Shown here one piece after another: positions 1 through 64,000 of a DNA stretch of 64,000 bases. Each line of letters begins with the position of its first letter. Positions within the stretch are counted from its first letter, which is position 1. The DNA is from a virus: IMG/VR virus record IMGVR_UViG_3300001202_000057, positions 1 to 64,000 of that record, one strand, 5' to 3'. Both the position numbers and the translations under genes were made by a program. Below the pieces are notes generated by a model. The model made no database searches. It was not told the DNA's origin and saw only the letters and a program-made list of their open reading frames with translations.

Positions 1-28
1 TAAAAGAATTAAAAAAAGAACCAATACA

Positions 29-1038
29 ATGGCTCAAAAGAGAAAACTCGTAGGTGTAGTTGCTGCACCAATAAACAATAAAAGTCAAACCGGATTAAAT
101 TCAGCTTATATTGAATTTTTAAAGATAATGTTTAATACAGATGTTGTCATAATAGATGCTACTTCTGAGAAATTTTTTGAAGATTTAGATTTATTACTAC
201 TTCCTGGTGGAGCTGACGTAGATACATCTAGATATAATAGAAAACCTAGTAGACATACTCAAAGACCAAATATTTATTATGAATGGTTTGATACTAATAT
301 GTTAGGAAAGTATATTGATGCTAATATACCAATTTTTGGTATTTGTAGAGGATTTCAAACTTTATCTGTATATTTTGGATGTACATTGTCTCAACATATC
401 TCTCAAGCATATTCTGAAAACAGATATGAATTAGTAGATACTCAAATTTTAAATGTTGAAGCTATGAAGGAAGCAGGCTTTTCTATTAGAAGTTATATTA
501 AAATTAAAGGTAATTCAAAATTGAAAGCTATCAAAACTAATTCTATGCATCATCAAGGATTACGTGATGAAAATATTCCTCAAGATAGTTCTGTAATACC
601 TTTAGCTTATAATCATAGTAAAAATAATATAGAAGCTATGACTATTGAGGGTAAACCAATTATTGCCGTACAATGGCACCCTAAATCTTTGGGGCTCTAA
701 CTGGTGACAGTTAGATAAACTTTGCGTGAATTGTCTGGAAACCCATCTAAAAAGGGTAATCAGCAGCCAAGCTTACTTAGGAATGAGTTTGAAGGTTCAG
801 AGACTAGGAAACGACACCAGAACGGTGAGTAATTTTCCCACGAGCGCGCAATAACTATTAAAAATAAATAGTTAAAGATATAGTCCAATCCTATAAAATG
901 ATAAATTATAGGCCTAAGAGGTAAACTCTTTTAGAAATAAGTTCATCCCTCTTGGAAGAAATTTGGGATGAATTCTCAATCAACGCAATTGAATCATTAT
1001 TAGCTTACAAAGAATCTAAAATAGAAGAAATAGTATGA
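29..1038 (+). CDS. Class-I glutamine amidotransferase / peptidase C26 (gamma-glutamyl hydrolase-like), split gene: exon 1 29..682, exon 2 955..1038
   Basis: ORF 29..700 shows LLLPGGADVD, the nucleophile elbow GICRGFQ, NSMHHQG and AVQWHP, then reads into the intron (KSLGL*). Joining U682 to G955 gives QWHP|EEIWDEF..., restoring the catalytic His-Pro-Glu. The paralog at 18221..18877 has this uninterrupted as IQAHPE. The exon 2 frame ends at TGA 1036..1038, overlapping the next ATG (ATGA). Confidence 0.8.
683..954 (+). ncRNA. Group I self-splicing intron, no internal ORF (about 272 nt)
   Basis: The classical conserved elements occur in order: P-like aattgtctggaaac (729..742), Q-like aatcagcagcc (758..768), R gttcagagacta (795..806) and S aagatatagtcc (875..886). 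R and S can pair gacta/tagtc (P7). The internal guide 5'-tctttgggg-3' (686..694) pairs continuously with the ligated exons ccct|gaaga, with a U682-G691 wobble at the 5' splice site. G954 is the terminal G. P9-type hairpins lie at 890..896/906..912 and 916..920/926..930. Confidence 0.8.
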
Positions 1039-1880
1039 GTAAAATAGTAAATCCAACATTTGGATCAGACCCAGAATTTATAGCAATTAATATTGATACA
1101 CAACAACCAATTAGTTGTGTAGGTAAAATAGGTGGAACTAAACATGAACCATTATCTATTGGTGAAGGTTGTTCACGTCAAGAAGATAATGTTTTAGCAG
1201 AAGTATGTATTCCACCTGTAACTAATAAAAAAGATTTTGTTAAATATATTACTTATGCTAAAAATGAAGTAAATAAATTATTAACTAAATTTAATGCTAA
1301 ACTGATTAGTGCTTCATCTATGGAATACCCTAATGAAGAATTACAATCAAAAGCAGCTAGAAAATTTGGTTGTTCTGAATCATGGTGTGCTTGGACTGGT
1401 GAGAGTGTAGACGTACCACCTGCTGAAATGGTGGGCAATTTAAGAAGTGCTGGTTTCCACATCCACATAGGATTTAAAGGAGACATTGAAGACTTTGATT
1501 TAATAGAGACTCTAATTCGTAATATGGATAAGTACTTAGGTCTACCTTCTCTAATAATAGATCGTGATACTGATAGACGTAAAATCTATGGTAAAGCTGG
1601 TGATTTCAGAAGTGAAGAATTAGCTGATGATATTATTAAAATAGAATACAGAACTCTTGGTGCTAATATGGGAGCTACTGATGAGTTAATGGAATATTGT
1701 TTTGATCAAACTTTATTGGCTATTGAAGCTACAAATAGAGGAGAATCTCCTGATCCCGTAATTGAAAAAATTATTGATAACAGTGATTCAGAATCAGCAG
1801 CTCTTCTTATTGAAGAATATGGTATTAATCTACCAGGTATTTTTGTTGAAAATGAATTAAAAGTAGAACTACATGCCTAA
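1035..1880 (+). CDS. Carboxylate-amine (COOH-NH2) ligase, GCS2/glutamine-synthetase-like fold, phage phiEco32-type
   Basis: Motifs GSDPEF, GFHIHIGF and IEYRTLG match the E-x-E / H-x-H / E-x-R pattern of GCS2-like amidoligases. The ATGA overlap with exon 2 of the upstream gene indicates translational coupling. Confidence 0.6.
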   Translation: MSKIVNPTFGSDPEFIAINIDTQQPISCVGKIGGTKHEPLSIGEGCSRQEDNVLAEVCIPPVTNKKDFVKYITYAKNEVNKLLTKFNAKLISASSMEYPNEELQSKAARKFGCSESWCAWTGESVDVPPAEMVGNLRSAGFHIHIGFKGDIEDFDLIETLIRNMDKYLGLPSLIIDRDTDRRKIYGKAGDFRSEELADDIIKIEYRTLGANMGATDELMEYCFDQTLLAIEATNRGESPDPVIEKIIDNSDSESAALLIEEYGINLPGIFVENELKVELHA

Positions 1881-2322
1881 CAATTTAGATATTATTACTT
1901 ATGGCTCTTTGAGAAAAGGAGAATACAACTTTGATAGATTTCCTGGTATGATATATAATAGTACTCAAACTATTACAGGATACAAACTGTATTCTTTAGG
2001 ATCTTATCCAGGTGTTAAACCTACTGGAGATATTAATGATGTATTAATAGTAGATCATTTAACTTGTCCAGATCAAGAAACTAAAGATTCCATTAATAGA
2101 ATGGAAAGAGGAGCCGGTTATGCTGCTGTAACTCTAGTTTTACCAAATGGTGAATCAGGAGAATTTTATCCCTATTTAGGAAATGTAGAAGAAAAAAATC
2201 TAGTGCCTCACGGTGATTGGACAAAAAGACAATTAAGCAATGAAGAGTATATTAAAGAAAAAGAAAGTATTAAAGAAGAAGAAGGTAGTGCGCAAGCCAG
2301 TACAGAAATCTCCCAAGTCTAG
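1873..2322 (+). CDS. Gamma-glutamylcyclotransferase (AIG2/GGCT-like)
   Basis: N-terminal YGSLRKGEYNF (YGSL..G signature), a size of about 150 aa and an acidic C-terminal tail. It overlaps the upstream stop by 8 nt. Confidence 0.6.
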   Translation: MPNNLDIITYGSLRKGEYNFDRFPGMIYNSTQTITGYKLYSLGSYPGVKPTGDINDVLIVDHLTCPDQETKDSINRMERGAGYAAVTLVLPNGESGEFYPYLGNVEEKNLVPHGDWTKRQLSNEEYIKEKESIKEEEGSAQASTEISQV

Positions 2323-3103
2323 AGTTATTACTCGTAAGAGATGGCCTTCTACTATATTAAGAGTACTATCAAGACACCCATCTCATAAGCCATTAAGGAA
2401 TGAGCGTATCAGAACCTCAGTACCTACAGTTTTAAGATTGGGTTCTGAAACAGATTGGAGAAGGGCAGAAATAGAAATTAATACTGTGGCTGCTGTTCAA
2501 AACTCAGCTTCTAAATCTAGAATGAAAAGATGTTTTATCCAAGCAGGAGTAATTACTCCTAAATTTTATACTAGAGCTTCTTTACAAAGACTTACCAATG
2601 CTCAAAAAGAAGAAGCATTACCTATTATTGGTAAAAGAGTATTTGGTTCTAGAGCTCAAGGTATGGTAAAATTAGATACTTTAGCACAACTTAATGAGTT
2701 TTTAGCTACTCACAACAATGGTTATTTATATGAAGAGTTTGTCAACTATTCTCGTGAATATAGATTACATGTTTCTACCAGAGGTGTATGTTTCTATTCC
2801 TGTAGAAAAATGTTGAGAAATGAGATTACAGAAAGACGTTGGTTAAGAAATGATTCTAATTCTAATTGGATTATGGAAACTACTACTGAATTATTTAACA
2901 AGCCAGTTACTTGGAATGCTATTGTTGCAGATTGTGTAAGAGCTCTCAATGCAGTAGGATTAGATGTAGGTGCTTGTGATGTCAAAGTAGCCAAAGATGG
3001 CAGACATTCTATTATTGAAATCAATTCAGCTCCAAGTTTTGGTGATATTACTCTACAAAAGTATATCACTGAAGTAAAAGAGTTAATTAAAATTAAATCA
3101 TAA
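2240..3103 (+). CDS. ATP-grasp amidoligase (RimK-like). The start is uncertain: ATG 2240 or GTG 2288.
   Basis: IGKRVFGSRAQGMVKL, YLYEEFVNYSREYRLHV and DVGACDVKVAKDGRHSIIEINSAPSFG are typical ATP-grasp central and C-terminal motifs. The first ~28 codons overlap the GGCT gene and are Lys-rich, so the true start may be internal. Confidence 0.65.
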   Translation: MKSILKKKKVLKKKKVVRKPVQKSPKSRVITRKRWPSTILRVLSRHPSHKPLRNERIRTSVPTVLRLGSETDWRRAEIEINTVAAVQNSASKSRMKRCFIQAGVITPKFYTRASLQRLTNAQKEEALPIIGKRVFGSRAQGMVKLDTLAQLNEFLATHNNGYLYEEFVNYSREYRLHVSTRGVCFYSCRKMLRNEITERRWLRNDSNSNWIMETTTELFNKPVTWNAIVADCVRALNAVGLDVGACDVKVAKDGRHSIIEINSAPSFGDITLQKYITEVKELIKIKS

Positions 3104-3104
3104 T

Positions 3105-4847
3105 ATGTGTGGTATAATTGCTTACACAGGCAAACAAAGAATAGACATTGATAAGTTAAAATTACTTATGATGTTTTCTAGAAAAAGAGGTACTGATAGT
3201 TGTGGGTTTTGGTATAATGAAAAAAGAATTATTGGATATAATAGATTTGGAAATGGTTTAGATACTTCTGATTCAGTTAACTTATTTAAACATGTTATTT
3301 TTAAAAAGAGTAAAAATAGTAGAGTTAAAAATAAAACTGTTATTGCTCATACTAGACGTAAATCTTATGGCTTAGCCAAAGCTGAAAATGCCCATCCATT
3401 TGAAATTACAGATGATAATGATAACATATTAATAATAGGTTGTCATAATGGTACTTTACATAAATCTGGAATGAAACGTTTTTTAGAAAAATGGAAATTA
3501 GATTCTGAAGAACATGATGTTGATTCATATTTTTTACTTAAAGCTTTGGCTTTAAATAGAGACAATATGGGAGGTGTATTATCTAGTTATATAGGAACTG
3601 CTGCTCTAGCATTTAGCTTTCCTGATGATCCAGGTAGTTTATATCTTTGGTCTGGTGAATCCACTATTAACCAAAATACTTCTGCTAATCACATAGAGAG
3701 ACCTTTACATTACTATCAAAATAAAACTGGTATATATTTTGCCTCAGAAGAAAATTTCCTCACAGGAACATTCAATGTAGATTTAGAGGATATACAAGAG
3801 GTCCCTAGTAATACTTTGATGTATTTTAAAAATGGAGAGTTAATTGAATCTGTAAAATATAGTAGAGATAAAGCTTCTCAAGAGTTGTATTATAGTGTAC
3901 AAACTACTAATAATAGGATTAGAACTGACTATGGTCATGGAGCTTCAACTATAAAAAAGTTGCCAGCATCTACTCAGAAGAACTCTGGAGAACGAGATTC
4001 GATGCCATATTCAAGTAGAGAGAAAGCTTATAGTAGATTTTTAATGAGGCAGAAAAAGAATGCCACAAAACAAATTTTATTATTAAGTGACATCCCCACT
4101 CCAGTTAAAATTGCTAATAATAGAATATATGAGTGGAAACTCAGATATTGGAGAAATGGACATCTTGCAGAAGGAGAGTATTTATTATCTCCAGATGGAC
4201 TTGAAATATCTCCAAAAGATTTATTAAATGATCCTACTATTAAAGCTAAACTCTATTATTTTTATAAAGGTATAATGGTCTTTGATCAAAAAAGTATTGA
4301 TATATTAAAAACAATTAATGTTTCAGGATTAAAAAACTATTCTAGTTTACGTAAAATGTTAAATCCAGAACAAATACTTTTTAAAGGTGATAGAGATGTT
4401 TCTATTTATCATTTAGAAACTAAAGAGAAAGCTACTTCATTTTTTAGTAAAATACCTTTTTCATATTATAATTATAGAATAGAAGAAGGAGAATTACTTT
4501 ATGTACATTTAAAAGTTAAACATTCTAAGACATATGAACTTAAAGGTAAAAAATTAGTTTTAAAAGAAAATAGAACTAATAGTAAAATAGGGAATAAAAT
4601 ACCTTTAGATAATTTTATGTCTAATATTAAAAGAATTACAACTCCTTCTGAAGACATAAAAGGAAGATTTGACAATCTTCTTAATGAAGAAGATCAATTT
4701 ACTAATAAGATAAAATTATATAATCATTTTTGTGAAACACAATTTAAAACTTCTAAAGACTGCGACAACCACTTTGAGTGTCATTTGGGAATACCTTATG
4801 ATTGGAGTATGTCTCCCGAAGAAAATTGGATTCCTTTTACTGAGTAA
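3105..4847 (+). CDS. Class-II (Ntn) glutamine amidotransferase domain protein with a ~300-aa C-terminal extension of unknown function
   Basis: It starts MCGIIAYTG (Cys2 nucleophile after Met removal), followed by HTRRKSYG...NAHPF and GCHNGTL, which are typical of GATase type 2. The C-terminal half has no motif I recognise. Confidence 0.7.
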   Translation: MCGIIAYTGKQRIDIDKLKLLMMFSRKRGTDSCGFWYNEKRIIGYNRFGNGLDTSDSVNLFKHVIFKKSKNSRVKNKTVIAHTRRKSYGLAKAENAHPFEITDDNDNILIIGCHNGTLHKSGMKRFLEKWKLDSEEHDVDSYFLLKALALNRDNMGGVLSSYIGTAALAFSFPDDPGSLYLWSGESTINQNTSANHIERPLHYYQNKTGIYFASEENFLTGTFNVDLEDIQEVPSNTLMYFKNGELIESVKYSRDKASQELYYSVQTTNNRIRTDYGHGASTIKKLPASTQKNSGERDSMPYSSREKAYSRFLMRQKKNATKQILLLSDIPTPVKIANNRIYEWKLRYWRNGHLAEGEYLLSPDGLEISPKDLLNDPTIKAKLYYFYKGIMVFDQKSIDILKTINVSGLKNYSSLRKMLNPEQILFKGDRDVSIYHLETKEKATSFFSKIPFSYYNYRIEEGELLYVHLKVKHSKTYELKGKKLVLKENRTNSKIGNKIPLDNFMSNIKRITTPSEDIKGRFDNLLNEEDQFTNKIKLYNHFCETQFKTSKDCDNHFECHLGIPYDWSMSPEENWIPFTE

Positions 4848-4860
4848 GACACTTGAAATT

Positions 4861-6399
4861 ATGGGATTAAATATAGTAACATTTGATGGAACTTTATCTA
4901 AAAAATCTAAATGTATAATAATTGATAATGAATATTATATATTAGGTGATGTTAAGGTTAAAAATTCTGGACAATGTTTGAGATTAACACCAGATGGAGA
5001 GCCTATAAAACTTTCTTCTGGTGAAGTAGTTTGGGATCATGAAAATAATATTTATGATTATCGTAGAAAATTAATACATGGAGTTGTTTCAGCAAATAAA
5101 ACTGAAACAGTCCTTGGTTATTTTTCTCCAAACTTACTTGAAAATGTTAGTGTAATAACTGATACTAAATTTTATACTGCTTTAAATCAAAAATGTCTTG
5201 GTAGTTCTTTTAAAGAAGATATAATATCAGGATGGTTTTCTAGAAGTGTTCCTATTTCTAATAGAGTTAATACTAAAAATATTTCTCGTATAGTTTCTGA
5301 CATTAGTATTGGAGAAAAAAGAATGCCAGCAAAACAAAATTACAGAAGTATTTTTAAAAACACTTACAATGTTGAAGATGATAAGAGAATATTTGAAGCT
5401 CTTACTAAAACTTCTTTAAAAGCATTACCTAGTATTAAAAATACATTAAGTAAATATGAAAAGAATCTTTTTGACTATTCTATTGGAATAGAATTAGAGA
5501 CTATTTTTGGGAAAATACCAATGAAATACCTATTTAAATATGGTTTAATACCTCTTAGAGATGGTAGTATCAATGGTTTTGAATACACTTCAATACCTTA
5601 TAGACATAATAAAAAACTTTCTACATTGAAAGAAATTTGTGAAATGATGTCTAAAAGAACTGGAGTTAATAAGTATTGTAGTTTTCATATTCATTTTGGC
5701 AATGTGAATAAGGATAAACTATATATAATAGCTCTGTACATGTTGTGTTACCAATTACAACATGAGCTACATGAAATAGTTCCTCCTTTTAAAAAAGATC
5801 TTGAATATTTACGTAGTAAGAAAAAAGATCATTGTAAATTCTTAAATAGTTTATCATTATTTGATAACAGTATTTTTGAAGCTACTGGAAAAGAGGATTT
5901 TAACAAAAGAGTTGCAGAAGCATATTCTACTATCTTTAGTTTTTTAAATGAGAATAATAAACCTTCTCATCAATATAATAAGACTAACCAGTCTCATGTC
6001 AAGTCTGGTCAAGATAAATGGAATTTTACTACAAGGTATTATTTTGTTAATTTTTTAAACTTGTTATTTTCAAAAAGAGGTACTATTGAATTTAGGCTTC
6101 ATCACGGAACTGTAAACAAGTATAAAATAATTTATTGGACATTAATAAATTCTTTTATTCTTAAGTTTGCAGAAAACAATATCAAAGGCATTATTAATAA
6201 AGAATTTAAAGTTAATTTATCTGATATTATTACACAAACTTGTAAAGATGAAGATCTTGGTATAGCTTTGTTAGATTATATTAGAGAAAGAAAATCTTTA
6301 TTTTTAGATGACTATATGAATGGAAATCTCGGTGATACAGCTGATTTTATCAATGATCCAATGTATGTACATAACATGGGTAGAGAATTAGGTATATGA
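4861..6399 (+). CDS. Second GCS2-like amidoligase (Amidoligase_2-type)
   Basis: IGIELETIFG, RDGSINGFEYTS, SFHIHFG and TIEFRLHHGT give the E-x-E / H-x-H / E-F-R pattern. The ORF track begins at 4732 inside the upstream gene. ATG 4861, just after the upstream stop (4847), is the likelier start. Confidence 0.6.
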   Translation: MGLNIVTFDGTLSKKSKCIIIDNEYYILGDVKVKNSGQCLRLTPDGEPIKLSSGEVVWDHENNIYDYRRKLIHGVVSANKTETVLGYFSPNLLENVSVITDTKFYTALNQKCLGSSFKEDIISGWFSRSVPISNRVNTKNISRIVSDISIGEKRMPAKQNYRSIFKNTYNVEDDKRIFEALTKTSLKALPSIKNTLSKYEKNLFDYSIGIELETIFGKIPMKYLFKYGLIPLRDGSINGFEYTSIPYRHNKKLSTLKEICEMMSKRTGVNKYCSFHIHFGNVNKDKLYIIALYMLCYQLQHELHEIVPPFKKDLEYLRSKKKDHCKFLNSLSLFDNSIFEATGKEDFNKRVAEAYSTIFSFLNENNKPSHQYNKTNQSHVKSGQDKWNFTTRYYFVNFLNLLFSKRGTIEFRLHHGTVNKYKIIYWTLINSFILKFAENNIKGIINKEFKVNLSDIITQTCKDEDLGIALLDYIRERKSLFLDDYMNGNLGDTADFINDPMYVHNMGRELGI

Positions 6400-6827
6400 C
6401 AAATAAGAAACCTAGAAGTAATATAGGTAAACGTAATAGAAATAAAGGTAACAATTTTGAAAGGCAGTTAGCTAAACTTTTAAGAGAATATGGTTACAAG
6501 TATTGTAAGACTTCTAGGCAAGCATCAAGGCTTTTAGATGATTGTAAGATTGATATTTCTGGTATTAATATGATAATACAGGCTAAGGCTGGCTATAAAA
6601 GAGCTAGACCTAAGTATGATGTCATATTCAGAGAAATTAAAAAATGTATTAAAGATAATTTTCCTCCTAATCACACTATTCACAATTTACCAATTATATT
6701 GGTACATAAAATGGATGGTAGAAAACAAGAAAATTGGACTTGGACATTTAATCATGAAGATGTAAAGGAGTTAATTCTCCCTAATCTAATAAAAACTTTG
6801 AATGAACAGAATAGAGGAGTACTTTAA
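6396..6827 (+). CDS. Small basic PD-(D/E)XK nuclease, Holliday-junction-resolvase-like
   Basis: GNNFERQLAKLLREYGY ... DDCKIDISG ... IIQAKAG resembles the E / D / (E/Q)-x-K layout of Hjc-type resolvases. The ATGA overlap with the upstream gene indicates coupling. Confidence 0.4.
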   Translation: MTNKKPRSNIGKRNRNKGNNFERQLAKLLREYGYKYCKTSRQASRLLDDCKIDISGINMIIQAKAGYKRARPKYDVIFREIKKCIKDNFPPNHTIHNLPIILVHKMDGRKQENWTWTFNHEDVKELILPNLIKTLNEQNRGVL

Positions 6828-7836
6828 AACTGACGCTTACTCCCAATCTCAGCTTAAAGCTAAAGGAGGGAGTGAGCCTAGAATTAATAGTAAAAAAAAA
6901 GATGCAGAAGTGATGTATTATGAAGAGAAAAGACATTTTGTCAAAGGCTCTTTAGTAGATACTATACTGACTGCTCCTGAATTGTTAGATTCACTGTATC
7001 ATATTATAGAGGATGTAACATTATCAGAAAAACAAGTCTCTATTATTAAATATATTTGGGATAAGTGTGAGGATAAGTCTACGGACTTATCTGAACTCCC
7101 AGATTTAATAATAGAAGCTTATGAATTTCATAAGTACCAAGCCAGACAACTGAGGGACACTAAAATTAAAAAGTGTACTGAGGAATGTTCTGACTACTGG
7201 AATCAACTTAGAGAGGCTGGGGAAAGACAAATTATTCCTAAATCCTATTATGAAGTTGCTAAGGTTGCTGCTAATTCCCTCATGAGTGGGGAATATACTA
7301 AGCAGTACTTTCAGACCACTGGTGCTGAAGAAATTAAATTTCAATTAGCTGTGTACTTTGAGTACATGGGTAAGAATTGTAAAGCTCTTATGGATATGGT
7401 TAGATTTGACCATGTTAAAAGAACTATACAACTTATAGACATAAAAACTACTGGTGATTATCTTTCTAAATTTTCTATTTCTGTCAAGAAATTTAGATAT
7501 GATATTCAACTAGCATTTTATAACTTAGCTTTGAAAACTAAGTTTCCAGAATACACAATATTACAGCCTATATTATTAGCTGTAAGTTTTAAAGAACCTG
7601 AATTTGCTGAACCTTTTGAAATATCTTCTGAAGATCTACTTATTGGATCAGAAGGGTCTAAATATAAAACAGTAGAAACTAGTGATCTTAATACAGCACA
7701 CTACTATTTTAAAAGAGATAATTCTATTGATGGGTATGAACAACTATTAGAAAGAGTTATTAGAAGGGAAAAGCAAGAAGAATTTTACAATGAAGAATTA
7801 ATGTTTTCAGGAGTTAACAAATTAAAACTTTGGTAA
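6802..7836 (+). CDS. RecB-family PD-(D/E)XK exonuclease
   Basis: GSLVDTILT, LIDIKTTGD (D-x-K) and YDIQLAFYNLAL (Q-x-x-x-Y) are RecB/Cas4-type nuclease motifs. No Cys cluster is present. Confidence 0.55.
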   Translation: MNRIEEYFKTDAYSQSQLKAKGGSEPRINSKKKDAEVMYYEEKRHFVKGSLVDTILTAPELLDSLYHIIEDVTLSEKQVSIIKYIWDKCEDKSTDLSELPDLIIEAYEFHKYQARQLRDTKIKKCTEECSDYWNQLREAGERQIIPKSYYEVAKVAANSLMSGEYTKQYFQTTGAEEIKFQLAVYFEYMGKNCKALMDMVRFDHVKRTIQLIDIKTTGDYLSKFSISVKKFRYDIQLAFYNLALKTKFPEYTILQPILLAVSFKEPEFAEPFEISSEDLLIGSEGSKYKTVETSDLNTAHYYFKRDNSIDGYEQLLERVIRREKQEEFYNEELMFSGVNKLKLW

Positions 7837-8510
7837 AAACAAGAGAAGGACTTACTATCACTCCTGGTAAAAGATATGATAATAAAACAGCTAGATACTT
7901 AGCTCCATGTCTCAAAGATTGGGGACAAGAATTAGAATCTAATACATTTTCTAATTATATTTTAGCTGTGGGTATAGGTGATAGTGAGTATAGTGAAGAA
8001 ATACCTGATAGAATATTTTTACTATTTGATGTTAATGGAAAACGTAGGTATAATAAATACCCACAAAAAAGTAATGCCAATTTTAAATTTGGTGAATATT
8101 TAGAATTTATAAAATATCATCCGGCTTATGTAGATGATTATGTATATGACAATATGCAAGATGGTAACCAGCATATGGTTATATTAACTCTACCTCAACA
8201 TTTTAAAGATTCTGAATTATTTGATAAATTTTTACAAGGTAGATATTCTGAAATGTATACATCTGAAGAGATGGAAAGATTATTTAGTAGAGTTCTATTG
8301 AAAGATAGAGTTAAAATAGATAATCCTCAATACTTAATAATCAACAAAGATCCAAACTACGAAGAAACATTTAGAGAAAAATTAATGGAGGATTTTGATA
8401 TTAATAGACCTACATATGACATATCTGATAGAGAATGGGATTATAAACCATTTTTATCAGAAGAAGTATTTAACTATGAGCAAAAAAACAAAATCAGCCT
8501 TACGCTATAA
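7830..8510 (+). CDS. Hypothetical protein (TTG start inferred)
   Basis: A 226-codon ORF in the co-directional gene array with no recognisable motif. The only start near the upstream stop is TTG 7830. Confidence 0.45.
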   Translation: MVKTREGLTITPGKRYDNKTARYLAPCLKDWGQELESNTFSNYILAVGIGDSEYSEEIPDRIFLLFDVNGKRRYNKYPQKSNANFKFGEYLEFIKYHPAYVDDYVYDNMQDGNQHMVILTLPQHFKDSELFDKFLQGRYSEMYTSEEMERLFSRVLLKDRVKIDNPQYLIINKDPNYEETFREKLMEDFDINRPTYDISDREWDYKPFLSEEVFNYEQKNKISLTL

Positions 8511-8850
8511 TATTGGTAAGGAAGACTTTAACTTAATTGATTATAAATCTCTAATACCTTTAATAAAGGTTATGGAGTTTGGGGAAAATAAATATTCCAG
8601 AAATAATTGGAAGCAAGGTGGTTTTAGTAAGGAGAGTATTTTAAACTCACTTTTAAGACACACAGCTAAACTATCTGATGCTGTTAGTAATAACACTTCA
8701 GAATTTGATGAAGAGTCATTTGTTCATCATATTGGTAGTATAATGGCAAATGCCATGTTTTATAGCCACTATTTTGTTGATACCCCCATTGACCCAGACG
8801 TCAATTGGGAAGAACATTTAAATAACATTCAAAAAAAATTTAAACAATGA
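8476..8850 (+). CDS. All-alpha NTP pyrophosphohydrolase-like protein (resembles the dATP/dGTP diphosphohydrolase N-terminal domain family)
   Basis: LIDYKSLIPLIKVMEFGENKYSRNNWKQGG...LNSLLRHTAKL...EESFVHHIGSIMANAMF follows the family pattern LIP..AL...V..FG..KY...NW..G....L.A.LRH......ESG..HL....N..F. ATG 8476 was chosen over the upstream-extended ORF-track start at 8395. Confidence 0.45.
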   Translation: MSKKTKSALRYNIGKEDFNLIDYKSLIPLIKVMEFGENKYSRNNWKQGGFSKESILNSLLRHTAKLSDAVSNNTSEFDEESFVHHIGSIMANAMFYSHYFVDTPIDPDVNWEEHLNNIQKKFKQ

Positions 8851-9641
8851 TAAATTATTACATCTCAGATGGAGGATTTTTCAACACTAATTGGAAACAT
8901 GCGAGATTTTGTGCTACAGGCCCAGTAAACAATACTAGCCTTAAGTTCAAACGAACTTTATCTTTTACAACAAAAGAAAAAACTTTTGTAAAAGAAATAT
9001 GTGCTGCATTTGGTGCTACTTGTAGATTTGCTTGGTTTAGTGAGCAATTTTCTGTGAAGCATAGTCCTACTAGTACTAGATTTACTATTAAGGTATTGAA
9101 TAATATCTTACGTAATATGACTGAGAAAAATATTGATTTATATAATAGGTTTATTAATTCTAGTCAGTATCAATATTTAGATTTACTGGTAGCAGGAGTT
9201 CAAGAAAATCCTACTTACAGAGACTGTTGGTTCTCTGGCAAGGATGTAGATGATTACCCAATCTCTCCATTAACTTACAGAGTATTAAAAGATAGAAATA
9301 AAATGTACCCTGATGTGACTATGAGTTTTTCAGTTCTAGAGCTTATAAAGCTTTTAAATGATGAAAATCTTAATAACTTAAATTCATTTATCCATAGATT
9401 TACTGTTGTAGACTATGAGCGTTCAACTTTATATAGGTACAATACACAAATCTGTGAGAAGATCATTAATTTAGTTTTGGATCAATACCCACCAGTAATT
9501 AAGCCAAAGCCAACTAAAAAAGTTATAAAAACTGCTAAACCCAAAGCTGCAAAGAAGGGGACTACAGCAAAGAGAGCAACTAAGAAGCGTAAAACTACAA
9601 AGAAGACAACTACCAAAACTACTGCGGCTGAAAAAGCCTAA
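8847..9641 (+). CDS. Hypothetical protein with a histone-H1-like Lys/Ala/Thr/Pro-rich C-terminal tail
   Basis: 264-aa ORF. The last ~47 aa read KPKPTKKVIKTAKPKAAKKGTTAKRATKKRKTTKKTTTKTTAAEKA. Confidence 0.5.
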   Translation: MINYYISDGGFFNTNWKHARFCATGPVNNTSLKFKRTLSFTTKEKTFVKEICAAFGATCRFAWFSEQFSVKHSPTSTRFTIKVLNNILRNMTEKNIDLYNRFINSSQYQYLDLLVAGVQENPTYRDCWFSGKDVDDYPISPLTYRVLKDRNKMYPDVTMSFSVLELIKLLNDENLNNLNSFIHRFTVVDYERSTLYRYNTQICEKIINLVLDQYPPVIKPKPTKKVIKTAKPKAAKKGTTAKRATKKRKTTKKTTTKTTAAEKA

Positions 9642-9647
9642 TGATAG

Positions 9648-10622
9648 TTGAACATTTTTAAAAAACGTGAAAACATATTACCATATGAATATCCTCAGCT
9701 TCTTAAATATAAAGATGCTATAAGACATAGTTATTGGCTACATACTGAATTTAACTTAACTAATGATATCTCAGACTTTAAGACAAAGTTAACAGATTCT
9801 CAGAGGGAAGCAGTTAAAAGAGCTATGCTAGCTATTTCACAAATAGAAGTGAATGTAAAAGCATTTTGGGGAGATTTATATAAAAGAATGCCAAAGTTAG
9901 AAATACAAGCTACTGGTGCAACATTTAGTGATAGTGAGGTGCGTCATTTTGACGCATACTCATTTATCCTAGAAAAACTAGGTCTACAGAAAGAGTTCCT
10001 AGACATCTTAGAAGTCCCTGCTATAGTAGACAGAGTGAAGTACTTAAAGAAGTATCTCTCTGGAGCTCGTAGTAAGGATGATAAAATGTTCACTAAATCA
10101 GTTTTGTTATTTAGCTTATTTATAGAACATGTTAGCTTATTCAGTCAATTTTTGATTATTATGTCAGTAAATAAAGAGTTAAATCTTTTGTCTGGATTAG
10201 ATAACATTGTTAAGGCAACGTCTATAGAAGAAAATATACATGGACAATTTGGTACTGAGTTAATCAATATCATAAAAAAAGAAAACCCAAAATGGTTTGA
10301 TGAAGAATTTGAACAATTAATTAGATCAGCAGTAAATAAAGCTTATAAGGCAGAGAATAAACTATTAGAATGGATATTTGAACAAGGAGAATTTACTTTC
10401 TTACCAATTGAAGTAATCCAAGAATTTATTAAAAATAGATTCAATAATAGTTTAGAAAGTATTGGATACAAACCTGAGTTTGAAATCCAAGAAAAGTTGA
10501 TATCTCCTACATTATGGTTTGATATAATGTTAACGAGTAAGACAGAGGGAGATATATTTTATAAGCGGTCTACTAATTACTCCAAGAAGACCAAATCAGT
10601 TACTGCTAATGACTTATTCTAA
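9648..10622 (+). CDS. nrdB: Ribonucleotide reductase class I beta subunit
   Basis: YPQLLKYKDAIRHSYWLHTEF, the SDSEVRHFDAYSF and EENIHGQFG iron-ligand motifs, and C-terminal NDLF. A TTG start is inferred because three stops lie immediately upstream. Confidence 0.9.
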   Translation: MNIFKKRENILPYEYPQLLKYKDAIRHSYWLHTEFNLTNDISDFKTKLTDSQREAVKRAMLAISQIEVNVKAFWGDLYKRMPKLEIQATGATFSDSEVRHFDAYSFILEKLGLQKEFLDILEVPAIVDRVKYLKKYLSGARSKDDKMFTKSVLLFSLFIEHVSLFSQFLIIMSVNKELNLLSGLDNIVKATSIEENIHGQFGTELINIIKKENPKWFDEEFEQLIRSAVNKAYKAENKLLEWIFEQGEFTFLPIEVIQEFIKNRFNNSLESIGYKPEFEIQEKLISPTLWFDIMLTSKTEGDIFYKRSTNYSKKTKSVTANDLF

Positions 10623-12237
10623 ATACTATTGGTTAAATGACAAAAGTAGAAAATTCTTATCAAGAGGTTATTTGAAAGAGGGAGAAACAGGAGAATCTAG
10701 AATTATGGATATGGCTAAATATGCTGAAAGTATATTAGGTATTCAAGGTTTTGCTGAAGAATTTGAAGATTATGCCTCTAGAGGATTTTATTCTTTTGCT
10801 ACACCAGTATGGGTTAATTTTGGTAGATTAAAAGGACTAGGTATTAGTTGTTATGGTTCTTATTGTGAAGACAGCCTTGATTCCATCCTAAACATGGGTA
10901 GGGAGCTTGGTATGATGTCTAAATATGGCGGGGGTACATCAGCATACCTTGGAAATATACGTCCAAGAGGGACAGCTATATCAACAGGAGGCGAGGCAGA
11001 TGGACCCACTCATTATGCACATATTTATGATACCATTATAGATAAATGTAAACAAGCTGAGGCTCGTCGTGGTGCTTGTGCAATTTATCTAGATATTGAA
11101 CATCCAGATATACTTGAATTTTTAAAAGTTGGAACAGAGGGTAATGATATTCAAAATCTTCAAAATGGAGTCTGTGTTGGAGACTTATTTATGAAGAAAA
11201 TGATTGCAGGAGATCAGCACAGCAGAGATGTTTGGGCTGCAGTACTCAATTCTAGAATATCAGTAGGATACCCTTATTTATTTTTTAAGGATAATGTGAA
11301 TAACAATACTCCTTATAAAGGTAAATCCAAAATAGTAGCATCTAATTTATGCTCTGAAATTTGTTTGCCCTCTAAGATTGATGAATCCTTTGTATGTTGT
11401 TTAGGTAGTATAAACCTAAAACACTGGGATGAGATTAAAGAGACTAGAGCTATTGAGCTTTATGTATTATTTTTAAATGCAGTTATGGAAGACTTCATCC
11501 AAAAAGCGTCTAAGCTACCAGGAATGGGTAGAGCTGTCAGATTTGCTAAAAATCACAGAGCTCTTGGATTGGGTGTATTGGGCTACCATACATATTTGCA
11601 GGAGAACTTAATTGAGTTTGAGTCTCTCGCTGCCAAACAATTCAATCATGACGTGTTTAGTACTCTACAACAAAGGAGTTACGCTGCATCTGAGAAGGCC
11701 CTACGGTTAGGATTTTCCAATGCACACGTAGCTACCAGAGCTAACACAGTCTTAAATGCTATTGCACCTACAAAATCTTCAAGTTTTATATTAGGACAAA
11801 TGTCATTAGGCATAGAACCAATTTTGTCAAATTGTTTTACTAAAGACATTGCTAAAATACAAACTACGTATAGAAATCCTGTATTACTTAAACACCTCCA
11901 AAAACATAATATGGATAATCCCGAAATATGGAAGGACATTGCTAATAATAATGGTTCAATACAACATTTGGATATTCCAAATAAGGAAGTGTTTAAAAGC
12001 TTTATAGAAATATCTCCTGCAGAGATAATCTTACAAGCATCTCAAAGACAGAAATTTCTAGACCAATCCCAATCCCTTAATCTGAGTATACATGATTCTG
12101 TGTCTATAAAGGATATTAATAGATTGTATATAACAGCATGGGAAAAAGGAGTAAAAACATTATACTACCAGATAGGTGAATCAGCAGCCATGAATTTCTC
12201 TAGGGAGATAAATGAATGCGTAGCCTGTGAAGGATAA
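10609..12237 (+). CDS. nrdA: Ribonucleotide reductase class I alpha subunit (short form, no ATP-cone)
   Basis: The active-site motif SNLCSEI, plus CCLGSINL, ALGLGVLGYH, IAPTKSSS and the C-terminal redox pair CVACEG. It overlaps nrdB by 14 nt. Confidence 0.9.
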   Translation: MTYSKYYWLNDKSRKFLSRGYLKEGETGESRIMDMAKYAESILGIQGFAEEFEDYASRGFYSFATPVWVNFGRLKGLGISCYGSYCEDSLDSILNMGRELGMMSKYGGGTSAYLGNIRPRGTAISTGGEADGPTHYAHIYDTIIDKCKQAEARRGACAIYLDIEHPDILEFLKVGTEGNDIQNLQNGVCVGDLFMKKMIAGDQHSRDVWAAVLNSRISVGYPYLFFKDNVNNNTPYKGKSKIVASNLCSEICLPSKIDESFVCCLGSINLKHWDEIKETRAIELYVLFLNAVMEDFIQKASKLPGMGRAVRFAKNHRALGLGVLGYHTYLQENLIEFESLAAKQFNHDVFSTLQQRSYAASEKALRLGFSNAHVATRANTVLNAIAPTKSSSFILGQMSLGIEPILSNCFTKDIAKIQTTYRNPVLLKHLQKHNMDNPEIWKDIANNNGSIQHLDIPNKEVFKSFIEISPAEIILQASQRQKFLDQSQSLNLSIHDSVSIKDINRLYITAWEKGVKTLYYQIGESAAMNFSREINECVACEG

Positions 12238-12347
12238 TATATTTTTCTAACAACATTAAAATTTTAAATCTATGTTTGCAAGAATGTGGAGACGTAGCAA
12301 CAAAGTGAAAGCTTTGATTGCTCCACGTCATTACTAATGATGTATTT

Positions 12348-12384
12348 AATGGGGGACTTGTTCCCCCATTATTTTATTTATTTT
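12348..12384 (+). terminator. Rho-independent terminator after nrdA
   Basis: Stem aatggggg (12348..12355) pairs with cccccatt (12363..12370) across a 7-nt loop, followed by attttatttatttt. Confidence 0.7.
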
Positions 12385-12433
12385 AATGTGAATAATAATA
12401 GGTGATTATCCAGATTATTTGTATATTCATAAT

Positions 12434-13114
12434 ATGAAAAGAAATTATTATTTTTACGTATTAAAAGACCCAAAAACTTTTGAAATAAGATATTTTGGAA
12501 AAACAATTAATTTAAATAAAAGATTAAAAGATCATATTTATGAATCAAAGAATTGTAATACACACAAATGTAATTGGATTAAATCTATAAATTTTAACCC
12601 AATTATTCAATGTGTATTTTTTCAAGAATGTACTATTAAAGAAAGTTCTAAAATAGAAAAAACTATTCTTAGAAAATTAATGAAAAAATTTAATCTTACT
12701 AATTCTTGGGATAACTGTATAGGAGCATTTAAAACAGGCAAGCTTGTACATCAATATGATTTAAAAGGTAATTTTATAAAAACTTTTGAAAATGCTACAC
12801 ATGCAGAATCTGAAACTGATGTTTATAACTCTAATATTCTTAGATCTTGTAAAAAATCTGGACCAAAAGGTATGGTTTCAGCAGGAAATTATTTATGGCT
12901 ATTTAAAAAGTATAAAAAATATCCTTATCCACTAAAAAGAAATAATGGAGAAAAACCAATTATACAATATGATTTAAATGGCAATTACATAAAAGAATTT
13001 ATTTCAGCCAGAGAAGCTTCTAAAAAATTAAATATTAATTATAAATTAATCTCTCGTGTTTGTAGAGGTAAAAGAAATAAAACTTGTGGATACAAATTTA
13101 AATTTAAAACCTAA
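12434..13114 (+). CDS. Free-standing GIY-YIG homing endonuclease with two NUMOD/IENR-like DNA-binding repeats
   Basis: YYFYVLKDPKTFEIRYFGKT (GIY...YIG), then KRLKDH and a conserved Glu in IEKTILRKL. Repeats VHQYDLKGNFIKTFENATHAE and IIQYDLNGNYIKEFISAREASKKLNINYKLISRVCRGKR are present. The ORF track starts at TTG 12419, but ATG 12434 is likelier. Confidence 0.8.
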   Translation: MKRNYYFYVLKDPKTFEIRYFGKTINLNKRLKDHIYESKNCNTHKCNWIKSINFNPIIQCVFFQECTIKESSKIEKTILRKLMKKFNLTNSWDNCIGAFKTGKLVHQYDLKGNFIKTFENATHAESETDVYNSNILRSCKKSGPKGMVSAGNYLWLFKKYKKYPYPLKRNNGEKPIIQYDLNGNYIKEFISAREASKKLNINYKLISRVCRGKRNKTCGYKFKFKT

Positions 13115-13907
13115 AAGAACTTTAGTACTTGGAGATCAGCATGGTGCTTATAAGGCAGTACAACAAGTTTTAGGAGCATCAGGATTTAATTTAGAAACTG
13201 ACTTAATTATAAATCTTGGAGACGTTGTTGACGGATGGCCTCATTCTGCTGAATTAGTTCAATTTTGGATTGATTTAGAAAAAAAGTGTAGTTTTAAACC
13301 TATATTTTTAAGGGGGAATCACGATGACTGGGCTTGGGAGTGGATTCAAACAGGAATTAAAAAGGACATGTGGATTAATCAAGGAGGTCAATCAACTTAT
13401 GATTCATATCAAAAATGTAGACATTTTGATTTTGATGCTCATTATAACTTTTTTAAGTATTTACATCACTACTACATAGATGATCAAAATAGATTATTTC
13501 TACATGCTGGTTTTACTTCTCATAGAGGAGTTAAAGATGAAATACATAAACCTAATTTTTGGTGGGATAGAACTTTATGGGAATCTGCTGTAGCTGCTAA
13601 AAGAGTTAAAGATCCATTACATATTCCAAAAAGATTTAAAAACTATAAAGAAATTTATATAGGTCACACAACTACAGTTAATTGGGATTATAAGAAAAAT
13701 TGGGATGAAAATGGAAAATTAGGAACTAAAATAGTAACTCCTATGAATTCTCATAATGTATGGAATTTAGATACAGGTTGTGGATTTGCAGGTAAACTTA
13801 CTATAATGGATATTAATAGTAAAGAATATTGGCAATCAGATTTTGTTAATACACTTTATCCTAATGTTAAAGGTAGGGGTAAATTTAAAAGAAACTGGAA
13901 AAAATAA
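13056..13907 (+). CDS. PPP-family metallophosphoesterase (lambda-phosphatase / ApaH-like). The start is uncertain (GTG 13086 is possible).
   Basis: LGDQHGA (GDxHG), LGDVVDGW (GDxVDxG), LRGNHDDW (GNHD/E), LHAGF and IGHT. The 5' end of the ORF-track model overlaps the endonuclease gene by 59 nt. Confidence 0.75.
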   Translation: MFVEVKEIKLVDTNLNLKPKRTLVLGDQHGAYKAVQQVLGASGFNLETDLIINLGDVVDGWPHSAELVQFWIDLEKKCSFKPIFLRGNHDDWAWEWIQTGIKKDMWINQGGQSTYDSYQKCRHFDFDAHYNFFKYLHHYYIDDQNRLFLHAGFTSHRGVKDEIHKPNFWWDRTLWESAVAAKRVKDPLHIPKRFKNYKEIYIGHTTTVNWDYKKNWDENGKLGTKIVTPMNSHNVWNLDTGCGFAGKLTIMDINSKEYWQSDFVNTLYPNVKGRGKFKRNWKK

Positions 13908-13911
13908 TAAT

Positions 13912-14406
13912 ATGAGTGGACAAATAAGATTTATTTCAGATCCACACTTTGGACATAGAAATATAGCTATACATAGAGGATTCAAAGATGAATTTGAAAT
14001 GAATGAGCATATTATAGCTCAATGGAATAAAGTAGTTAAGAAGAAAGATACAACTTGGATACTAGGAGATATAACTATGGAAAAAGGTGAATATCACTAT
14101 TTAGATAGATTGAATGGCTTCAAAAGAATTATTTTAGGAAATCATGACAAAGGTAATCATACTAAAGTTATGTTAGATTATGTTAATTCTATACATGGAT
14201 TAAGTAAATTTAGATCTAAAGAATTTGGTAATATTTGGTTATCACATTGTCCTATATTTCCTAAAGAATTAGAGTTCCGAGTTAACTATAATATTCATGG
14301 TCACATACATACTGGTTATGTAATAAATGACCCTAGATATATAAATGTGTGTATGGAAGTTCAAGATTATACACCAAAAACTTTACAAGAACTTATTAAA
14401 AAATAG
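13912..14406 (+). CDS. Calcineurin-like metallophosphoesterase (small, YfcE/MJ0936-like)
   Basis: ISDPHFGH, ILGDIT, LGNHD, LSHCP and HGHIH. ATG 13912 follows the upstream stop, whereas the ORF-track start at 13843 lies inside the previous gene. Confidence 0.7.
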   Translation: MSGQIRFISDPHFGHRNIAIHRGFKDEFEMNEHIIAQWNKVVKKKDTTWILGDITMEKGEYHYLDRLNGFKRIILGNHDKGNHTKVMLDYVNSIHGLSKFRSKEFGNIWLSHCPIFPKELEFRVNYNIHGHIHTGYVINDPRYINVCMEVQDYTPKTLQELIKK

Positions 14407-14408
14407 TT

Positions 14409-14627
14409 ATGATATTTGATATAGGATTTCAATATAAATCAGAAGAAAGAGTAATGGGTGCTAGCATCGTAGTAGAGTGTGAAAGTGAAGGAATTGCTAA
14501 AAAATACTTAGTAAAACAAATGCTTTCTAGAATGCCTGATTGGATTAAACGTCAGGTAGATGTTAATTTTGAATCTACAGGGCCTTATAAAGTATATTGT
14601 GAAGAAATTAAAACAATTAAAATTTAA
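14409..14627 (+). CDS. Hypothetical small protein
   Basis: A 72-codon ORF filling the gap exactly between neighbouring genes. It has no motif. Confidence 0.4.
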   Translation: MIFDIGFQYKSEERVMGASIVVECESEGIAKKYLVKQMLSRMPDWIKRQVDVNFESTGPYKVYCEEIKTIKI

Positions 14628-14629
14628 TT

Positions 14630-15451
14630 ATGGAAATAATAAAATATCCAGATAAATCTAGTTATGTAACTGTTGACCCTAAAGAAAAAGGTAAAAATAT
14701 AATTTTTAAAATTAACAGTTATGAAGATCTTTGGCATCTTAACCAATATGTAGATGCTCTGAATAATGTAGGAGTAACACCACACATCATCATACCTTGT
14801 TTAATTGATGCACAAGCAGATAAAAGATTTGCTAATAATCAATCTTCTGGATTGTTATTAGTCACTAGATTATTAAATAGTATGAAAGCTACTTTTACAA
14901 TATTTCATCCACATAATCCAGAGGTACTAGAATCATTAATGCCTAATGTTAAAATTATAAATAATACAGAATATATTAAAACTGTACTTAAAAAACTTGG
15001 TCAAACAGATGGAACTGATGAAAGTATGATATTAATGTCTTCTGATGCAGGTGGTTTTAAACCACTTATGAATTTGTGTAAAGAACTTAATTGGAAAGGG
15101 TTAACTTATAGTGCAGCTAAACATAGATCATGGAGCTTAGCTGATGGAACTAAGTTTATACAAGAAATAGGCAGGAGAGATTTTGAGAAAAAAGATATTT
15201 TAATCATAGATGATTTATGTATTTATGGTGGGACATTTAAAGGATTATCTTCTATACTTAGAGATAGAAATGTAGGTAATTTATATTTAGCTACTACGCA
15301 CGCAACAATTCAAAATTTGGGAGATGACCCAGTAACTAATTACTTTGACCGAGTATTTTTCACTAACAGTAAACATGACAGTTATGGGACTTCAGACAAA
15401 TCTGAAGAATTAAAACCTATTGGTAACTTAGATGTTTTAGATTTATTTTAA
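14630..15451 (+). CDS. Ribose-phosphate pyrophosphokinase-like protein; candidate ADP-ribose pyrophosphokinase (Adps of NARP1)
   Basis: PCLIDAQADKRF (compare Prs PY..YARQDR) and the PRTase loop ILIIDDLCIYGGTF. It is placed 1 nt upstream of the NAMPT-like gene. Confidence 0.7.
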   Translation: MEIIKYPDKSSYVTVDPKEKGKNIIFKINSYEDLWHLNQYVDALNNVGVTPHIIIPCLIDAQADKRFANNQSSGLLLVTRLLNSMKATFTIFHPHNPEVLESLMPNVKIINNTEYIKTVLKKLGQTDGTDESMILMSSDAGGFKPLMNLCKELNWKGLTYSAAKHRSWSLADGTKFIQEIGRRDFEKKDILIIDDLCIYGGTFKGLSSILRDRNVGNLYLATTHATIQNLGDDPVTNYFDRVFFTNSKHDSYGTSDKSEELKPIGNLDVLDLF

Positions 15452-15452
15452 T

Positions 15453-17096
15453 ATGAAAATGACTAAAGAGTTGATGACTCTGATAATGATGCTGACTGAT
15501 GCCTACAAGCTTTTTCATCGTAGGATGTATCCTGCTAACACAGTAAGAGTGTATTCAAATAATACATTCAGAAGTATGAAGCATTATCCTGGAAAGAATA
15601 AAAAATATGGTATAGTTTTTGGTAATCAGAAATTGGTTATAGACCTTAAGGATAAGTTTGATGAATTTTTTGCAATGGATTGGCCTGTAGTAGCTGAGTT
15701 TTTAAAAACTCAATTAGATTCCTTCACAGGAACAGATTATGAGATTGAGCATATTAAATATCTCCACAGTCTTCAATACCTACCTATGGTATTTAAATCA
15801 CTGCCTGAAGGTACTAAGTGTCCTGTAGGAGTACCTAATCTTACTTTCTACAATACTGATGAAAAATGTTTTTGGTTGACCAACTTTTTAGAAACTTGGT
15901 TATCTAATAATGGTTGGCAAGGTCATTTCTCAGCTACTATGTCTAATGAGTATAGAGAAATTCTAGAACATTGGGCTATGAAAACTACAGGTAGTATTGA
16001 GAATGTACCTATTCAAGGTCATGATTTCTCTATGAGAGGTATGGGTGGTTCAGATGTAGCATTAGCTTCAGGTATGGGACATCTTACATCATTTGTAGGA
16101 ACAGATACAGTACCAGCATATTTAGGTATGCAATATTACTATGATAGTGGTATTAACAGATGGGCAGATTTAGCTACTCAAGGTTGGATGAATGCTATTG
16201 TGGGTACTTCAGTACCAGCAACAGAACATTCAGTACAATGTGCTCACTGGAATGAGAAAGCTATGACTGAAGCAGGTCATACTGATGAATTAGAATACTT
16301 AGATTACATATTAGCCAAATTCCCGACGGGGATAGTTTCTATTGTATGTGATGGATTTGATTTCTGGACATTTATTACAATCACTTTACCTAAACGTAAG
16401 TCTGTTATTATGGCTAGAGATGGTAAAGTAGTAGTAAGACCTGATTCAGGTAATCCTGCTGATATTATCTGTGGTATATCAGGTTATAATACTTATGATG
16501 CGTATTATAAAATGGAATATGCTCAACCTACTGAAAGAGGAATAGCAGATGTAAATGAATATAAAGGAGCAGTAGAATGTCTTTGGGATATATTTGGTGG
16601 AACTACTAATGATTTAGGCTATAAAGAACTAGATTCTCATATTGGCCTAATTTATGGAGATTCTATTACACTAGATTTATGTAATGAAATCTGTTCTAAG
16701 CTAACTGATAAAGAATTTGCATCTACTAATTGGGTAGCTGGTATAGGTAGTTTTACTTTTAGATTTGCTACTAGAGATTCAATGGGTGGAGCTTATAAAG
16801 CTACACATATTCAATTAGAAGAAGAAATTTATCATGGAGCCCCTACTACTCCATACACTGCGATAGTAGGTAAAAACATCTTCAAAGATCCTAAAACTGG
16901 AGACGGTACTAAAAAATCTGCTAAAGGTCTACTACGAGTTTATGAAGACAAAGTAGGGACATTAGTTCTTCAAAATGAAGTCTCAGAAGAAGATGAAAGA
17001 ACAGGAGAATTAAAAATAATTTTTCAAGATGGAGAATTATATAATCAAACTAATCTCTTTGAAATCAGAAACAGAATTACCAACAGAGAAAATTAA
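15453..17096 (+). CDS. Nicotinamide phosphoribosyltransferase-family protein; candidate nicotinamide ADP-ribose transferase (Namat of NARP1)
   Basis: LLTDAYKLFH, GHDFSMRGMGG, VPATEHSV, VVRPDSGNP and LIYGDSI are NAMPT/NadV family motifs along the full 547-aa length. Confidence 0.8.
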   Translation: MKMTKELMTLIMMLTDAYKLFHRRMYPANTVRVYSNNTFRSMKHYPGKNKKYGIVFGNQKLVIDLKDKFDEFFAMDWPVVAEFLKTQLDSFTGTDYEIEHIKYLHSLQYLPMVFKSLPEGTKCPVGVPNLTFYNTDEKCFWLTNFLETWLSNNGWQGHFSATMSNEYREILEHWAMKTTGSIENVPIQGHDFSMRGMGGSDVALASGMGHLTSFVGTDTVPAYLGMQYYYDSGINRWADLATQGWMNAIVGTSVPATEHSVQCAHWNEKAMTEAGHTDELEYLDYILAKFPTGIVSIVCDGFDFWTFITITLPKRKSVIMARDGKVVVRPDSGNPADIICGISGYNTYDAYYKMEYAQPTERGIADVNEYKGAVECLWDIFGGTTNDLGYKELDSHIGLIYGDSITLDLCNEICSKLTDKEFASTNWVAGIGSFTFRFATRDSMGGAYKATHIQLEEEIYHGAPTTPYTAIVGKNIFKDPKTGDGTKKSAKGLLRVYEDKVGTLVLQNEVSEEDERTGELKIIFQDGELYNQTNLFEIRNRITNREN

Positions 17097-17110
17097 ATAA
17101 TTATAACACA

Positions 17111-17683
17111 ATGCTAATAACTCCTGAAATATTAAAAGAGATTCACAGTTATATTTCTTTAGTTCTAAATAGAACAGAAGATATTAATAATATTAAATCT
17201 CTTAGAATAACTGAAAGACAGCCTCTTACAGAGAGGTTGTATTTTCAACTACCATCAGACCCTACTCTTAGAGTTTGTTTACATGTATTTCACCCTGCTG
17301 ATGCAGATGATTGTTTTCCACATCCACATGCTTGGGAAGCAGAAGTAATATTACTTAATGGTTTTTATAAACATTGGATAAAAAGTAATGTACCTTTTGA
17401 TTTTAATGCTAAAGTACTTTTTGGTAAGGGTCTTGCTAGTACTATATTAGCTCCTGGATCAACATATCATATGGATACTCCATTTATGTGGCATAAAGTA
17501 CAACCATTAACTGTATGTCATACACTAATGGTTAATAAGCCTACATGGAGACCAAAAAGTCAACATTGTAAATTTACAAAGGGTGAAGAGGTAGTAGAAA
17601 TGTCTGTTTCTAAAAAACTAATTAGATTAAGACAATTTAAAATATTTTTAGAAAATTTTGAAACAATTCCAACTTTAATTTAA
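17111..17683 (+). CDS. Hypothetical protein, possibly cupin-like metal-binding fold
   Basis: FPHPHAWEAEVILLNG loosely fits cupin motif 1 (HxH...E......G), and a later PGSTYHMD could be motif 2. This is weak. Confidence 0.35.
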   Translation: MLITPEILKEIHSYISLVLNRTEDINNIKSLRITERQPLTERLYFQLPSDPTLRVCLHVFHPADADDCFPHPHAWEAEVILLNGFYKHWIKSNVPFDFNAKVLFGKGLASTILAPGSTYHMDTPFMWHKVQPLTVCHTLMVNKPTWRPKSQHCKFTKGEEVVEMSVSKKLIRLRQFKIFLENFETIPTLI

Positions 17684-17696
17684 AACAATTAATATA

Positions 17697-18224
17697 ATGA
17701 AATTTATAGATTATAAAGAAATAATAAAAAAGACAGCTAAATTTCCCACTTCACTAAACAGTAGATCTTACTGCTTAATGGGGTTATTTGGTGAATTTGT
17801 AGAATTTTTAGAAAAAAGAATTGATCCTTCATCTTCTAGAAAAGATCTTAAAAAAGAATTAGGTGATGTTTTTTGGTATCTTACAGCATTGTGTTCAGTG
17901 TTGGGTAGTGATGTTATGGAAATTATTCCTACTGCAGAACTCTCTAAAAGCAGTTTCACAGCTTCTAAGAATAGATTTATTATAAATTATGGTAAATTAT
18001 CAGAAGTAATTAAAAAGGTTTATAGAGACAACAATAGTATTAATAAGGAGATAAATGATGTCTTTCTTAGAAGTATGATGTTATCTCTATATAATCTAAG
18101 CACTTTATCTGGATTTACTGTAGAAGAAGTCTTAGAGACTAATTATAATAAATTAATTAAAAGACGTGAAACTAATACTTTATTAGGTAGTGGTGATAAC
18201 CGTGAAGAAATAATTGTAGTATGA
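17697..18224 (+). CDS. mazG: MazG-family nucleoside triphosphate pyrophosphohydrolase
   Basis: GLFGEFVEFLEK, KELGDVFWYLTALC and NYNKLIKRRETNTLLGSGDNR give the E..E...E..D core plus the C-terminal N..KL..R...G.GD.R. Confidence 0.8.
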   Translation: MKFIDYKEIIKKTAKFPTSLNSRSYCLMGLFGEFVEFLEKRIDPSSSRKDLKKELGDVFWYLTALCSVLGSDVMEIIPTAELSKSSFTASKNRFIINYGKLSEVIKKVYRDNNSINKEINDVFLRSMMLSLYNLSTLSGFTVEEVLETNYNKLIKRRETNTLLGSGDNREEIIVV

Positions 18225-18877
18225 TAAAAGTATTTGTACCCGGTCTTAGAAGTGGTAGTACTAGTTTCTCTAGTTGGATAGATGATGGAATACCAGTAGC
18301 AACTTTGGAAGAAGCAGATTTAATGGTTTTACGTGGAGGACAAGATATTAATCCTGTTATCTATGGAGATCATAGTTTACATCCTCAAACTCAAGAACCT
18401 AATAGAACTAGAGATTTTAGTGAATTAGTATATTGTATTAGAGCTGAAAGAATGGGTATTCCAATAATTGGAATATGTCGAGGAGCACAAATGTTAAGTG
18501 GTTTTTCTGGTAATAGATTAGTACAACATGTAAATAATCATACTGGAGAAGGACATGATATGTATACCATAGATGGTAAAAAATTTGTTATTAATTCACT
18601 ACACCATCAAATGCAATGGCCTATTAGAAAAGATGCTGAAGTATTAGCATGGGCTGATAGATCTACTGTTAGAGAAGATGAAAATGGAGAGCAAGTATTA
18701 GATAGAGATATAGAAGTAGTTTACTATGGAAATATTAATTCTTTAGGAATACAAGCCCATCCAGAATTTGAGACTAATGGACCAGTCTTAACATGGTATA
18801 ATGATATAATCAGAGAATATTTATTCTCTAAAAAAAATAAATTTGAAAAAGAAATTGAAAATAGCATTAGATGTTGA
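18221..18877 (+). CDS. Class-I glutamine amidotransferase / peptidase C26 (intron-less paralog of 29..1038)
   Basis: LRGGQDINP, GICRGAQML, NSLHHQM and GIQAHPEFE give an intact Cys-His-Glu triad. Confidence 0.8.
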   Translation: MIKVFVPGLRSGSTSFSSWIDDGIPVATLEEADLMVLRGGQDINPVIYGDHSLHPQTQEPNRTRDFSELVYCIRAERMGIPIIGICRGAQMLSGFSGNRLVQHVNNHTGEGHDMYTIDGKKFVINSLHHQMQWPIRKDAEVLAWADRSTVREDENGEQVLDRDIEVVYYGNINSLGIQAHPEFETNGPVLTWYNDIIREYLFSKKNKFEKEIENSIRC

Positions 18878-19406
18878 TGGAGTTTTAGCAAACTTTTGGG
18901 CTCCATTTAGTGCAATGGCTGATATACCATTACCAACAGACAGTTGGAGTAGTAATCATAAGAATTTTGGACCAACCTTTGAAAAAATTAAAAATGACAA
19001 AGAGTTTTGGGGCAACCTCCCAATTATTACTAATCCTAACAATATAGATTTTGAAATTACAGCGTATGTAACATCTCTCCCTCCTGAGATGAAATCTACT
19101 AGAGAAGCTTGGTTAAAAGCAAATGGATTCCCTGATGCTCCAGTTATTGTAGCAGATGATAAACTGCCTGTGCTAAAAGAATTAGGTATTGATGTATTTG
19201 TAGATGATAAACCTTCTACTTGTGATTATTTACAAGAAAATGGTATTATGACTATGCAGTATATACCTTACTATGTAAATGTAAAGACTTATTGCCCAAG
19301 TACTAAAGCTAATGTGATATTCCACATTTCTGAAGTTACTGAGACACTAGCTCTTTGGAGTTTTGCAGAAAAACAAAAAATGGCAAATGCGTCAGCACTA
19401 AACTAG
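18843..19406 (+). CDS. HAD-family 5'(3')-deoxyribonucleotidase-like protein
   Basis: N-terminal IALDVDGVLANF (DxDxV/T motif I), later VTS and FVDDKP. The TTG start (18843 or 18855) overlaps the upstream gene. Confidence 0.6.
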   Translation: MKKKLKIALDVDGVLANFWAPFSAMADIPLPTDSWSSNHKNFGPTFEKIKNDKEFWGNLPIITNPNNIDFEITAYVTSLPPEMKSTREAWLKANGFPDAPVIVADDKLPVLKELGIDVFVDDKPSTCDYLQENGIMTMQYIPYYVNVKTYCPSTKANVIFHISEVTETLALWSFAEKQKMANASALN

Positions 19407-19434
19407 AAACCATAATTGAATTTATATTAAAAAA

Positions 19435-19460
19435 GCCAGACTACAATTAAGTAGTCTGGC
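19435..19460. terminator. Bidirectional hairpin terminator at the convergence of the + and - gene arms
   Basis: gccagactac (19435..19444) pairs perfectly with gtagtctggc (19451..19460) across the loop aattaa. It is flanked by aaaaa upstream and tatatttt downstream. Confidence 0.75.
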
Positions 19461-19502
19461 TATATTTTAGGCTTAGTAGTTTTTTTTATCTCTGCCTATT
19501 TA

Positions 19503-22500
19503 TTATCTGTAAAATCTTTCTGCTAATTTTCTAGCCTCTTCTGATGCATATAAATGCCCATTAAATCCTAATGCTTTAAGTATTTTAGCATTGATTTTTA
19601 GATCTCCCTTATTAAATACTCCAGAGTCACGCTTGTATCTTTCACCCATATTAGGAAATTGTTTGAATATTTCTACAACCTTATTAAAACCTGATTCAGT
19701 TAAAGTTACAGTATTAGTAGTTCTACTAATAGCATTAAAATCTGGTAATCCAGCACTATTAATATCACCAACCATACCATAAGTCTTTAATTCTGAAAGT
19801 AATCTTAAACTAAAATACACTGCTAAGTTATATCCCGTATTCTTTTTGAGTTCTTCATCATTTTCACCCGCCTTAAGTAGAGCAAAACTAAGAACCCCTA
19901 CAGTAATAACAGCAGTTAATTCAAATATAGCTCGTTTAATATTAGCTTTTTCTCTCTTAGTCAAATTAACAGATTCTTTATTGAAAGGATTTAGTAATTT
20001 ACCTAATTCATTTCTCTGAAATAACAACATATCAACAAATTCTCTGTAACTACCTTTAGTTAGATCTCCAATTTCTTCATCAAAAGAAGTAGATTTAAAC
20101 CTTTTTTGAACACCAGGAACTAAGAATTTTCTATACATAGCTATTAATCCACCTAACCAATGTCTTTCTATATCTGTTTTATCTAATTGATTATATACAC
20201 CATGAAGTCTTTTATTAACTCCATGAAGCTTACTCATAAGCTTATAATCAACTTCTATAGCATCTACTCCATGTTTTTCATAGACCTCTAACATAGACAT
20301 CTGTTTACCTTGAAAAGTGATTTTTTTTTGTTGTAACATAGCTATCATAGCAGTTGCAGCAGCTTGATGTTCACCCTTTTCTTGAGCTTTAAACCAAGCA
20401 CCATCTAATAATTTTTTAGTTGTACTATTAGTCATTTTATTAATTGCACTGGAGTTATATTCTCTCATAGGATCATATAGTTCTATTAGTTTGGCAATAG
20501 TGCTTTGTGGTCTATCATGTCTATATCTATCATTAACAAAAGCTAACTGGGCTTCATATTTTCCATACAGGTAGAGAGCATTAGCCCATTCTGATTTATC
20601 AAAATACTCTCCTGCTATAGCTTCCATAGCTACCATAACATTAGCTTGTAGGGCATTAGCAATGTTAGTCAATTTAAGAGGGCCCATTTGAATGGTAGAC
20701 ACATATCTCATAAGACCAGCAGCAGCTTTATTAGCATCTACAGGTCCAAGATCTTGTTTAATTTTAGTTCTACCAATAATTTTATCATCAAAATAATCTA
20801 AAAAAGCTTTTTCAACATTATTTTCTCCATTTTTAACTCTTTCATATCTATCATCACCCTCAAACTCATGTGCATTATGCTTAAGTATTCTTTTACCAAC
20901 AGCATTAAGTTTAAATGGATTATCTGATTTTTTAATAGTAGTTATTAAAGATTCACCAAAACTTAATAAAGAATTTCTAGCTTCATATTCATTAGCTGCA
21001 TGATTATACAATAATACTGACTGCATTAAATCTAATGAGCTATCTTTAACATCCATGTGAAAATCATATTTCATATGAACAGAATTTTTAGCTGGATGTC
21101 CATACAAATCTATATCTTCCTCTTGACTGAGTAACTGATTTTTTAAACTGTATACAACATTATCTTTTAATTGTTCTAAAGAGTTATTTTCTAACAATTT
21201 TTCATCAGTACCTTTTGGTACTGAAGGAGTGTAAAATTTATCTTGTTCATTAGATTTCTCTGGTAATAATGATTGTGCTTTAAAGTATTGTCTAATCATT
21301 AAAGAATATACTTTCTGTTTAGGAGTAGTTGATTTATAACTAGTTTTAGGACTGCCATATAGATCTCTGAACTTAGGATCAAAAAATTTAGTCATATTAG
21401 GTATAGATAGCTCTCCAATTAGATCACCTTCAGCAGTTACATTCTTATCTCTCCAAGCTTTAAAATCTCCACGAGTTAACTGTTTTTCTTTTCTGGCTAC
21501 TATTGTATCAACACCTTCTAAAAGAATTTGACCATCTAGTATAATAGATTTTTGAGGTCTAGCTTGTCTATTAGCTTTATACCAACCTTTCATATGTCTA
21601 TTATAACCAGCACTATTAAATTCATGAAGTTTTAAAGCATCTTGTTTAGCTTTATATAAAGCTTTATTATATGCAGAATAACTTATAGGAGATATAAAAG
21701 ATCTACGTTCAGTTTCTTTACCATCTTTATCAAAAAAAGAATTAGTAGTATAAAAAGGTTCATTAATTTTAGCATAATTAGATCTATTACCACCTAATGT
21801 TTTTAAATAAGCATTATAAGTCTTACTAGCTTCATTCATAAATGGTGTAGATTTAACTCTGGCTTTCTCCATCCTTTCTTTTAGCAATTTAGCAAAACCT
21901 GCTATAAATTTATTTCTATTTTGAGATAAAGAAGTTACTTTATGTTCTAAAAAGCTTATATTATTATATAAACCATCTTTAAGTTGTTGATAAACTAATT
22001 CTTCCATAGAATCAGGCAGTATTAATTCACCATTAATTATTTTACCACCATTAGTTTCTATTTGTCTTTTTAAATCTTTTATTTTTAAATCTAAAACTTT
22101 TTTTCTACCTAAGCCCACTAATCCATTTCCTAAAGTTGCTATTTTAGCTTCTAATCTTTCTTTTTTTCTGAGTAGTTTTCTGGTATCAGCATTTTCTTTA
22201 GTTAATCTAGTTTCATCTAAAGTACTAGCAATAACTTTAGCCTGGAGCCTAGTAATAGTCTCTAAATGATTCTTTTCCATTAAGGCTACATGTTCTACTA
22301 TTTCTTTCATTTGAGCTAGTGGTGAACCTTTATCTGGCTCTAATCCAGTATCTCTCTCATTATACAAAGCTATTAAATCCCTAATCACAGGATTATTTTC
22401 TGGTAACATATCATATACCATATCATATATACCCTGTAACTTTTTTATTTCTTTTTCAACGTCAATATTTTCACTATTGTTTATTCTTTGAATAGAAGAA

Positions 22501-24116
22501 TTTAACATAGCTTTATAACCAGGAAAAGAAGTTCCATTACCAAATATCTGAGTGTGCATACCTTTTACAAAATTACCTACACCCATAGATTTCTCTACAA
22601 TATCCAAAGATTCTTTTAAATTAGATATAATACTAGTTTCAGTAATTTTACCTCTAGCTTCTAATTTAGCAATTTTTAATAATAAATGTTCTTTTAACTT
22701 ACTAGCTATTTTAGTAAATTCACTGTCAAACTTTTCATTAGATTTAGTTTTAGAAATATTTTCATCAATTTTATAAGCTTCAAATACTTCTTCATTAAGA
22801 TTTATTGTAAATTGATGTTCAGGCGATATAGATTCTATTGTGTTACCAGCAGTCTCTGTAAGATGTAGTGGTAAAATAGAAATAGGATTATTACCTAATC
22901 TATATCCTTTAGAATGAGCCATAGCTAAATACATACTTTGTTGAGCAGAGTGTTTCTCTTTAGTGCTAGCATGTTTATTACCTTCAGTATCTGTGAATCT
23001 TCTATTGTACTCTTTACTATGTTTTTTACCATCCATTGTAGGATTTATACTAGATTTTAAATCTACTATTTCAATAGCACCATTAGGTTTAATAGCTACA
23101 ACATCTAATGCACCACCAACACCTTTCTGCTTATTAAACATATTGACCTGGGTAAGAATAATATCATTAGGATTAGCTTTAACAAAGGTTTTAAATCTTT
23201 TATAAGTAGTATCAAATGCATCTTCTGAAATAGTTACCGGAAATTCATTTATAGCTTTTATAATATCAGATTTAGATTTCTTTTGTATAATACCACTTAA
23301 CATTTCATCTAATAGGTTACCCCACTCTCTATTATTTTCATATTTACTAGAATCTCCAGTGAATTTAAAATAGTCTTTTTCACCACTAGGACCTAACATT
23401 TGAGAAATAACATTAGAAGTTCTTTCTAATCTTAAACTACCATCTAGTATATAATGACTAAGATCATCAGATAATTCCATTCTATTAGAATCATTTAATA
23501 AATCTTCTACAGTTTCTCTTTGATTAACTGGAGAACTTTCAAGTATTTGACTAAAATATTGATTTACTCTGGGATCTTTATCTATTAATTGATTAAATAC
23601 ATTACCTTGCCTATTTGGATCAAATAAAGCACTATATACCATATCTATACTAGGTTCTGGTAGTGTTTGCTCTACTATTTCATTATTTTGTCTATCATCA
23701 AATAAGGATTTTTTAGCATTTTCTAAAGAGCCATTTAAAGCTCTAAAATTAGGATTCTCATCTTTATAGTGCATAAGACCAGAAGTACCAGTAACAGGTA
23801 TATATTCTATATTATTATCTCTAATAAAAACAGCTTCTATTTCTGAATCAGACATACCAGATTCTTGTAAGTCTCTGTAATGTCTTTTTAAACTATCAGA
23901 GAGTTGTGATGGAGAAAATTTAGAATCAAAATATTTAATATCTTTAGCCATAAGAAGAGATTTAGCCCATACTCTTAGGGCTAAGTCTTTATCTCCATGT
24001 ATTTCTTTCAAATTTAATATGTCTTGATATAATTGTGATGGATCACCATTAGTATCTAATACTTTAGTGATAATTCCATTATCATCTCTAAATATTCTTT
24101 GTCCACAATTTTTCAT
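19503..24116 (-). CDS. 1537-aa virion/ejected-type protein with an embedded RecB-like PD-(D/E)XK nuclease domain and a C-terminal hydrophobic segment
   Basis: GGALDVVAIKPNGAIEIVDLKSS (D338 ... D352-L-K354, nt 23049..23105) followed by HSAQQSMYLAMA (QxxxY). The rest is long coiled-coil-like sequence, with a hydrophobic stretch LTAVITVGVLSFALL near the C-terminus. The start is separated by 1 nt from the stop of the 4496-aa gene. Confidence 0.55.
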   Translation of the reverse strand: MKNCGQRIFRDDNGIITKVLDTNGDPSQLYQDILNLKEIHGDKDLALRVWAKSLLMAKDIKYFDSKFSPSQLSDSLKRHYRDLQESGMSDSEIEAVFIRDNNIEYIPVTGTSGLMHYKDENPNFRALNGSLENAKKSLFDDRQNNEIVEQTLPEPSIDMVYSALFDPNRQGNVFNQLIDKDPRVNQYFSQILESSPVNQRETVEDLLNDSNRMELSDDLSHYILDGSLRLERTSNVISQMLGPSGEKDYFKFTGDSSKYENNREWGNLLDEMLSGIIQKKSKSDIIKAINEFPVTISEDAFDTTYKRFKTFVKANPNDIILTQVNMFNKQKGVGGALDVVAIKPNGAIEIVDLKSSINPTMDGKKHSKEYNRRFTDTEGNKHASTKEKHSAQQSMYLAMAHSKGYRLGNNPISILPLHLTETAGNTIESISPEHQFTINLNEEVFEAYKIDENISKTKSNEKFDSEFTKIASKLKEHLLLKIAKLEARGKITETSIISNLKESLDIVEKSMGVGNFVKGMHTQIFGNGTSFPGYKAMLNSSIQRINNSENIDVEKEIKKLQGIYDMVYDMLPENNPVIRDLIALYNERDTGLEPDKGSPLAQMKEIVEHVALMEKNHLETITRLQAKVIASTLDETRLTKENADTRKLLRKKERLEAKIATLGNGLVGLGRKKVLDLKIKDLKRQIETNGGKIINGELILPDSMEELVYQQLKDGLYNNISFLEHKVTSLSQNRNKFIAGFAKLLKERMEKARVKSTPFMNEASKTYNAYLKTLGGNRSNYAKINEPFYTTNSFFDKDGKETERRSFISPISYSAYNKALYKAKQDALKLHEFNSAGYNRHMKGWYKANRQARPQKSIILDGQILLEGVDTIVARKEKQLTRGDFKAWRDKNVTAEGDLIGELSIPNMTKFFDPKFRDLYGSPKTSYKSTTPKQKVYSLMIRQYFKAQSLLPEKSNEQDKFYTPSVPKGTDEKLLENNSLEQLKDNVVYSLKNQLLSQEEDIDLYGHPAKNSVHMKYDFHMDVKDSSLDLMQSVLLYNHAANEYEARNSLLSFGESLITTIKKSDNPFKLNAVGKRILKHNAHEFEGDDRYERVKNGENNVEKAFLDYFDDKIIGRTKIKQDLGPVDANKAAAGLMRYVSTIQMGPLKLTNIANALQANVMVAMEAIAGEYFDKSEWANALYLYGKYEAQLAFVNDRYRHDRPQSTIAKLIELYDPMREYNSSAINKMTNSTTKKLLDGAWFKAQEKGEHQAAATAMIAMLQQKKITFQGKQMSMLEVYEKHGVDAIEVDYKLMSKLHGVNKRLHGVYNQLDKTDIERHWLGGLIAMYRKFLVPGVQKRFKSTSFDEEIGDLTKGSYREFVDMLLFQRNELGKLLNPFNKESVNLTKREKANIKRAIFELTAVITVGVLSFALLKAGENDEELKKNTGYNLAVYFSLRLLSELKTYGMVGDINSAGLPDFNAISRTTNTVTLTESGFNKVVEIFKQFPNMGERYKRDSGVFNKGDLKINAKILKALGFNGHLYASEEARKLAERFYR

Positions 24117-24117
24117 A

Positions 24118-27100
24118 TTATTCGCATTTACTTAGTTGTTCAATTAAATCATCTACTTTTTGCTGAGTAACTAACTCAGCTTTATTTCTATTAATCATAA
24201 TGTCTTCATTAACTAATAATTCAGCCAACTCTATAATAGTAGTATTAGCAGGTATAGTATCAGAATCCAAGTTTTTAATTCCTAATATTTCTTTTATGAA
24301 CTTTAAAAACTTGTTCAATATATTAGTCAATTTCTTAGGTTGAGATATTTGTGCTGCATGTTCTCCTAGCTTAGTTACAATAGCTTCTTCTATTAGTTCA
24401 TTAGTTTTATAGCCATTTTCTTTAAGTCTCTCTACTAGAGCCTTATCTTTCATGACTTCTCTCTCTAATTGTCTGTAGAGGGGCTTATTAGTTTTTTTTA
24501 TGGCTGCTATAAATGGGTGAGCAAATTCATGATACAAAGTATCTAATCTCATTTTGTTTGGGTTGAGGTATACAATATTAGTACTTTCATCATAAGCTCC
24601 TAAACCTCTTATCTCAGTAGAGAAGGCATATTCAATCCCAAATTTAGTACGTAGTTTTTCAAGAATAGTTCTAGCGTGCTTAATAGTGACTTTCTGCAAG
24701 TGAGAATCTAATTGATCTTTCATTCCAAAACTAGCAGCAGTAACACCTTTCTTACCACTTAAAGAAGATTTAAACTTTTTCTTTTTATCTTTCTTCTTTT
24801 TAGGCTCTTCTGAAATATCATCAGATAATTCACTAGCACCTAGTATAGCTGCATTTTCTTCAGTTGATACTTCTTCAACAGAAGCAGGTTCTGTAGAAAC
24901 ACCTGGAATATACCCAGGAGTTAACATAGCTTGATTGGTGGATAAAGGAATAGAACTAGCATCAAAATCTTTATTACCAATAGGAGCTACAGGAATATAT
25001 TCAAAAGAGTGACCTACAGAAGTATTACCAGTTATAGGTAACTCATTTCCTCTATAATCTTTAACTTTATGTAATTTAAACAATACAGTTTTAACACTAG
25101 CCCCTTTAGTGTACCTAAAAAATCCTTCTGCATCTTGAGTTATTTGTACTCCCATTCTAATTATTCTAGGAGCTATAATAACTGCATCTTCTGAAGCTTT
25201 GCCAGGTCTAATAAAAGGAAGTACTTTTTCAAATACTTGATTACCTTCACCATTAGTAAGATTCTTAATATTAGTAGCTAAAGTAGCTTCATGATCATTT
25301 TTAACTCCTTCTCCGACGTTTACAATAAGAGATTGCTTACTATCTTGCCAACTAACTAATCTTCTAGCTTTTTCAACTTTAAAATCTCTAACTCTTCTCC
25401 CCCTTACAAAGGTATACATATTCTGGGGATTTCTAGTAAATAATTCAAAGAATTCTTCAGGAATATTTTCTCCAAGTAAATCCTTATGACTTTCATCATT
25501 TAAAAAGTTTTCATGAACTTCTCCTAAAGATCTGGTAACTTTAGTTAATAATTGAGGAGCTATTTGTTTAACTAATCCATTATTAGAATATTTTAAACTA
25601 TCTTTAACCATTATATACTCAAACAAGTCAATAGCAAAATTCTTGTGATCAGAATTATTACTCTGAGCTAAAGCTAAAAAGTCATTTGTCAATTGTTCTA
25701 TAAAAGTTTCAGAATACTTATTTCTAGTATCACCTTCTATAACAGTAATACTCTTAGGAGTACCATCATAATAAGGAGATTTAGGAGTAAGTTCATAAGA
25801 GTTAAATTTTAAAAATTGTAGTAATAAATTTTCAGGTAATTCTTCTCTAAGAGCATTAACCTGACTCTTCATATAATTCTCATCAAACATTAACTGTTCA
25901 ACCCTTACTTGTGATACATCAATATTATTTTTCTTAATAAATGCCTTATTTTGTAAATAAGCCATCATACTAGAAACTACTTTATTTTTATTATCACTAA
26001 ACTCTATACTAGAAGTTTTTAATCCACTGGCTATCTCTCTAAATATTTTTTTAAATTTATCAGTTCTAGAAATAAAGAATTTTTTAGCTTGATTATCTAA
26101 TTCAAATAAGTTTTCTATTTGAGATTTTAAATAAGAATTAGCTAATAATATTTCTCCAAAATTTGTTATAGGAACAGGAATAATATTATCTGCAAAATAT
26201 AATTCTTTAGTTTCAGAATCGTATTTAATATTTAATTTATCAATAGCATTAAATATTCTATCTACATCAGACCAAGTACCTGATAAACCCTTAGCTAAAT
26301 CAGTTACAATAGCTACATTTTTAAAGTTGTCATTAATATCTGCTAAAGCCCTAAATTGTAATAATAAATAGTGTTGTAATTTATTAGCGTCATCAGTGCT
26401 AGCACCATTTTTAAGAGATTCAATTAAATCTTTTTCAGTTAATTTATAATCTTCTTCACTAGTAGGATATTCACCAATCATTTCATCAATAATGTCCTTC
26501 ATTTTAGTTTTAAGCTCTCTTTTTTCTTCTCTCTTAAGTACAGAAGATTTAGCTTTATCTATTTTATTAGACAATCTAACAATAGCAGGTTGCTTAAGAA
26601 TCATCATAGTCTTATTAAAAGACAGACCTGAAGAAATCATTATTAATGCTGGACCAATCATTTCCTTAGTTAAGTTAAACTCAGATGCAAATTGTTCTTT
26701 AGCATTATCCGTCATGGCAGCAAGTACAGAAGATATTAGACCATTAATTCTAGCTTTATCTTCATTTAAAAATTTACCATTCTCAATAGTAGTAGGTCCA
26801 ATAACTCTTTGGCCAAATAAATTTCCTACTGAATTACTTATAATAGATAAATGACCAGAAAAATTAGCTAACAACTGAAATGTAATATTCATTTTAGCTG
26901 CAGGACCAATATTAGCTCCACCAATATCAATAGCTTCAGCAGCATTTTGTTTGTTATTTTGATTGTGTACAGAACCAGATAATTTAACTTTTTTAGCTAT
27001 ACCCCTATCTTTTAGGAATTGTCTTAATGTTAAAAATGGATCAAAATTTGCTCCAGAAGCAGCTTGTACTTTATTACCAGAATTTTGAACAAAACGATTT

Positions 27101-30100
27101 TGAATATCTAATAAAGTATTGTTGTTTTCTTCTCTGCTTAGTGGTTTATATTTAGTTAAATCTCCTTTTTTAAAAGCTTTAATATTTCTTTTAATTCTTC
27201 TGCCATATTTAGCTTCAAAATCTTTAAAAGTATCAGGTTGTCCAAGAGCAATTAATAATTGTTGGTCAGAATATTTATTCTTTTTAACTAATAATTTAGC
27301 TTTAGGAGTTTTAAACAAACCTAATTTAAATTCTTCATAAGCAGTTTCTACTGGATTCTTAGAAGTCAAGTATCCACCAAATTTATTAATCCCAGAAACA
27401 TTAGTATAGAGTTCATATCTATTAGAGAATAATGAATCAATATCAAAATCCGCCCCTGATAAATATTGTATTTCAGCCGGAAGAACTATGGAGTTACCGT
27501 ATTCTCTAGGTAGAAAATCAACTATTCTAATATTAATCATAGAATACTTATCTTCCGTAGGAATTCTTACTCCTAGCTCCTTAGCTATATGTTCTGATAT
27601 AGAAATAGTTTCTCCTAGTTTAACATCATACTTATCTAATATCTCTTTAGAAATCATAACCTCAGAATAGTAAGTACCATCTTTATCCTTAATTCTGTGT
27701 CTTAATCTATCTGGGATAGATTTCTTTGGGGGAGGACTTCCTTGTTTATGTGGAGTAACAGAACCATCTAAATTTCTATTAACTTTAATATCTTGTCCTG
27801 GATATAGAGTATATTTAGTACCAGCAGTCTTTTGTTTAAGACTATTCTTAGATACACTAGATAAGAACATTGATTCAAACTTAGTTACTATAGCAGAAAA
27901 ATTCCAATTATATACTGGTCTATTAAGTTCATCTACTTTAAATATTTCTAATAAATAAGGATCAACGTTAGATTGCTTTAGAGATTCAATAAACTTAGAA
28001 TATAAATATTCAAAATCAGCTTGTCCATCTTTATTAATAACATCTACAATATTCTCAAGACCTTGTTGATTCCTAAGAGCTAACAAACCTTCATATATAG
28101 TTTGTAATTGACTAAGTTTAAATTCAGTACCTTTTATAGTAACTGGAGTAAGAGGATTTTGTTCTGAAAATATTAAGCCTAATTTTTGAGTACCATCTGT
28201 AATTTCAGATTTGTTACCATCTGTAATTACTTGTTCTCTCATATTAGTGTTCTCTATAATAGTAGGGTCTTGTTGGGACCATTTACCATCTTTAAATTCA
28301 GATACATTAGCCGTAGAACTCTTAGATACAGAAGTAGAAGCTAGTATTTCTACTACACCATCTTCTTCTAAGTTTAAAAACTCATGAAATTTTTCATACC
28401 CAGGTCTAGCTGTATATGCTTCTTGAACATCTTGAATAGAAATTTCATTTCTGTCATACTTGTCCCATAAAGCTAATAAAGATTCGTCACTAAGTTCTGA
28501 ATAGGAAGCTAATCCTCTAGTTACAGTACCCATAGACATCTTCATAGTACCAGTTAAATCTTTATACACAAACTTTCTAGACCTTATATCTGCATTGTTC
28601 TCTTTTAAGATTCTATACTCAGCAGGAGTAAGTTCTACACCGGTTCTAATTTTGTTCATGTAGATTTTCTCAACCTCTTTAGTGTAGACACCTTTATTCT
28701 TAAGATACATGATTGTATTTCTTAATCCTTGAGTTGCAAAACCATCTGCTAATTCTACTTCTGTTTTTTCATCTAATTTTACTCCATGATCTTCAAAATC
28801 TCTAATATTATCAATTTCCTCTTGAGTATAACCTTTTTCTAATAATTCTTCATTAGTAAATTGTCTGAATGGGTTAGCTAAATCAAATGGATTACTAGCA
28901 CTGAATGTTTCATCATTAGTATACATTACTTTTGATTGCCCATAGCCAACACTATTACCAGAAGCATTCTTAAGACCATTACGCTTTACAACATCAGTAG
29001 GGTTCTTATACATCATAGCATAATCACCATCTAATATATTAGATATAGCAAATGAATTTAACCAATCATTTAAAAAATAATTTCCTATATTAGCATGTAA
29101 TCCAGCCCCACCTACATATTCTTTAGGTAGTAGTTTATTTTTAGGATTTTTTCTATCACCAGTAATAAGACCTAGTTCTAATAATTTATCACTGAATACT
29201 TTAACTTCTGTATCCATAAACTTTTTAAGAGCTTCTCTAGTAGAATCTACAGTATTAATCTTCTTACCTTGAATAGCAGCTATAAATAACTTTCTTCTAG
29301 TATCTACATCTAAATCATAAAAATTGAAAAAATCTAAACCACTAAAATTAACTTTACCAGCACCAGATTCATTAGCTTTGTCAATTAAAGTTTGTTCCAT
29401 TTTGTCAAAAATTTCACGTGCTTTATTAACATCTGTTTTAGCCTCAATCATCTCCTGTTGAGTAAATTGCTTAAATCCAGTATTATAATTTTTAATTTTT
29501 CTAGTAGCTAATTCAGGATTTCTAATCTCATTAGCAATTCTAGCTATCCTAGTAAATTCTTGGTTTAATAAATCAGACATCCAATCTACAGCAAAACCAG
29601 ATGGCTTACCTCCTAAAAAGAAATTATGTATTGGTAATCTTAAATTGTAATTAGTGGATTTCTCTGCTATTACTCCTGTGTTGAAAAGTCTAGTATCAGT
29701 ACTAAATTTATTCTTATTAAAAGTAGCAGATGAATCAGCAAATTGCATCATATTCATAAGAGTTTTAGAAACTCTATCTGAAGACTTAAATGTTCTAGCT
29801 GTTCTTCTTAAAGCACCAGGAATACCAGTTTCTTTAGCATCATTAACATTATCAATAACTAAACCATCTTGAATAGTGTATGTTAATGTTTCAAATAGTT
29901 GTTGAGCATATTCTAAATTTTCTAAAGACACATTACCTTCTTTATCAACAGACATACCTTTAATAAGAGGATTATTAACAAATACTTCTAACATCATCTT
30001 AGCATCATAAGGATCACTAACTATTCCATTATCAATTATAAGTTGTAATAGTTGTTTTCTTGTTAAATCTCCTTTACCTATATCAGTGGCAGTAGCATAC

Positions 30101-33100
30101 TTAAATAATTCTTTTACTAATTCTTTCCTATCAGATCTCCACAACATTATTTGTTCAGTATAAAAACTATGAAATCTTCTAGGATAAATAGTTTTACCTT
30201 CAGAATTTTGAAATGTAGAATCAACTACAGATGGGTCAAATACAGCATTACCTTTAGCCATTTCTAAAAATAAACCAGAAAGACCTAAATTAGCATTATT
30301 ACGATTATTACTAAAGTCAGTAGAACTGTAAGGACCTTCAGGACCTACTTGCTCATCTTTAGTTTGTTCCATAATTTTAATATGAGCACCCATACCCATT
30401 ACTAATTTACCACCAGCAGCATGTTCACTTAAGAATAAAGGTACTTCACTAAATGCTTCTACAGTATCTAAAGCTTCTCTGTAAGCTGCAGCTTCATTTT
30501 CATCTCTAGCATTTTTAATTTTGTTTATTAAACCTTGCTTTCTTGTTTTAGAGGAACCACCAAAATTAATATAAGAATATAAGTTTAATTTAATATATTC
30601 AGGATCAAGAGTAATACCTAATTCTTTAAACTCATTTCTAATATTTTCTATAATAGTATCTGGGTCAGTAAATACTGATCCCACATTCTTATCAATTTGT
30701 AATTGAATATTTTTTAATCTCTGTAATACTTCTTTTCTAAGTTTTCCACCCTTAAGCTTTTTAGACTCCATCAAAGATGTAAACTTATTACGCCATCTAT
30801 CAAACTGCACCTGTTGTACATCCTTCTGATTAGCATTAAGAATTTTATAATTAGTATTCTCAGTATCAAAAATCATAGTCATAAAAGTAGACGTACTTTG
30901 ATAAAATCCATTAGAGATTAGATTATAAGTATTAGATTTAGATAATTCTTCTACAGTTAGGGACGTAATATCCCCATTATGGTCTATGACACCATTTAAT
31001 TCTTCCATGACATCTCTAAAGAACTCATGTCTGAACACATTCATATTTACATCAGTATTACCTAAATACTGTATTCTTTTAATTATATTTTCCCTAGTAG
31101 TATCAGACAGACCTCTAGCCAACATTGTATATATTTGTGGACCATCAGTAGCTAATATGTGTTTAGGATCAGTGTTATCTAAATTACTAAATTCTAAACC
31201 TAAATTAAATTCATCATAAGCATATGGTATTAAAGATATATACTGCTTAATTCTTTTAGATAGATTACCAAATCCACCTAATTCAAATTTAGACTTATCA
31301 AAGTTTTGTACTCCACCATTATTGTTTTCATCAGCTTCAGAAGAACTCTCAGAATCAAGAGCACTTACATCATAAAAATTAATAGAGTTTCTAACTTCTT
31401 TAATAATCTCTTTAATATTAGGATTATTAGAATCTTCAACATTGAAAGAATCTCTTCTTAATCCAATTGTATGTAATACTTTAGATAATTTATCAAAGTC
31501 TTCTCTTTTAGACAACTCTTTAATTTCATTGTTCCAATTTTCATCTTTAAAATTATCAGAAAACTTTTGAGTTTCTTCAAGTATTAATTCATTAGTAAGT
31601 TTTTCATTTTTTAATCTATTAAGTACATTTCTAGTAATAATACTAATAAACTTTTTAGCTTCATTAGCATTATAATATTGTATAGCTTCAGATTCATCTT
31701 CATCTATTTTTTTTAAACTAAATGCTAAATCAACAGAAGGGGGAGTAAACTTGGGGTTAAAATTTTTATATTTACCTTCAGAAATATTCTTAAATAAGTT
31801 CTCTACTTCATCAGACTTATTAAATATAGACTTAATTAAATCTATTAATTGATCAAATATACGTCTAATTAAAGATTTAGGTTTTTTAGCCTTATCATTA
31901 TTCATATAGTCTTGAAACATGTCAGCTAATTTCTCTTCATAATACAGTTCTAACAATTCTTGATTAGTCAAATTCTCATATTGAGTAACTCTACCTTGAA
32001 GTTGTGTCAATTCTGCTTGTAATTCTTTTGGAGAAAGTTTATTAGCTTTTTTCATAGCTCTATATAAAGAAGCTTTTTCTGAAGGTTTCAGAATTGTTCT
32101 AAATACATAATGAAATGCCTCATGGTATTCAGTACCTTTAGGTAAATTTTCAGCTAGATATATAATACCATTACTAAACAAACCATGTGGTATACCTGTA
32201 ATATCAAAGTTATGAAGAATAGTTTCTAATCTATCTACTGAGACATGATCACCTAAAATAGACTTAAGATTATCAACAGCTTTTTGTCTGTCTATTGAAT
32301 CTCCAAAATTACCATTTGTTATTTTAAATGGTGTATTATCTTTTGTATCTTTAGGTGTATTATCATTTATATAATCTTTAATCTGCTTATTAACTTTAGC
32401 AAGATTTAATTTAGTTAAATCTAAATTAAGATCTATACCAGTAGCATTTGAAAGTTCTGTTATAATTTCTAATACTTTTTCATTAACTTCTTGAGTAGCA
32501 GCAGGAGTTCCTATTATTCTAGATAAAGTACTTAGCTTTTTGTTCTCTGCAGCAACAGTCTTTAAATGTCCAGTACTATTATTGACTCCAGGATTAGATT
32601 TAGTAATAGGTGTTGGCCCTGAGCCACTATTTTCACCATTGTCAAAACCACCATTTACTATAGCTTTTAATTTTGATTTAGCTTCAGTAGATACTTTTAA
32701 TTTAAGTTTTCTTTTCTTCTTTTTCTTTTTACCCTTAACTCCTTTACCTTTATTTTTAATACTAGGAGTACTATTAAAAGGCAACATGCCTACTTTTTTA
32801 GGAGTAGTTTTAGGTACAAAAAATGGTACTGAATCAGAAGGTGCATTAGTAACAACCATTTGTTCAATACCTTCAGTTGTAGGAGCTGTATTCTTTTTAA
32901 AAGCACTCATTTTAACAGTAGATGCAATAGGATTAGCTTCATCTTTAGTTTCTCCATTATTTTTGTTAATTTGGTTAAATACACCAATAACATTATCAAG
33001 TGAGAAATCAATAAAACTAATACCAGATTTTATCTCAAGATTACCATTATCTTTACGTTTAACTTCAATGTTTCTAAATCTAGTTTCATCTTGTCCAACT

Positions 33101-36100
33101 TTAACTTGAAGACCTATAGTTAACCGATTTTTAGAAAAACCAGGAATTTTTTCATGTGTAGCTTCAACAAATTCATCATTAGCAAGTTCTTCTTTATTAG
33201 CTATAGCAGATTTAAGATTCATATTAATGTAAACGGTTCTATTATCATCATTCTTTACAGAAATAAATGTTTCAGAACCAGCACCTAATAAATCAATACC
33301 AGTACCAACACCATTAGTACCATTAGTAATAGTATCTAACTTTTGTTCATGTACTTCATCAGTAAAAAATCCAGGTTGTTCTATAGTATCAAACAAATCC
33401 TGTATAGTTCTAGTTATTCCAAATTCTAATGATTTAGATTCAGCTTCTGATAAATCAGTACTATTTAACCCTGGTGGAATACCCTCATACAAATAAATAT
33501 TACTATTTTCTGCATTAGCTCCATTTTCAGCGTATATTTCTAAATTAGGTTTTTTATTACTTAATTTTTCAAACTTTTTACCTGCTTTACCTTGTTTATT
33601 GTGAGTAGTAGATATTAATTTACCATCTATTTCTTCAATAGAATTGTATACTTTAATATTAGGATCAGAAGCATTAGCTTTAGTATGTTTTTTAAAGTAA
33701 GATTCTCTAACTCCTGCTACTTTATCATATAACTCTTTATCATCTACAGAATTTACTTCTCTAATACCATCATTGTCTTTAATATAGTAATCTCCCCTTC
33801 TACGATCAAAAATAACTAAACCTTTTACTCCATCACCTAAATCTACATAATGGTTAGATTTAAATGCTTCATCAATAGGCAAATTCTTTTTTTCTTTATT
33901 AGAATTTAAAGCTACTGAACGAGTACTACTATATAATTTAAAGTGCTTAGCCCAAACTTCATTAGGAATTTCTTCATCAGTATCATACTCATAAATTTTA
34001 TCCATCATTTTAGACATTTCAGTAAAATAATGTTGAAAATCAAGTCCTTTTTGAGTTATATTACCTTTAGCAGATACAAATGCTGGATTAAATAATTTTA
34101 AATCTGCCACATCATTTGGATCTAAAGGTACTTTTTCTTTGTCAACTACTTTATGAAATCTTCTAGGGTCTAATACAATACCTAATTCTCTATTTTCCTC
34201 ATTTGTACCAAAAGCTTTTTTTATATAAGCAGTTACTTTATACTGAGATTGTTGGTTTCTATCTTTATTATTAGACATAATACCAATCTTTTCAAATACA
34301 CCAGTATTACCTTTTGGTTTAAAACCAGAAGGATTAGTTTTATGCTCTGATTTTTCAATTTTGAATTGAACTCTATTTCTAGCTCCAGAATTCTCTCTAA
34401 AAAATTGTTGATTATCTTTTATCTCATTATTATCATAATGCCAAATTTCAGAAATAAATTTAGCTACATGTGCTATAGTATTAGGTTTAGTAACAACAGT
34501 TTCAAGATCTTTAGCAGAACTAACTAACAATTGTTCAACTTCAGTCATATGATTATTTAACATAGTCAAATAACTCTCAAAATCTTGTTTGGCTTCTCCC
34601 TCAGGAAATTGAGATATATGATTGGTGACATGTTGAATCTCTGATTTTAAAATCTTTTTTATACTATTTAATGTAGAAATATTTTTATCTATAGATTCTT
34701 TACTTTCAGGATCTTTAACATAGTTTTTACTATGTGGTGCAAGTTTACCTAAATGATTATTTATTGCTTCTTTAACAGCTTCAGTTTGAATATCATCAGA
34801 TTGATATCTTACAGAGAAAATATATTCATTATTTGATTTATCTACTACATCTTCAGACTTTTGTAATTCTTCAGTAATCTCTTGTTCAGAAACTTCTGTC
34901 CTACTTAATCTCTCTTGAATAGATTTTCTAGCTAAATCTCTAGTTAAAGCTTTCTTTTGATCTAAAAAATTTCCAGTTAATCTAGTCAGTCTTTCTTTAT
35001 CAACTTTTCTAGTGTGGTGTTTTTCAATTTCCTTTTTAAATATTTCTATATCAGATAAAAAATTTCTTTTACCTTGTGTACTAGTCAGTTGTTCAAATTC
35101 CCAAATAGCAGACTTTTGTCTATTAGTAGCTTCTTCAACCTCTTTGAATAAATTGTCTACTTCAGTTTTTATATACGGATGTTCTTTTAAAAGACTATTA
35201 AGATTTCTTTTGTGATGATTTGCATTTTCTACAACTTTAGTAATTTTTTCTATAGATAAATTCTTAAACTGATTAGGTTTTTTAGCTTTACTTTTAGTTT
35301 GAATCTCTTTAGCTATAACATCATATTCAGCTAACAGTTTTTTCTTGACTTCTGGAGAAGAGGCTGCATCAATAGCTCTTCTTTTAGATATAGCCTCTTT
35401 AATTGGACCTGAAAATCTATTTACATCAGCTATTGCTTCTGCATCTATACCATCAACACCTAACTTATCAAAAGTATCTTCAAAAGATTTATTAATTTGA
35501 CCAATTTTAGTGGCTCTAACTTTATTCAAATGATTTATACTATGTATAGTATAAGCTAATGCTTCTTCATAATCAGTATCTAAATCTTCATTACTAACTA
35601 TCTTTTTAGCATTTTTAAGAGCTTTAGCTACAGACTGATTAGCCTCTTTAACATGAGTTCTAATTTCATTTTTAATTTGATCTAAAGATTTATCTCCAAC
35701 TTCAATATCTTCAGGAGTTACTCCCTTTGAGTTAGCTGCAAAATCTTTATAATCTTCAATTGATTTAATATTGTCAAGAATGTGATTTACATCTGACTCA
35801 TAAACGTCCCCCATACCTGCCCTGTGTCTAGCAGCAGAGGCTCTAAAAAAAGCATCATTTTCAGCTATTTCATTAGAAAGAATAGTTTTCCCATCTCCTT
35901 TTAAACTTTCAAAGTTAGCTACAACAACAGACATAGTTTCTGTTAGATTTTTCTTGGCAAATGTTGAATTGATATCTTTAGCCATTTTTTCTTGATCAGC
36001 TTTAATTTTACCCCAATCACCAGTAAATACATCTAATCCATTGACTTCATTACCTTTTGCATTTTGTACAAAAGAAGAAGTTTTACCAATAACAGCACCT

Positions 36101-37608
36101 ATTAAAACTTCTTTCAAGCCTTCAGTAGTACCGTATTGATGTGCAAAAGCATCTATATATCCATTTATCATAGATATAGCATTTTGAGTTCCTTCTGGAG
36201 AATATTTAGAAGTAACATAATTCATAGCTCCCCCCGAGAGAACACCTTGACCACCTTCTTCAACTACACCTTCCATAAAGCCATCTTTAGCTGTATGATA
36301 TAAAACTCTACCAGTTTTACCTAATTTAGAATAAGATTTATGAGCAGCTTTCCACAAACCAGTTCCAGCATCTTGAACAATATCAGTTGTTGCTTGAGAA
36401 GCAAGTTCTCTAGACCCAGTTTTTAAAGCTAGCCCATCAAAAATTGATGGAAGAGTTACAGCATTAGAAGCTGAAATTAAAGCCATATTACCAAGCATAA
36501 CTACGTTAGCTTGAAGTTTTAAATCATCATTAATTTGCTTGTATTTTTCAGGATTAATTTCTTTTAACTCTTCTAAAGATTTAATATCTATACCATCAGA
36601 TTCTTTTAAATTAGCAATTATATTTTGTTCAGCCTCAGTTAAGAAACCTCTAGCTTCCATACCAGCTTCAAAATAAGAACCAGTAGTTAACTGTCTTGCT
36701 TTTTTACCAATATTATTAATAGTTGCAGACTTAGCTATATCATCTAAAATCTTATCATTTATAATTTCATCAAAATTACCTTTTCTAACAGCAGACTTCA
36801 TTCTTCCAAATAATCTGGATACTTGAGTAGCTTTTTGTGCCAATCTACCAGTAGCAGCCACTTGTAGTGGTGCAGCAGCGCCCCCTGTAACCCCTGTAAG
36901 AGTACTTAATGCAAGTTCTTGCAATATAGCACCCCCTGTAAAAGCGGCAGCCCCAAATAAATCATTAAAAACAAAATTTTGCCACCCTTCTCCCACTATA
37001 GGAAAAACTCTTTCATTTTCAGCATCTGTTCTATGATTAGGTAAGACTTTTTGTAGATAAGCTGCAAAGTCATCAGACTGCTTAAAGAAGAAGTTATTAT
37101 CTCCTCTAAAAGCTTCTCCAATAGTTTCATCAGATAATCCTGATGTCAACACCCTAACAGCAGATTCAGCTACTCCCAACAATCCTATAGTAGGCATAGT
37201 AATTAAAGTATTAGCAGCCTTTATAGTACCATTAGCAGCTTTAGCCCATCCAGATTGTTGATGTGCTCTGTGGTTTTCACCTTTTGTAAGAGCATTAGCC
37301 CCTTTATCATATTTAGACCACTCTCCTGTATACAAGAAATTATCTTGACTTGCTTGAGCTGCATTATCAATACCTTGTAACAAATCTTTCAAAGAACCTA
37401 ATTGCTCAGGTTCTGGATTTGATTGTGGAGACTCAACCTTAGGCGGATCTACATTTGTAGGTTCTGTATCTGATGAATTAGAAACAGCATTAGGATTAGG
37501 TTTTAAATCTAAAGATCCTATATCTTCTCTAATTATTTCAGGCCCACCAGTTAATGGTGGTACAATGTTTTTTGGTAGTCCCGTAGTACTATCTATATTG
37601 TTATCCAT
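24118..37608 (-). CDS. 4496-aa giant protein: candidate virion-packaged two-barrel RNA polymerase fused to two zincin (HExxH) modules and an N-terminal Gly/Ala-rich hydrophobic region
   Basis: An uninterrupted 13.5-kb ORF. GVRIPTEDKYSM...IVLPAEIQYLSGADFDID (aa ~3346..3391, nt 27436..27573) resembles the beta-prime NRAPTLH...LHPLVCAAYNADFDGD barrel. HEAFH lies at aa 1829..1833 (nt 32110..32124) and HEFAH at aa 4360..4364 (nt 24517..24531). Poly-Lys linkers lie at about nt 32700..32760 and 24770..24815. Confidence 0.65.
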   Translation of the reverse strand: MDNNIDSTTGLPKNIVPPLTGGPEIIREDIGSLDLKPNPNAVSNSSDTEPTNVDPPKVESPQSNPEPEQLGSLKDLLQGIDNAAQASQDNFLYTGEWSKYDKGANALTKGENHRAHQQSGWAKAANGTIKAANTLITMPTIGLLGVAESAVRVLTSGLSDETIGEAFRGDNNFFFKQSDDFAAYLQKVLPNHRTDAENERVFPIVGEGWQNFVFNDLFGAAAFTGGAILQELALSTLTGVTGGAAAPLQVAATGRLAQKATQVSRLFGRMKSAVRKGNFDEIINDKILDDIAKSATINNIGKKARQLTTGSYFEAGMEARGFLTEAEQNIIANLKESDGIDIKSLEELKEINPEKYKQINDDLKLQANVVMLGNMALISASNAVTLPSIFDGLALKTGSRELASQATTDIVQDAGTGLWKAAHKSYSKLGKTGRVLYHTAKDGFMEGVVEEGGQGVLSGGAMNYVTSKYSPEGTQNAISMINGYIDAFAHQYGTTEGLKEVLIGAVIGKTSSFVQNAKGNEVNGLDVFTGDWGKIKADQEKMAKDINSTFAKKNLTETMSVVVANFESLKGDGKTILSNEIAENDAFFRASAARHRAGMGDVYESDVNHILDNIKSIEDYKDFAANSKGVTPEDIEVGDKSLDQIKNEIRTHVKEANQSVAKALKNAKKIVSNEDLDTDYEEALAYTIHSINHLNKVRATKIGQINKSFEDTFDKLGVDGIDAEAIADVNRFSGPIKEAISKRRAIDAASSPEVKKKLLAEYDVIAKEIQTKSKAKKPNQFKNLSIEKITKVVENANHHKRNLNSLLKEHPYIKTEVDNLFKEVEEATNRQKSAIWEFEQLTSTQGKRNFLSDIEIFKKEIEKHHTRKVDKERLTRLTGNFLDQKKALTRDLARKSIQERLSRTEVSEQEITEELQKSEDVVDKSNNEYIFSVRYQSDDIQTEAVKEAINNHLGKLAPHSKNYVKDPESKESIDKNISTLNSIKKILKSEIQHVTNHISQFPEGEAKQDFESYLTMLNNHMTEVEQLLVSSAKDLETVVTKPNTIAHVAKFISEIWHYDNNEIKDNQQFFRENSGARNRVQFKIEKSEHKTNPSGFKPKGNTGVFEKIGIMSNNKDRNQQSQYKVTAYIKKAFGTNEENRELGIVLDPRRFHKVVDKEKVPLDPNDVADLKLFNPAFVSAKGNITQKGLDFQHYFTEMSKMMDKIYEYDTDEEIPNEVWAKHFKLYSSTRSVALNSNKEKKNLPIDEAFKSNHYVDLGDGVKGLVIFDRRRGDYYIKDNDGIREVNSVDDKELYDKVAGVRESYFKKHTKANASDPNIKVYNSIEEIDGKLISTTHNKQGKAGKKFEKLSNKKPNLEIYAENGANAENSNIYLYEGIPPGLNSTDLSEAESKSLEFGITRTIQDLFDTIEQPGFFTDEVHEQKLDTITNGTNGVGTGIDLLGAGSETFISVKNDDNRTVYINMNLKSAIANKEELANDEFVEATHEKIPGFSKNRLTIGLQVKVGQDETRFRNIEVKRKDNGNLEIKSGISFIDFSLDNVIGVFNQINKNNGETKDEANPIASTVKMSAFKKNTAPTTEGIEQMVVTNAPSDSVPFFVPKTTPKKVGMLPFNSTPSIKNKGKGVKGKKKKKKRKLKLKVSTEAKSKLKAIVNGGFDNGENSGSGPTPITKSNPGVNNSTGHLKTVAAENKKLSTLSRIIGTPAATQEVNEKVLEIITELSNATGIDLNLDLTKLNLAKVNKQIKDYINDNTPKDTKDNTPFKITNGNFGDSIDRQKAVDNLKSILGDHVSVDRLETILHNFDITGIPHGLFSNGIIYLAENLPKGTEYHEAFHYVFRTILKPSEKASLYRAMKKANKLSPKELQAELTQLQGRVTQYENLTNQELLELYYEEKLADMFQDYMNNDKAKKPKSLIRRIFDQLIDLIKSIFNKSDEVENLFKNISEGKYKNFNPKFTPPSVDLAFSLKKIDEDESEAIQYYNANEAKKFISIITRNVLNRLKNEKLTNELILEETQKFSDNFKDENWNNEIKELSKREDFDKLSKVLHTIGLRRDSFNVEDSNNPNIKEIIKEVRNSINFYDVSALDSESSSEADENNNGGVQNFDKSKFELGGFGNLSKRIKQYISLIPYAYDEFNLGLEFSNLDNTDPKHILATDGPQIYTMLARGLSDTTRENIIKRIQYLGNTDVNMNVFRHEFFRDVMEELNGVIDHNGDITSLTVEELSKSNTYNLISNGFYQSTSTFMTMIFDTENTNYKILNANQKDVQQVQFDRWRNKFTSLMESKKLKGGKLRKEVLQRLKNIQLQIDKNVGSVFTDPDTIIENIRNEFKELGITLDPEYIKLNLYSYINFGGSSKTRKQGLINKIKNARDENEAAAYREALDTVEAFSEVPLFLSEHAAGGKLVMGMGAHIKIMEQTKDEQVGPEGPYSSTDFSNNRNNANLGLSGLFLEMAKGNAVFDPSVVDSTFQNSEGKTIYPRRFHSFYTEQIMLWRSDRKELVKELFKYATATDIGKGDLTRKQLLQLIIDNGIVSDPYDAKMMLEVFVNNPLIKGMSVDKEGNVSLENLEYAQQLFETLTYTIQDGLVIDNVNDAKETGIPGALRRTARTFKSSDRVSKTLMNMMQFADSSATFNKNKFSTDTRLFNTGVIAEKSTNYNLRLPIHNFFLGGKPSGFAVDWMSDLLNQEFTRIARIANEIRNPELATRKIKNYNTGFKQFTQQEMIEAKTDVNKAREIFDKMEQTLIDKANESGAGKVNFSGLDFFNFYDLDVDTRRKLFIAAIQGKKINTVDSTREALKKFMDTEVKVFSDKLLELGLITGDRKNPKNKLLPKEYVGGAGLHANIGNYFLNDWLNSFAISNILDGDYAMMYKNPTDVVKRNGLKNASGNSVGYGQSKVMYTNDETFSASNPFDLANPFRQFTNEELLEKGYTQEEIDNIRDFEDHGVKLDEKTEVELADGFATQGLRNTIMYLKNKGVYTKEVEKIYMNKIRTGVELTPAEYRILKENNADIRSRKFVYKDLTGTMKMSMGTVTRGLASYSELSDESLLALWDKYDRNEISIQDVQEAYTARPGYEKFHEFLNLEEDGVVEILASTSVSKSSTANVSEFKDGKWSQQDPTIIENTNMREQVITDGNKSEITDGTQKLGLIFSEQNPLTPVTIKGTEFKLSQLQTIYEGLLALRNQQGLENIVDVINKDGQADFEYLYSKFIESLKQSNVDPYLLEIFKVDELNRPVYNWNFSAIVTKFESMFLSSVSKNSLKQKTAGTKYTLYPGQDIKVNRNLDGSVTPHKQGSPPPKKSIPDRLRHRIKDKDGTYYSEVMISKEILDKYDVKLGETISISEHIAKELGVRIPTEDKYSMINIRIVDFLPREYGNSIVLPAEIQYLSGADFDIDSLFSNRYELYTNVSGINKFGGYLTSKNPVETAYEEFKLGLFKTPKAKLLVKKNKYSDQQLLIALGQPDTFKDFEAKYGRRIKRNIKAFKKGDLTKYKPLSREENNNTLLDIQNRFVQNSGNKVQAASGANFDPFLTLRQFLKDRGIAKKVKLSGSVHNQNNKQNAAEAIDIGGANIGPAAKMNITFQLLANFSGHLSIISNSVGNLFGQRVIGPTTIENGKFLNEDKARINGLISSVLAAMTDNAKEQFASEFNLTKEMIGPALIMISSGLSFNKTMMILKQPAIVRLSNKIDKAKSSVLKREEKRELKTKMKDIIDEMIGEYPTSEEDYKLTEKDLIESLKNGASTDDANKLQHYLLLQFRALADINDNFKNVAIVTDLAKGLSGTWSDVDRIFNAIDKLNIKYDSETKELYFADNIIPVPITNFGEILLANSYLKSQIENLFELDNQAKKFFISRTDKFKKIFREIASGLKTSSIEFSDNKNKVVSSMMAYLQNKAFIKKNNIDVSQVRVEQLMFDENYMKSQVNALREELPENLLLQFLKFNSYELTPKSPYYDGTPKSITVIEGDTRNKYSETFIEQLTNDFLALAQSNNSDHKNFAIDLFEYIMVKDSLKYSNNGLVKQIAPQLLTKVTRSLGEVHENFLNDESHKDLLGENIPEEFFELFTRNPQNMYTFVRGRRVRDFKVEKARRLVSWQDSKQSLIVNVGEGVKNDHEATLATNIKNLTNGEGNQVFEKVLPFIRPGKASEDAVIIAPRIIRMGVQITQDAEGFFRYTKGASVKTVLFKLHKVKDYRGNELPITGNTSVGHSFEYIPVAPIGNKDFDASSIPLSTNQAMLTPGYIPGVSTEPASVEEVSTEENAAILGASELSDDISEEPKKKKDKKKKFKSSLSGKKGVTAASFGMKDQLDSHLQKVTIKHARTILEKLRTKFGIEYAFSTEIRGLGAYDESTNIVYLNPNKMRLDTLYHEFAHPFIAAIKKTNKPLYRQLEREVMKDKALVERLKENGYKTNELIEEAIVTKLGEHAAQISQPKKLTNILNKFLKFIKEILGIKNLDSDTIPANTTIIELAELLVNEDIMINRNKAELVTQQKVDDLIEQLSKCE

Positions 37609-37610
37609 AA

Positions 37611-39740
37611 TTAATTTATATTAATAGTTTTTTGAGCTTGTATTGATTTATCTAACATTAAATTAGCAAAATCTGCAAATGGTATTTTACCATCAGAAGT
37701 TATAAATACTGGCATAAAAGCATTGTTTTGCCTATCATGCTCTACTTGTATTTTATACTTAACTCCATCTACAGTTATACTTTGAGGTTCAAAGTAATTT
37801 GATTTTGTAGGATCTGCATAAACCATATCTAAAGCTTTTTCTATAGGTTTTTTATACTCTTTTGTTTTAGAATTTTCTATTCTAACATGAAGATTTGTTT
37901 GTACACCTTCTTCATTAACAGTACTAACTAAATAATCTGGTAATTTAAATTTACCATCAACTCTACTAGGAGTATTAAATCCTGATCTAGCTTGAATTTT
38001 TATTTTAGCTCCTTGTAAAATATTACCATCAGAAACTACCTTACCATCTTCATCAAATATAGTACCTCCTGGAGGCATTATAAAGACATTACCAGGACCT
38101 ATTAAAGCTTTTTCAGCTTCTTCTATTCCTGCTTCAGATAAAGGTATATGAGCTGCAGCTACTGATCTAGTATTATTAACTGTATCTTCAAAATAAGCTA
38201 TAAGTTCATCCTGTTGTTTTGAAGTATACCTAGAATTAGATTTAGACTCTTCAAACTCTTTAATTTTTTCTTTAAATTTAGGATCACCACTAGCTTTTAA
38301 AGCTTCTATAAAGTTTCCTGCAAAAGAGTCCATTTTAGTATTTATAATTTTTCCATCTGTTTTAGCAGCTCCGCCTGGTGCAAATAAATCCTTAAATCTA
38401 CCAATTATTGTATCTGTAGATTCAATTTCACCATCATGAACTTCAGTAACTTTACCAAATATACTATGATCAGGTCTTTTCTCAGACTTAGAAGTGCTCT
38501 TTTTATCAAAAGATTTTTCAGCTATAGTTCTTTTAAAAGTTTTACCTAAAGACTTTATAGTTTCACTTGTTTCAAAAGATCTAAGTGATTCAACGAACGG
38601 TTTAGAAATATTACTAAAATGTTCTGTAGTTAAATTATTAATTATATCATTATCTGATAAAGTAGATAATTTTTTAGTTCTATCATTTAAAGTTCCTATA
38701 TTAGTATTTATAGCTTCAATACCTTCATCCAATTTTGATATAGCATCTTCTAAAGCTGCTCTAGTTCTAGGTCCGTCTGCATTATCTACATCTAATCCAG
38801 CATTAAAATTATCATTCAATGCTTTTTGCAATCCTTTTATATCTGTATCAGCTAAATTTTGTAAATTGGCTTTTAAATTTGTGGCTTCAGTAAGCCCTTC
38901 ATTTTGAGTTGTTAAATTAGTATCTATATTATCTTTAAGTCCAGTTCTATGAGTATTAAAATCAGTTTTTGCTCTAGTAAACTGTTGAAATAGCTCTAAA
39001 TGTCCTGACTCTTTAGCTCTTCTAGCAACTAATGAATCTACATCATTTTGAAGTTTCTGAATTTCTTTATTTGTCCAACCTTTTTCTGTTAAAGTTCTAG
39101 CAATATTAATTCCATCTACTTGGCCTAATTCTGTAGTAGTTAATGAATTTTTAACTTTAGGTTGTAATTTAATAAATTCAGTTATTTCTTTATTATAATC
39201 TGGTATATCAGCAGGCTTTCCAAAATTAAGTGATTTACCTGCAGCTAGTCCACCAACACCATTATCATTAAGAGTATTATATTGCTCTAAACCCCTATTT
39301 ACATATGCCCAATAAGCTTCCCTATTTTGTAGTTTACCCTCACTTCTAAGTTTATCTGCTTCAGCTATTCTAGTTGCAACTGCTTTTTTATTAGCAGCTA
39401 TTTTAGCTAAGTTCCCAGTTGCAACATTTCTAGCTATAGAAGTACTTGCTTCTTTTAAAGCCCTATTAGCTTTACTAATATTATCTGGACTATCTGCAAA
39501 CATTTGAGTAACACCATCTACAGTTTGTTTTATCTGCTCAAGTTCATTGTCTCTAAGTGCTTCATCTACTTGCAATGCATCTACATTAATATCAGATAAT
39601 GTTTTAAAAGTATCAAATTTCTGTTGTTGTCCAGCTAATACTGCTCCGAAAGCTTCAAAGTTTGGAGTTGGTATTTCATCAGGAACATAATAGTTTGTAC
39701 TAAAATCTCTCCTGAATGGTTGAAAATATCTATTTGTCAT
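37611..39740 (-). CDS. 709-aa virion-associated protein, largely coiled-coil (function unknown)
   Basis: A long ORF 2 nt upstream of the giant gene. It is rich in Ala/Lys/Glu/Asn heptad-like sequence and has no enzymatic motif. Confidence 0.45.
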   Translation of the reverse strand: MTNRYFQPFRRDFSTNYYVPDEIPTPNFEAFGAVLAGQQQKFDTFKTLSDINVDALQVDEALRDNELEQIKQTVDGVTQMFADSPDNISKANRALKEASTSIARNVATGNLAKIAANKKAVATRIAEADKLRSEGKLQNREAYWAYVNRGLEQYNTLNDNGVGGLAAGKSLNFGKPADIPDYNKEITEFIKLQPKVKNSLTTTELGQVDGINIARTLTEKGWTNKEIQKLQNDVDSLVARRAKESGHLELFQQFTRAKTDFNTHRTGLKDNIDTNLTTQNEGLTEATNLKANLQNLADTDIKGLQKALNDNFNAGLDVDNADGPRTRAALEDAISKLDEGIEAINTNIGTLNDRTKKLSTLSDNDIINNLTTEHFSNISKPFVESLRSFETSETIKSLGKTFKRTIAEKSFDKKSTSKSEKRPDHSIFGKVTEVHDGEIESTDTIIGRFKDLFAPGGAAKTDGKIINTKMDSFAGNFIEALKASGDPKFKEKIKEFEESKSNSRYTSKQQDELIAYFEDTVNNTRSVAAAHIPLSEAGIEEAEKALIGPGNVFIMPPGGTIFDEDGKVVSDGNILQGAKIKIQARSGFNTPSRVDGKFKLPDYLVSTVNEEGVQTNLHVRIENSKTKEYKKPIEKALDMVYADPTKSNYFEPQSITVDGVKYKIQVEHDRQNNAFMPVFITSDGKIPFADFANLMLDKSIQAQKTININ

Positions 39741-39742
39741 TA

Positions 39743-41239
39743 TTAATTATTTTGTTTTTTACCAATAACTTTGTTAGCCTCCTCTATTACGGCTTTTTTA
39801 TTAGCTTCTGTTGGATTTTGTTGGTATTTTAACCAAGCTTCTTTTCCAGTCAATTCAAAATCTTCAGCAAAATGTTCTAATAAAGCAAAACCTTCTGCTG
39901 TTTTTAATTGTGCAATATCTATTTTATTAGCTAACATATCTGCAGCAAATTGCTTGTTAGATAAATCCTTACCATAGTTATTAAGAGTATCTAAAGCTCT
40001 TTCTCTTTGAGCATCTACAGCTCCTTCATTTTGAGCAAATAATTGATCAGCTTGGAATAACTTACGAGCTTCATCTTGAGCTTTAGTAGATTCATACTGT
40101 CCTAATTGAGAATTAATTTGGTTTCTGACATCACGTTCATGGTTTTCCACTCTATTTAATGCATCTCCCAAATTAGCATAATTATTAGACTTTAATGCAT
40201 GTTGAGCTGGAAGTGATCTAGTAGAGTTTTCTATTGCACTATTAGCAGCATTAGAAGCTGCTATAGCATCTTGTCTCTGTTGAGTACTATCAGAGGATAG
40301 AGCTTGAAAATGTCTATCAGCTTGAGAGTAATCAGTTAATCTAGGATTAACATGATCTGGTGTAGCTAAAGCTCCTTTAAGAAGATCAGCTCCAGTTATA
40401 GTTCCTTTAATAATATCAGAAGCCTGTCCATGAGTAATAGGATTTTTTTGGTTATCTGGAGTATATATAGGTGCTTGTATCTGAGGTAAGGTAGTATCAA
40501 CTTCTGAAGGAGTTAGTGTAGAGTCACTTACTTTAGGCTGTGCTGCTGAAGAAGGTGGTCCTGCTACAAAATTATTAGCTAACCCCTGTATATTATGTAG
40601 TGCATTAAGATCTAGTGGACTATTAGTAGCACCACCAGCCATAAACTTTTTAAGTGATCCTCCATATTTAGCTTCTAGGGCTCCTCCAATTTGTTCATTA
40701 ATCTGAGCTGATTGCTGCTGAGCTGCTTCTTTAGCTGCTTTCTTTTGATCATTGGCTTTAGCTAGTCTATCATGTACAAACCTTAAAGCATTAAGCTCTG
40801 TAGGATCTGTATCATCTGAGTATAACTTTTTAGCCTGTTCAGCCATATAAGACTCTATAGAGTCCTTTGGAAGAATATACTTAGATTTGTCTGATAAAGT
40901 GATAATATCCTCCTCACCCTCTGCTTCCAGCTCAGGAGAGGGAGTCTGTTGGCCCTCTGATGTTAGTGGTACACCACCCTGATCATGTGAGGGTCCTTCA
41001 ATCTTTTGAGAATCTGGGTGTGAAGTATTACCTCCCTCTCTATACATGGCAGTACCATCTCTAGTTGGGTTAATAGGATCATAAGGTCCTGTTTGAAGAG
41101 CATTGGCTAAATTACCAACACCCTGTAGAGCTAAGTTATAAACAGCTCCAGAAGCTATATTAGCTCCTGACTGTGCTAATGCACCTCCTTCCATATACTT
41201 AGGTAATTTCTTTTTATTTTTAGACTTTTTCTTTTTCAT
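39743..41239 (-). CDS. 498-aa Gln/Ala-rich virion-associated protein (function unknown)
   Basis: A basic N-terminus MKKKKSKNKKKLPKY, a Gly-rich segment, EGPSHDQGGVP, and a Q/A-rich helical C-terminal half. Confidence 0.45.
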   Translation of the reverse strand: MKKKKSKNKKKLPKYMEGGALAQSGANIASGAVYNLALQGVGNLANALQTGPYDPINPTRDGTAMYREGGNTSHPDSQKIEGPSHDQGGVPLTSEGQQTPSPELEAEGEEDIITLSDKSKYILPKDSIESYMAEQAKKLYSDDTDPTELNALRFVHDRLAKANDQKKAAKEAAQQQSAQINEQIGGALEAKYGGSLKKFMAGGATNSPLDLNALHNIQGLANNFVAGPPSSAAQPKVSDSTLTPSEVDTTLPQIQAPIYTPDNQKNPITHGQASDIIKGTITGADLLKGALATPDHVNPRLTDYSQADRHFQALSSDSTQQRQDAIAASNAANSAIENSTRSLPAQHALKSNNYANLGDALNRVENHERDVRNQINSQLGQYESTKAQDEARKLFQADQLFAQNEGAVDAQRERALDTLNNYGKDLSNKQFAADMLANKIDIAQLKTAEGFALLEHFAEDFELTGKEAWLKYQQNPTEANKKAVIEEANKVIGKKQNN

Positions 41240-41251
41240 AATAATAATTTT

Positions 41252-44200
41252 TTACCTCATTGAAGGTAGAGTGTTTTGAACACTTAAATAAAAGAATTGT
41301 TTTATGTCCTCATCATTAGGGACGTATATTAATCTTGTTTTAAAATATTTTCCATCCAGTTGTTTGTACTGGTATTGATCTGTTGGAACTTCAGTATTAA
41401 TAGGTATCTCATCTAAATAACCATGTCCATTCTGATAAAATCCACAATCCTCAGTTTCTAGCAATTCACAATTAGAACTACATAATGGCTGAGAGATTGA
41501 GAAATCATATATACCACAAATTTTATAATGATCATCAACTGGAGTTACTGTCATAACATCTGCATCTACAATTACATTTTGATAGGGATTATTTTGTTGA
41601 TCTATATATTCTAGATTCTGTAATCCTGTAGATTCACAATCAGTAGCTATTACAGCTTTATTAAATGTATAAGGACAGTGTACCCACTTCTTGTGTTGTT
41701 TATCAAACTTTTTAGCCTGAGCTATATAATGTATAGTTTGTAAATCTTCAGTAGCATATTCATTAGTCTGAATCCATTCAATTGCAAAAGGATACTTATT
41801 ACCATAATATGTATGATAATCACACTCATGTAAGTGTTTATTAATAGTAGCTGTTCTACAATCCATTGAATAGAAATACAAATTATCACTGAAATAATAG
41901 TATGGTAGATATGAGTGCCATGAAGTCCAAGATTGATATTTAAAACTGTAGGAAATAGTCCATGATTGACAGGATTGTGTATCTCTTTTAGTTATTAATA
42001 ATCTTTCATACCTATTATCATAAGTTAAAGTAATTCCATTTGAACTACATGAAGTGATCTCTCCTGGGTTATTAGTACCTGATTTAGGTAAATTAGTTTT
42101 AAACCATTGGTCAAGACCTATTTTAGAAATCTCATTTAATTGAGATGTATATTGAAATATTTCTCCATTTTGTTGATCTACCCAGAAATATCCATATTCA
42201 TTAAGACTGTAAGCTATTCTTGACTGTGAACCTCCATACCCTAAATCTGTTTGTCTAATCTCTATTTCTGGAATACCTAAGAAATCTCCTGTATCAATAA
42301 ATACTGTGGTTTGATCTGCTCTCAGTTGTTGAGGATTAGGTTGAAGTATAAATGTAGTCTGTTCTGTATGAACTAATAATCTGTTTCCTATATATTTCAT
42401 ACCAGTAATTTGTCCTCTATGGGCTGGTATATCTATGAAGTCTGCAGCTAACGTTCTCAAGTATCTATCCTGTAATTGTACATCCTCACTCTGAGGAGAA
42501 TAAATAATCCTATTTGGAAATAATCCTTGACATTCAGAACAGAAGTCATAAGTTATAGTGTTAATAGGAAAATAAGGAGTATCTCTATTATGTCTAGAAT
42601 AGTCTCTATTATATAAATAGTATTGTGGACAAGTTAAATTGAAATGTCTTCTATCATCACCATCTTCATCAGCTATAGTTTCAAAAAATCTAGGAATCAT
42701 CCAGTTTATAATATCTTGAGCACTTTCACCATTAAAATATTCACCACATACATCAGTTCCAGAATGTCTTAGTTCTGTATTAATTTCTGAGTATAAATGT
42801 ATTCCACTAAATAATCTAGTACTTAATCCCATCCAAGAATCTCCTTGAATATTTAAAAAATTATTATTAGCATCTTTTCTACATTGTTCATAATGATCTT
42901 CATCTGTAAATACCCCATAAGTACCGTCAGAAAAATGTGTTATAAGACCAGCAACTAAATTAGCTGTTATTCCAACAGCACCTGCTATAATAATAGGAGC
43001 TATAACTGCTCCAGCACCTGCTGTAGCTACTGTAAGTAAAACTGCTACAATAGTTGCTACATAAATTGCTAAAGCTTGTAATAGTGCTGTTGCTGGAGTT
43101 TCTTCAAAAGCAAATATTCTAGAATCTGTAAATTTAGCTTCTGAATGATATATATCTCCACCATAAATAGTTTGAGTCCTACTTCCATTAATTACAGTTT
43201 CATTTACATTAGATGTACAATTATGTGTTTTAACATAAGTTAAAGCATTAAGATTACAATATACATCTTTACAAGATTTAATTGTTACAGACATTATAGA
43301 GTGAGCATCAAACTGTAGATTATTAGGTAACATCATATGTTGTACTCTATTATCTAAAGATAGATTTATGACTCTTTGTATGTCAGTACCAGTATATTGT
43401 GGATCTGTTCTTCTTAGATCATAGAATGAACCTGGATCAAGTAAGTGTGTAGATAGTGGAACTATATTAGTTTGAGGAGGTTCATTACAAACTTTAAAGT
43501 CCATAACATCTCCCAACAAATAGGCATCTACTTTCTCTCCTCCTAATCTAGTTTGATTAATTCTAAAACACTCTATATCTGTAGTCCTCCCACCTGGAGA
43601 ATGTTGTTTATTAAGTGTAATATAACAATCAGAAATATATTCATTGTAGAAAGCCATTTTAGGACTCCACATCCAAACATGATTAGTAGAACGAGGTACA
43701 GTATCAGTTCCTAAACCAAATGCAATACCATTGTAATCTACTTTAGCAATCTCTATTTGTTCAGTCCTCATAGGACCTATAAGACCTTGATCTAAGACTG
43801 TTTTATCAACTTCATTTCTTTGTGCTCTTACTATATAGTGTCCTGTAACTCCTGGTGGGTAATTAATATTAGTAATTTGTAATCCTAATACTTGTACATT
43901 ATCACATAAAGTAACACTAGGCATTCTGTGATGTCTAATAGGTTGACCTGTTAAAGAATTTCCATCACAATCTGTAGACCAGTAATCTGGAGTACAACAT
44001 TTATCTGGTTCAATGTAATTATTAGGACACTCATAGTATCCCATTGTAGTTTCTGTGCCAGAATTAAATACTCTAAAATGTGGTTGATCTGAGTTATATG
44101 GATTTTGAGAATTAGATCCTGAAACTATAACTTTATCAAAAGCAGTGGCTGGTCTTCCTGGTATATGGAATACTGGTGTCTCAGTACCATCATCTAATAT

Positions 44201-45409
44201 ATACACAATTCCTAAAGCATATACCTCATCTGGCATATAAGAAACTCTTTCAAGATTAGGGTCTTTAGGATTACCTATAACTACTTGATTAGTTGGTCTT
44301 CTATTAAATGTAGGAGCTACTTTAATTTTAGAAGCAAATGATTGAAACGGTGAATAATCTTGAATAGTTTCTATTAAATTAGCTCTTAATAATCTCCCCT
44401 GTACTTGTTCCATCACAGCAGAAGAATCATAAGATAGTGGTTTAATTAGTAAACCAGAATAATCAATTTGCTGATCTCCTCTAGTGACATTAAATCCATC
44501 ATATATAAAACATTCTTTATCTGTGTTAATTGGTATTAATGTACCAATTGTATGTGCATCTGTAGTTACTCCATCACCAGTTATAGCTCTGATGACATTA
44601 ACTCTGATAAAACTTGCTCCCGCAGGTAGGTTAGCAAAACAAACACTAATACTCTTATTAGTAGGCTGAATTCCTCCAAATTGTTCTGTTGCTTGTAAAA
44701 TATTGAATCCCCCATCTATTTGAGTATAATCATCATTAGTAGGATCATCATATATATTTACTGGTAAACTAATATCTGATCTTTGAATTAAGTTTAGATC
44801 TTCATCTAATAGATCAGCAGAGAAGCTGTATTGTCCTAATGGAAGTTCTCCACCAGAATTCAACACTTCAATTTCTTGTATGCAGATAGGTTGATTATCA
44901 GGATTAAAATTCATTTGGTTACAATCCCAACTAAATGCAGTACATTCATCATTTAAAAATTCTTTATAATCATTTAACTGATCTAAATTAATTCTTCTAT
45001 CTGGATTAATCCCATCATTAAAATACAGCACCCTTTCACAACCATGAATTACTCTGTATTCTCCTGTAATAGGATGGTTTCTCTCAAAATTTAAACATGG
45101 TGCTCTTAAAATAGTACTATATTCACAATTTTGAACTTGTCCTATTTCAGACATACCAGCATTAGCATTAACAGAAAAAACATATACAGTGTTGTTATCA
45201 CCGTATATGCTTCCTACTACCCTCTGATTTTCATCCTCAAAAGTATGTGTTACTTCTGTACCTGGCTCAGAAGAATATGTAAATGCATCTCCAATAGAAG
45301 AGTCCCTAACAGCATTAAGAGCTAAAGTTAGAGTATCTTTTTTAGTGTGTAATTCAGAGAAAGTCTGATCTAACCCACCATGTAGCTGCGTTGTTCTATT
45401 TTTCTCCAT
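41252..45409 (-). CDS. 1385-aa large structural (tail/ejection-type) protein with an internal ~48-aa hydrophobic segment
   Basis: The N-terminal region has beta-propeller-like repeats (VLYFNDGINPDRRINL resembles YWTD-type blades) and many Cys. The hydrophobic block ALLQALAIYVATIVAVLLTVATAGAGAVIAPIIIAGAVGITANLVAGLI lies at nt ~42944..43092. Confidence 0.45.
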   Translation of the reverse strand: MEKNRTTQLHGGLDQTFSELHTKKDTLTLALNAVRDSSIGDAFTYSSEPGTEVTHTFEDENQRVVGSIYGDNNTVYVFSVNANAGMSEIGQVQNCEYSTILRAPCLNFERNHPITGEYRVIHGCERVLYFNDGINPDRRINLDQLNDYKEFLNDECTAFSWDCNQMNFNPDNQPICIQEIEVLNSGGELPLGQYSFSADLLDEDLNLIQRSDISLPVNIYDDPTNDDYTQIDGGFNILQATEQFGGIQPTNKSISVCFANLPAGASFIRVNVIRAITGDGVTTDAHTIGTLIPINTDKECFIYDGFNVTRGDQQIDYSGLLIKPLSYDSSAVMEQVQGRLLRANLIETIQDYSPFQSFASKIKVAPTFNRRPTNQVVIGNPKDPNLERVSYMPDEVYALGIVYILDDGTETPVFHIPGRPATAFDKVIVSGSNSQNPYNSDQPHFRVFNSGTETTMGYYECPNNYIEPDKCCTPDYWSTDCDGNSLTGQPIRHHRMPSVTLCDNVQVLGLQITNINYPPGVTGHYIVRAQRNEVDKTVLDQGLIGPMRTEQIEIAKVDYNGIAFGLGTDTVPRSTNHVWMWSPKMAFYNEYISDCYITLNKQHSPGGRTTDIECFRINQTRLGGEKVDAYLLGDVMDFKVCNEPPQTNIVPLSTHLLDPGSFYDLRRTDPQYTGTDIQRVINLSLDNRVQHMMLPNNLQFDAHSIMSVTIKSCKDVYCNLNALTYVKTHNCTSNVNETVINGSRTQTIYGGDIYHSEAKFTDSRIFAFEETPATALLQALAIYVATIVAVLLTVATAGAGAVIAPIIIAGAVGITANLVAGLITHFSDGTYGVFTDEDHYEQCRKDANNNFLNIQGDSWMGLSTRLFSGIHLYSEINTELRHSGTDVCGEYFNGESAQDIINWMIPRFFETIADEDGDDRRHFNLTCPQYYLYNRDYSRHNRDTPYFPINTITYDFCSECQGLFPNRIIYSPQSEDVQLQDRYLRTLAADFIDIPAHRGQITGMKYIGNRLLVHTEQTTFILQPNPQQLRADQTTVFIDTGDFLGIPEIEIRQTDLGYGGSQSRIAYSLNEYGYFWVDQQNGEIFQYTSQLNEISKIGLDQWFKTNLPKSGTNNPGEITSCSSNGITLTYDNRYERLLITKRDTQSCQSWTISYSFKYQSWTSWHSYLPYYYFSDNLYFYSMDCRTATINKHLHECDYHTYYGNKYPFAIEWIQTNEYATEDLQTIHYIAQAKKFDKQHKKWVHCPYTFNKAVIATDCESTGLQNLEYIDQQNNPYQNVIVDADVMTVTPVDDHYKICGIYDFSISQPLCSSNCELLETEDCGFYQNGHGYLDEIPINTEVPTDQYQYKQLDGKYFKTRLIYVPNDEDIKQFFYLSVQNTLPSMR

Positions 45410-45411
45410 TA

Positions 45412-46650
45412 TTAATGTTTATTGCCGTATGGCTTTTTAGTTTTAATATGTTCACCAAAATCTCTGTGGTAATATCTTTCACTAAATTTAGAAGGTATCT
45501 TTAAAATAGCTGTAGTAGCTGTATTCTCTGAGATACTATTAATTAGTGATAGATCAATAGTTCTTTGTGTAAGAGCACCTTTAGCTGCTTTGAGAGCTAT
45601 TTCTGCCTGAGATAATAATCTGTCAGACATACTAAATGCATGTTCTTCTTTAACAAATGCTCTACCTAACCAGTGCATATATAGTGTCCACAATCTTAAC
45701 CAATGCCTCACTTTGGGATGATCTATAATCATAAAATCTCCATCCTCATCTTTAAGCTCTTCTTCATAATTAAGACAGATAAATCCCTCTTCACAAGAAG
45801 TAATAATTTGTTGTGTGATTGGATTAATTGAAAATGTATCTTCACACTGTACTTGTTTATTAGGACAACCATCACACAAAAATTCTGTAGAATTTCCTAC
45901 ATATTTAAGTGGTACATTACAGTTATTATAGAACTCACTATTTAAAACAAATTGGTAGGTTAATGGTAACTTACAAACTCTGTTCATCCTGTGATTAGCT
46001 CTGTCTTGACAACAACTATAAAAACTATACCCAGGATTTTCTACTTCTTCTGTCCCACAACCACAACTAAAAGTTTCATCATTAAATACACTAGAAGCAG
46101 CACAATCTATAGGAGATCCAAATATGGACATACAATCTGCAGAATTTAAGCAATCTACATTTACTCCAAATACTGATTGACAATCATCATCTGTATTTAT
46201 AACTGTAGTGGTTCCCGGTACATAATGTACTTTAAAACCTTGTTTAGGTACACTAGAAGGCACTGTTAAAATAGATTCTTCTGTATATGGACTATTATGA
46301 CATTTACATCCACAATTATTGTGACACTTATTACATCCACAATCAATTTTAGGTGGAGACATAATAGGTGGTTTAGGAATTTTTAAATTACATAATAAAG
46401 AACAAGATTCTTTTTCTGTTAAATCATTTTCAAAGTATGTTACTACATTAATCTTACAAAGCCCTTTAGGCATTTCTACTTTATGTGAATTAATAGGTAG
46501 AATTACAATCTTATTTATATATCTCTGAGATATATTCAATCTTCTATATGCATCTAAAGCATATGTAAGAAGATCTAAATCATCTTCATTCTCCCTAATA
46601 GTTTTAGGTATGAAGTTTAAGATGTGTTTTAACTTAGTATATTTCAGCAT
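45412..46650 (-). CDS. 412-aa Cys-rich structural protein (function unknown)
   Basis: Contains CGCNKCHNNCGCKCHN and many further Cys. Its start overlaps the stop of the upstream gene by 1 nt (46650). Confidence 0.45.
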   Translation of the reverse strand: MLKYTKLKHILNFIPKTIRENEDDLDLLTYALDAYRRLNISQRYINKIVILPINSHKVEMPKGLCKINVVTYFENDLTEKESCSLLCNLKIPKPPIMSPPKIDCGCNKCHNNCGCKCHNSPYTEESILTVPSSVPKQGFKVHYVPGTTTVINTDDDCQSVFGVNVDCLNSADCMSIFGSPIDCAASSVFNDETFSCGCGTEEVENPGYSFYSCCQDRANHRMNRVCKLPLTYQFVLNSEFYNNCNVPLKYVGNSTEFLCDGCPNKQVQCEDTFSINPITQQIITSCEEGFICLNYEEELKDEDGDFMIIDHPKVRHWLRLWTLYMHWLGRAFVKEEHAFSMSDRLLSQAEIALKAAKGALTQRTIDLSLINSISENTATTAILKIPSKFSERYYHRDFGEHIKTKKPYGNKH

Positions 46651-47141
46651 TATTTAGTATTGTTATATTTGTTCATTCTATTGAAGTCTTCTCTAAGGAA
46701 TTCTCCTTTTAGTTTATTGAACGTTGATAAAGTCTTAAAAGACCAATGATTTTTATAAAGTAATTTACAACCTTTATACCGCTTTTTCCACTTTAAAACA
46801 GATTTAAAATTACCTGTTTGTGGATTCTTCTTATATACATGTTTGCCAGCTTTTTTAGTAGCTGGCCAATCTATAAATCTACCTTTGTATTTTTCAAATA
46901 CTATCTTACCCATAAATTTAGGTAATGTAAAAGTATATCCATGTAATAGTAGCATCATTAAATGCTTAAGATAGGTTTTTATAATCAATTTATATTCTTG
47001 TTTAGTACAAGAATATCTGTGATTACATTTAAGTTTCTCTTTTGGTATATATGGATTTATAGGTATTGTTGATGATTCTACATCATAACAAGGATACATA
47101 TACTGTCCATAAAAGTCATTTAATGATGTTAATTTAGCCAT
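46650..47141 (-). CDS. Basic HU/IHF-like DNA-binding protein (tentative)
   Basis: LLHGYTFTLPKFMGKIVFEKYKGRF...KKNPQTGNFKSVLKWKK resembles the HU/IHF pattern G..v.l.gfG.f....r.gRNP.TGe.i.i. Confidence 0.4.
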   Translation of the reverse strand: MAKLTSLNDFYGQYMYPCYDVESSTIPINPYIPKEKLKCNHRYSCTKQEYKLIIKTYLKHLMMLLLHGYTFTLPKFMGKIVFEKYKGRFIDWPATKKAGKHVYKKNPQTGNFKSVLKWKKRYKGCKLLYKNHWSFKTLSTFNKLKGEFLREDFNRMNKYNNTK

Positions 47142-47280
47142 AAACTCTAGGTTTTCTATGCTTATTACAATGTTTACATTTTAATACTATAAGACCTCTA
47201 GTTGACCTAGGCTTATAATTTTTACAAGTACAATACTTAGGGTTTATAAATCCAGATTTAAATCTTTTAGACATTAACAT
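47134..47280 (-). CDS. Unlisted 48-aa basic zinc-ribbon-like ORF
   Basis: Hand translation gives MLMSKRFKSGFINPKYCTCKNYKPRSTRGLIVLKCKHCNKHRKPRVYG*. Its ATG shares the A of the upstream TAA (TAATG at 47282..47278). Its stop (47136..47134) lies just inside the next gene, whose ATG is at 47141..47139. It has the CxC...CxxC arrangement. Confidence 0.45.
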   Translation of the reverse strand: MLMSKRFKSGFINPKYCTCKNYKPRSTRGLIVLKCKHCNKHRKPRVYG

Positions 47281-47975
47281 TATACTTTAATTTCTTCTTG
47301 TGAATCATTAGTTCTATCAGGTAGTACTGATAGAGGTATTCTAAGTAGATTGAGGACCATATTAAGTATATCATAATGCATATCTTCATCTACATCAACT
47401 TCCATCTCATATACATCTACACAACTATTACTGGCCTGTAAATTAGGCTCTTGATCTTCTTCACAGTTATTATCACAATATTGTATGTTTTCCCAATCAG
47501 TTAAATTTCCCCACACAGCAGTAAGAAGTACTGCTGCCACTTTTTTAGTATTCCATAGGATTAAATTTCCATTGACAATAGAGTATGAAGGTTTATTAAC
47601 TTTCAGCTCATTAGTAGCTACTATATCTGCATCTGCCTCATCTAATTCATTTAATAATGTACCATCTAGTAATTGTACTCTAAGAGTTGATTTATTTCTA
47701 GAAGATAAAAATGTAGGTATTTCAACACAAGAAGCTAGTACTTTACAGCCAACTGTAATACAACCACAATCATGTGATAATTTTTCTGAAAGACCAATAC
47801 AAAAAGTTCTCCGATTAAGAGGGGAAATAGCTTTAAATTTATCTAATCTTTGTTTTAGTAATTTAGCCTTAGTAACATTGTATAATTCCCAAGCTAGTGC
47901 TGGAGTATAATGAGACTCATTAGAGTGCTCTTTAATAAGATTAGTTACTAATGCTACTGCTGTTGAAACTTTCAT
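47280..47975 (-). CDS. Hypothetical 231-aa protein
   Basis: An ORF in the co-directional array with an acidic C-terminal half. No motif recognised. Confidence 0.45.
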   Translation of the reverse strand: MKVSTAVALVTNLIKEHSNESHYTPALAWELYNVTKAKLLKQRLDKFKAISPLNRRTFCIGLSEKLSHDCGCITVGCKVLASCVEIPTFLSSRNKSTLRVQLLDGTLLNELDEADADIVATNELKVNKPSYSIVNGNLILWNTKKVAAVLLTAVWGNLTDWENIQYCDNNCEEDQEPNLQASNSCVDVYEMEVDVDEDMHYDILNMVLNLLRIPLSVLPDRTNDSQEEIKV

Positions 47976-48095
47976 TAATTAAGATATATTTCACCAATTA
48001 CTGAGTTGTATTCTCCATCTGTTAGGAAAAATTCTATTGGTGCTGTTATAGTGAAAAAGTCAACTCCGTAATTACAGTGGTTGACTTCAAAAGTT

Positions 48096-48893
48096 CTAAA
48101 TGATTGACTTCTTATTGGATTGAAGGGTGTATAATTCATGTACTTCATCTTTTAAATATGCTAAATCAATTATCCTATATGATTCATTATTAGCATTAAG
48201 CCAAACTATTTTACTTGTACCAAGTTTTATTGAGGTATATTTTTCAAGTAAATATCTATACAAGGATATTTGTAAACAGTACTTATTGTATTCACAATAT
48301 TCTAAATGTGATATAGGATCAAAGAAGTACTTATCATACCTAGTGGTAAAATCTATCTTCTTATCTGTTTTATAATCTATTATTAAATACTCTTTAGTTG
48401 TTGAATCCCAAAATAACCCATCTACTTGTCCAGCTATAACTTCATCACCTACTACAAGTTCCATTTTAATAGGAACTAAATTTGGATGGTGATATACAAA
48501 GGCTTTAGCGTGATTTAAACAAGCAGTTAATTGAGAGGAGTAGTGAGCTTTTAAAGTAGTGGATAATCTTTCCCACACATGAGGAAGAGGTTGTCTGAGC
48601 ACTTTTCTGTTAAATCTGTTTTCAAGATAGTTATGAGTATCAGATCCTTTACTAGTGCCAAAGTCTCTTTTGAGATCCCACACAGTTTGTAGCTCTGAGG
48701 GAGCTACATTTAACTGTTGGGCTTTTATCTCTAACATCTCCGGTGGAAATGGTGGTGAGTATATTCCTAAAGTCTGGGTTACTGACTTTATATATTTTTG
48801 AGTGTTGGTATTAAGATACACGTGGCTTCTTCCTTTATAATGATCTAAGAACACTATATTGGAAAAAGCTTTGTGTATTTCATATAACAACAT
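48096..48893 (-). CDS. RecB-family PD-(D/E)XK exonuclease
   Basis: GQVDGLFWD ... YLIIDYKTDKK (D-x-K) ... YCLQISLYRYLL (QxxxY). Confidence 0.6.
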   Translation of the reverse strand: MLLYEIHKAFSNIVFLDHYKGRSHVYLNTNTQKYIKSVTQTLGIYSPPFPPEMLEIKAQQLNVAPSELQTVWDLKRDFGTSKGSDTHNYLENRFNRKVLRQPLPHVWERLSTTLKAHYSSQLTACLNHAKAFVYHHPNLVPIKMELVVGDEVIAGQVDGLFWDSTTKEYLIIDYKTDKKIDFTTRYDKYFFDPISHLEYCEYNKYCLQISLYRYLLEKYTSIKLGTSKIVWLNANNESYRIIDLAYLKDEVHELYTLQSNKKSII

Positions 48894-49328
48894 TTAAACT
48901 ATTATTTTAGTATAGACACCAGGAACTAAATCTTTATTTTGTTCTCTTCTGTATCTAAGAGTATCATATTTAATTCCTGTAATCTCTGATAATTCTGCCA
49001 TACAAATAATTTTATTTTTATATAATATTTTTATATTTGCAGATGTGTTTCTATTCTGTTGAAGAGTAGTTGCCCATCTACAATTATTAGGTTGATAATC
49101 ACCATTTGAATTAATTCTATCTAATGATAACCCTTTTATCCAATTTGGGTACATGTCTTTTGCAAAAGCTTCAAAATTATTTAACCACTTATTACAAACT
49201 TTAATGCCCCTACCTCCGTATCTATAATATCTAGGAGATGTTTTTCTATAACATCTAGCTTTCATATTGTCCCAATGACTATACAAAGGATGTTTTCTAG
49301 ATGGATAACCGTGTATAATTTTAGCCAT
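48894..49328 (-). CDS. HNH-type homing endonuclease (free-standing)
   Basis: YSHWDNMKARCY...YGGRGIKVCNKW and SLDRINSNGDYQPNNCRWATTLQQNRN are typical of a phage HNH endonuclease family. The gene abuts both neighbours with no gap. Confidence 0.6.
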   Translation of the reverse strand: MAKIIHGYPSRKHPLYSHWDNMKARCYRKTSPRYYRYGGRGIKVCNKWLNNFEAFAKDMYPNWIKGLSLDRINSNGDYQPNNCRWATTLQQNRNTSANIKILYKNKIICMAELSEITGIKYDTLRYRREQNKDLVPGVYTKIIV

Positions 49329-50593
49329 TAAGATTTTATATTAATCTGTTGTTCTCCAATAACTCCTGCTGAACTGTGAAACATAGTTCCTATAACTCTT
49401 CTACGATGTTTATATCCAGAATTTTCTTCCCACTTACTATTTCCAGCAGGACTGGGCATATGTTTAATTTGAATTCCTCTAACTTCATCTTGCATTCTTT
49501 TATGTAAATGGGCTAAATTTATTACTTTGTGTTCACAAGAGGCAAATTCTTCTGGAAAAGTAGTTGCAAATATTAATGGAAAATCTCCAATTTTAACTTT
49601 ATCTCCATGATGATAACCTATAAAATTTGATCCATATTGATGTAATTTAAAAGGGCTTTCAGAATTATCTACATAAACATTTTTATTATTATGAAAATAA
49701 GCCGACACAACATCTGCTACATAAAAAGATCTATAATAGTCATGATTACCTCTAACCATAATTACATATACAGGAGCTATAGTTTCTAAATATTTTATAG
49801 CTTCTACTAACATAGTCCAAGCTGTTCTAAAAGTTTGTTCTAAAGAATCTACGTCTTTTTGTGGAGTACCTCTAGTAGTAGAGGTATATCCCCCTGGAGT
49901 TAATGTATCACTATTAAGTAAATCTCCACCAATAGAAAGTATAATTCTTTCTATGTTATAATTATTTTTTACTCTCCCAATTAGGTCTGAAACAAGACTT
50001 AAATATAAAGTTTTAGTCTCATTACCACCTTGTCTACCTATATGTAAGTCAGATAAATTTAATTCATAAGCTATAGTAGGTTTATTAGGATTTATTTCAG
50101 AAATTGACGTAGGATTTACGTTTGGAGCAAGATTTTTAATATCTTCTATAAGATTTTTTCTAAATTCATTTAACTTATTTTCACTATCAATTTTTTTATC
50201 AGCAGCAAAACTGTATAACCATTTTCCAGAAGCCCCTTGCCATTTTTTAGAAATCTTCATACCTTCAGGCACTTCTATTTCTAAATTTGTCTCAGAATTC
50301 TTTTTAGACACTCTCATGCCATCAGGGATATCAGCTGGACTTACTTCTTTAACTTTAGGTAAAATTCCTTGAGAAGCTCCAAAAGGACTACATCCAGTTG
50401 TTGCACAATCTGGTGTACAACTAAATTTTTCACACTTCCTTTGATAAGCTCTCCAGATATCATTAGTAGCTTTAGCTCTTTTAATATCTGATTTATTTGG
50501 TTTAATATCAAATCTATTGGCTAAATCTAACCAAGTTAAAGTACCTTTCCCATTATTTACAAGAAAGTCAATTAGTAATTCTTTATTACTCAT
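49328..50593 (-). CDS. Metallophosphoesterase with an N-terminal extra domain
   Basis: LSDLHIGRQG, IGGDLLNSD, MVRGNHDY, GYHHGD and NLAHLH follow the order of the calcineurin-like phosphoesterase motifs. Confidence 0.65.
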   Translation of the reverse strand: MSNKELLIDFLVNNGKGTLTWLDLANRFDIKPNKSDIKRAKATNDIWRAYQRKCEKFSCTPDCATTGCSPFGASQGILPKVKEVSPADIPDGMRVSKKNSETNLEIEVPEGMKISKKWQGASGKWLYSFAADKKIDSENKLNEFRKNLIEDIKNLAPNVNPTSISEINPNKPTIAYELNLSDLHIGRQGGNETKTLYLSLVSDLIGRVKNNYNIERIILSIGGDLLNSDTLTPGGYTSTTRGTPQKDVDSLEQTFRTAWTMLVEAIKYLETIAPVYVIMVRGNHDYYRSFYVADVVSAYFHNNKNVYVDNSESPFKLHQYGSNFIGYHHGDKVKIGDFPLIFATTFPEEFASCEHKVINLAHLHKRMQDEVRGIQIKHMPSPAGNSKWEENSGYKHRRRVIGTMFHSSAGVIGEQQINIKS

Positions 50594-50685
50594 ATTATTT
50601 TTTAGTTTTTATAATGTTGTTAATTATGTCTGTAAGTTACAACCTTTCTGGAGATTAAGGTCTAGTTATTTACAATAAAATGAAT

Positions 50686-50719
50686 AAAAGTCCCAAATTA
50701 ATTAAAATAAGGGACTTTT
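50686..50719 (-). terminator. Rho-independent terminator downstream of the 50744..51199 gene
   Basis: aaaagtccc (50686..50694) pairs with gggactttt (50711..50719). On the - strand the hairpin is followed by a T-rich run (ttttattcatttta). Confidence 0.55.
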
Positions 50720-50743
50720 AATAATAAATTTATAAGAAAATAT

Positions 50744-51199
50744 CTAAAGAGTACTATATATAAATTCAGCCATTTTTATTTCACTAGTATTACCTACACC
50801 TCCAAGATGTTGATATATTTGTGTGGTAGAAAAATTATTTTTACCAGTTGAAGTTTTATAGTACCTAGAAGCTATATATTTTGCATTTGTAGCATTATCT
50901 CTTAAAAACTGTATTTCAGTATCAATTGCTGAAGTATCTCCCCCTAAAGCTCTTAAACCATCTTCAACGGAGACTAAATTTTTTTTTAGTAAATTGACTT
51001 CACTTAAAAGATCTTCATTAGTTTTTTCAAGATTGTCTATTTTATCAATAAATATTTTAAATCTTTCTACTATTTTTTGTGTATCTTTTGAAGATTTAGA
51101 TATATTACTAATCATATTGTCATATTCTTCTGCTAGAAGAAGGTAACAATCAATTATAGTTCCATCATCTTGTGGATATGGATATGGGATGACTTTCAT
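50744..51199 (-). CDS. Hypothetical 151-aa coiled-coil protein
   Basis: An ORF with a heptad-like central region (IDKIDNLEKTNEDLLSEVNLLKKNL). Confidence 0.4.
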   Translation of the reverse strand: MKVIPYPYPQDDGTIIDCYLLLAEEYDNMISNISKSSKDTQKIVERFKIFIDKIDNLEKTNEDLLSEVNLLKKNLVSVEDGLRALGGDTSAIDTEIQFLRDNATNAKYIASRYYKTSTGKNNFSTTQIYQHLGGVGNTSEIKMAEFIYSTL

Positions 51200-51210
51200 A
51201 ATATAATATT

Positions 51211-52860
51211 TTATATAGGTGCAGGAGTTAAATAATTAAGTTCTTCAACCATTTCAATACTTATTTGTCCATAAGTTACATTTAATATATCTGTTTGTGT
51301 AGAACCTCTTTGAGATCTAATACTCCAAACATCACCAGCAGATGGTGATCCATCAAAATAAACTATAGTATTAGATGAACTTGCATGATCATTTGCGTGT
51401 CTTTGATATGCTGAACCAGCTTGAGTTACTGGAACTCCATTTTTTAGTAATTGTATTTCAGGAGCAATCCTTTGATATGCAGGACTATCTATAGGTCCAA
51501 AATCATAATAAGCATGAACGTGAATTTTAGCATATTCAGGAGTGATAGTCTCACTCTGAACTATACCAGTCCATGTAACTTCATCATTAGCTAAAGTCCA
51601 TCCTGTATTAGTTGTTATAGGAGTTAGTGTAAGTTTTACATCGTCTGCATTACCATTTCCAGAAATATCATAAGCAGTAATATAAGTATTAGATGCCTTA
51701 CGTACTGGAAAAGTATCTGCTCCTACTATAGTATTGCCATTTTCTGTAACACTTACTCTTACTATATTAAGTTGAGTAGTTACATCTACAGCAGATACAT
51801 CAGTATCAGATGAACTTCCTATAGTTGCAGGATCAACCTCAATTATGTCTCCTGTTGCTGTAGTACCTAAAAGTCTAGTTGGAGTAGCATCAAATGTACC
51901 TTGTCCATATTGAGGAAATCTATGTTGACCAGTGGCCATATTATACCCATGTATTTCTCCCCATACAATAGGATCACCTGCTGGGAGTCTATCTGCTCCT
52001 CTTATAATATACCAAGGACTAGAAGCTGTGTATAATTCATGTAAAGCATATCCAAAATCTAAATAAGTAGGTGCAGTACCCCCTTCTGTATTCCAGTACT
52101 TGTGAAAATTACCTGTACCATCATTAGAATTTTGTATATAAGCAGAAGGAAGGCCAGTAGTTCCTAATGACGCTGTAAAATCTTGTCTAAATTCAACAAG
52201 ACTATTTACATTTACACCTCCAAGATGTAATTGAGCTAAAGGTTGTATTACACCAATACCAACATTACCTGCATCATACTTTATATCTGTAGATCCTTGA
52301 GTTGCAAAATTATTACTATTTGCATTATCCCAAGGAGAAGCAGTATTTGGAATAACAATAGTACCACTACTAACAACTCCATTAGAAGTAGTATGTGTGA
52401 TATTATGTGTAACAGTACCATCAAGATCTAGTGTAGTTATAATAGAAAAACTTCCTTGATCTATAATAACAGGTGGTGCTGGTATATTAATTACAACATC
52501 TTTTGTTGCACCAGTAGAGCTAATATGAGTAAGAGTTATTGTTTCATCACCATTACCAGTAAAAACACTATTACTAGTAAGATCACCTTGATCTGCAGGT
52601 ATTAAGTTTGATAAATCAATAATTACATTTGCATCTGCAAAAACAGTACTAGTATTATTGTTATGATATAACCCAATACTATTTGATAGGGGATCAAAAG
52701 ACCCCCTATCAATATAAATATCATTAGAACTCAAAGTACCATTTGGAGCAATATTAAGGTTATTACCAAGTTTTAATCTAATTTTACCTGGAGTAATAGC
52801 TCCAGTAGTTTCAAATTCTGGTCCTAACTCACTAGATATTACTATTTTTTCATTTGCCAT
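51211..52860 (-). CDS. Tail-fibre-like protein (549 aa)
   Basis: Gly/Thr/Ser/Asn-rich composition. The N-terminus MANEKIVISSELGPEFETTG is paralogous to MAQNIILSTELGQEFLIG of 53496..54050. Confidence 0.5.
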   Translation of the reverse strand: MANEKIVISSELGPEFETTGAITPGKIRLKLGNNLNIAPNGTLSSNDIYIDRGSFDPLSNSIGLYHNNNTSTVFADANVIIDLSNLIPADQGDLTSNSVFTGNGDETITLTHISSTGATKDVVINIPAPPVIIDQGSFSIITTLDLDGTVTHNITHTTSNGVVSSGTIVIPNTASPWDNANSNNFATQGSTDIKYDAGNVGIGVIQPLAQLHLGGVNVNSLVEFRQDFTASLGTTGLPSAYIQNSNDGTGNFHKYWNTEGGTAPTYLDFGYALHELYTASSPWYIIRGADRLPAGDPIVWGEIHGYNMATGQHRFPQYGQGTFDATPTRLLGTTATGDIIEVDPATIGSSSDTDVSAVDVTTQLNIVRVSVTENGNTIVGADTFPVRKASNTYITAYDISGNGNADDVKLTLTPITTNTGWTLANDEVTWTGIVQSETITPEYAKIHVHAYYDFGPIDSPAYQRIAPEIQLLKNGVPVTQAGSAYQRHANDHASSSNTIVYFDGSPSAGDVWSIRSQRGSTQTDILNVTYGQISIEMVEELNYLTPAPI

Positions 52861-53485
52861 TTTTAATTAATTTTAATGTTTCTGCTCTTTGGTATGCCTT
52901 ACGTATAGTAGACATTTTAAACCCTAAAATTTCAGAACATTGTTTCCAAGTATTGCCTAGATTTCTAGTTTCAAAACATTTTAGATCATCTTCTGCAGTA
53001 AGTCTAATTTTTTTATTTTTATTTACAAAATCTACTAAATAATCTGGTACATCTATATATAAGTAATTTTTTCTAGCTAATACTTGTTGTACAATATTTC
53101 TAGTAATATTTTTAAATTCACTTATTTTTAAAGGTTTAAATCCTGCTTTACTAAGTTTAAATATATCTAATATATCTTCCTTAGTTAAGCTTCCTCCATG
53201 ACCCCCTGTTGCACACCTGTTAATATTATAATGACATTTGTAATTATCTAAGTAATATTGTTCCTTGAACCTACAATACTCAGGTTCAAGAAACTCTATT
53301 ATTTCAAATTTAAAGTTATCAACACCATATTTATTGTAAGAATTTTGCAAATAATTATTCTTATGAATATTATTTTCTAATTTATTTTTATGGTGCTGTA
53401 ATCTTTTTTTTAAACTAGATATAGAACTGCCAATATAAAATTTATTATTTTTTAAATTAGTTATTTTATATATTCCAGTATTCAT
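52850..53485 (-). CDS. GIY-YIG homing endonuclease (free-standing, I-TevI/Seg-like)
   Basis: GIYKITNLKNNKFYIGSS, KKRLQHHKNKL, NxxLQNSYNKYG and FKFEIIE. Its last 11 nt overlap the ATG region of the fibre gene downstream. Confidence 0.85.
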   Translation of the reverse strand: MNTGIYKITNLKNNKFYIGSSISSLKKRLQHHKNKLENNIHKNNYLQNSYNKYGVDNFKFEIIEFLEPEYCRFKEQYYLDNYKCHYNINRCATGGHGGSLTKEDILDIFKLSKAGFKPLKISEFKNITRNIVQQVLARKNYLYIDVPDYLVDFVNKNKKIRLTAEDDLKCFETRNLGNTWKQCSEILGFKMSTIRKAYQRAETLKLIKNGK

Positions 53486-53495
53486 TTATAATTTT

Positions 53496-54050
53496 TTAAG
53501 TAAGCATAAACCCAAGACTTGTGTTAAACACTGAAAAACATTCAGTACCACAATCATCTTTAACTTTGTCACAATCTAGAAACGCTCCTCCATCTGCTCC
53601 TGCTGTGATGAGATTGTTAGCATCAGTTGAAACAATACCAAGAGCTGCAGTATCAAGATAGGGTCTTCCATCTGTACCATTAACAAGAATGTTATTAGCA
53701 TCTGTAGATACTCCTAAAAGAGCACTAAGGTCAACCACAATATCTGGAGAAACTCCATCATTGTCTACTAATGTAAGAACATTAGTAGTAGGATTAAAAG
53801 AGCCACCATTAACAAATACATCGGTAGTTAGAGCTGATAAATCAATAGTCATAGGAGCTTGTCCTGGAGCTGTATAGGTTAATATAGTAGTTGTATTATC
53901 ATAGGTAAGTGTAGCTTGTTCAGCTTGTAATATATTACCTGGTTTAGTTATAGTAGTACCATCTACTGCTATAGTAATAAGATTTGGAGTTTCAGCCCCA
54001 ATTAAAAATTCTTGTCCTAACTCTGTGGACAGTATAATATTTTGTGCCAT
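53496..54050 (-). CDS. Short fibre-like protein (184 aa) sharing the N-terminal module with 51211..52860
   Basis: MAQNIILSTELGQEF, VNGGSFNPTTN and VVDLSALLG parallel MANEKIVISSELGPEF, DRGSFDPLSN and IIDLSNLIP in the larger paralog. Confidence 0.5.
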   Translation of the reverse strand: MAQNIILSTELGQEFLIGAETPNLITIAVDGTTITKPGNILQAEQATLTYDNTTTILTYTAPGQAPMTIDLSALTTDVFVNGGSFNPTTNVLTLVDNDGVSPDIVVDLSALLGVSTDANNILVNGTDGRPYLDTAALGIVSTDANNLITAGADGGAFLDCDKVKDDCGTECFSVFNTSLGFMLT

Positions 54051-54089
54051 TTTAAATTAATTTTAAAAATTATTAATAATTATGTAAAT

Positions 54090-57000
54090 TTATACCCAAC
54101 TTGCTGTTCCATCACCATTAGCAGTAAGAACTTGTCCTGCTGTTCCTGGAGAATTAATAATCCAAGATGGTTGCGAGTTAATTGCATTATAAGTTCCACA
54201 TGAAACAAAATTAGCTGGAGGTAAGACTGGGTTTCCATCTAAGTCTGTAAATTCATTTAACCCACACCTGATTAACTTGATAATTGCGCCTTGTGAAATA
54301 GTAACATTAGAAACAAAATCCCATTCTGCTATGAACTCTCTGTATCCAACTCTGTTAGTACCACCTGTAAAGACTCTTTGCTGTGCATCTACTGTCGTTA
54401 TACCACCTTCAAAAGTTGCAATGATACTAACATTATTAGCAGTTGGGTCAATTCTAGTGCCTGTCTGCGTCCAATTAGGATTATTTGCAACCCCTTCTAT
54501 GTTATCAGGGAGTAAGCTGAAATCAATAAATTCTCCTGGACCAATATCCAAGTCTTGAATCTGTATCTTAAGCCTATCTGGAGCTACCCAACCTGGATAA
54601 GTAGAAGATATACTTAATACTGCTGGGGTATTTGCTTCAGAAGCTCCTGGAATAATACCAGCACCATTAGAAGGTCCATTATTAGGATGAGGAGTAGCCA
54701 AAGTAATCGTTCCTGTAAGATCTCTCTGAGTCCTCTGCCATTCTAGGTTTGGAACTGTTTCTATTGGGTTAAAATTACTATTAAAGACTAACTGATTGTC
54801 TACAAATGTATTAATACCAGTAGGATAAACATCACCTACAGCAAAAGTAGCTTCAATTGTATTTCCATTAGCAGTCCAAGTTCCTGGAATATCAGTATCA
54901 TTAGTAAACGCTGTAGCCCATTCTATTGCTTGATCAGCAGTAGTAGTTTGTGCATTTGCATTTCTACCAAATGTTCCAATAGTTCCATCACTATTAGTAA
55001 TTGTTACATCATATGGGTTAACCAATGTATAAGGATCTGGCATTTCAACAGTGACTATGTTGTCACTCTGAGCTTCTATGTAGTCACAAGACTTCAATCC
55101 CACTACATCATCAGCTTTTACTTTAATACCCATCGGACAACTAAAACTTCCTTGATTCGCTACTATTCCTGTAAAAGAAGTACCATCTGTATTAAATAAA
55201 TTACCATCACAATCTTGCTCTAGATCAACTAATTTAGCAATAACATCTCCTGCGCTAGGTGCAAAGAAATTTACTAAATCTCCAGTATATGTTACACTAC
55301 TACTTTGTCCATCATGATCGACATTAAGAACTCTTACTTTATGCAAGCCTGGATCTAATGAAAATGAAATTGTAGGTGTTGCTGTTCCTCCAGATTGTGT
55401 TTCAAATCCTTGTAAAACCTCTTCACTACATCCACATTCGTCCACATAAATATACATTGATCCCCAACCTGTTAAAGTCCATTCCAATGTAGTAGATTCA
55501 GATACAAATACCCAAGCTTCTGTCTGTGAAATATCTGTTTGTCCTGGTGTTGATTGATCTTGTGCATCAAAACTATTGATTTGCGTCAATGTACCTGTGG
55601 TAACATCTATATTGTTAGTCGTTAACCAATCAAGTATCCCTTGCTCGGTTCTTTCAGGTCCTGGTATAGTTCCTGCATTTGGATTAAGATAATAATTATC
55701 TGCTTCATCTATATTACCTGGATAATCAATTTCTACTTTTGTTACAGGGCTATTGCAGTCTAATTCCTTTGCTAGTTCAGTTATTCTACTTTCATCTAAA
55801 TCTGACAAACATGATACTTCCGTCCAAGATGGATCAACAATAATAGCATTATCATCGGCATCCAACACCATATCTGGGTATACACCATTTTTATCTACAA
55901 AAGTTCTAACTATTTGTTTTACGTTTGGTTGAACTCTACCTATAATTTGCCCGTGAACTTCATTACCAGCAGCACCTCCACTAACTAAAATTTGGTTTCC
56001 TGCTGTGTCAGCATTAACCAATAAGTTTCCAACATGAGAACCTGTAAAATCAAGCCTATAATCAGTTGTAGCACTTACAAGTGTATTAGGTGCCGCCATC
56101 CAAGTAGCAACAACTCTATTACTTTCTTGTACATAAGTAGGTGTATTACCTAATCCTGGTACATTGAATATTCCATCATCTCCACCTGTGGCTGTAGCTA
56201 CATACACTAATGTAAGTCCATCAATTTCATAATTAGTATAAATTTGACCCCCATCGCTTCCATCTAATCTAGGAGAGAAAAGATTATTAGGGGGGATATT
56301 TGGACCTGCTGGAGCAGGTGGTAACGTAGTTTGATCTAAGTTAGATATTGTAAAGGGGACTGTGTAATCAGCATTGACATCTACAACACCTGTATCATAA
56401 CACTTAGTAGAAGCTAAATAATAATCAGCTTCACAAACTACTTCTACCCATCCTGTAGGAATGGAAGCTAAGATTGTATCAGTAGTATTTCCATCAGTAT
56501 TCAATTGATGTAAAGTGCCATCTGTATATTCTCTAACTTTATGAGAAATTAAAGGTACTTGTTCAAAATAGAATTCCATCTCTAAAGATGAATTAGCGTC
56601 TATAAAGTTTGGAGGAAATCCATTACCACCACCATCCAATGTTGGATCGTCATTTGAAAAAGTCCATCTACCATCTACATCTGGAAACCATTGAAGTACA
56701 CCTTGTTGATTGGCTACCCCTACAAACCTCCAAACATCTGTAGGCTCTGGCTTTATTTCATCATTGGGATTGAATGTAAATACTGTTGGTCCAGAATTAG
56801 TCAAAACTCCTCCTGTAGAAGTCCCTTTTATATTACCTTGAGCATCTGTTATTTGTAGATTAAAGTTATTAGAAGCATTAAAAGGGGAACTACCTCTTGT
56901 CAAGATGACTTCTTCTAAATACCAATCATTATTAGTCTGATCAGCTATCAAAGGAGCTGTAAAATCTGAAAGGTCTACTCTATATTCTACACCTATCCAT

Positions 57001-60000
57001 GCTTGATGTGCTATTTGTCCTGTAGAAGTACCCCCTGTATTATTATACTTACTGGCTGCAATAGCATCTACAGCAGTTCCACTTTCCACATAACACTTAT
57101 CTATAAATCCTGTATGAACATTCTCTACAGCACCTAATTCATTAGTATAAGTATATGATTGGTCATCATTATCTATTAAAGCAGTACTCGTCTCCCCTAC
57201 AATAGATCCGCTTGATGTGTTTTGAACTACATATTCCGCTAATCTTTCCTCCGCAATACACGTTGTGCTATTTAAAGAGGAAGATCCACCACCTGACCAC
57301 CTTACTATTTCATATTCTACTCCTTCTTCAAGGCTAACAATTACGAAATTTTCTAGACGAGTCGGGCTTAATCTTGACCCATCAGCATCACCCGTAGCAG
57401 GATCAGTAACATATACATCTGCTCCACTTAGTATCCTAATAGTCATCCCTGAACTTGGAGTAGCACCTCCTTGTATTTCTTCTGAAGAATAGTCTATTCT
57501 ATAATCACCATTGGCATGAGGTGTAAATGTCCCTACTATAACAGGATTTGGACCTGCTATTGGGCCACCATTATTAATTACTGGAATAATGTCTCCACAA
57601 AAAGCATATCCTGCGTTCGGATGTTCTGGTAGATCATTTATTTGATTTTGTAAGCTAGCAAGAGTTTCACAAATTGGAATCTCTTTAAGTCCTGGACCTT
57701 CAACTAAGCCTAAGTTTACACCTGCTCCAACATTATTAGCACCATTCATTACAAATGAAATACTTGTTTTATTTTGCCATACAAGAGATGCTACACCGTT
57801 GTTTGCCCCCCCAAAACTTAGAGGATATGGTGCTGGTATTTGTGGAGCATTATTCAATCTTCTATAAATATCAGCAGGTGTATCATCTGGATCTGCTAGT
57901 ACAAAAGATTCAGCTCCAAATGACGTCATTCTAGCATGAAATGAGTATAATCCAACTCCATTAGTATCTTTAGGATGAGTATCTAAAGTAATCACTACCC
58001 TATAACCGCCTCTATCAGATATATTAAGTCCTCCATTGACATTTAATGTTAAAGTACCTTCGTCATTATCAAATAACCTTTCTGCTGTAAGTGTACCTGT
58101 TATAGTTTCACCATTTAATAGTCTATATTCTACTGGTGCAGAAACAATAGAACCTATTGCTGAACCTGGAGAATGCAGAATAATGTTAGATGGTATTTCA
58201 ACAAATGAACCTGGTTCACCAGCAGATGGACCTGATTGACTCATTATATCTGAATACTCCACTTTAGTATTAAAATCTAAATCAGGACAAGTAGATGTAT
58301 CTTCGATATTATCTATGGTTGCTTGAAGAATTTCTAATTGATTATCTGTGAAAACCTCATTGCACTTAATCCAACTTGAATCAAATGGAACTTCTTGATT
58401 ATTCTCATCACAAGCAGTTACTATACCATTTGAATCTGTTCTAACAGAAAAAGTATCTCTACCCGGCATAATTATTTCTACCATAGGTAGAGAACCATCT
58501 CCTGGATCAGTAACCCAAGTAGCTTGAGGTGTAGAGAAATTAGATAATGGTGAAGTTGTTCCAAAAATAGTTACACTTGGAGCAGTTGTTGAAGGAACAA
58601 ACAAATAAGTTGAACCAAATTCAAAGTCTAATTGTCCAAAATGACCATCAGAAAATCCACCGCCTTGAACTGTTGCTGTAAGCGTTTTATAAGGATTACC
58701 ATCTTTAAATACATCAAGAGTTACCTCATAAGACAGAGTTGGTGGATTATTTGTTTCATCAAAACGTATTCTAATATTTTGAGCAGTACCGTCTTCACCT
58801 GCTACCCATTGGAACGAAGCATCAGCAATTGGAATTCCTCCATTATCTATACTTTCAATTTGGTCAATACCGTTATTGTTTACATAGCACTCAATGTTTT
58901 TTATACTATCAAGGTTTTGATATTCTACTTCTCCCGTAATTGGATCAACGAGAGTAAGTACCTGTCCTGTACTGGCAGCACCTCTACCTACATCACCTGT
59001 TCTTACAAACAATTCAGTGGAAGCACCATTTCCTCCATCTGGTATAGTTTTACCATCAATACCTACTGTAGTACCATTTAAAAACTCAGAAGATTGATGT
59101 TCTAAAGTAAAACCTTGTTCAGAACCTTCTAATTTTAATTGAGATCTTTCAGCATCTGAAGTATTAATATTTTCTACTCTAAGATCTACTGTACCATCAG
59201 TTTGATTAATTTCTGATTCACTAGCTCCAGAAGTTGCAGTTCTATTATATCCATTACCAGACTGTAATCTTTCTTCTACAGAAGTACCATTAGGATTTCC
59301 TGAAGTAGCTTCTACAACTCTTCCACTTGTATTCTCTGTTATTTCATGCGTTCCTGCTCCAAATACAGCACTGATTTCGTAATTTCTTTCATGGGAACCT
59401 CCATCAAAATTTTCAGTTTGATTATGATTCCAAGAATGAGTTCTATTTGCAATAGATGTTAGATCAGTATTAGCATAATTTGTATCTGGAACTGTTTGTA
59501 TAATAATAGGAGTGGGGTCAGTAGTTACATGAGTAACACCATCACCATCTACCCAAGTAATTTCTACAGTATAATTATTTATAAGAGGATTACCATTACC
59601 ATCAATAGCAGGTTTAAGATCTATATTAGTAATAGCTGTATGAGCTATACCTGCTAATACAGTAGGATTTAATTGAGCACCTATAATTACAGAACCTTCT
59701 GTAACTGTGTATAGAATTGAATTATCTGGTGAATAGAAGTGTAATGTTTCTCCCCATTCAGCAGTAGCTGTAGAGGTGGCGTTAGCAGGATCATTATCTG
59801 GTCCTGTAGAGACATTAAGAATTACTCCCATTTTTCCACAAAACTCTTCAAATTGAGCTTGTGTACTATTGTCAATTATACATTGAAATATTAGTTGACA
59901 ATTAGTAGGATCTAACATAGTCAGTAATTGAGTTAAATCAACTAATTGAGTTAAATCACAACCTGCTGCTATAACAGCATCACATAAAGCTGTTTGTTCT

Positions 60001-60116
60001 GCAGGATTTAAATTAGAAATAAGATCAGTGAAATCTACAGCAGCAGGATTACTACAATCACATTTGCAATTTCTTGATTGACCTCTGTTTCCACCTAATC
60101 TTGAGCTTGAATACAT
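54090..60116 (-). CDS. 2008-aa fibre/adhesin-like protein
   Basis: Gly/Thr/Asn/Ser-rich beta-type sequence with a Cys-rich N-terminus. GQVLT motifs typical of phage fibres occur internally (STGQVLTLVD) and at the C-terminus (GTAGQVLTANGDGTASWV). Confidence 0.55.
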   Translation of the reverse strand: MYSSSRLGGNRGQSRNCKCDCSNPAAVDFTDLISNLNPAEQTALCDAVIAAGCDLTQLVDLTQLLTMLDPTNCQLIFQCIIDNSTQAQFEEFCGKMGVILNVSTGPDNDPANATSTATAEWGETLHFYSPDNSILYTVTEGSVIIGAQLNPTVLAGIAHTAITNIDLKPAIDGNGNPLINNYTVEITWVDGDGVTHVTTDPTPIIIQTVPDTNYANTDLTSIANRTHSWNHNQTENFDGGSHERNYEISAVFGAGTHEITENTSGRVVEATSGNPNGTSVEERLQSGNGYNRTATSGASESEINQTDGTVDLRVENINTSDAERSQLKLEGSEQGFTLEHQSSEFLNGTTVGIDGKTIPDGGNGASTELFVRTGDVGRGAASTGQVLTLVDPITGEVEYQNLDSIKNIECYVNNNGIDQIESIDNGGIPIADASFQWVAGEDGTAQNIRIRFDETNNPPTLSYEVTLDVFKDGNPYKTLTATVQGGGFSDGHFGQLDFEFGSTYLFVPSTTAPSVTIFGTTSPLSNFSTPQATWVTDPGDGSLPMVEIIMPGRDTFSVRTDSNGIVTACDENNQEVPFDSSWIKCNEVFTDNQLEILQATIDNIEDTSTCPDLDFNTKVEYSDIMSQSGPSAGEPGSFVEIPSNIILHSPGSAIGSIVSAPVEYRLLNGETITGTLTAERLFDNDEGTLTLNVNGGLNISDRGGYRVVITLDTHPKDTNGVGLYSFHARMTSFGAESFVLADPDDTPADIYRRLNNAPQIPAPYPLSFGGANNGVASLVWQNKTSISFVMNGANNVGAGVNLGLVEGPGLKEIPICETLASLQNQINDLPEHPNAGYAFCGDIIPVINNGGPIAGPNPVIVGTFTPHANGDYRIDYSSEEIQGGATPSSGMTIRILSGADVYVTDPATGDADGSRLSPTRLENFVIVSLEEGVEYEIVRWSGGGSSSLNSTTCIAEERLAEYVVQNTSSGSIVGETSTALIDNDDQSYTYTNELGAVENVHTGFIDKCYVESGTAVDAIAASKYNNTGGTSTGQIAHQAWIGVEYRVDLSDFTAPLIADQTNNDWYLEEVILTRGSSPFNASNNFNLQITDAQGNIKGTSTGGVLTNSGPTVFTFNPNDEIKPEPTDVWRFVGVANQQGVLQWFPDVDGRWTFSNDDPTLDGGGNGFPPNFIDANSSLEMEFYFEQVPLISHKVREYTDGTLHQLNTDGNTTDTILASIPTGWVEVVCEADYYLASTKCYDTGVVDVNADYTVPFTISNLDQTTLPPAPAGPNIPPNNLFSPRLDGSDGGQIYTNYEIDGLTLVYVATATGGDDGIFNVPGLGNTPTYVQESNRVVATWMAAPNTLVSATTDYRLDFTGSHVGNLLVNADTAGNQILVSGGAAGNEVHGQIIGRVQPNVKQIVRTFVDKNGVYPDMVLDADDNAIIVDPSWTEVSCLSDLDESRITELAKELDCNSPVTKVEIDYPGNIDEADNYYLNPNAGTIPGPERTEQGILDWLTTNNIDVTTGTLTQINSFDAQDQSTPGQTDISQTEAWVFVSESTTLEWTLTGWGSMYIYVDECGCSEEVLQGFETQSGGTATPTISFSLDPGLHKVRVLNVDHDGQSSSVTYTGDLVNFFAPSAGDVIAKLVDLEQDCDGNLFNTDGTSFTGIVANQGSFSCPMGIKVKADDVVGLKSCDYIEAQSDNIVTVEMPDPYTLVNPYDVTITNSDGTIGTFGRNANAQTTTADQAIEWATAFTNDTDIPGTWTANGNTIEATFAVGDVYPTGINTFVDNQLVFNSNFNPIETVPNLEWQRTQRDLTGTITLATPHPNNGPSNGAGIIPGASEANTPAVLSISSTYPGWVAPDRLKIQIQDLDIGPGEFIDFSLLPDNIEGVANNPNWTQTGTRIDPTANNVSIIATFEGGITTVDAQQRVFTGGTNRVGYREFIAEWDFVSNVTISQGAIIKLIRCGLNEFTDLDGNPVLPPANFVSCGTYNAINSQPSWIINSPGTAGQVLTANGDGTASWV

Positions 60117-60139
60117 ATTTAATTATTTTAATTTATTTA

Positions 60140-63100
60140 TTAACAATTTGTTGTTGGACCAAAGAAGTCAGGTGTTCCTGCCAATGTTCCTTGCCACTGT
60201 TGTGCAGAAGCCTCATAAGTCATATTTATAGTGTATTCTTGACATATACCACAACTTTCAGATATTAGTCTGACAGGAACTGCAATTACTTCTTGATCTA
60301 CTCCTGGTTGGAATAATATTTCAGGAAATACTTGATTAGGTCCCGGTGGTGGATTAAGATTATTTCTATCAAAAATAATTATAGCCTCCGTTTGAGGATC
60401 TTCAACTTCTATCCTAGTATCTTGTGGAGAAAATGAAAAAGGATTTGCACCACTTAATAAAACACTAACTTGAGGATTGTTAGTATTTTGATTAGAAAAG
60501 CTTGAAACAAGTTGCACTGCAGCCCCTCTATTTACAGTAGAAATAGTAGAATTAAATTGACAATCTGAAGAGTTATAATTAGCTTGATAATGACTAATAG
60601 AATTAAAATTTCTAGAATTATCAGGGTTAAGAGCTAAAAAACTATTTGAATCAATTAAATATTGAGGTGCTATAGGCTCTAAGCCATTTCCAATATCATA
60701 TAATAGTTGTAAATTATCAGCACAATCAGATTCAAAATCATAAGCATCTACTTGACATGTTAAATTAACAGTACCACAATCTTGTATATCATAAATACCA
60801 GGAGTTGTAGGAATACCATTTGTAAATTCAAATTTCACACTAGTTATACCTGATTGAGTTCCACAAGGTAGATTTTCAATTTCATTTTCTGGAGTAGTAA
60901 AATCTAAAATAAAATTAACTGTTTTACAAGGATCTAAAGGTTGAAATGTTGAAGGATCTAGTATTAAAGTTTGTTCAACTGAATTAGCTGAATTAACACT
61001 GTTAATAACTACTCTATCATATCTATATTTTAAAGTACCATTATCATCAAATACTTCAATAGTAGGAGGAAGAACTTCTGTAAATTCTACTTCTACTGTA
61101 CTAGCATTTAATTCTGAAAGACAATCTATACATTCAGGTAAAACTGAACCTTGACAAGGATTACTAGATTTTATAACTTGTAATGAACCACATCCTACTG
61201 TAGGATTAAAAGATACACTATATTCTATACAAGGGCAATCTGTAACTTCATGCTTAAATATAATATTAGGATTAACTCCTCCTAGATAACTAAGACATAC
61301 AAAAGACATAGTTGGACCCTCTACTTCATAAGTATCTGCAAAACTATTTAATAATTCATAAGTACCATTTACATCTTCTAAGACTAAAGATTCACAATCA
61401 TTACTAACAACTGTTGGATTATCAACATATTCAAAATACAATCCATTATTTGTAGTAGCTATATTAGAAATATTATTTCTGAACATATTAAAAACCTGTG
61501 GCCCTGCAGTTGTAGCTACAATTACTCTAAACACACTTCCATTTAAACAAAAATTATCAAGTATTGTTTGTGGATCAGTGATACCTTCAAATTGAAAATA
61601 ATAATAACTTCCAGCATTAGTAATTCTAAGACTGGCATCTGTCATTTCTCTATAAATAGTTTCAAAATTTCTTGTACAACCAACTTCTATACAATATTCT
61701 GTTCCTTGTATAAAATTAACACCATCTTTTGAAAATGAAGTAACACCTGGCATACTAGGAATAGCTGTAATACAAAATTCATCATCAACTTGATTACAAG
61801 TAAATGTTAAATTATTATTTTCACAACAAGTATTAACTTGAATATTTACTACACCAGTACATTGTTCACCATCAAATGTTGTAAATTGATATGTGAATGA
61901 AGTATCAGTATCATTTTCAAATCCTGGAGTATAAAGAAAACTCCCATTAGTAGTAGTTACAAAACCATTAGTAGGTACATCAATTACTTGTACAGTATTT
62001 AAATTTACTACAGTAGGATCTACAACTCCTTCTAAAGTAATCTGATTATTCATAGAACCACAATCTACTACAGAAGAAATTGGATTTACTATGGGACATA
62101 CAGGACAATCTAAATTAATAAATACACACACTGTACCAGAAGATAATCCATCATTATCAGACACACTAAATTTAAAAGCATCAGTAGTAGCTGAGATAGG
62201 ACTATTAGGAGTATATGTAAAAGTACCCCCTACGTTAATAGAAACTGTACCAGCATTAGCTGGTGTAACTACAGCTAAAGTAGTAAAATTTAATTTTGAA
62301 TTAGATACTAAAAAATCTATTGGATCAATAGTAATTGGATCTAGAGTACAAGCTTCAGTAATAAAATCTGCAAAAACAGGAGCTTTATTATCTGGACAAG
62401 GCTGAGGAATATTAAGAGTAATATTAGCCGTATTTGTTAAATTCCCAAATATATCTGCCACCTGATAGGTGAGAGTAATTTGTGGCTCTGTAGTTGTTAC
62501 ACAAAATTTAACTCTGTTTTCTTCTTGAATTATTGTTACATCAGGATTATTAGAAATTTCTAATGTAGGCCAATCTACTGGTAAACATTTAGTAGATAAA
62601 AATAGTGGAATAAATACAGAACAAGTTTGATCATCTACACAAAAAAGTTGAATTTCTCTGTCTGGTATTTCATTTCCACAAAATGTATAAACATGTTGTA
62701 ATTCTATAGTACACCCAGTTACATTATCTGTAATAGTTACAAATATAGTAGTAGGAAACTCATCTGATGGAGGATTATTAAATTGTAAATCTAGTATAGA
62801 ATTATTACCATCTGTATTAGGTTTAAGAGAGAAATAAGTATCATCCCAATTCCATTGATAGGAATAGTCCCCTGAACCATTTAAACCAAATGTAGAAAAT
62901 GTTAAATTATTAGTATTAGTTATAGGATTTGCTTGTAATGTACAAGGAGTGCCTAAACTAAAATCTTGCGTTGAAGTACAATTTTTAGCATCTGTCACTG
63001 TGAGAGTAACTATACCAAAACAATCTTCATCAGTATAAGTAATATCTGTCTCAATAACTCCACCTACAGTTGATACTGTACCAGAAATTTGACTAAAAGA

Positions 63101-63184
63101 CAAACATGGACTAGAAGTAGACCAATTATATGTAAATGGTGCTGTTCCAGTATTTATTCTAATTTCTCTTCTAATTGTTATCAT
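60140..63184 (-). CDS. 1014-aa Cys-rich protein with Ig/cadherin-like repeats (adhesin-like)
   Basis: GGTFTYTPNSPISATTDAFKFSVSDNDGLSSGTVCVFI and NGSFLYTPGFENDTDTSFTYQF resemble bacterial cadherin/Ig-like repeat signatures. There are more than 40 Cys. Confidence 0.45.
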   Translation of the reverse strand: MITIRREIRINTGTAPFTYNWSTSSPCLSFSQISGTVSTVGGVIETDITYTDEDCFGIVTLTVTDAKNCTSTQDFSLGTPCTLQANPITNTNNLTFSTFGLNGSGDYSYQWNWDDTYFSLKPNTDGNNSILDLQFNNPPSDEFPTTIFVTITDNVTGCTIELQHVYTFCGNEIPDREIQLFCVDDQTCSVFIPLFLSTKCLPVDWPTLEISNNPDVTIIQEENRVKFCVTTTEPQITLTYQVADIFGNLTNTANITLNIPQPCPDNKAPVFADFITEACTLDPITIDPIDFLVSNSKLNFTTLAVVTPANAGTVSINVGGTFTYTPNSPISATTDAFKFSVSDNDGLSSGTVCVFINLDCPVCPIVNPISSVVDCGSMNNQITLEGVVDPTVVNLNTVQVIDVPTNGFVTTTNGSFLYTPGFENDTDTSFTYQFTTFDGEQCTGVVNIQVNTCCENNNLTFTCNQVDDEFCITAIPSMPGVTSFSKDGVNFIQGTEYCIEVGCTRNFETIYREMTDASLRITNAGSYYYFQFEGITDPQTILDNFCLNGSVFRVIVATTAGPQVFNMFRNNISNIATTNNGLYFEYVDNPTVVSNDCESLVLEDVNGTYELLNSFADTYEVEGPTMSFVCLSYLGGVNPNIIFKHEVTDCPCIEYSVSFNPTVGCGSLQVIKSSNPCQGSVLPECIDCLSELNASTVEVEFTEVLPPTIEVFDDNGTLKYRYDRVVINSVNSANSVEQTLILDPSTFQPLDPCKTVNFILDFTTPENEIENLPCGTQSGITSVKFEFTNGIPTTPGIYDIQDCGTVNLTCQVDAYDFESDCADNLQLLYDIGNGLEPIAPQYLIDSNSFLALNPDNSRNFNSISHYQANYNSSDCQFNSTISTVNRGAAVQLVSSFSNQNTNNPQVSVLLSGANPFSFSPQDTRIEVEDPQTEAIIIFDRNNLNPPPGPNQVFPEILFQPGVDQEVIAVPVRLISESCGICQEYTINMTYEASAQQWQGTLAGTPDFFGPTTNC

Positions 63185-63510
63185 ATTAAAATTTCTAAAT
63201 CGGGGTTATCACAGCTATCACCAAAAATAGTGACATTAACTTGACAAACTTCTATAGTTGGATTAGTGGGATTACACTCCTCAACAGGAGGGCAAGTAAT
63301 ACAATCTTTAATAGAAAATAGATGTCTATTTATAATTTTTGTAGTAGAAGTTGGACAATCTGTATTTAAAAGAAATGCTTCATTTAATAGCTTAACAGTA
63401 TCTTTAAATATTTTTTCTGCTGCACATTCTAATCCAAATTTTTCATTTTCCACCATATTTGTATGATTGATAATCATACTGCATTTTATTTGATTTAACA
63501 ATTTATTCAT
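63181..63510 (-). CDS. Hypothetical 109-aa Cys-containing protein
   Basis: An ORF with ATGA-type overlaps to both neighbours. No motif. Confidence 0.4.
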   Translation of the reverse strand: MNKLLNQIKCSMIINHTNMVENEKFGLECAAEKIFKDTVKLLNEAFLLNTDCPTSTTKIINRHLFSIKDCITCPPVEECNPTNPTIEVCQVNVTIFGDSCDNPDLEILI

Positions 63511-64000
63511 AATTTAAAACATTCTGTAATACCTGGAAAATAAATATTAGGTTTATAATTATAATTTTTATAAAGTTCATGCAAACTTTTTTCTAAAAGA
63601 CAAATTTCTTTAGCTGTTTTATTTACAACATTAATTACTTTATAATTATACGGCATATTAGTTTTTCCAGAAAATCTCTTTTTTATTTTTAAATAAGTTT
63701 TACCTATTTTATAAAAAGATTCTTTTTCATTATAACAGTATATAATATAAAGTTTAAAGTTGTCAAAATTATTACTAATTTTCCCTCTTTTCTCCCACTC
63801 TTTGTCACTATATACACAAAACTTAGTTCCACATTTTTTACATCCATGTTTATTAGAAGTTAAATTAGTAGGATAAGTTTTCCAACTTCCATGTTTAGGA
63901 CAAATTATTTCTACTTTATTTTTATCTCCTAAATATGTAACTTTATTGTATAAGTATTTATTACCGTGAACTTCTTTAACTTTATTGATATAATATTTTG
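63507..64000 (-). CDS. T5orf172 / GIY-YIG-superfamily endonuclease, 5'-truncated by the window edge
   Basis: Hand translation of the - strand gives ...KYYINKVKEVHGNKYLYNKVTYLGDKNKVEIICPKHGSWKTYPTNLTSNKHGCKKCG...FKLYIIYCYNEKESFYKIGKTYLKIKKRFSG...EKSLHELYKNYNYKPNIYFPGITECFKL*. This shows a CPxHG...CxxCG zinc-finger-like head, then YIIYC...FYKIGKT...R...E..LH...F.G.TE.F. The TGA at 63509..63507 overlaps the next ATG. Confidence 0.6.
   Translation of the reverse strand, partial: KYYINKVKEVHGNKYLYNKVTYLGDKNKVEIICPKHGSWKTYPTNLTSNKHGCKKCGTKFCVYSDKEWEKRGKISNNFDNFKLYIIYCYNEKESFYKIGKTYLKIKKRFSGKTNMPYNYKVINVVNKTAKEICLLEKSLHELYKNYNYKPNIYFPGITECFKL

Follow-up and report, generated by a model that had tools for sequence, protein, structure and literature searches.

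The 4496-aa open reading frame (ORF) encoded on the minus strand of the window, i.e. the whole 64,000-nt stretch of viral DNA that was analysed, is very probably (roughly 80%) a virion RNA polymerase cargo protein, the so-called RNAP module, in a partly fused form and from a divergent crAss-like (Crassvirales-type) phage. In it, a ΦcrAss001 gp47-like cargo/zincin protein is joined to a gp50-like two-barrel RNA polymerase, and a second zincin comes after the polymerase. The chain can be read as four putative parts: an N-terminal gp47-like ejection/cargo part, which contains Gly/Ala-rich segments of weak hydrophobicity as well as a helical region that varies; the domain known as the crAss 'zincin protease', with which gp47-like proteins end (module 1); a single-chain two-barrel virion RNA polymerase with its DFDID motif; and a flexible linker leading to a second, homologous zincin domain (module 2). 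The features of the ORF are the following:

24118 to 37608, minus strand: giant ORF, 4496 aa, fused cargo/zincin, virion RNA polymerase and second zincin.
35374 to 37317, minus strand: conserved domain near the N-terminus, aa 98-745, homologous to the N-terminus of ΦcrAss001 gp47.
36439 to 37221, minus strand: Gly/Ala-rich, weakly hydrophobic segments on the Kyte-Doolittle scale, aa 135-153, 218-254 and 369-387.
32770 to 35373, minus strand: charged helical region of variable sequence, aa 746-1613, which does not align to relatives.
32695 to 32769, minus strand: Lys-rich tract 1, TPSIKNKGKGVKGKKKKKKRKLKLK, aa 1614-1638, a lineage-specific linker.
31609 to 32301, minus strand: predicted zincin module 1, aa 1770-2000, with HEAFH (aa 1829-1833) at nt 32110-32124 and the conserved Glu1891 at nt 31936-31938.
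25429 to 31608, minus strand: two-barrel virion RNA polymerase part, aa ~2001-4060, from tblastn and BLASTP matches to Crassvirales RNA polymerases.
27436 to 27450, minus strand: catalytic DFDID (DFDxD metal-binding motif), aa 3387-3391.
24904 to 25428, minus strand: region aa 4061-4235, not alignable to related giant ORFs by BLASTP.
24724 to 24903, minus strand: acidic/Ser-rich linker and then Lys-rich tract 2, aa 4236-4295.
24748 to 24807, minus strand: Lys-rich tract 2 itself, EPKKKKDKKKKFKSSLSGKK, aa 4268-4287.
24121 to 24723, minus strand: predicted zincin module 2, aa 4296-4496, with HEFAH (aa 4360-4364) at nt 24517-24531 and the conserved Glu4408 at nt 24385-24387.

The present analysis demonstrated the homologies, the order of the domains, the conserved residues, the predicted module 2 fold and a gene boundary that shifts among relatives; presence in the virion and ejection into the host are known from the literature for phi14:2 and ΦcrAss001. 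If it behaves like phi14:2 gp66 and the ΦcrAss001 cargo proteins, the giant protein would be packaged in the capsid, would be ejected partly unfolded via the tail, either before the DNA or together with it, and would carry out early-gene transcription.

The assignment of the polymerase part relied on sequence searches against phage records. With tblastn, it matched 69 phage records, essentially all of them crAss-like (named or unclassified gut-phage records), including p-crAssphage KP06_gp44, the 'RNAP catalytic subunit'. BLASTP against ΦcrAss001 gp50 gave 52% identity around the DFDID motif (E 3e-14), and the giant ORFs of nine IMG/VR relatives, 3.9-4.8 kaa long, exhibited 25-33% identity over ~2000 aa. 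The alignments to related giant ORFs end at about aa 4060 (BLASTP). At the other end of the chain, aa 98-733 aligned with aa 69-750 of ΦcrAss001 gp47 (BLASTP, E 1.3e-9) and the L004 and L005 giant ORFs gave a match at aa 76-689 (E 5e-30); no BLASTP alignment of aa 746-1613 to any related giant ORF was obtained. The whole protein showed nothing significant against Pfam and PHROGs, and the identical protein forms a singleton cluster in the public collection, from a JGI/IMG contig of 116.9 kb.

Similar Gly/Ala-rich segments were found in ΦcrAss001 gp47 and in the L004, L006 and L007 giant ORFs. The stretch FGAAAFTGG...VAATG, cited in the earlier note as an example of a hydrophobic N-terminal segment, is present at aa 218-254, but its hydrophobic character proved weak. 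A transmembrane helix is conventionally expected to reach a Kyte-Doolittle mean of ~1.6 over 19 aa, and the best 19-aa means of the N-terminal segments, at aa 135-153 and 369-387, are 1.36-1.39 and thus below this threshold.

Comparison with the Crassvirales RNAP-module proteins (ΦcrAss001 gp47/gp50/gp49, phi14:2 gp67/gp66/gp65, p-crAssphage KP06_gp45/gp44) showed that the three building blocks and their order are shared, with ΦcrAss001 gp47, gp50 and gp49 mapping in this order onto the giant ORF and the ORF downstream of it. A YHEAFH-type zincin ending the gp47-like part, a DFDxD two-barrel RNA polymerase and the position after the muzzle and cargo genes are further shared features. The differences concern the gene boundaries: in the window phage the gp47-like part and the RNA polymerase form one polypeptide, and the second zincin is located on the RNA polymerase C-terminus, not on the next protein. 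ΦcrAss001 has only the first zincin, whereas phi14:2 has only the one in second position, at the start of its gp65-like protein; identity between the window phage and these Crassvirales proteins is only ~22-30% outside the catalytic motif. Two uncultured Suoliviridae phages, cr118_1 (4946 aa) and cr1_1 (4551 aa), carry the same gp47-like and RNA polymerase fusion; HEAFH lies at about aa 1700-2000, DFD[IV]D at about aa 3200-3450, and the gp49-like protein is encoded by a gene of its own behind the fusion. In cr1_1 a second HExxH (HELVH) is found at aa 517 of the downstream protein and in cr118_1 there is none, whereas in the window phage it lies before the gene boundary. In relatives, the second zincin either begins the product of the next (gp49/phi14:2 gp65-like) gene or lies within a fully fused protein.

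The fusion of parts put forward in the earlier note was thus borne out, the pieces being encoded as separate genes in relatives (the ΦcrAss001, phi14:2 and Suoliviridae comparisons). Its suggestion that the arrangement is new did not hold, since the layout is already described for crAss-like phages. KP06_gp45 of p-crAssphage bears the annotation 'RNAP associated protein fused to zincin protease'; the zincin1-RNAP-zincin2 layout recurs in at least 30 database cluster representatives; Iyer et al. 2017 (PMC5512222) describe a fusion of metallopeptidase domains to the N4 virion RNA polymerase; and both a zincin protease and a 'huge polyprotein likely cleaved' are already found in published work. 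For 'single huge polyprotein' forms, Drobysheva et al. cite Yutin et al. 2018. The giant ORF mainly confirms and extends earlier proposals that the crAss-like virion RNA polymerase travels with zincin-type domains and that gene boundaries within the crAss RNAP module move freely. One result of use to specialists is that the two zincin positions, one of them known from p-crAssphage/ΦcrAss001 and the other from phi14:2, hold homologous domains, which in a large uncultured clade flank the polymerase on both sides.

The two HExxH motifs reported earlier at aa 1829-1833 and aa 4360-4364 are indeed there, and they are the only two in the giant ORF, compared with 0.075 expected from composition. For module 1, Y-HEAFH and E1891 were invariant in nine sequences of 20-31% identity and in a set of 14; BLASTP aligned aa 1805-1956 of the giant ORF with aa 2133-2299 of ΦcrAss001 gp47 (E 9e-10), and the tblastn matches were 'putative RNA-polymerase subunit' genes of Crassvirales. 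For module 2, phmmer retrieved 402 cluster representatives at E<=1e-3, and H4360, E4361, H4364 and E4408 were 100% conserved in 158 aligned segments, the module lying C-terminally in 21 segments, N-terminally in 46 and inside the protein in 67. HExxH is invariant at both positions among relatives of only 20-40% identity, and its occurrence is not due to chance. The two modules are also homologous to each other, as had been supposed: in hhalign, small alignments reached 93% probability (E 3e-7), and 54 sequences for module 1 against 158 for module 2 reached 97.2% (E 3.8e-11). Their invariant catalytic residues are clean targets for mutagenesis.

Neither module gave a significant match to Pfam, PHROG or PDB sequence models. 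Among the Pfam metallopeptidase models there was none, including MPTase-PolyVal (PF18818); DUF6782 ('putative metallopeptidase') was obtained below threshold (E 0.02-0.05) in 3 of 26 sequences. The PDB profile search returned only oligopeptidase A (E 0.066), a word-indexed search with the single module 1 sequence no match, and the alignment search with module 2 in the same index one weak match. A single-sequence PDB match of aa 4357-4440 to a bromodomain (PCAF, E 0.005) was rejected as chance, because the confident module 2 model and the conservation in the family point to a zincin. When the module profiles were aligned by hhalign with the single sequences of phi14:2 gp65 and p-crAssphage gp45, the HExxH and Glu helices fell into register at a probability of only 18-30%, and the link to these two proteins therefore rests on position, motifs, BLAST to gp47 and the BFVD match to gp65.

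The AlphaFold model of module 2 has a zincin core fold. The AF2 prediction (pLDDT 86.4, pTM 0.79) exhibited a helix, three strands, the HExxH helix and the Glu helix (H14-28, E31-34, E42-45, E50-53, H60-78 ... H107-127), with HExxH on helix 60-78 and E4408 on helix 107-127, a geometry in which E4408 would be the third metal ligand. Foldseek against the PDB returned almost exclusively zinc metallopeptidases among the top 25, with probabilities up to 0.93, all E >0.001 and TM-scores of 0.2-0.37; the top matches were MATCAP, IrrE/ImmA-like proteins, ArdC, minigluzincins, BlaR1, anthrax LF and Spartan. Against BFVD, 12 matches at E<=1e-3 were obtained, to crAss-like and other phage structural proteins, phi14:2 gp65 being one of the structural matches, followed by weaker ones to 'large polyvalent protein associated domain' proteins (E 0.002-0.06). 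Module 1, modelled from the 14-sequence alignment, gave a low-confidence prediction (pLDDT 53) of a hairpin and helices, and its Foldseek search gave noise.

Both modules are predicted to be gluzincin-type domains, in which HExxH is followed by a Glu on a later helix, like those known from the 'polyvalent' proteins of phages and plasmids. The connection to this metallopeptidase class, suggested in the earlier note, appears reasonable in view of the structural matches of module 2, among them ArdC and 'large polyvalent protein associated domain' proteins, and of an ART-PolyVal (ADP-ribosyltransferase effector) domain that follows the zincin in one gp47-like relative. The polyvalent-protein MPTase (Iyer et al. 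2017, PMC5512222), ArdC included, shares with the module 2 model the core of N-terminal helix, three-stranded sheet, HExxH helix and later Glu helix; its domains occur in one to five copies per protein, a likeness to the crAss modules, and have HEXXXH variants, one of which was found here in the 680-aa ORF of L004/L005. The crAss modules differ in forming sequence families of their own, without a Pfam metallopeptidase match. Compared by description, phage N4 gp50 and Thermus phage P23-45 gp96 are likewise giant ejected proteins that combine a virion RNA polymerase with an HExxH domain. N4 gp50 has a T7-like RNA polymerase, of a fold different from the crAss two-barrel one, and its HExxH domain is C-terminal, while gp96 combines a tape-measure-fused two-barrel RNA polymerase with a metallopeptidase domain and so differs in its carrier, the tape measure.

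Our preferred, still tentative reading of the function is that the predicted zincins process the cargo chain, in cis or in trans, to free or activate the polymerase. Both would be active peptidases working after ejection, and the predicted domains sit exactly where relatives split the chain into separate genes. The invariance of the catalytic residues in both modules argues for a real enzymatic activity. However, the zincins are strictly conserved where the genes are already separate (ΦcrAss001 gp47, phi14:2 gp65), and cutting at a fusion junction therefore cannot be their sole role. The N4 virion RNA polymerase, whose domain is comparable, enters the capsid uncleaved, which also counts against processing. 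This conservation without a junction to cut also fits an alternative that we hold to be somewhat less probable, in which the zincins are host-directed effectors that cut a repressor- or defence-type host protein, in the manner of IrrE/ImmA, or peptidoglycan peptides at entry. The best matches among solved structures include the site-specific regulatory proteases IrrE/PprI, ImmA-like proteins and ArdC, the ADP-ribosyltransferase domain beside one relative's zincin is of effector type, and the two options were named before, peptidoglycan digestion by Drobysheva et al. and host targeting by Iyer et al. (PMC5512222). Yet there is no target to point to, the modules are always at chain junctions and not at variable 'toxin-like' tips, and the sequence shows no readable signal for periplasmic action. 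That the modules are mainly structural or serve packaging (docking, encapsidation signals, RNA polymerase autoinhibition), with no role for proteolysis, seems unlikely. In N4, the virion RNA polymerase, which carries a comparable domain, is packaged unprocessed, and its encapsidation depends on the region that contains the HExxH domain (Iyer et al. 2017, PMC5512222); the 2026 structure paper (PMC13434306) describes the C-terminal domain with the HExxH motif as binding the RNA polymerase and damping its activity. Against a purely structural role stand the catalytic Glu of HExxH, which is no metal ligand and yet is 100% conserved in the 158 module 2 segments and in all module 1 sequences, and the equally conserved distal Glu, a pattern that catalysis would select for.

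The earlier note put forward specific sites for such processing, the poly-Lys linkers as possible maturation cleavage sites. The Lys runs do lie upstream of each HExxH, tract 1 ~190-215 aa before the first and tract 2 ~75-90 aa before the second; each is part of a linker between domains, shortly before a zincin, and the two hold the only Lys/Arg-rich 20-aa windows of the 4496 aa. No such window was present in any of seven related giant ORFs or in the three ΦcrAss001 proteins gp47, gp49 and gp50, and upstream of module 2 it was found in just 1 of 121 database representatives, the others having Ser/Thr/Asn/Glu-rich polar low-complexity linkers. The tracts being specific to this phage, they carry no family-wide cleavage signal and are very unlikely to be conserved maturation sites for the adjacent zincins; no other conserved cleavage-site motif was found at the domain junctions. 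In a genome of ~30% G+C, AAA/AAG-rich low complexity would be the expected drift of an unconstrained linker, and we regard the tracts as AT-rich, lineage-specific linker sequence.

The neighbouring genes, with the two cysteine residues discussed below, are as follows:

19503 to 24116, minus strand: downstream gene, 1537 aa, ΦcrAss001 gp49-like, starting 1 nt after the giant ORF stop codon.
24105 to 24107, minus strand: Cys4, sole cysteine of the downstream gp49-like protein.
24124 to 24126, minus strand: Cys4495, the only cysteine of the giant protein and its penultimate residue.
37611 to 41239, minus strand: two ORFs of 709 and 498 aa, both Cys-free and upstream of the giant ORF, which occupy the place of the ΦcrAss001 cargo genes gp45/gp46 and are assigned by position only.
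41252 to 45409, minus strand: virion structural protein of 1385 aa, rich in Cys, which occupies the place of the crAss muzzle/'stabilization' protein (phrog_15100, E 3e-104).

The operon order (phrog_15100 protein, the two Cys-free ORFs, giant ORF) matches ΦcrAss001 gp44-gp50. Aa 932-1472 of the downstream protein aligned with aa 697-1291 of gp49 (BLASTP, E 6e-22), and the 709-aa and 498-aa ORFs contain no cysteine and have no Pfam or PHROG match. At the junction between the giant ORF and the downstream gene, the sequence reads ...TGC GAA TAA T ATG AAA AAT TGT.

A separate observation concerns cysteine. The four consecutive cargo ORFs of the window, 7,240 aa in all, contain only two cysteine residues, Cys4495 and Cys4 of the next ORF, which face each other over the gene boundary at a distance of 5 residues; the phrog_15100 'virion structural protein' has 34. 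Cargo proteins of this kind are nearly Cys-free, and 101 of their 158 cysteine residues are at termini facing a gene boundary, where 0.64 would be expected. Wherever separate genes encode the gp47-RNAP-gp49 chain, the upstream protein has a lone cysteine 0-5 residues from its C-terminus and the downstream protein begins with a lone cysteine at position 3-5; 'middle' cargo proteins have one at each end and fully fused proteins have none. Two explanations were rejected: a lipoprotein-type N-terminal cysteine, as no signal peptide precedes the cysteine at position 3-5, and, as a general explanation, a 'cysteine switch' with the terminal cysteine latching the zincin metal, because the same pairs occur at zincin-less boundaries (phi14:2 gp67/gp66, ΦcrAss001 gp50/gp49).

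It is possible, although we would not put it at even odds, that crAss-like ejected cargo proteins are joined end to end by redox-labile Cys-Cys links into a 'post-translational polyprotein'. Disulfides, or a shared metal, would tie the cargo proteins into one thread, so that they pass from the capsid into the tail and out of it in a set order; on arrival in the reducing cytoplasm they would be released, and a gene fusion, as in the window, would be the genetic equivalent of the link. No mention of the terminal-cysteine pattern was found in the literature searched, and it is apparently unreported. This rule could matter more than the giant ORF itself, as a candidate answer to how huge, partly unfolded cargo proteins stay ordered through a narrow tail, a question left open by Bayfield et al. 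2023.

By sequence comparison, the giant ORF of the window (G+C ~30%) is identified as a fused RNAP-module cargo protein of a distant crAss-like phage:

24118..37608, minus strand: giant ORF, 4496 aa (ORF call)

This identification is based on matches to crAss-like phages only, an in-order mapping of ΦcrAss001 proteins, a shared gene order and fused relatives. In tblastn, the central part of the protein matched only crAss-like phages, over the annotated RNAP catalytic subunit, with ~27% identity. ΦcrAss001 gp47 aligned to aa 98-733 and aa 1805-1956, gp50 around the DFDID motif at aa 3387, and gp49 to the downstream ORF 19503..24116, the order gp47, gp50, gp49 being preserved across the two ORFs. 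The upstream genes also follow the ΦcrAss001 order, with a Cys-rich virion structural protein and then two cargo-sized ORFs. Nine IMG/VR contigs encode relatives of 3.9-4.8 kaa, alignable from aa ~1730 to ~4060, and in Suoliviridae genomes, cr118_1 and cr1_1 for example, a gp47-like protein is fused to RNAP as in the giant ORF. The fused form is nothing unusual among relatives. The fusion of separate parts proposed in an earlier note was borne out, the gp47-like and RNAP pieces being separate genes (gp47 and gp50) in ΦcrAss001. The novelty that it saw in a zincin/RNAP polyprotein does not hold. Drobysheva et al. described RNAP and its two neighbours as virion proteins, all three fused in some phages into a huge polyprotein 'likely cleaved', one of them with a zincin-like protease for which RNAP activation or peptidoglycan digestion was suggested. 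Iyer et al. (PMC5512222) reported MPTase domains, often multicopy, in injected polyvalent proteins including N4 vRNAP; they discussed autoprocessing and noted that N4 vRNAP enters the virion unprocessed. A further giant protein combining RNAP and metallopeptidase is P23-45 gp96. The earlier model is therefore a known hypothesis.

HExxH occurs exactly twice in the giant protein, at aa 1829 and aa 4360 as first located, against 0.075 expected from composition. The motif of module 1 (aa 1770-2000) is YHEAFH[AV]VF in all nine IMG/VR relatives and ΦcrAss001 gp47; Y-H-E-A-F-H and E1891, a Glu 62 residues on, are invariant in the alignments at 20-31% identity. This domain forms the end of gp47 in ΦcrAss001, and the corresponding p-crAssphage protein carries the annotation 'RNAP associated protein fused to zincin protease'. 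Module 1 gave no match in sequence libraries, and its AF2 model was poor (pLDDT 53 overall, 67-89 in the core).

For module 2 (aa 4296-4496), an exhaustive phmmer scan retrieved 402 cluster representatives, and H4360, E4361, H4364 and E4408 were 100% conserved in 158 aligned segments; the HExxH conservation that the earlier proposal presupposed was thus found in both modules. In the AF2 model (26-sequence alignment; pLDDT 86.4, pTM 0.79), an N-terminal helix and three strands precede the HExxH helix, and a later helix bears the Glu; this predicted fold matches the zincin MPTase core of Iyer et al. (PMC5512222). Foldseek against the PDB gave no strong E-value, the top matches being almost all zinc metallopeptidases (MATCAP, IrrE/ImmA-like proteins, ArdC, minigluzincins, BlaR1, lethal factor, Spartan). 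The BFVD search gave 12 matches at E<=1e-3, comprising a structural protein of a Tenacibaculum phage (TM 0.69), proteins of crAss-like phages and structural proteins of other phages, followed by 'large polyvalent protein associated domain' proteins (E 0.002-0.06), with phi14:2 gp65 as a weaker match (E 0.024). Between the two modules, BLASTP was marginal (E 0.038). Profile-profile comparison gave a clear match: small alignments already scored 93% probability (E 3e-7), and larger ones (54 vs 158 sequences) reached 97.2%, with E 3.8e-11 over 127 columns. The strands, the HExxH motifs and the Glu helices of one module each align with their counterparts in the other. The modules are paralogous, as had been suspected.

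Related domains were also seen elsewhere. Gundel_1 gp74 (6041-13489), a 2482-aa, entirely Cys-free structural protein of a non-crAss Tenacibaculum phage (Pachyviridae), contains a zincin of the module-2 type (HEFGH at aa 1337; tblastn E 1e-3; BFVD TM 0.69); this domain type therefore extends to giant virion proteins beyond Crassvirales. Upstream of the RNAP module, phi14:2 encodes the virion protein g070 (20361-22142; 593 aa, 'tail protein'), which lacks Cys and contains two HExxH motifs (HEFTH, HEFIH). It is a BFVD structural match of module 2 (S0A053, E 0.014), so that zincin-like modules may also exist in smaller cargo proteins. In P0013, a metagenomic gp47-like C-terminal fragment, an ART-PolyVal ADP-ribosyltransferase domain (PF18760, E 6e-13) follows the zincin, which ties crAss cargo proteins to the polyvalent-effector theme.

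The position of module 2 coincides exactly with a gene boundary that is mobile. Of the 158 segments, 21 are at the C-end, 46 at the N-end and 67 internal, in proteins of about 1.0 to 6.9 kaa; at least 30 representatives have the zincin1-RNAP-zincin2 layout. In four relatives (L002, L003, L008, L009) module 2 stands at the start of the downstream protein, as in phi14:2 gp65, and two others encode it alone:

L004/L005 15306-17339: stand-alone module-2 homologue, 677 aa, between the giant ORF and the gp49-like ORF

The active-site motif of this ORF, HEILGH, is a HEXXXH variant, one residue longer, such as those mentioned in Iyer et al. 2017 (PMC5512222), and Cys residues stand at both ends (positions 3 and 677).

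The poly-Lys runs noted upstream of both motifs were confirmed; they are the only Lys/Arg-rich 20-aa windows of the giant protein, each in a linker. Their proposed role as cleavage sites was not supported: a comparable tract was found in 0/7 related giant ORFs, in none of ΦcrAss001 gp47, gp49 and gp50, and in only 1/121 module-2 representatives, relatives having polar low-complexity linkers at these places. We infer that the tracts are lineage-specific linker sequence of an AT-rich genome. Antisense to the poly-Lys region, a 189-aa TTG-start ORF (32540-33109, plus strand) is probably spurious, a by-product of the AT-rich, low-complexity sequence there. The N-terminal Gly/Ala-rich stretches are present as described, but only weakly hydrophobic.

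Identity and fold are established by these comparisons, and the function of the giant protein's zincins is inferred. The catalytic, non-ligand Glu of HExxH is invariant, which argues for both modules being active peptidases and against a docking or autoinhibitory role with no proteolytic target, possible by analogy with the suggestion for N4 (PMC13434306). Since the modules sit at two chain junctions, we favour the cargo chain itself as target, its cleavage releasing or activating RNAP; action on host proteins or peptidoglycan is a possible alternative. Zincins are conserved also in phages with already split genes, which shows that their role cannot be confined to cutting fusion junctions.

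The RNAP-module cargo proteins are nearly devoid of Cys. Among the 4496 residues of the giant protein the only Cys is Cys4495 (24124-24126), and the downstream protein likewise has just one in 1537, Cys4 (24105-24107). The two upstream ORFs in cargo position have none; other window ORFs mostly contain 0.4-5.8% Cys, with 9648..10622 and 51211..52860 also at 0. The same pattern, a Cys at the C-end of the upstream protein, at position 3-5 of the downstream protein and at both places in middle proteins, with as a rule none in fully fused proteins, was seen at every RNAP-module gene boundary examined (handles L001-L009, L010, L012-L018), namely in L001-L009, ΦcrAss001, phi14:2, p-crAssphage, cr118_1, cr1_1, cr3_1 and cr271_1. 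In cr110_1, the downstream protein has no Cys before residue 17, counted from the annotated start. Over 125 representatives (367,729 residues), 101 of the 158 Cys lie <=6 residues from a terminus, vs 0.64 expected (binomial P ~1e-198), and 20/39 fused proteins have no Cys. The terminal Cys follow the chain break.

Table. Cysteines at protein ends
ΦcrAss001: gp47 C2339/2341; gp50 C5 and C2404/2412; gp49 C5
phi14:2: gp67 C1797/1797; gp66 C3 and C2179/2180; gp65 C3
Module 2 at C-end: C-terminal Cys 19/20, N-terminal Cys 2/20
Module 2 at N-end: C-terminal Cys 5/45, N-terminal Cys 41/45
Module 2 internal (fused): C-terminal Cys 5/39, N-terminal Cys 5/39

The pattern is most simply read as a link between proteins, by a disulfide or a shared metal site, through which the ejected cargo proteins would be strung end to end. 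A zincin cysteine switch was rejected because terminal Cys also occur at boundaries without zincin. We found no mention of the pattern in the literature searched, which is not proof of novelty, and this terminal-cysteine rule is the point worth pursuing. Structural proteins beside the Cys-free cargo genes (41252-46650 and 60140-63184, minus strand) are unusually rich in Cys (2.5%, 5.8% and 4.0%), in sharp contrast to the cargo proteins and consistent with the report of a disulfide-stabilised tail in ΦcrAss001. In p-crAssphage, the only Cys of gp47 (1069-3642; 857 aa), which lies upstream of the zincin protein, is again near the end, at 856/857; this phage also has two thioredoxin-like genes (gp37 and gp39, 26459-27726), possibly tied to a redox step in cargo handling.

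Other genes of the window were as follows:

29-6399, plus strand: Peptidase_C26/GATase, phiEco32-like COOH-NH2 ligase, GATase_6 and Amidoligase_2 gene cluster
9648-12237 and 15453-17096, plus strand (plus-strand module): ribonucleotide reductase small and large subunits; nicotinate phosphoribosyltransferase-family gene (NAD salvage)

The cluster at 29-6399 resembles the phage amidoligase/peptide-modification gene sets of Iyer and Aravind.

What the first reader, a model, noticed from the sequence alone, without database searches (positions are those of the whole stretch)
27436..27573. Beta-prime-like double-psi beta-barrel catalytic signature (RIPT ... ADFDID) inside the 4496-aa ORF: candidate virion RNA polymerase
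The minus-strand translation reads GVRIPTEDKYSMINIRIVDFLPREYGNSIVLPAEIQYLSGADFDIDSLF (R3348, D3387/D3389/D3391). The equivalent bacterial beta-prime segment is [43 protein letters not shown]. Both share R-x-P-T, a hydrophobic strand, I-x-L-(x)-P and then A-D-F-D-x-D. The spacing is nearly identical: 39 versus 35 residues from the Arg to the first Asp.

Single-chain two-barrel RNAPs with a DxDxD motif are known from crAss-like phages. Cellulophaga phage phi14:2 gp66 is about 2180 aa, is packaged in the virion and is ejected into the host (Drobysheva and colleagues 2021, as I recall, where the motif is also of the DFDID type). They are also known from QDE-1/YonO-type enzymes.

Here the motif sits about 3390 aa into a protein twice the size of gp66. 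I could not confidently locate the partner (beta-like) barrel by eye. LDGDYAMMYKNPTDVVKRNGLKNASG, upstream of the motif, is only a weak candidate.
Basis: partly seen in the sequence, partly recalled or inferred. Interest (0 to 1): 0.9.

Follow-up and report, generated by a model that had tools for sequence, protein, structure and literature searches.

The report
Giant fused crAss-type virion RNA polymerase

Summary
The minus-strand ORF 24118-37608 encodes 4,496 aa, and the peptide GVRIPT...ADFDIDSLF is aa 3346-3394 (window 27427-27573).

A profile of the surrounding 1,001 aa matches Cellulophaga phage phi14:2 gp66 residues 859-1832 with E 2.5e-76. An AlphaFold model (pLDDT 82) hits the gp66 crystal structure 6VR4 first (E 1.7e-25, TM 0.67), then QDE-1 and other two-barrel RNA polymerases. 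R3348 and D3387/3389/3391 are invariant in 141 of 141 homologues.

The gene sits where crassviruses keep their ejected cargo: ring, muzzle, two small proteins, this ORF, then a gp65-like ORF.

The ORF is a fusion of three parts:
- a gp67/Gp47-like N-terminus with an HEAFH module;
- the polymerase;
- a second, paralogous HEFAH module.

Giant fused forms are already known: crAssphage gp44 is 4,070 aa, Fpv1 gp33 is 4,401 aa, and a review cites genes up to about 6,000 aa. Most of the 150 best metagenomic homologues listed are 3,500-5,500 aa.

Verdict: a divergent new member of a known kind, of modest interest. Packaging, cleavage and activity are inferred, not shown.

The parts
24118..37608 (-). 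[not shown]
35359..37608 (-). aa 1-750: N-terminal module homologous to phi14:2 gp67 and crAss001 Gp47, with two mildly hydrophobic segments at aa 135-153 and 369-387
   Evidence: The family profile hits gp67 67-532 at E 4e-42 and Gp47 86-722 at E 1.4e-80.
32659..35358 (-). aa 751-1650: variable Lys/Glu-rich spacer, ending in the poly-Lys run 1627-1634
   Evidence: Tiles covering aa 601-1800 match only the 92%-identical relative P0002.
31759..32271 (-). [not shown]
29062..31311 (-). aa 2100-2849: family-conserved region upstream of the polymerase core. It probably corresponds to the N-terminal domains of gp66.
   Evidence: Conserved in 42-63 of the 150 representatives. Matches are only weak and colinear: gp66 513-721 (hhalign E 3.5e-4, prob 37%) and crAss gp44 534-723.
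28234..29034 (-). aa ~2859-3125: block that aligns with the gp66 region preceding its Connector (the beta-like barrel). It contains the GD..YK..KR motif and invariant K3012, K3023 and K3096.
   Evidence: HMM alignment to gp66 859-1094.
27814..28233 (-). aa ~3126-3265: Connector-like segment between the two barrels
   Evidence: Aligns with gp66 1095-1238.
27409..27813 (-). aa ~3266-3400: beta'-like barrel. It carries R3348-I-P-T and 3387-DFDID-3391; DFDID is window 27436-27450 and the flagged peptide is 27427-27573.
   Evidence: R3348, P3350, S3356, G3385, D3387, D3389 and D3391 are invariant in 141/141. Position 4 of the motif is I or V and never G. A profile of this region hits only 6VR4 in the PDB, E 4.2e-15.
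26866..26964 (-). aa ~3549-3581: bridge-helix-like long helix, with G3563 and G3568 conserved
   Evidence: Aligns with the gp66 bridge helix 1529-1559. The model has helices at positions 701-732.
26605..26724 (-). aa ~3629-3668: trigger-loop-like element containing the TDNAKE motif
   Evidence: Aligns with the gp66 trigger loop 1598-1636. D3634 is conserved in 140/141.
24859..26058 (-). aa 3851-4250: C-terminal part of the polymerase module, function unknown
   Evidence: Conserved in 32-57 of the 150 representatives. No significant match to the reference proteins.
24274..24612 (-). [not shown]
19503..24116 (-). Downstream 1,537-aa ORF, homologous to the C-terminal part of phi14:2 gp65 (RNAP-associated protein) and to the C-terminus of crAssphage gp44
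   Evidence: BLASTP E 2e-12 to gp65 871-1380 and E 1.6e-19 to gp44 3772-3969.
37611..41239 (-). Two upstream ORFs (498 aa and 709 aa) in the position of crAss001 cargo proteins Gp45 and Gp46
   Evidence: Synteny only. Sequence matches are not significant.
41252..46650 (-). Crassvirus muzzle protein (1,385 aa) and tail ring protein 1 (412 aa), which anchor the locus in a crassvirus tail/cargo block
   Evidence: Pfam crAss_MUZ E 3.9e-26 and CrAss_Ring_1 E 3.2e-12, both above their cut-offs. phrog_15100 E 3e-104.

Best explanation
Identity. Residues ~2850-3850 of the 4,496-aa protein are the catalytic core of a single-chain, two-barrel, DNA-dependent RNA polymerase. It belongs to the family that crAss-like phages package in the virion; the prototype is phi14:2 gp66.

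Active site. The flagged peptide is the beta'-like barrel. R3348 and the Asp triad D3387/D3389/D3391 would hold the catalytic Mg2+. The beta-like barrel (aa ~2859-3125), a Connector, a bridge helix and a trigger loop complete the active centre.

Gene structure. The gene is a fusion of what are separate neighbouring cargo genes in other crassviruses:
- a gp67/Gp47-like N-terminal protein ending in an HEAFH module;
- the polymerase;
- the HExxH-bearing start of the gp65-like protein. The rest of that protein is the next ORF.

Inferred steps (not shown). The protein is made late and packed into the capsid as cargo. It is probably cut into its parts, possibly by its own two HExxH modules. It is then pushed through the tail into the host ahead of or with the DNA. 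There it refolds and transcribes the early genes independently of the host polymerase.
For: Homology to the polymerase family:
- tblastn hits only crAss-like phages, in genes annotated as RNAP catalytic subunit.
- BLASTP to gp66 and to crAssphage gp44 covers the motif and the trigger-loop region.
- An exhaustive HMMER search finds 708 homologues, 175 of them at E<=1e-30.
- The family HMM hits gp66 859-1832 at E 2.5e-76, crAssphage gp44 at E 2.6e-54, Fpv1 gp33 at E 4e-31 and crAss001 Gp50 at E 1.7e-63.
- No homologue used in the profile is more than 28% identical to gp66.

Structure:
- The AlphaFold model has pLDDT 82.2 and pTM 0.84.
- Foldseek against the PDB gives 6VR4 at E 1.7e-25 and TMq 0.67 over 1,083 columns, then QDE-1 (prob 0.97), P23-45 gp96, Pol I A190 and beta'.
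- Foldseek against viral models returns only crAss-like phage proteins at the top.

Conservation: the catalytic residues are invariant in 141/141 homologues, and motif position 4 is I or V, as in gp66.

Gene context:
- Pfam identifies the crassvirus muzzle and ring proteins just upstream.
- Gene order matches Fpv1, phi14:2 and crAss001.

Experimental basis in relatives:
- gp66 is virion-packaged, needs Mg2+, and loses RNA synthesis when any aspartate of the triad is substituted by alanine. It also gives rifampicin-resistant early transcription.
- Gp47, Gp49 and Gp50 were found in crAss001 virions by mass spectrometry.
Against: - No experiment exists for this protein. Packaging, cleavage, ejection and activity all rest on homology and synteny.
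- Pfam and PHROGs give no hit for the ORF.
- Single-sequence phmmer against the PDB misses gp66.
- Identity to gp66 is only ~15-35% in the aligned parts.
- The gp66 cleft-blocking domain was not located.
- The barrel boundaries come from an HMM alignment and a predicted model, not from a residue-level superposition.
Confidence: 0.9

Rival explanations
1. It is a two-barrel RNA polymerase that works only inside the infected cell (a non-virion polymerase, like the phiKZ nvRNAP or P23-45 gp64) and is not packaged or ejected.
For: Foldseek also lists the phiKZ nvRNAP and the P74/P32 phage polymerases, but only weakly (E 0.4-0.9). Packaging was not tested here.
Against: The gene lies inside the late structural and cargo block, directly after ring, muzzle and two cargo-position ORFs. 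Its N-terminal and core parts are orthologous to proteins found in virions by mass spectrometry: phi14:2 g066 and g067 (annotation) and crAss001 Gp47 and Gp50. The best structural match by 20 orders of magnitude is the virion enzyme 6VR4.
Confidence: 0.05
2. It is a structural or ejection protein that keeps a dead polymerase-like domain. The motif would be a relic with no catalysis.
For: Most of the 4,496 aa has no assigned enzymatic function. In the gp66 crystal the DFDID motif adopts a conformation incompatible with Mg2+ binding.
Against: The Asp triad, R3348, P3350, S3356, G3385, E3316 and Q3141 are invariant in 141/141 homologues that are only ~25-38% identical overall. That pattern indicates purifying selection on an active site. 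gp66, with the same DFDID, is active in vitro.
Confidence: 0.03
3. It is a different kind of virion polymerase: an N4-type (T7-like single-subunit) vRNAP, or a tape-measure-fused polymerase like P23-45 gp96.
For: It is a giant virion-associated protein in a podovirus-like gene block. P23-45 gp96 appears in the fold search (E 5.7e-3).
Against: No T7-like or N4 vRNAP structure appears among the matches listed by the fold search or in the sequence searches. The gp96 match is a distant two-barrel relative with TMq 0.10, against 0.67 for gp66. There is no tape-measure context, and the neighbours are crassvirus ring and muzzle proteins.
Confidence: 0.01

Closest known systems
Cellulophaga phage phi14:2 gp66, virion-packaged DNA-dependent RNA polymerase (PDB 6VR4; Drobysheva et al., bioRxiv 10.1101/2020.03.07.982082)
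   Same: The DFDID motif is the same, with a non-Gly fourth residue. The two barrels, Connector, bridge helix and trigger loop are colinear: HMM E 2.5e-76 over gp66 859-1832, and Foldseek E 1.7e-25 with TMq 0.67. The position in the cargo gene block is also the same.
   Different: gp66 is a separate 2,180-aa protein flanked by separate gp67 and gp65. Here gp67-like, gp66-like and the start of gp65-like are one 4,496-aa chain. Identity is only ~15-35%. An HEAFH module precedes the polymerase, and gp66 and gp67 contain no HExxH motif.
Bacteroides phage crAss001 cargo proteins Gp47, Gp49 and Gp50 (Bayfield et al. 2023, PMC10172136)
   Different: In crAss001 these are three genes, two of them on the opposite strand from Gp47. 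Here there is a single ORF plus one downstream ORF, all on one strand.
p-crAssphage (Carjivirus communis) gp44 (4,070 aa, 'RNAP catalytic subunit fused to unknown RNAP subunit') and gp45 ('RNAP associated protein fused to zincin protease')
   Same: It is a giant fused polymerase gene with the DFD[IV]D motif (DFDVD at 1433). BLASTP gives E 5e-13 and the HMM E 2.6e-54. The C-terminus of gp44 is homologous to the window's downstream 1,537-aa ORF.
   Different: The fusion points differ. In crAssphage the polymerase is fused to the gp65-like C-terminal part, and the zincin-bearing protein is separate and upstream. Here the upstream protein is fused and the gp65-like C-terminal part is separate.
Flavobacterium phage Fpv1 gp33 (4,401-aa 'virion structural protein')
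   Same: Gene order is identical (gp30-31-32-33-34 against 1385-498-709-4496-1537 aa) and the size is similar. Fpv1 gp33 has RTPT...DYDID at 3222 and a C-terminal HEVIH at 4179. The core HMM gives E 4e-31.
   Different: It is very divergent: pairwise BLASTP is only E 0.006-0.03. Fpv1 gp33 has no HExxH motif upstream of the polymerase.
QDE-1-type eukaryotic RNA polymerases and cellular beta/beta' subunits (two-barrel superfamily)
   Same: The fold class is shared, as is the R-x-P-T ... DxDxD arrangement in the catalytic barrel. Foldseek gives QDE-1 E 2.8e-3 (prob 0.97), and Pol I A190 and E. coli beta' at E 0.05-1.
   Different: No sequence-profile similarity to beta' is detectable. This protein is a single chain. 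The fourth motif residue is Ile, not Gly. Most of the protein has no counterpart in those enzymes.
Coliphage N4 virion RNA polymerase (Schitoviridae)
   Same: It works alike: a giant polymerase packed in the capsid and ejected to transcribe early genes.
   Different: The fold is unrelated (T7-like single-subunit). No similarity was found in any search here.

Membership tests
crAss-like phage virion RNA polymerase (gp66 family) | Significant sequence homology to gp66 and its orthologues across the catalytic core | tested here: met
   The family HMM hits gp66 859-1832 at E 2.5e-76, crAssphage gp44 at E 2.6e-54 and crAss001 Gp50 at E 1.7e-63. A profile of the motif region hits only 6VR4 in the PDB, E 4.2e-15.
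crAss-like phage virion RNA polymerase (gp66 family) | DFDxD catalytic motif with a non-glycine fourth residue, conserved across orthologues | tested here: met
   3387-DFDID-3391. All three Asp are conserved in 141/141; position 4 is I in 120 and V in 21, never G.
crAss-like phage virion RNA polymerase (gp66 family) | Two double-psi beta-barrels in one chain joined by a ~140-residue Connector, plus a bridge helix and a trigger loop | tested here: met
   The predicted structure (pLDDT 82) superposes on 6VR4 over 1,083 columns with TMq 0.67. The HMM alignment places the Connector at aa ~3126-3265, the bridge helix at ~3549-3581 and the trigger loop at ~3629-3668. This is a prediction, not an experimental structure, and no residue-level superposition was available.
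crAss-like phage virion RNA polymerase (gp66 family) | Encoded in the cargo block downstream of the tail ring and muzzle genes, next to gp67-like and gp65-like genes | tested here: met
   Pfam crAss_MUZ and CrAss_Ring_1 lie upstream. The gp67-like part is fused at the N-terminus (E 4e-42). The gp65-like ORF is downstream (E 2e-12).
crAss-like phage virion RNA polymerase (gp66 family) | Cleft-blocking domain that auto-inhibits the packaged enzyme (gp66 196-233) | tested here: inconclusive
   The region upstream of the core gives only weak colinear matches to gp66 513-721 (hhalign prob 37%). The equivalent of residues 196-233 was not found.
crAss-like phage virion RNA polymerase (gp66 family) | Present in the virion, ejected into the host, and responsible for rifampicin-resistant early transcription | not testable with these tools
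   Known for phi14:2 and crAss001 orthologues only.
Zincin-like metalloprotease (the domain reported in gp65 and crAssphage gp45) | HExxH on a helix, plus a downstream Glu as third metal ligand | tested here: met
   [not shown]
Zincin-like metalloprotease (the domain reported in gp65 and crAssphage gp45) | Recognisable zincin fold or profile match to a characterised metalloprotease | tested here: not met
   [not shown]
Cellular multisubunit RNA polymerase beta' subunit | Profile-level sequence homology to RpoC or Rpb1, with a DFDGD motif | tested here: not met
   No beta' chain appears at E<=10 with the motif-region profile. The motif is DFDID. Only weak fold-level matches exist (E 0.05-1). 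It belongs to the same superfamily but is not a member of this family.
Crassvirales (the phage order) | Crassvirus-type major capsid protein, portal and large terminase | not tested
   No capsid, portal or terminase gene was identified among the window ORFs that were scanned; in phi14:2 and Fpv1 those genes lie further upstream of the ring and muzzle genes. Only the ring, muzzle and cargo genes support the assignment.

The most novel reading that the evidence does not exclude
The 506-kDa chain may be a self-processing ejection polyprotein. Two paralogous HExxH...EE modules bracket the polymerase, one before it and one after it. They could cut the chain at the Lys-rich linkers that precede them (aa 1627-1634 and 4270-4280), releasing and activating the polymerase during capsid maturation or after ejection. 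That would be a built-in protease switch for a virion enzyme. The flanking-duplicate arrangement (N-Z-R-Z) is shared by about 19 of 115 long homologues. I did not find it described in the papers I could read.
Probability: 0.3. Interest if true: 0.5.

Novelty: new member of a known kind. Interest (0 to 1): 0.3.

Why it matters
The finding assigns a function to the largest gene of an uncultured, AT-rich crAss-like phage. The phage has no close relative in the GenBank phage collection: megablast found nothing, and the IMG/VR relatives recovered are 30-35% identical.

It also shows that the fully fused layout, N-terminal cargo protein plus HExxH module plus polymerase, is the commonest among the long homologues examined. 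113 of the 115 homologues of at least 3,400 aa carry an HExxH module upstream of the core.

For the field it adds a divergent sequence that sharpens the list of truly invariant active-site residues: R3348, P3350, S3356, G3385, the Asp triad, E3316, Q3141, and K3012/K3023/K3096 in the beta-like barrel. It also offers a natural construct in which the question of polyprotein processing could be tested.

It does not change the current picture of crassvirus transcription.

Tried and rejected
- Pfam and PHROGs scans of the whole ORF returned nothing useful.
- Single-sequence phmmer against the PDB gave only a PCAF bromodomain match to aa 4357-4440 (E 0.005). I judged it chance, because it overlaps the HEFAH module and has no supporting context.
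- The word-index homology search found one weak hit only. The exhaustive HMMER search was needed.
- Megablast of the gene and of the left 19.4 kb against GenBank phages found no match.
- Exact-sequence look-ups of the protein and of P0002 found no record.
- Yutin et al. 2018 and the Nature version of Drobysheva et al. are not held. The polyprotein statement is therefore cited from the bioRxiv version.
- The first alignment was too large for structure prediction.
- The N4-type and tape-measure-fused polymerase readings were considered and rejected.
Full report
**Observation.** The window has a 13,491-nt minus-strand ORF, 24118-37608, encoding 4,496 aa.
- The peptide GVRIPTEDKYSMINIRIVDFLPREYGNSIVLPAEIQYLSGADFDIDSLF is aa 3346-3394, window 27427-27573.
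- R3348 and D3387/D3389/D3391 are as stated.
- The composite pattern R.PT-x(25-45)-D[FY]D.D occurs once in all six frames and in 0 of 2,000 shuffles of the protein.
- A bare D[FY]D.D turns up in 153 of 2,000 shuffles, so the Asp motif alone would prove little.

**First look with standard libraries.** Pfam and PHROGs give nothing for the ORF, and phmmer against the PDB misses everything relevant. tblastn of aa 2301-4496 against 50,697 phage records hits 68 records. All are crAss-like phages, always at query aa ~3123-3427, in genes annotated as RNAP catalytic subunit (E down to 1e-9).

**Direct comparison with the reference enzyme.** BLASTP gives the following matches:
- aa 3307-3394 to phi14:2 gp66 1272-1368, E 7.5e-7. 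DFDID aligns with 1361-DFDID-1365.
- aa 3614-3754 to gp66 1592-1733, E 1.6e-4. This covers the trigger-loop region.
- aa 3202-3394 to crAssphage gp44, E 5e-13.

**The family.** An exhaustive HMMER search with aa 2800-3999 finds 708 proteins at E<=1e-3 and 175 at E<=1e-30.
- Most of the best 150 are 3,500-5,500 aa, with the match at residue ~2,400-3,500.
- One, P0002, is 92% identical and also 4,496 aa. It sits on a 116.9-kb metagenomic contig.

I built an HMM from 141 sequences: the window's aa 2850-3850 and the matching segments of 140 of these proteins. None of the homologues is more than 28% identical to gp66. With the E-value scaled to the size of the PDB, the HMM gives:
- gp66 859-1832 in one stretch, E 2.5e-76;
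- crAssphage gp44 883-1895, E 2.6e-54;
- Fpv1 gp33 2583-3700, E 4e-31;
- crAss001 Gp50 963-1901, E 1.7e-63.

A 22-sequence profile of the motif region alone finds a single significant PDB entry, 6VR4 (E 4.2e-15). It finds no beta' chain.

**Structure.** An AlphaFold2 model of aa 2850-3850, built with a 28-sequence alignment, has mean pLDDT 82.2 and pTM 0.84.
- Foldseek against the PDB ranks 6VR4 first: E 1.7e-25, probability 1.00, TM 0.67 normalised to the query, 1,083 columns.
- Next come QDE-1 (E 2.8e-3, prob 0.97), the tape-measure-fused polymerase gp96 of P23-45, then Pol I A190, E. coli beta' and the phiKZ non-virion polymerase at E 0.05-1.
- Against predicted viral structures, the named top hits are crAss-like phages, the phi14:2 protein and the virus NIOZ-UU157.
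- As far as I know, 6VR4 (released 2020) post-dates the AlphaFold2 training set, so the match should not be recall.

**Anatomy of the core.** I used the domain limits published for gp66 and the HMM alignment.
- The block before the Connector, which is the beta-like barrel, is aa ~2859-3125.
- The Connector is aa ~3126-3265.
- The beta'-like barrel with the flagged motif is aa ~3266-3400.
- The bridge helix is aa ~3549-3581. The model has a long broken helix there.
- The trigger loop is aa ~3629-3668, with the TDNAKE motif.

Conservation across the 141 aligned sequences:
- R3348, P3350, S3356, G3385, D3387, D3389, D3391, E3316 and Q3141 never change.
- The fourth residue of the Asp motif is Ile (120) or Val (21), never Gly. 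This is the signature of the phage enzyme as opposed to cellular DFDGD.
K2875 and R2876 are kept in 69 and 73 of the ~75 sequences that cover it.
- That motif aligns with gp66 GDPANYKNMVDFFKR and crAssphage GGDQSFYKNGQAILKR.
- K3012, K3023 and K3096 in the same block are also kept wherever the column is covered.
- Which of these residues correspond to the conserved lysines of the cellular beta barrel could not be decided without a residue-level superposition.

**Why the protein is so large.** It is a fusion of neighbouring cargo genes.
- A profile of aa 1-750 hits phi14:2 gp67 67-532 (E 4e-42) and crAss001 Gp47 86-722 (E 1.4e-80).
- Tiles covering aa ~600-1800 match only the 92% relative, and aa 751-1650 are Lys/Glu-rich.
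- The next ORF (19503-24116, 1,537 aa) matches the C-terminal part of phi14:2 gp65 (E 2e-12) and the C-terminus of crAssphage gp44 (E 1.6e-19).
- Among 115 long homologues the layouts are N-Z-R (67), Z-R (27), N-Z-R-Z (17, the window's layout) and Z-R-Z (2).

**Context.** Upstream on the same strand lie the following:
- a protein matching Pfam CrAss_Ring_1 (E 3.2e-12) and one matching crAss_MUZ, the crassvirus muzzle (E 3.9e-26);
- then two ORFs of 498 and 709 aa, in the position of crAss001 cargo proteins Gp45 and Gp46.

The order muzzle, two small genes, giant gene, large gene is the same in Flavobacterium phage Fpv1: gp30, gp31, gp32, gp33 (4,401 aa, with RTPT...DYDID and a C-terminal HEVIH) and gp34. 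As in phi14:2, the block ends at a convergent junction with plus-strand genes. In the window this junction carries a perfect hairpin flanked by T runs.

**What is known already.**
- gp66 is packaged and needs Mg2+. It loses RNA synthesis when any aspartate of the triad is substituted by alanine.
- The same paper states that in some phages the gp65, gp66 and gp67 orthologues are fused into one huge polyprotein that is probably cleaved. It also states that one of them has a zincin-like domain.
- A review describes crAss RNAP genes of up to ~6,000 aa as a hallmark of the group and summarises the rifampicin-resistant early transcription.
- crAssphage gp44 is 4,070 aa and is annotated as a fused RNAP.
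- Gp47, Gp49 and Gp50 of crAss001 are in the virion by mass spectrometry and are modelled as cargo that unfolds to pass through the tail.

**Mechanism.**
- Shown here: homology, predicted fold, conservation of the active site, fusion architecture and cargo-block context.
- Inferred: late synthesis, packaging as capsid cargo, ejection ahead of or with the DNA, refolding, and host-independent transcription of early genes using the Asp triad and Mg2+.

**Verdict.** The thing itself is a divergent new member of the known crassvirus virion polymerase family, in a fused form that is already documented and is the commonest layout among the long homologues examined. I score interest at about 0.3. The only part I could not find described is the pair of paralogous HExxH modules bracketing the polymerase.

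Noticed in passing
[not shown]
   Followed up: yes
[not shown]
   Followed up: partly
window 1035-6399 (+): A cluster of COOH-NH2 ligase, ATP-grasp (RimK-like), glutamine amidotransferase and amidoligase genes, by PHROG matches. It suggests a peptide or metabolite modification pathway unrelated to the polymerase. The 4732-6399 ORF as listed (GTG start) overlaps the preceding ORF by 116 nt.
   Followed up: no
window 9648-12237 and 14630-17096 (+): Ribonucleotide reductase small and large subunits, then ribose-phosphate pyrophosphokinase plus nicotinamide phosphoribosyltransferase (an NAD salvage pair). Gene content of this kind is more typical of phages with larger genomes.
   Followed up: no
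window 13843-14406 (+): A metallophosphatase 59% identical to phi14:2 g063 (tblastn E 6.5e-64). That is far closer than any structural or cargo gene (25-35%). It hints at a related host range or at gene exchange with Cellulophaga phages.
   Followed up: no
window 19434-19461: A perfect 11-bp-stem hairpin (6 G-C pairs) with T-rich tails on both strands. It sits exactly at the convergent junction between the plus-strand module and the end of the cargo operon, so it is a likely bidirectional terminator. Two sites were found against 0.1 expected.
   Followed up: partly
window 54090-63184 (-): Two large ORFs upstream of the tail genes: 2,008 aa with no family match at all, and 1,014 aa with only an Ig-like (Big_9/Cadherin_5) domain. 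They may be fibres or receptor-binding proteins.
   Followed up: no
window 24289-24540 (-), aa 4357-4440: A weak phmmer match to PCAF/KAT2B bromodomains (E 0.005) overlaps the HEFAH module. I judged it a chance match.
   Followed up: partly
whole window: The window has no tRNA genes and a G+C content of 30.6%. No megablast match to any GenBank phage was found for the giant gene or for the left 19.4 kb. The IMG/VR relatives of the polymerase that the scan recovered are only 30-35% identical.
   Followed up: partly
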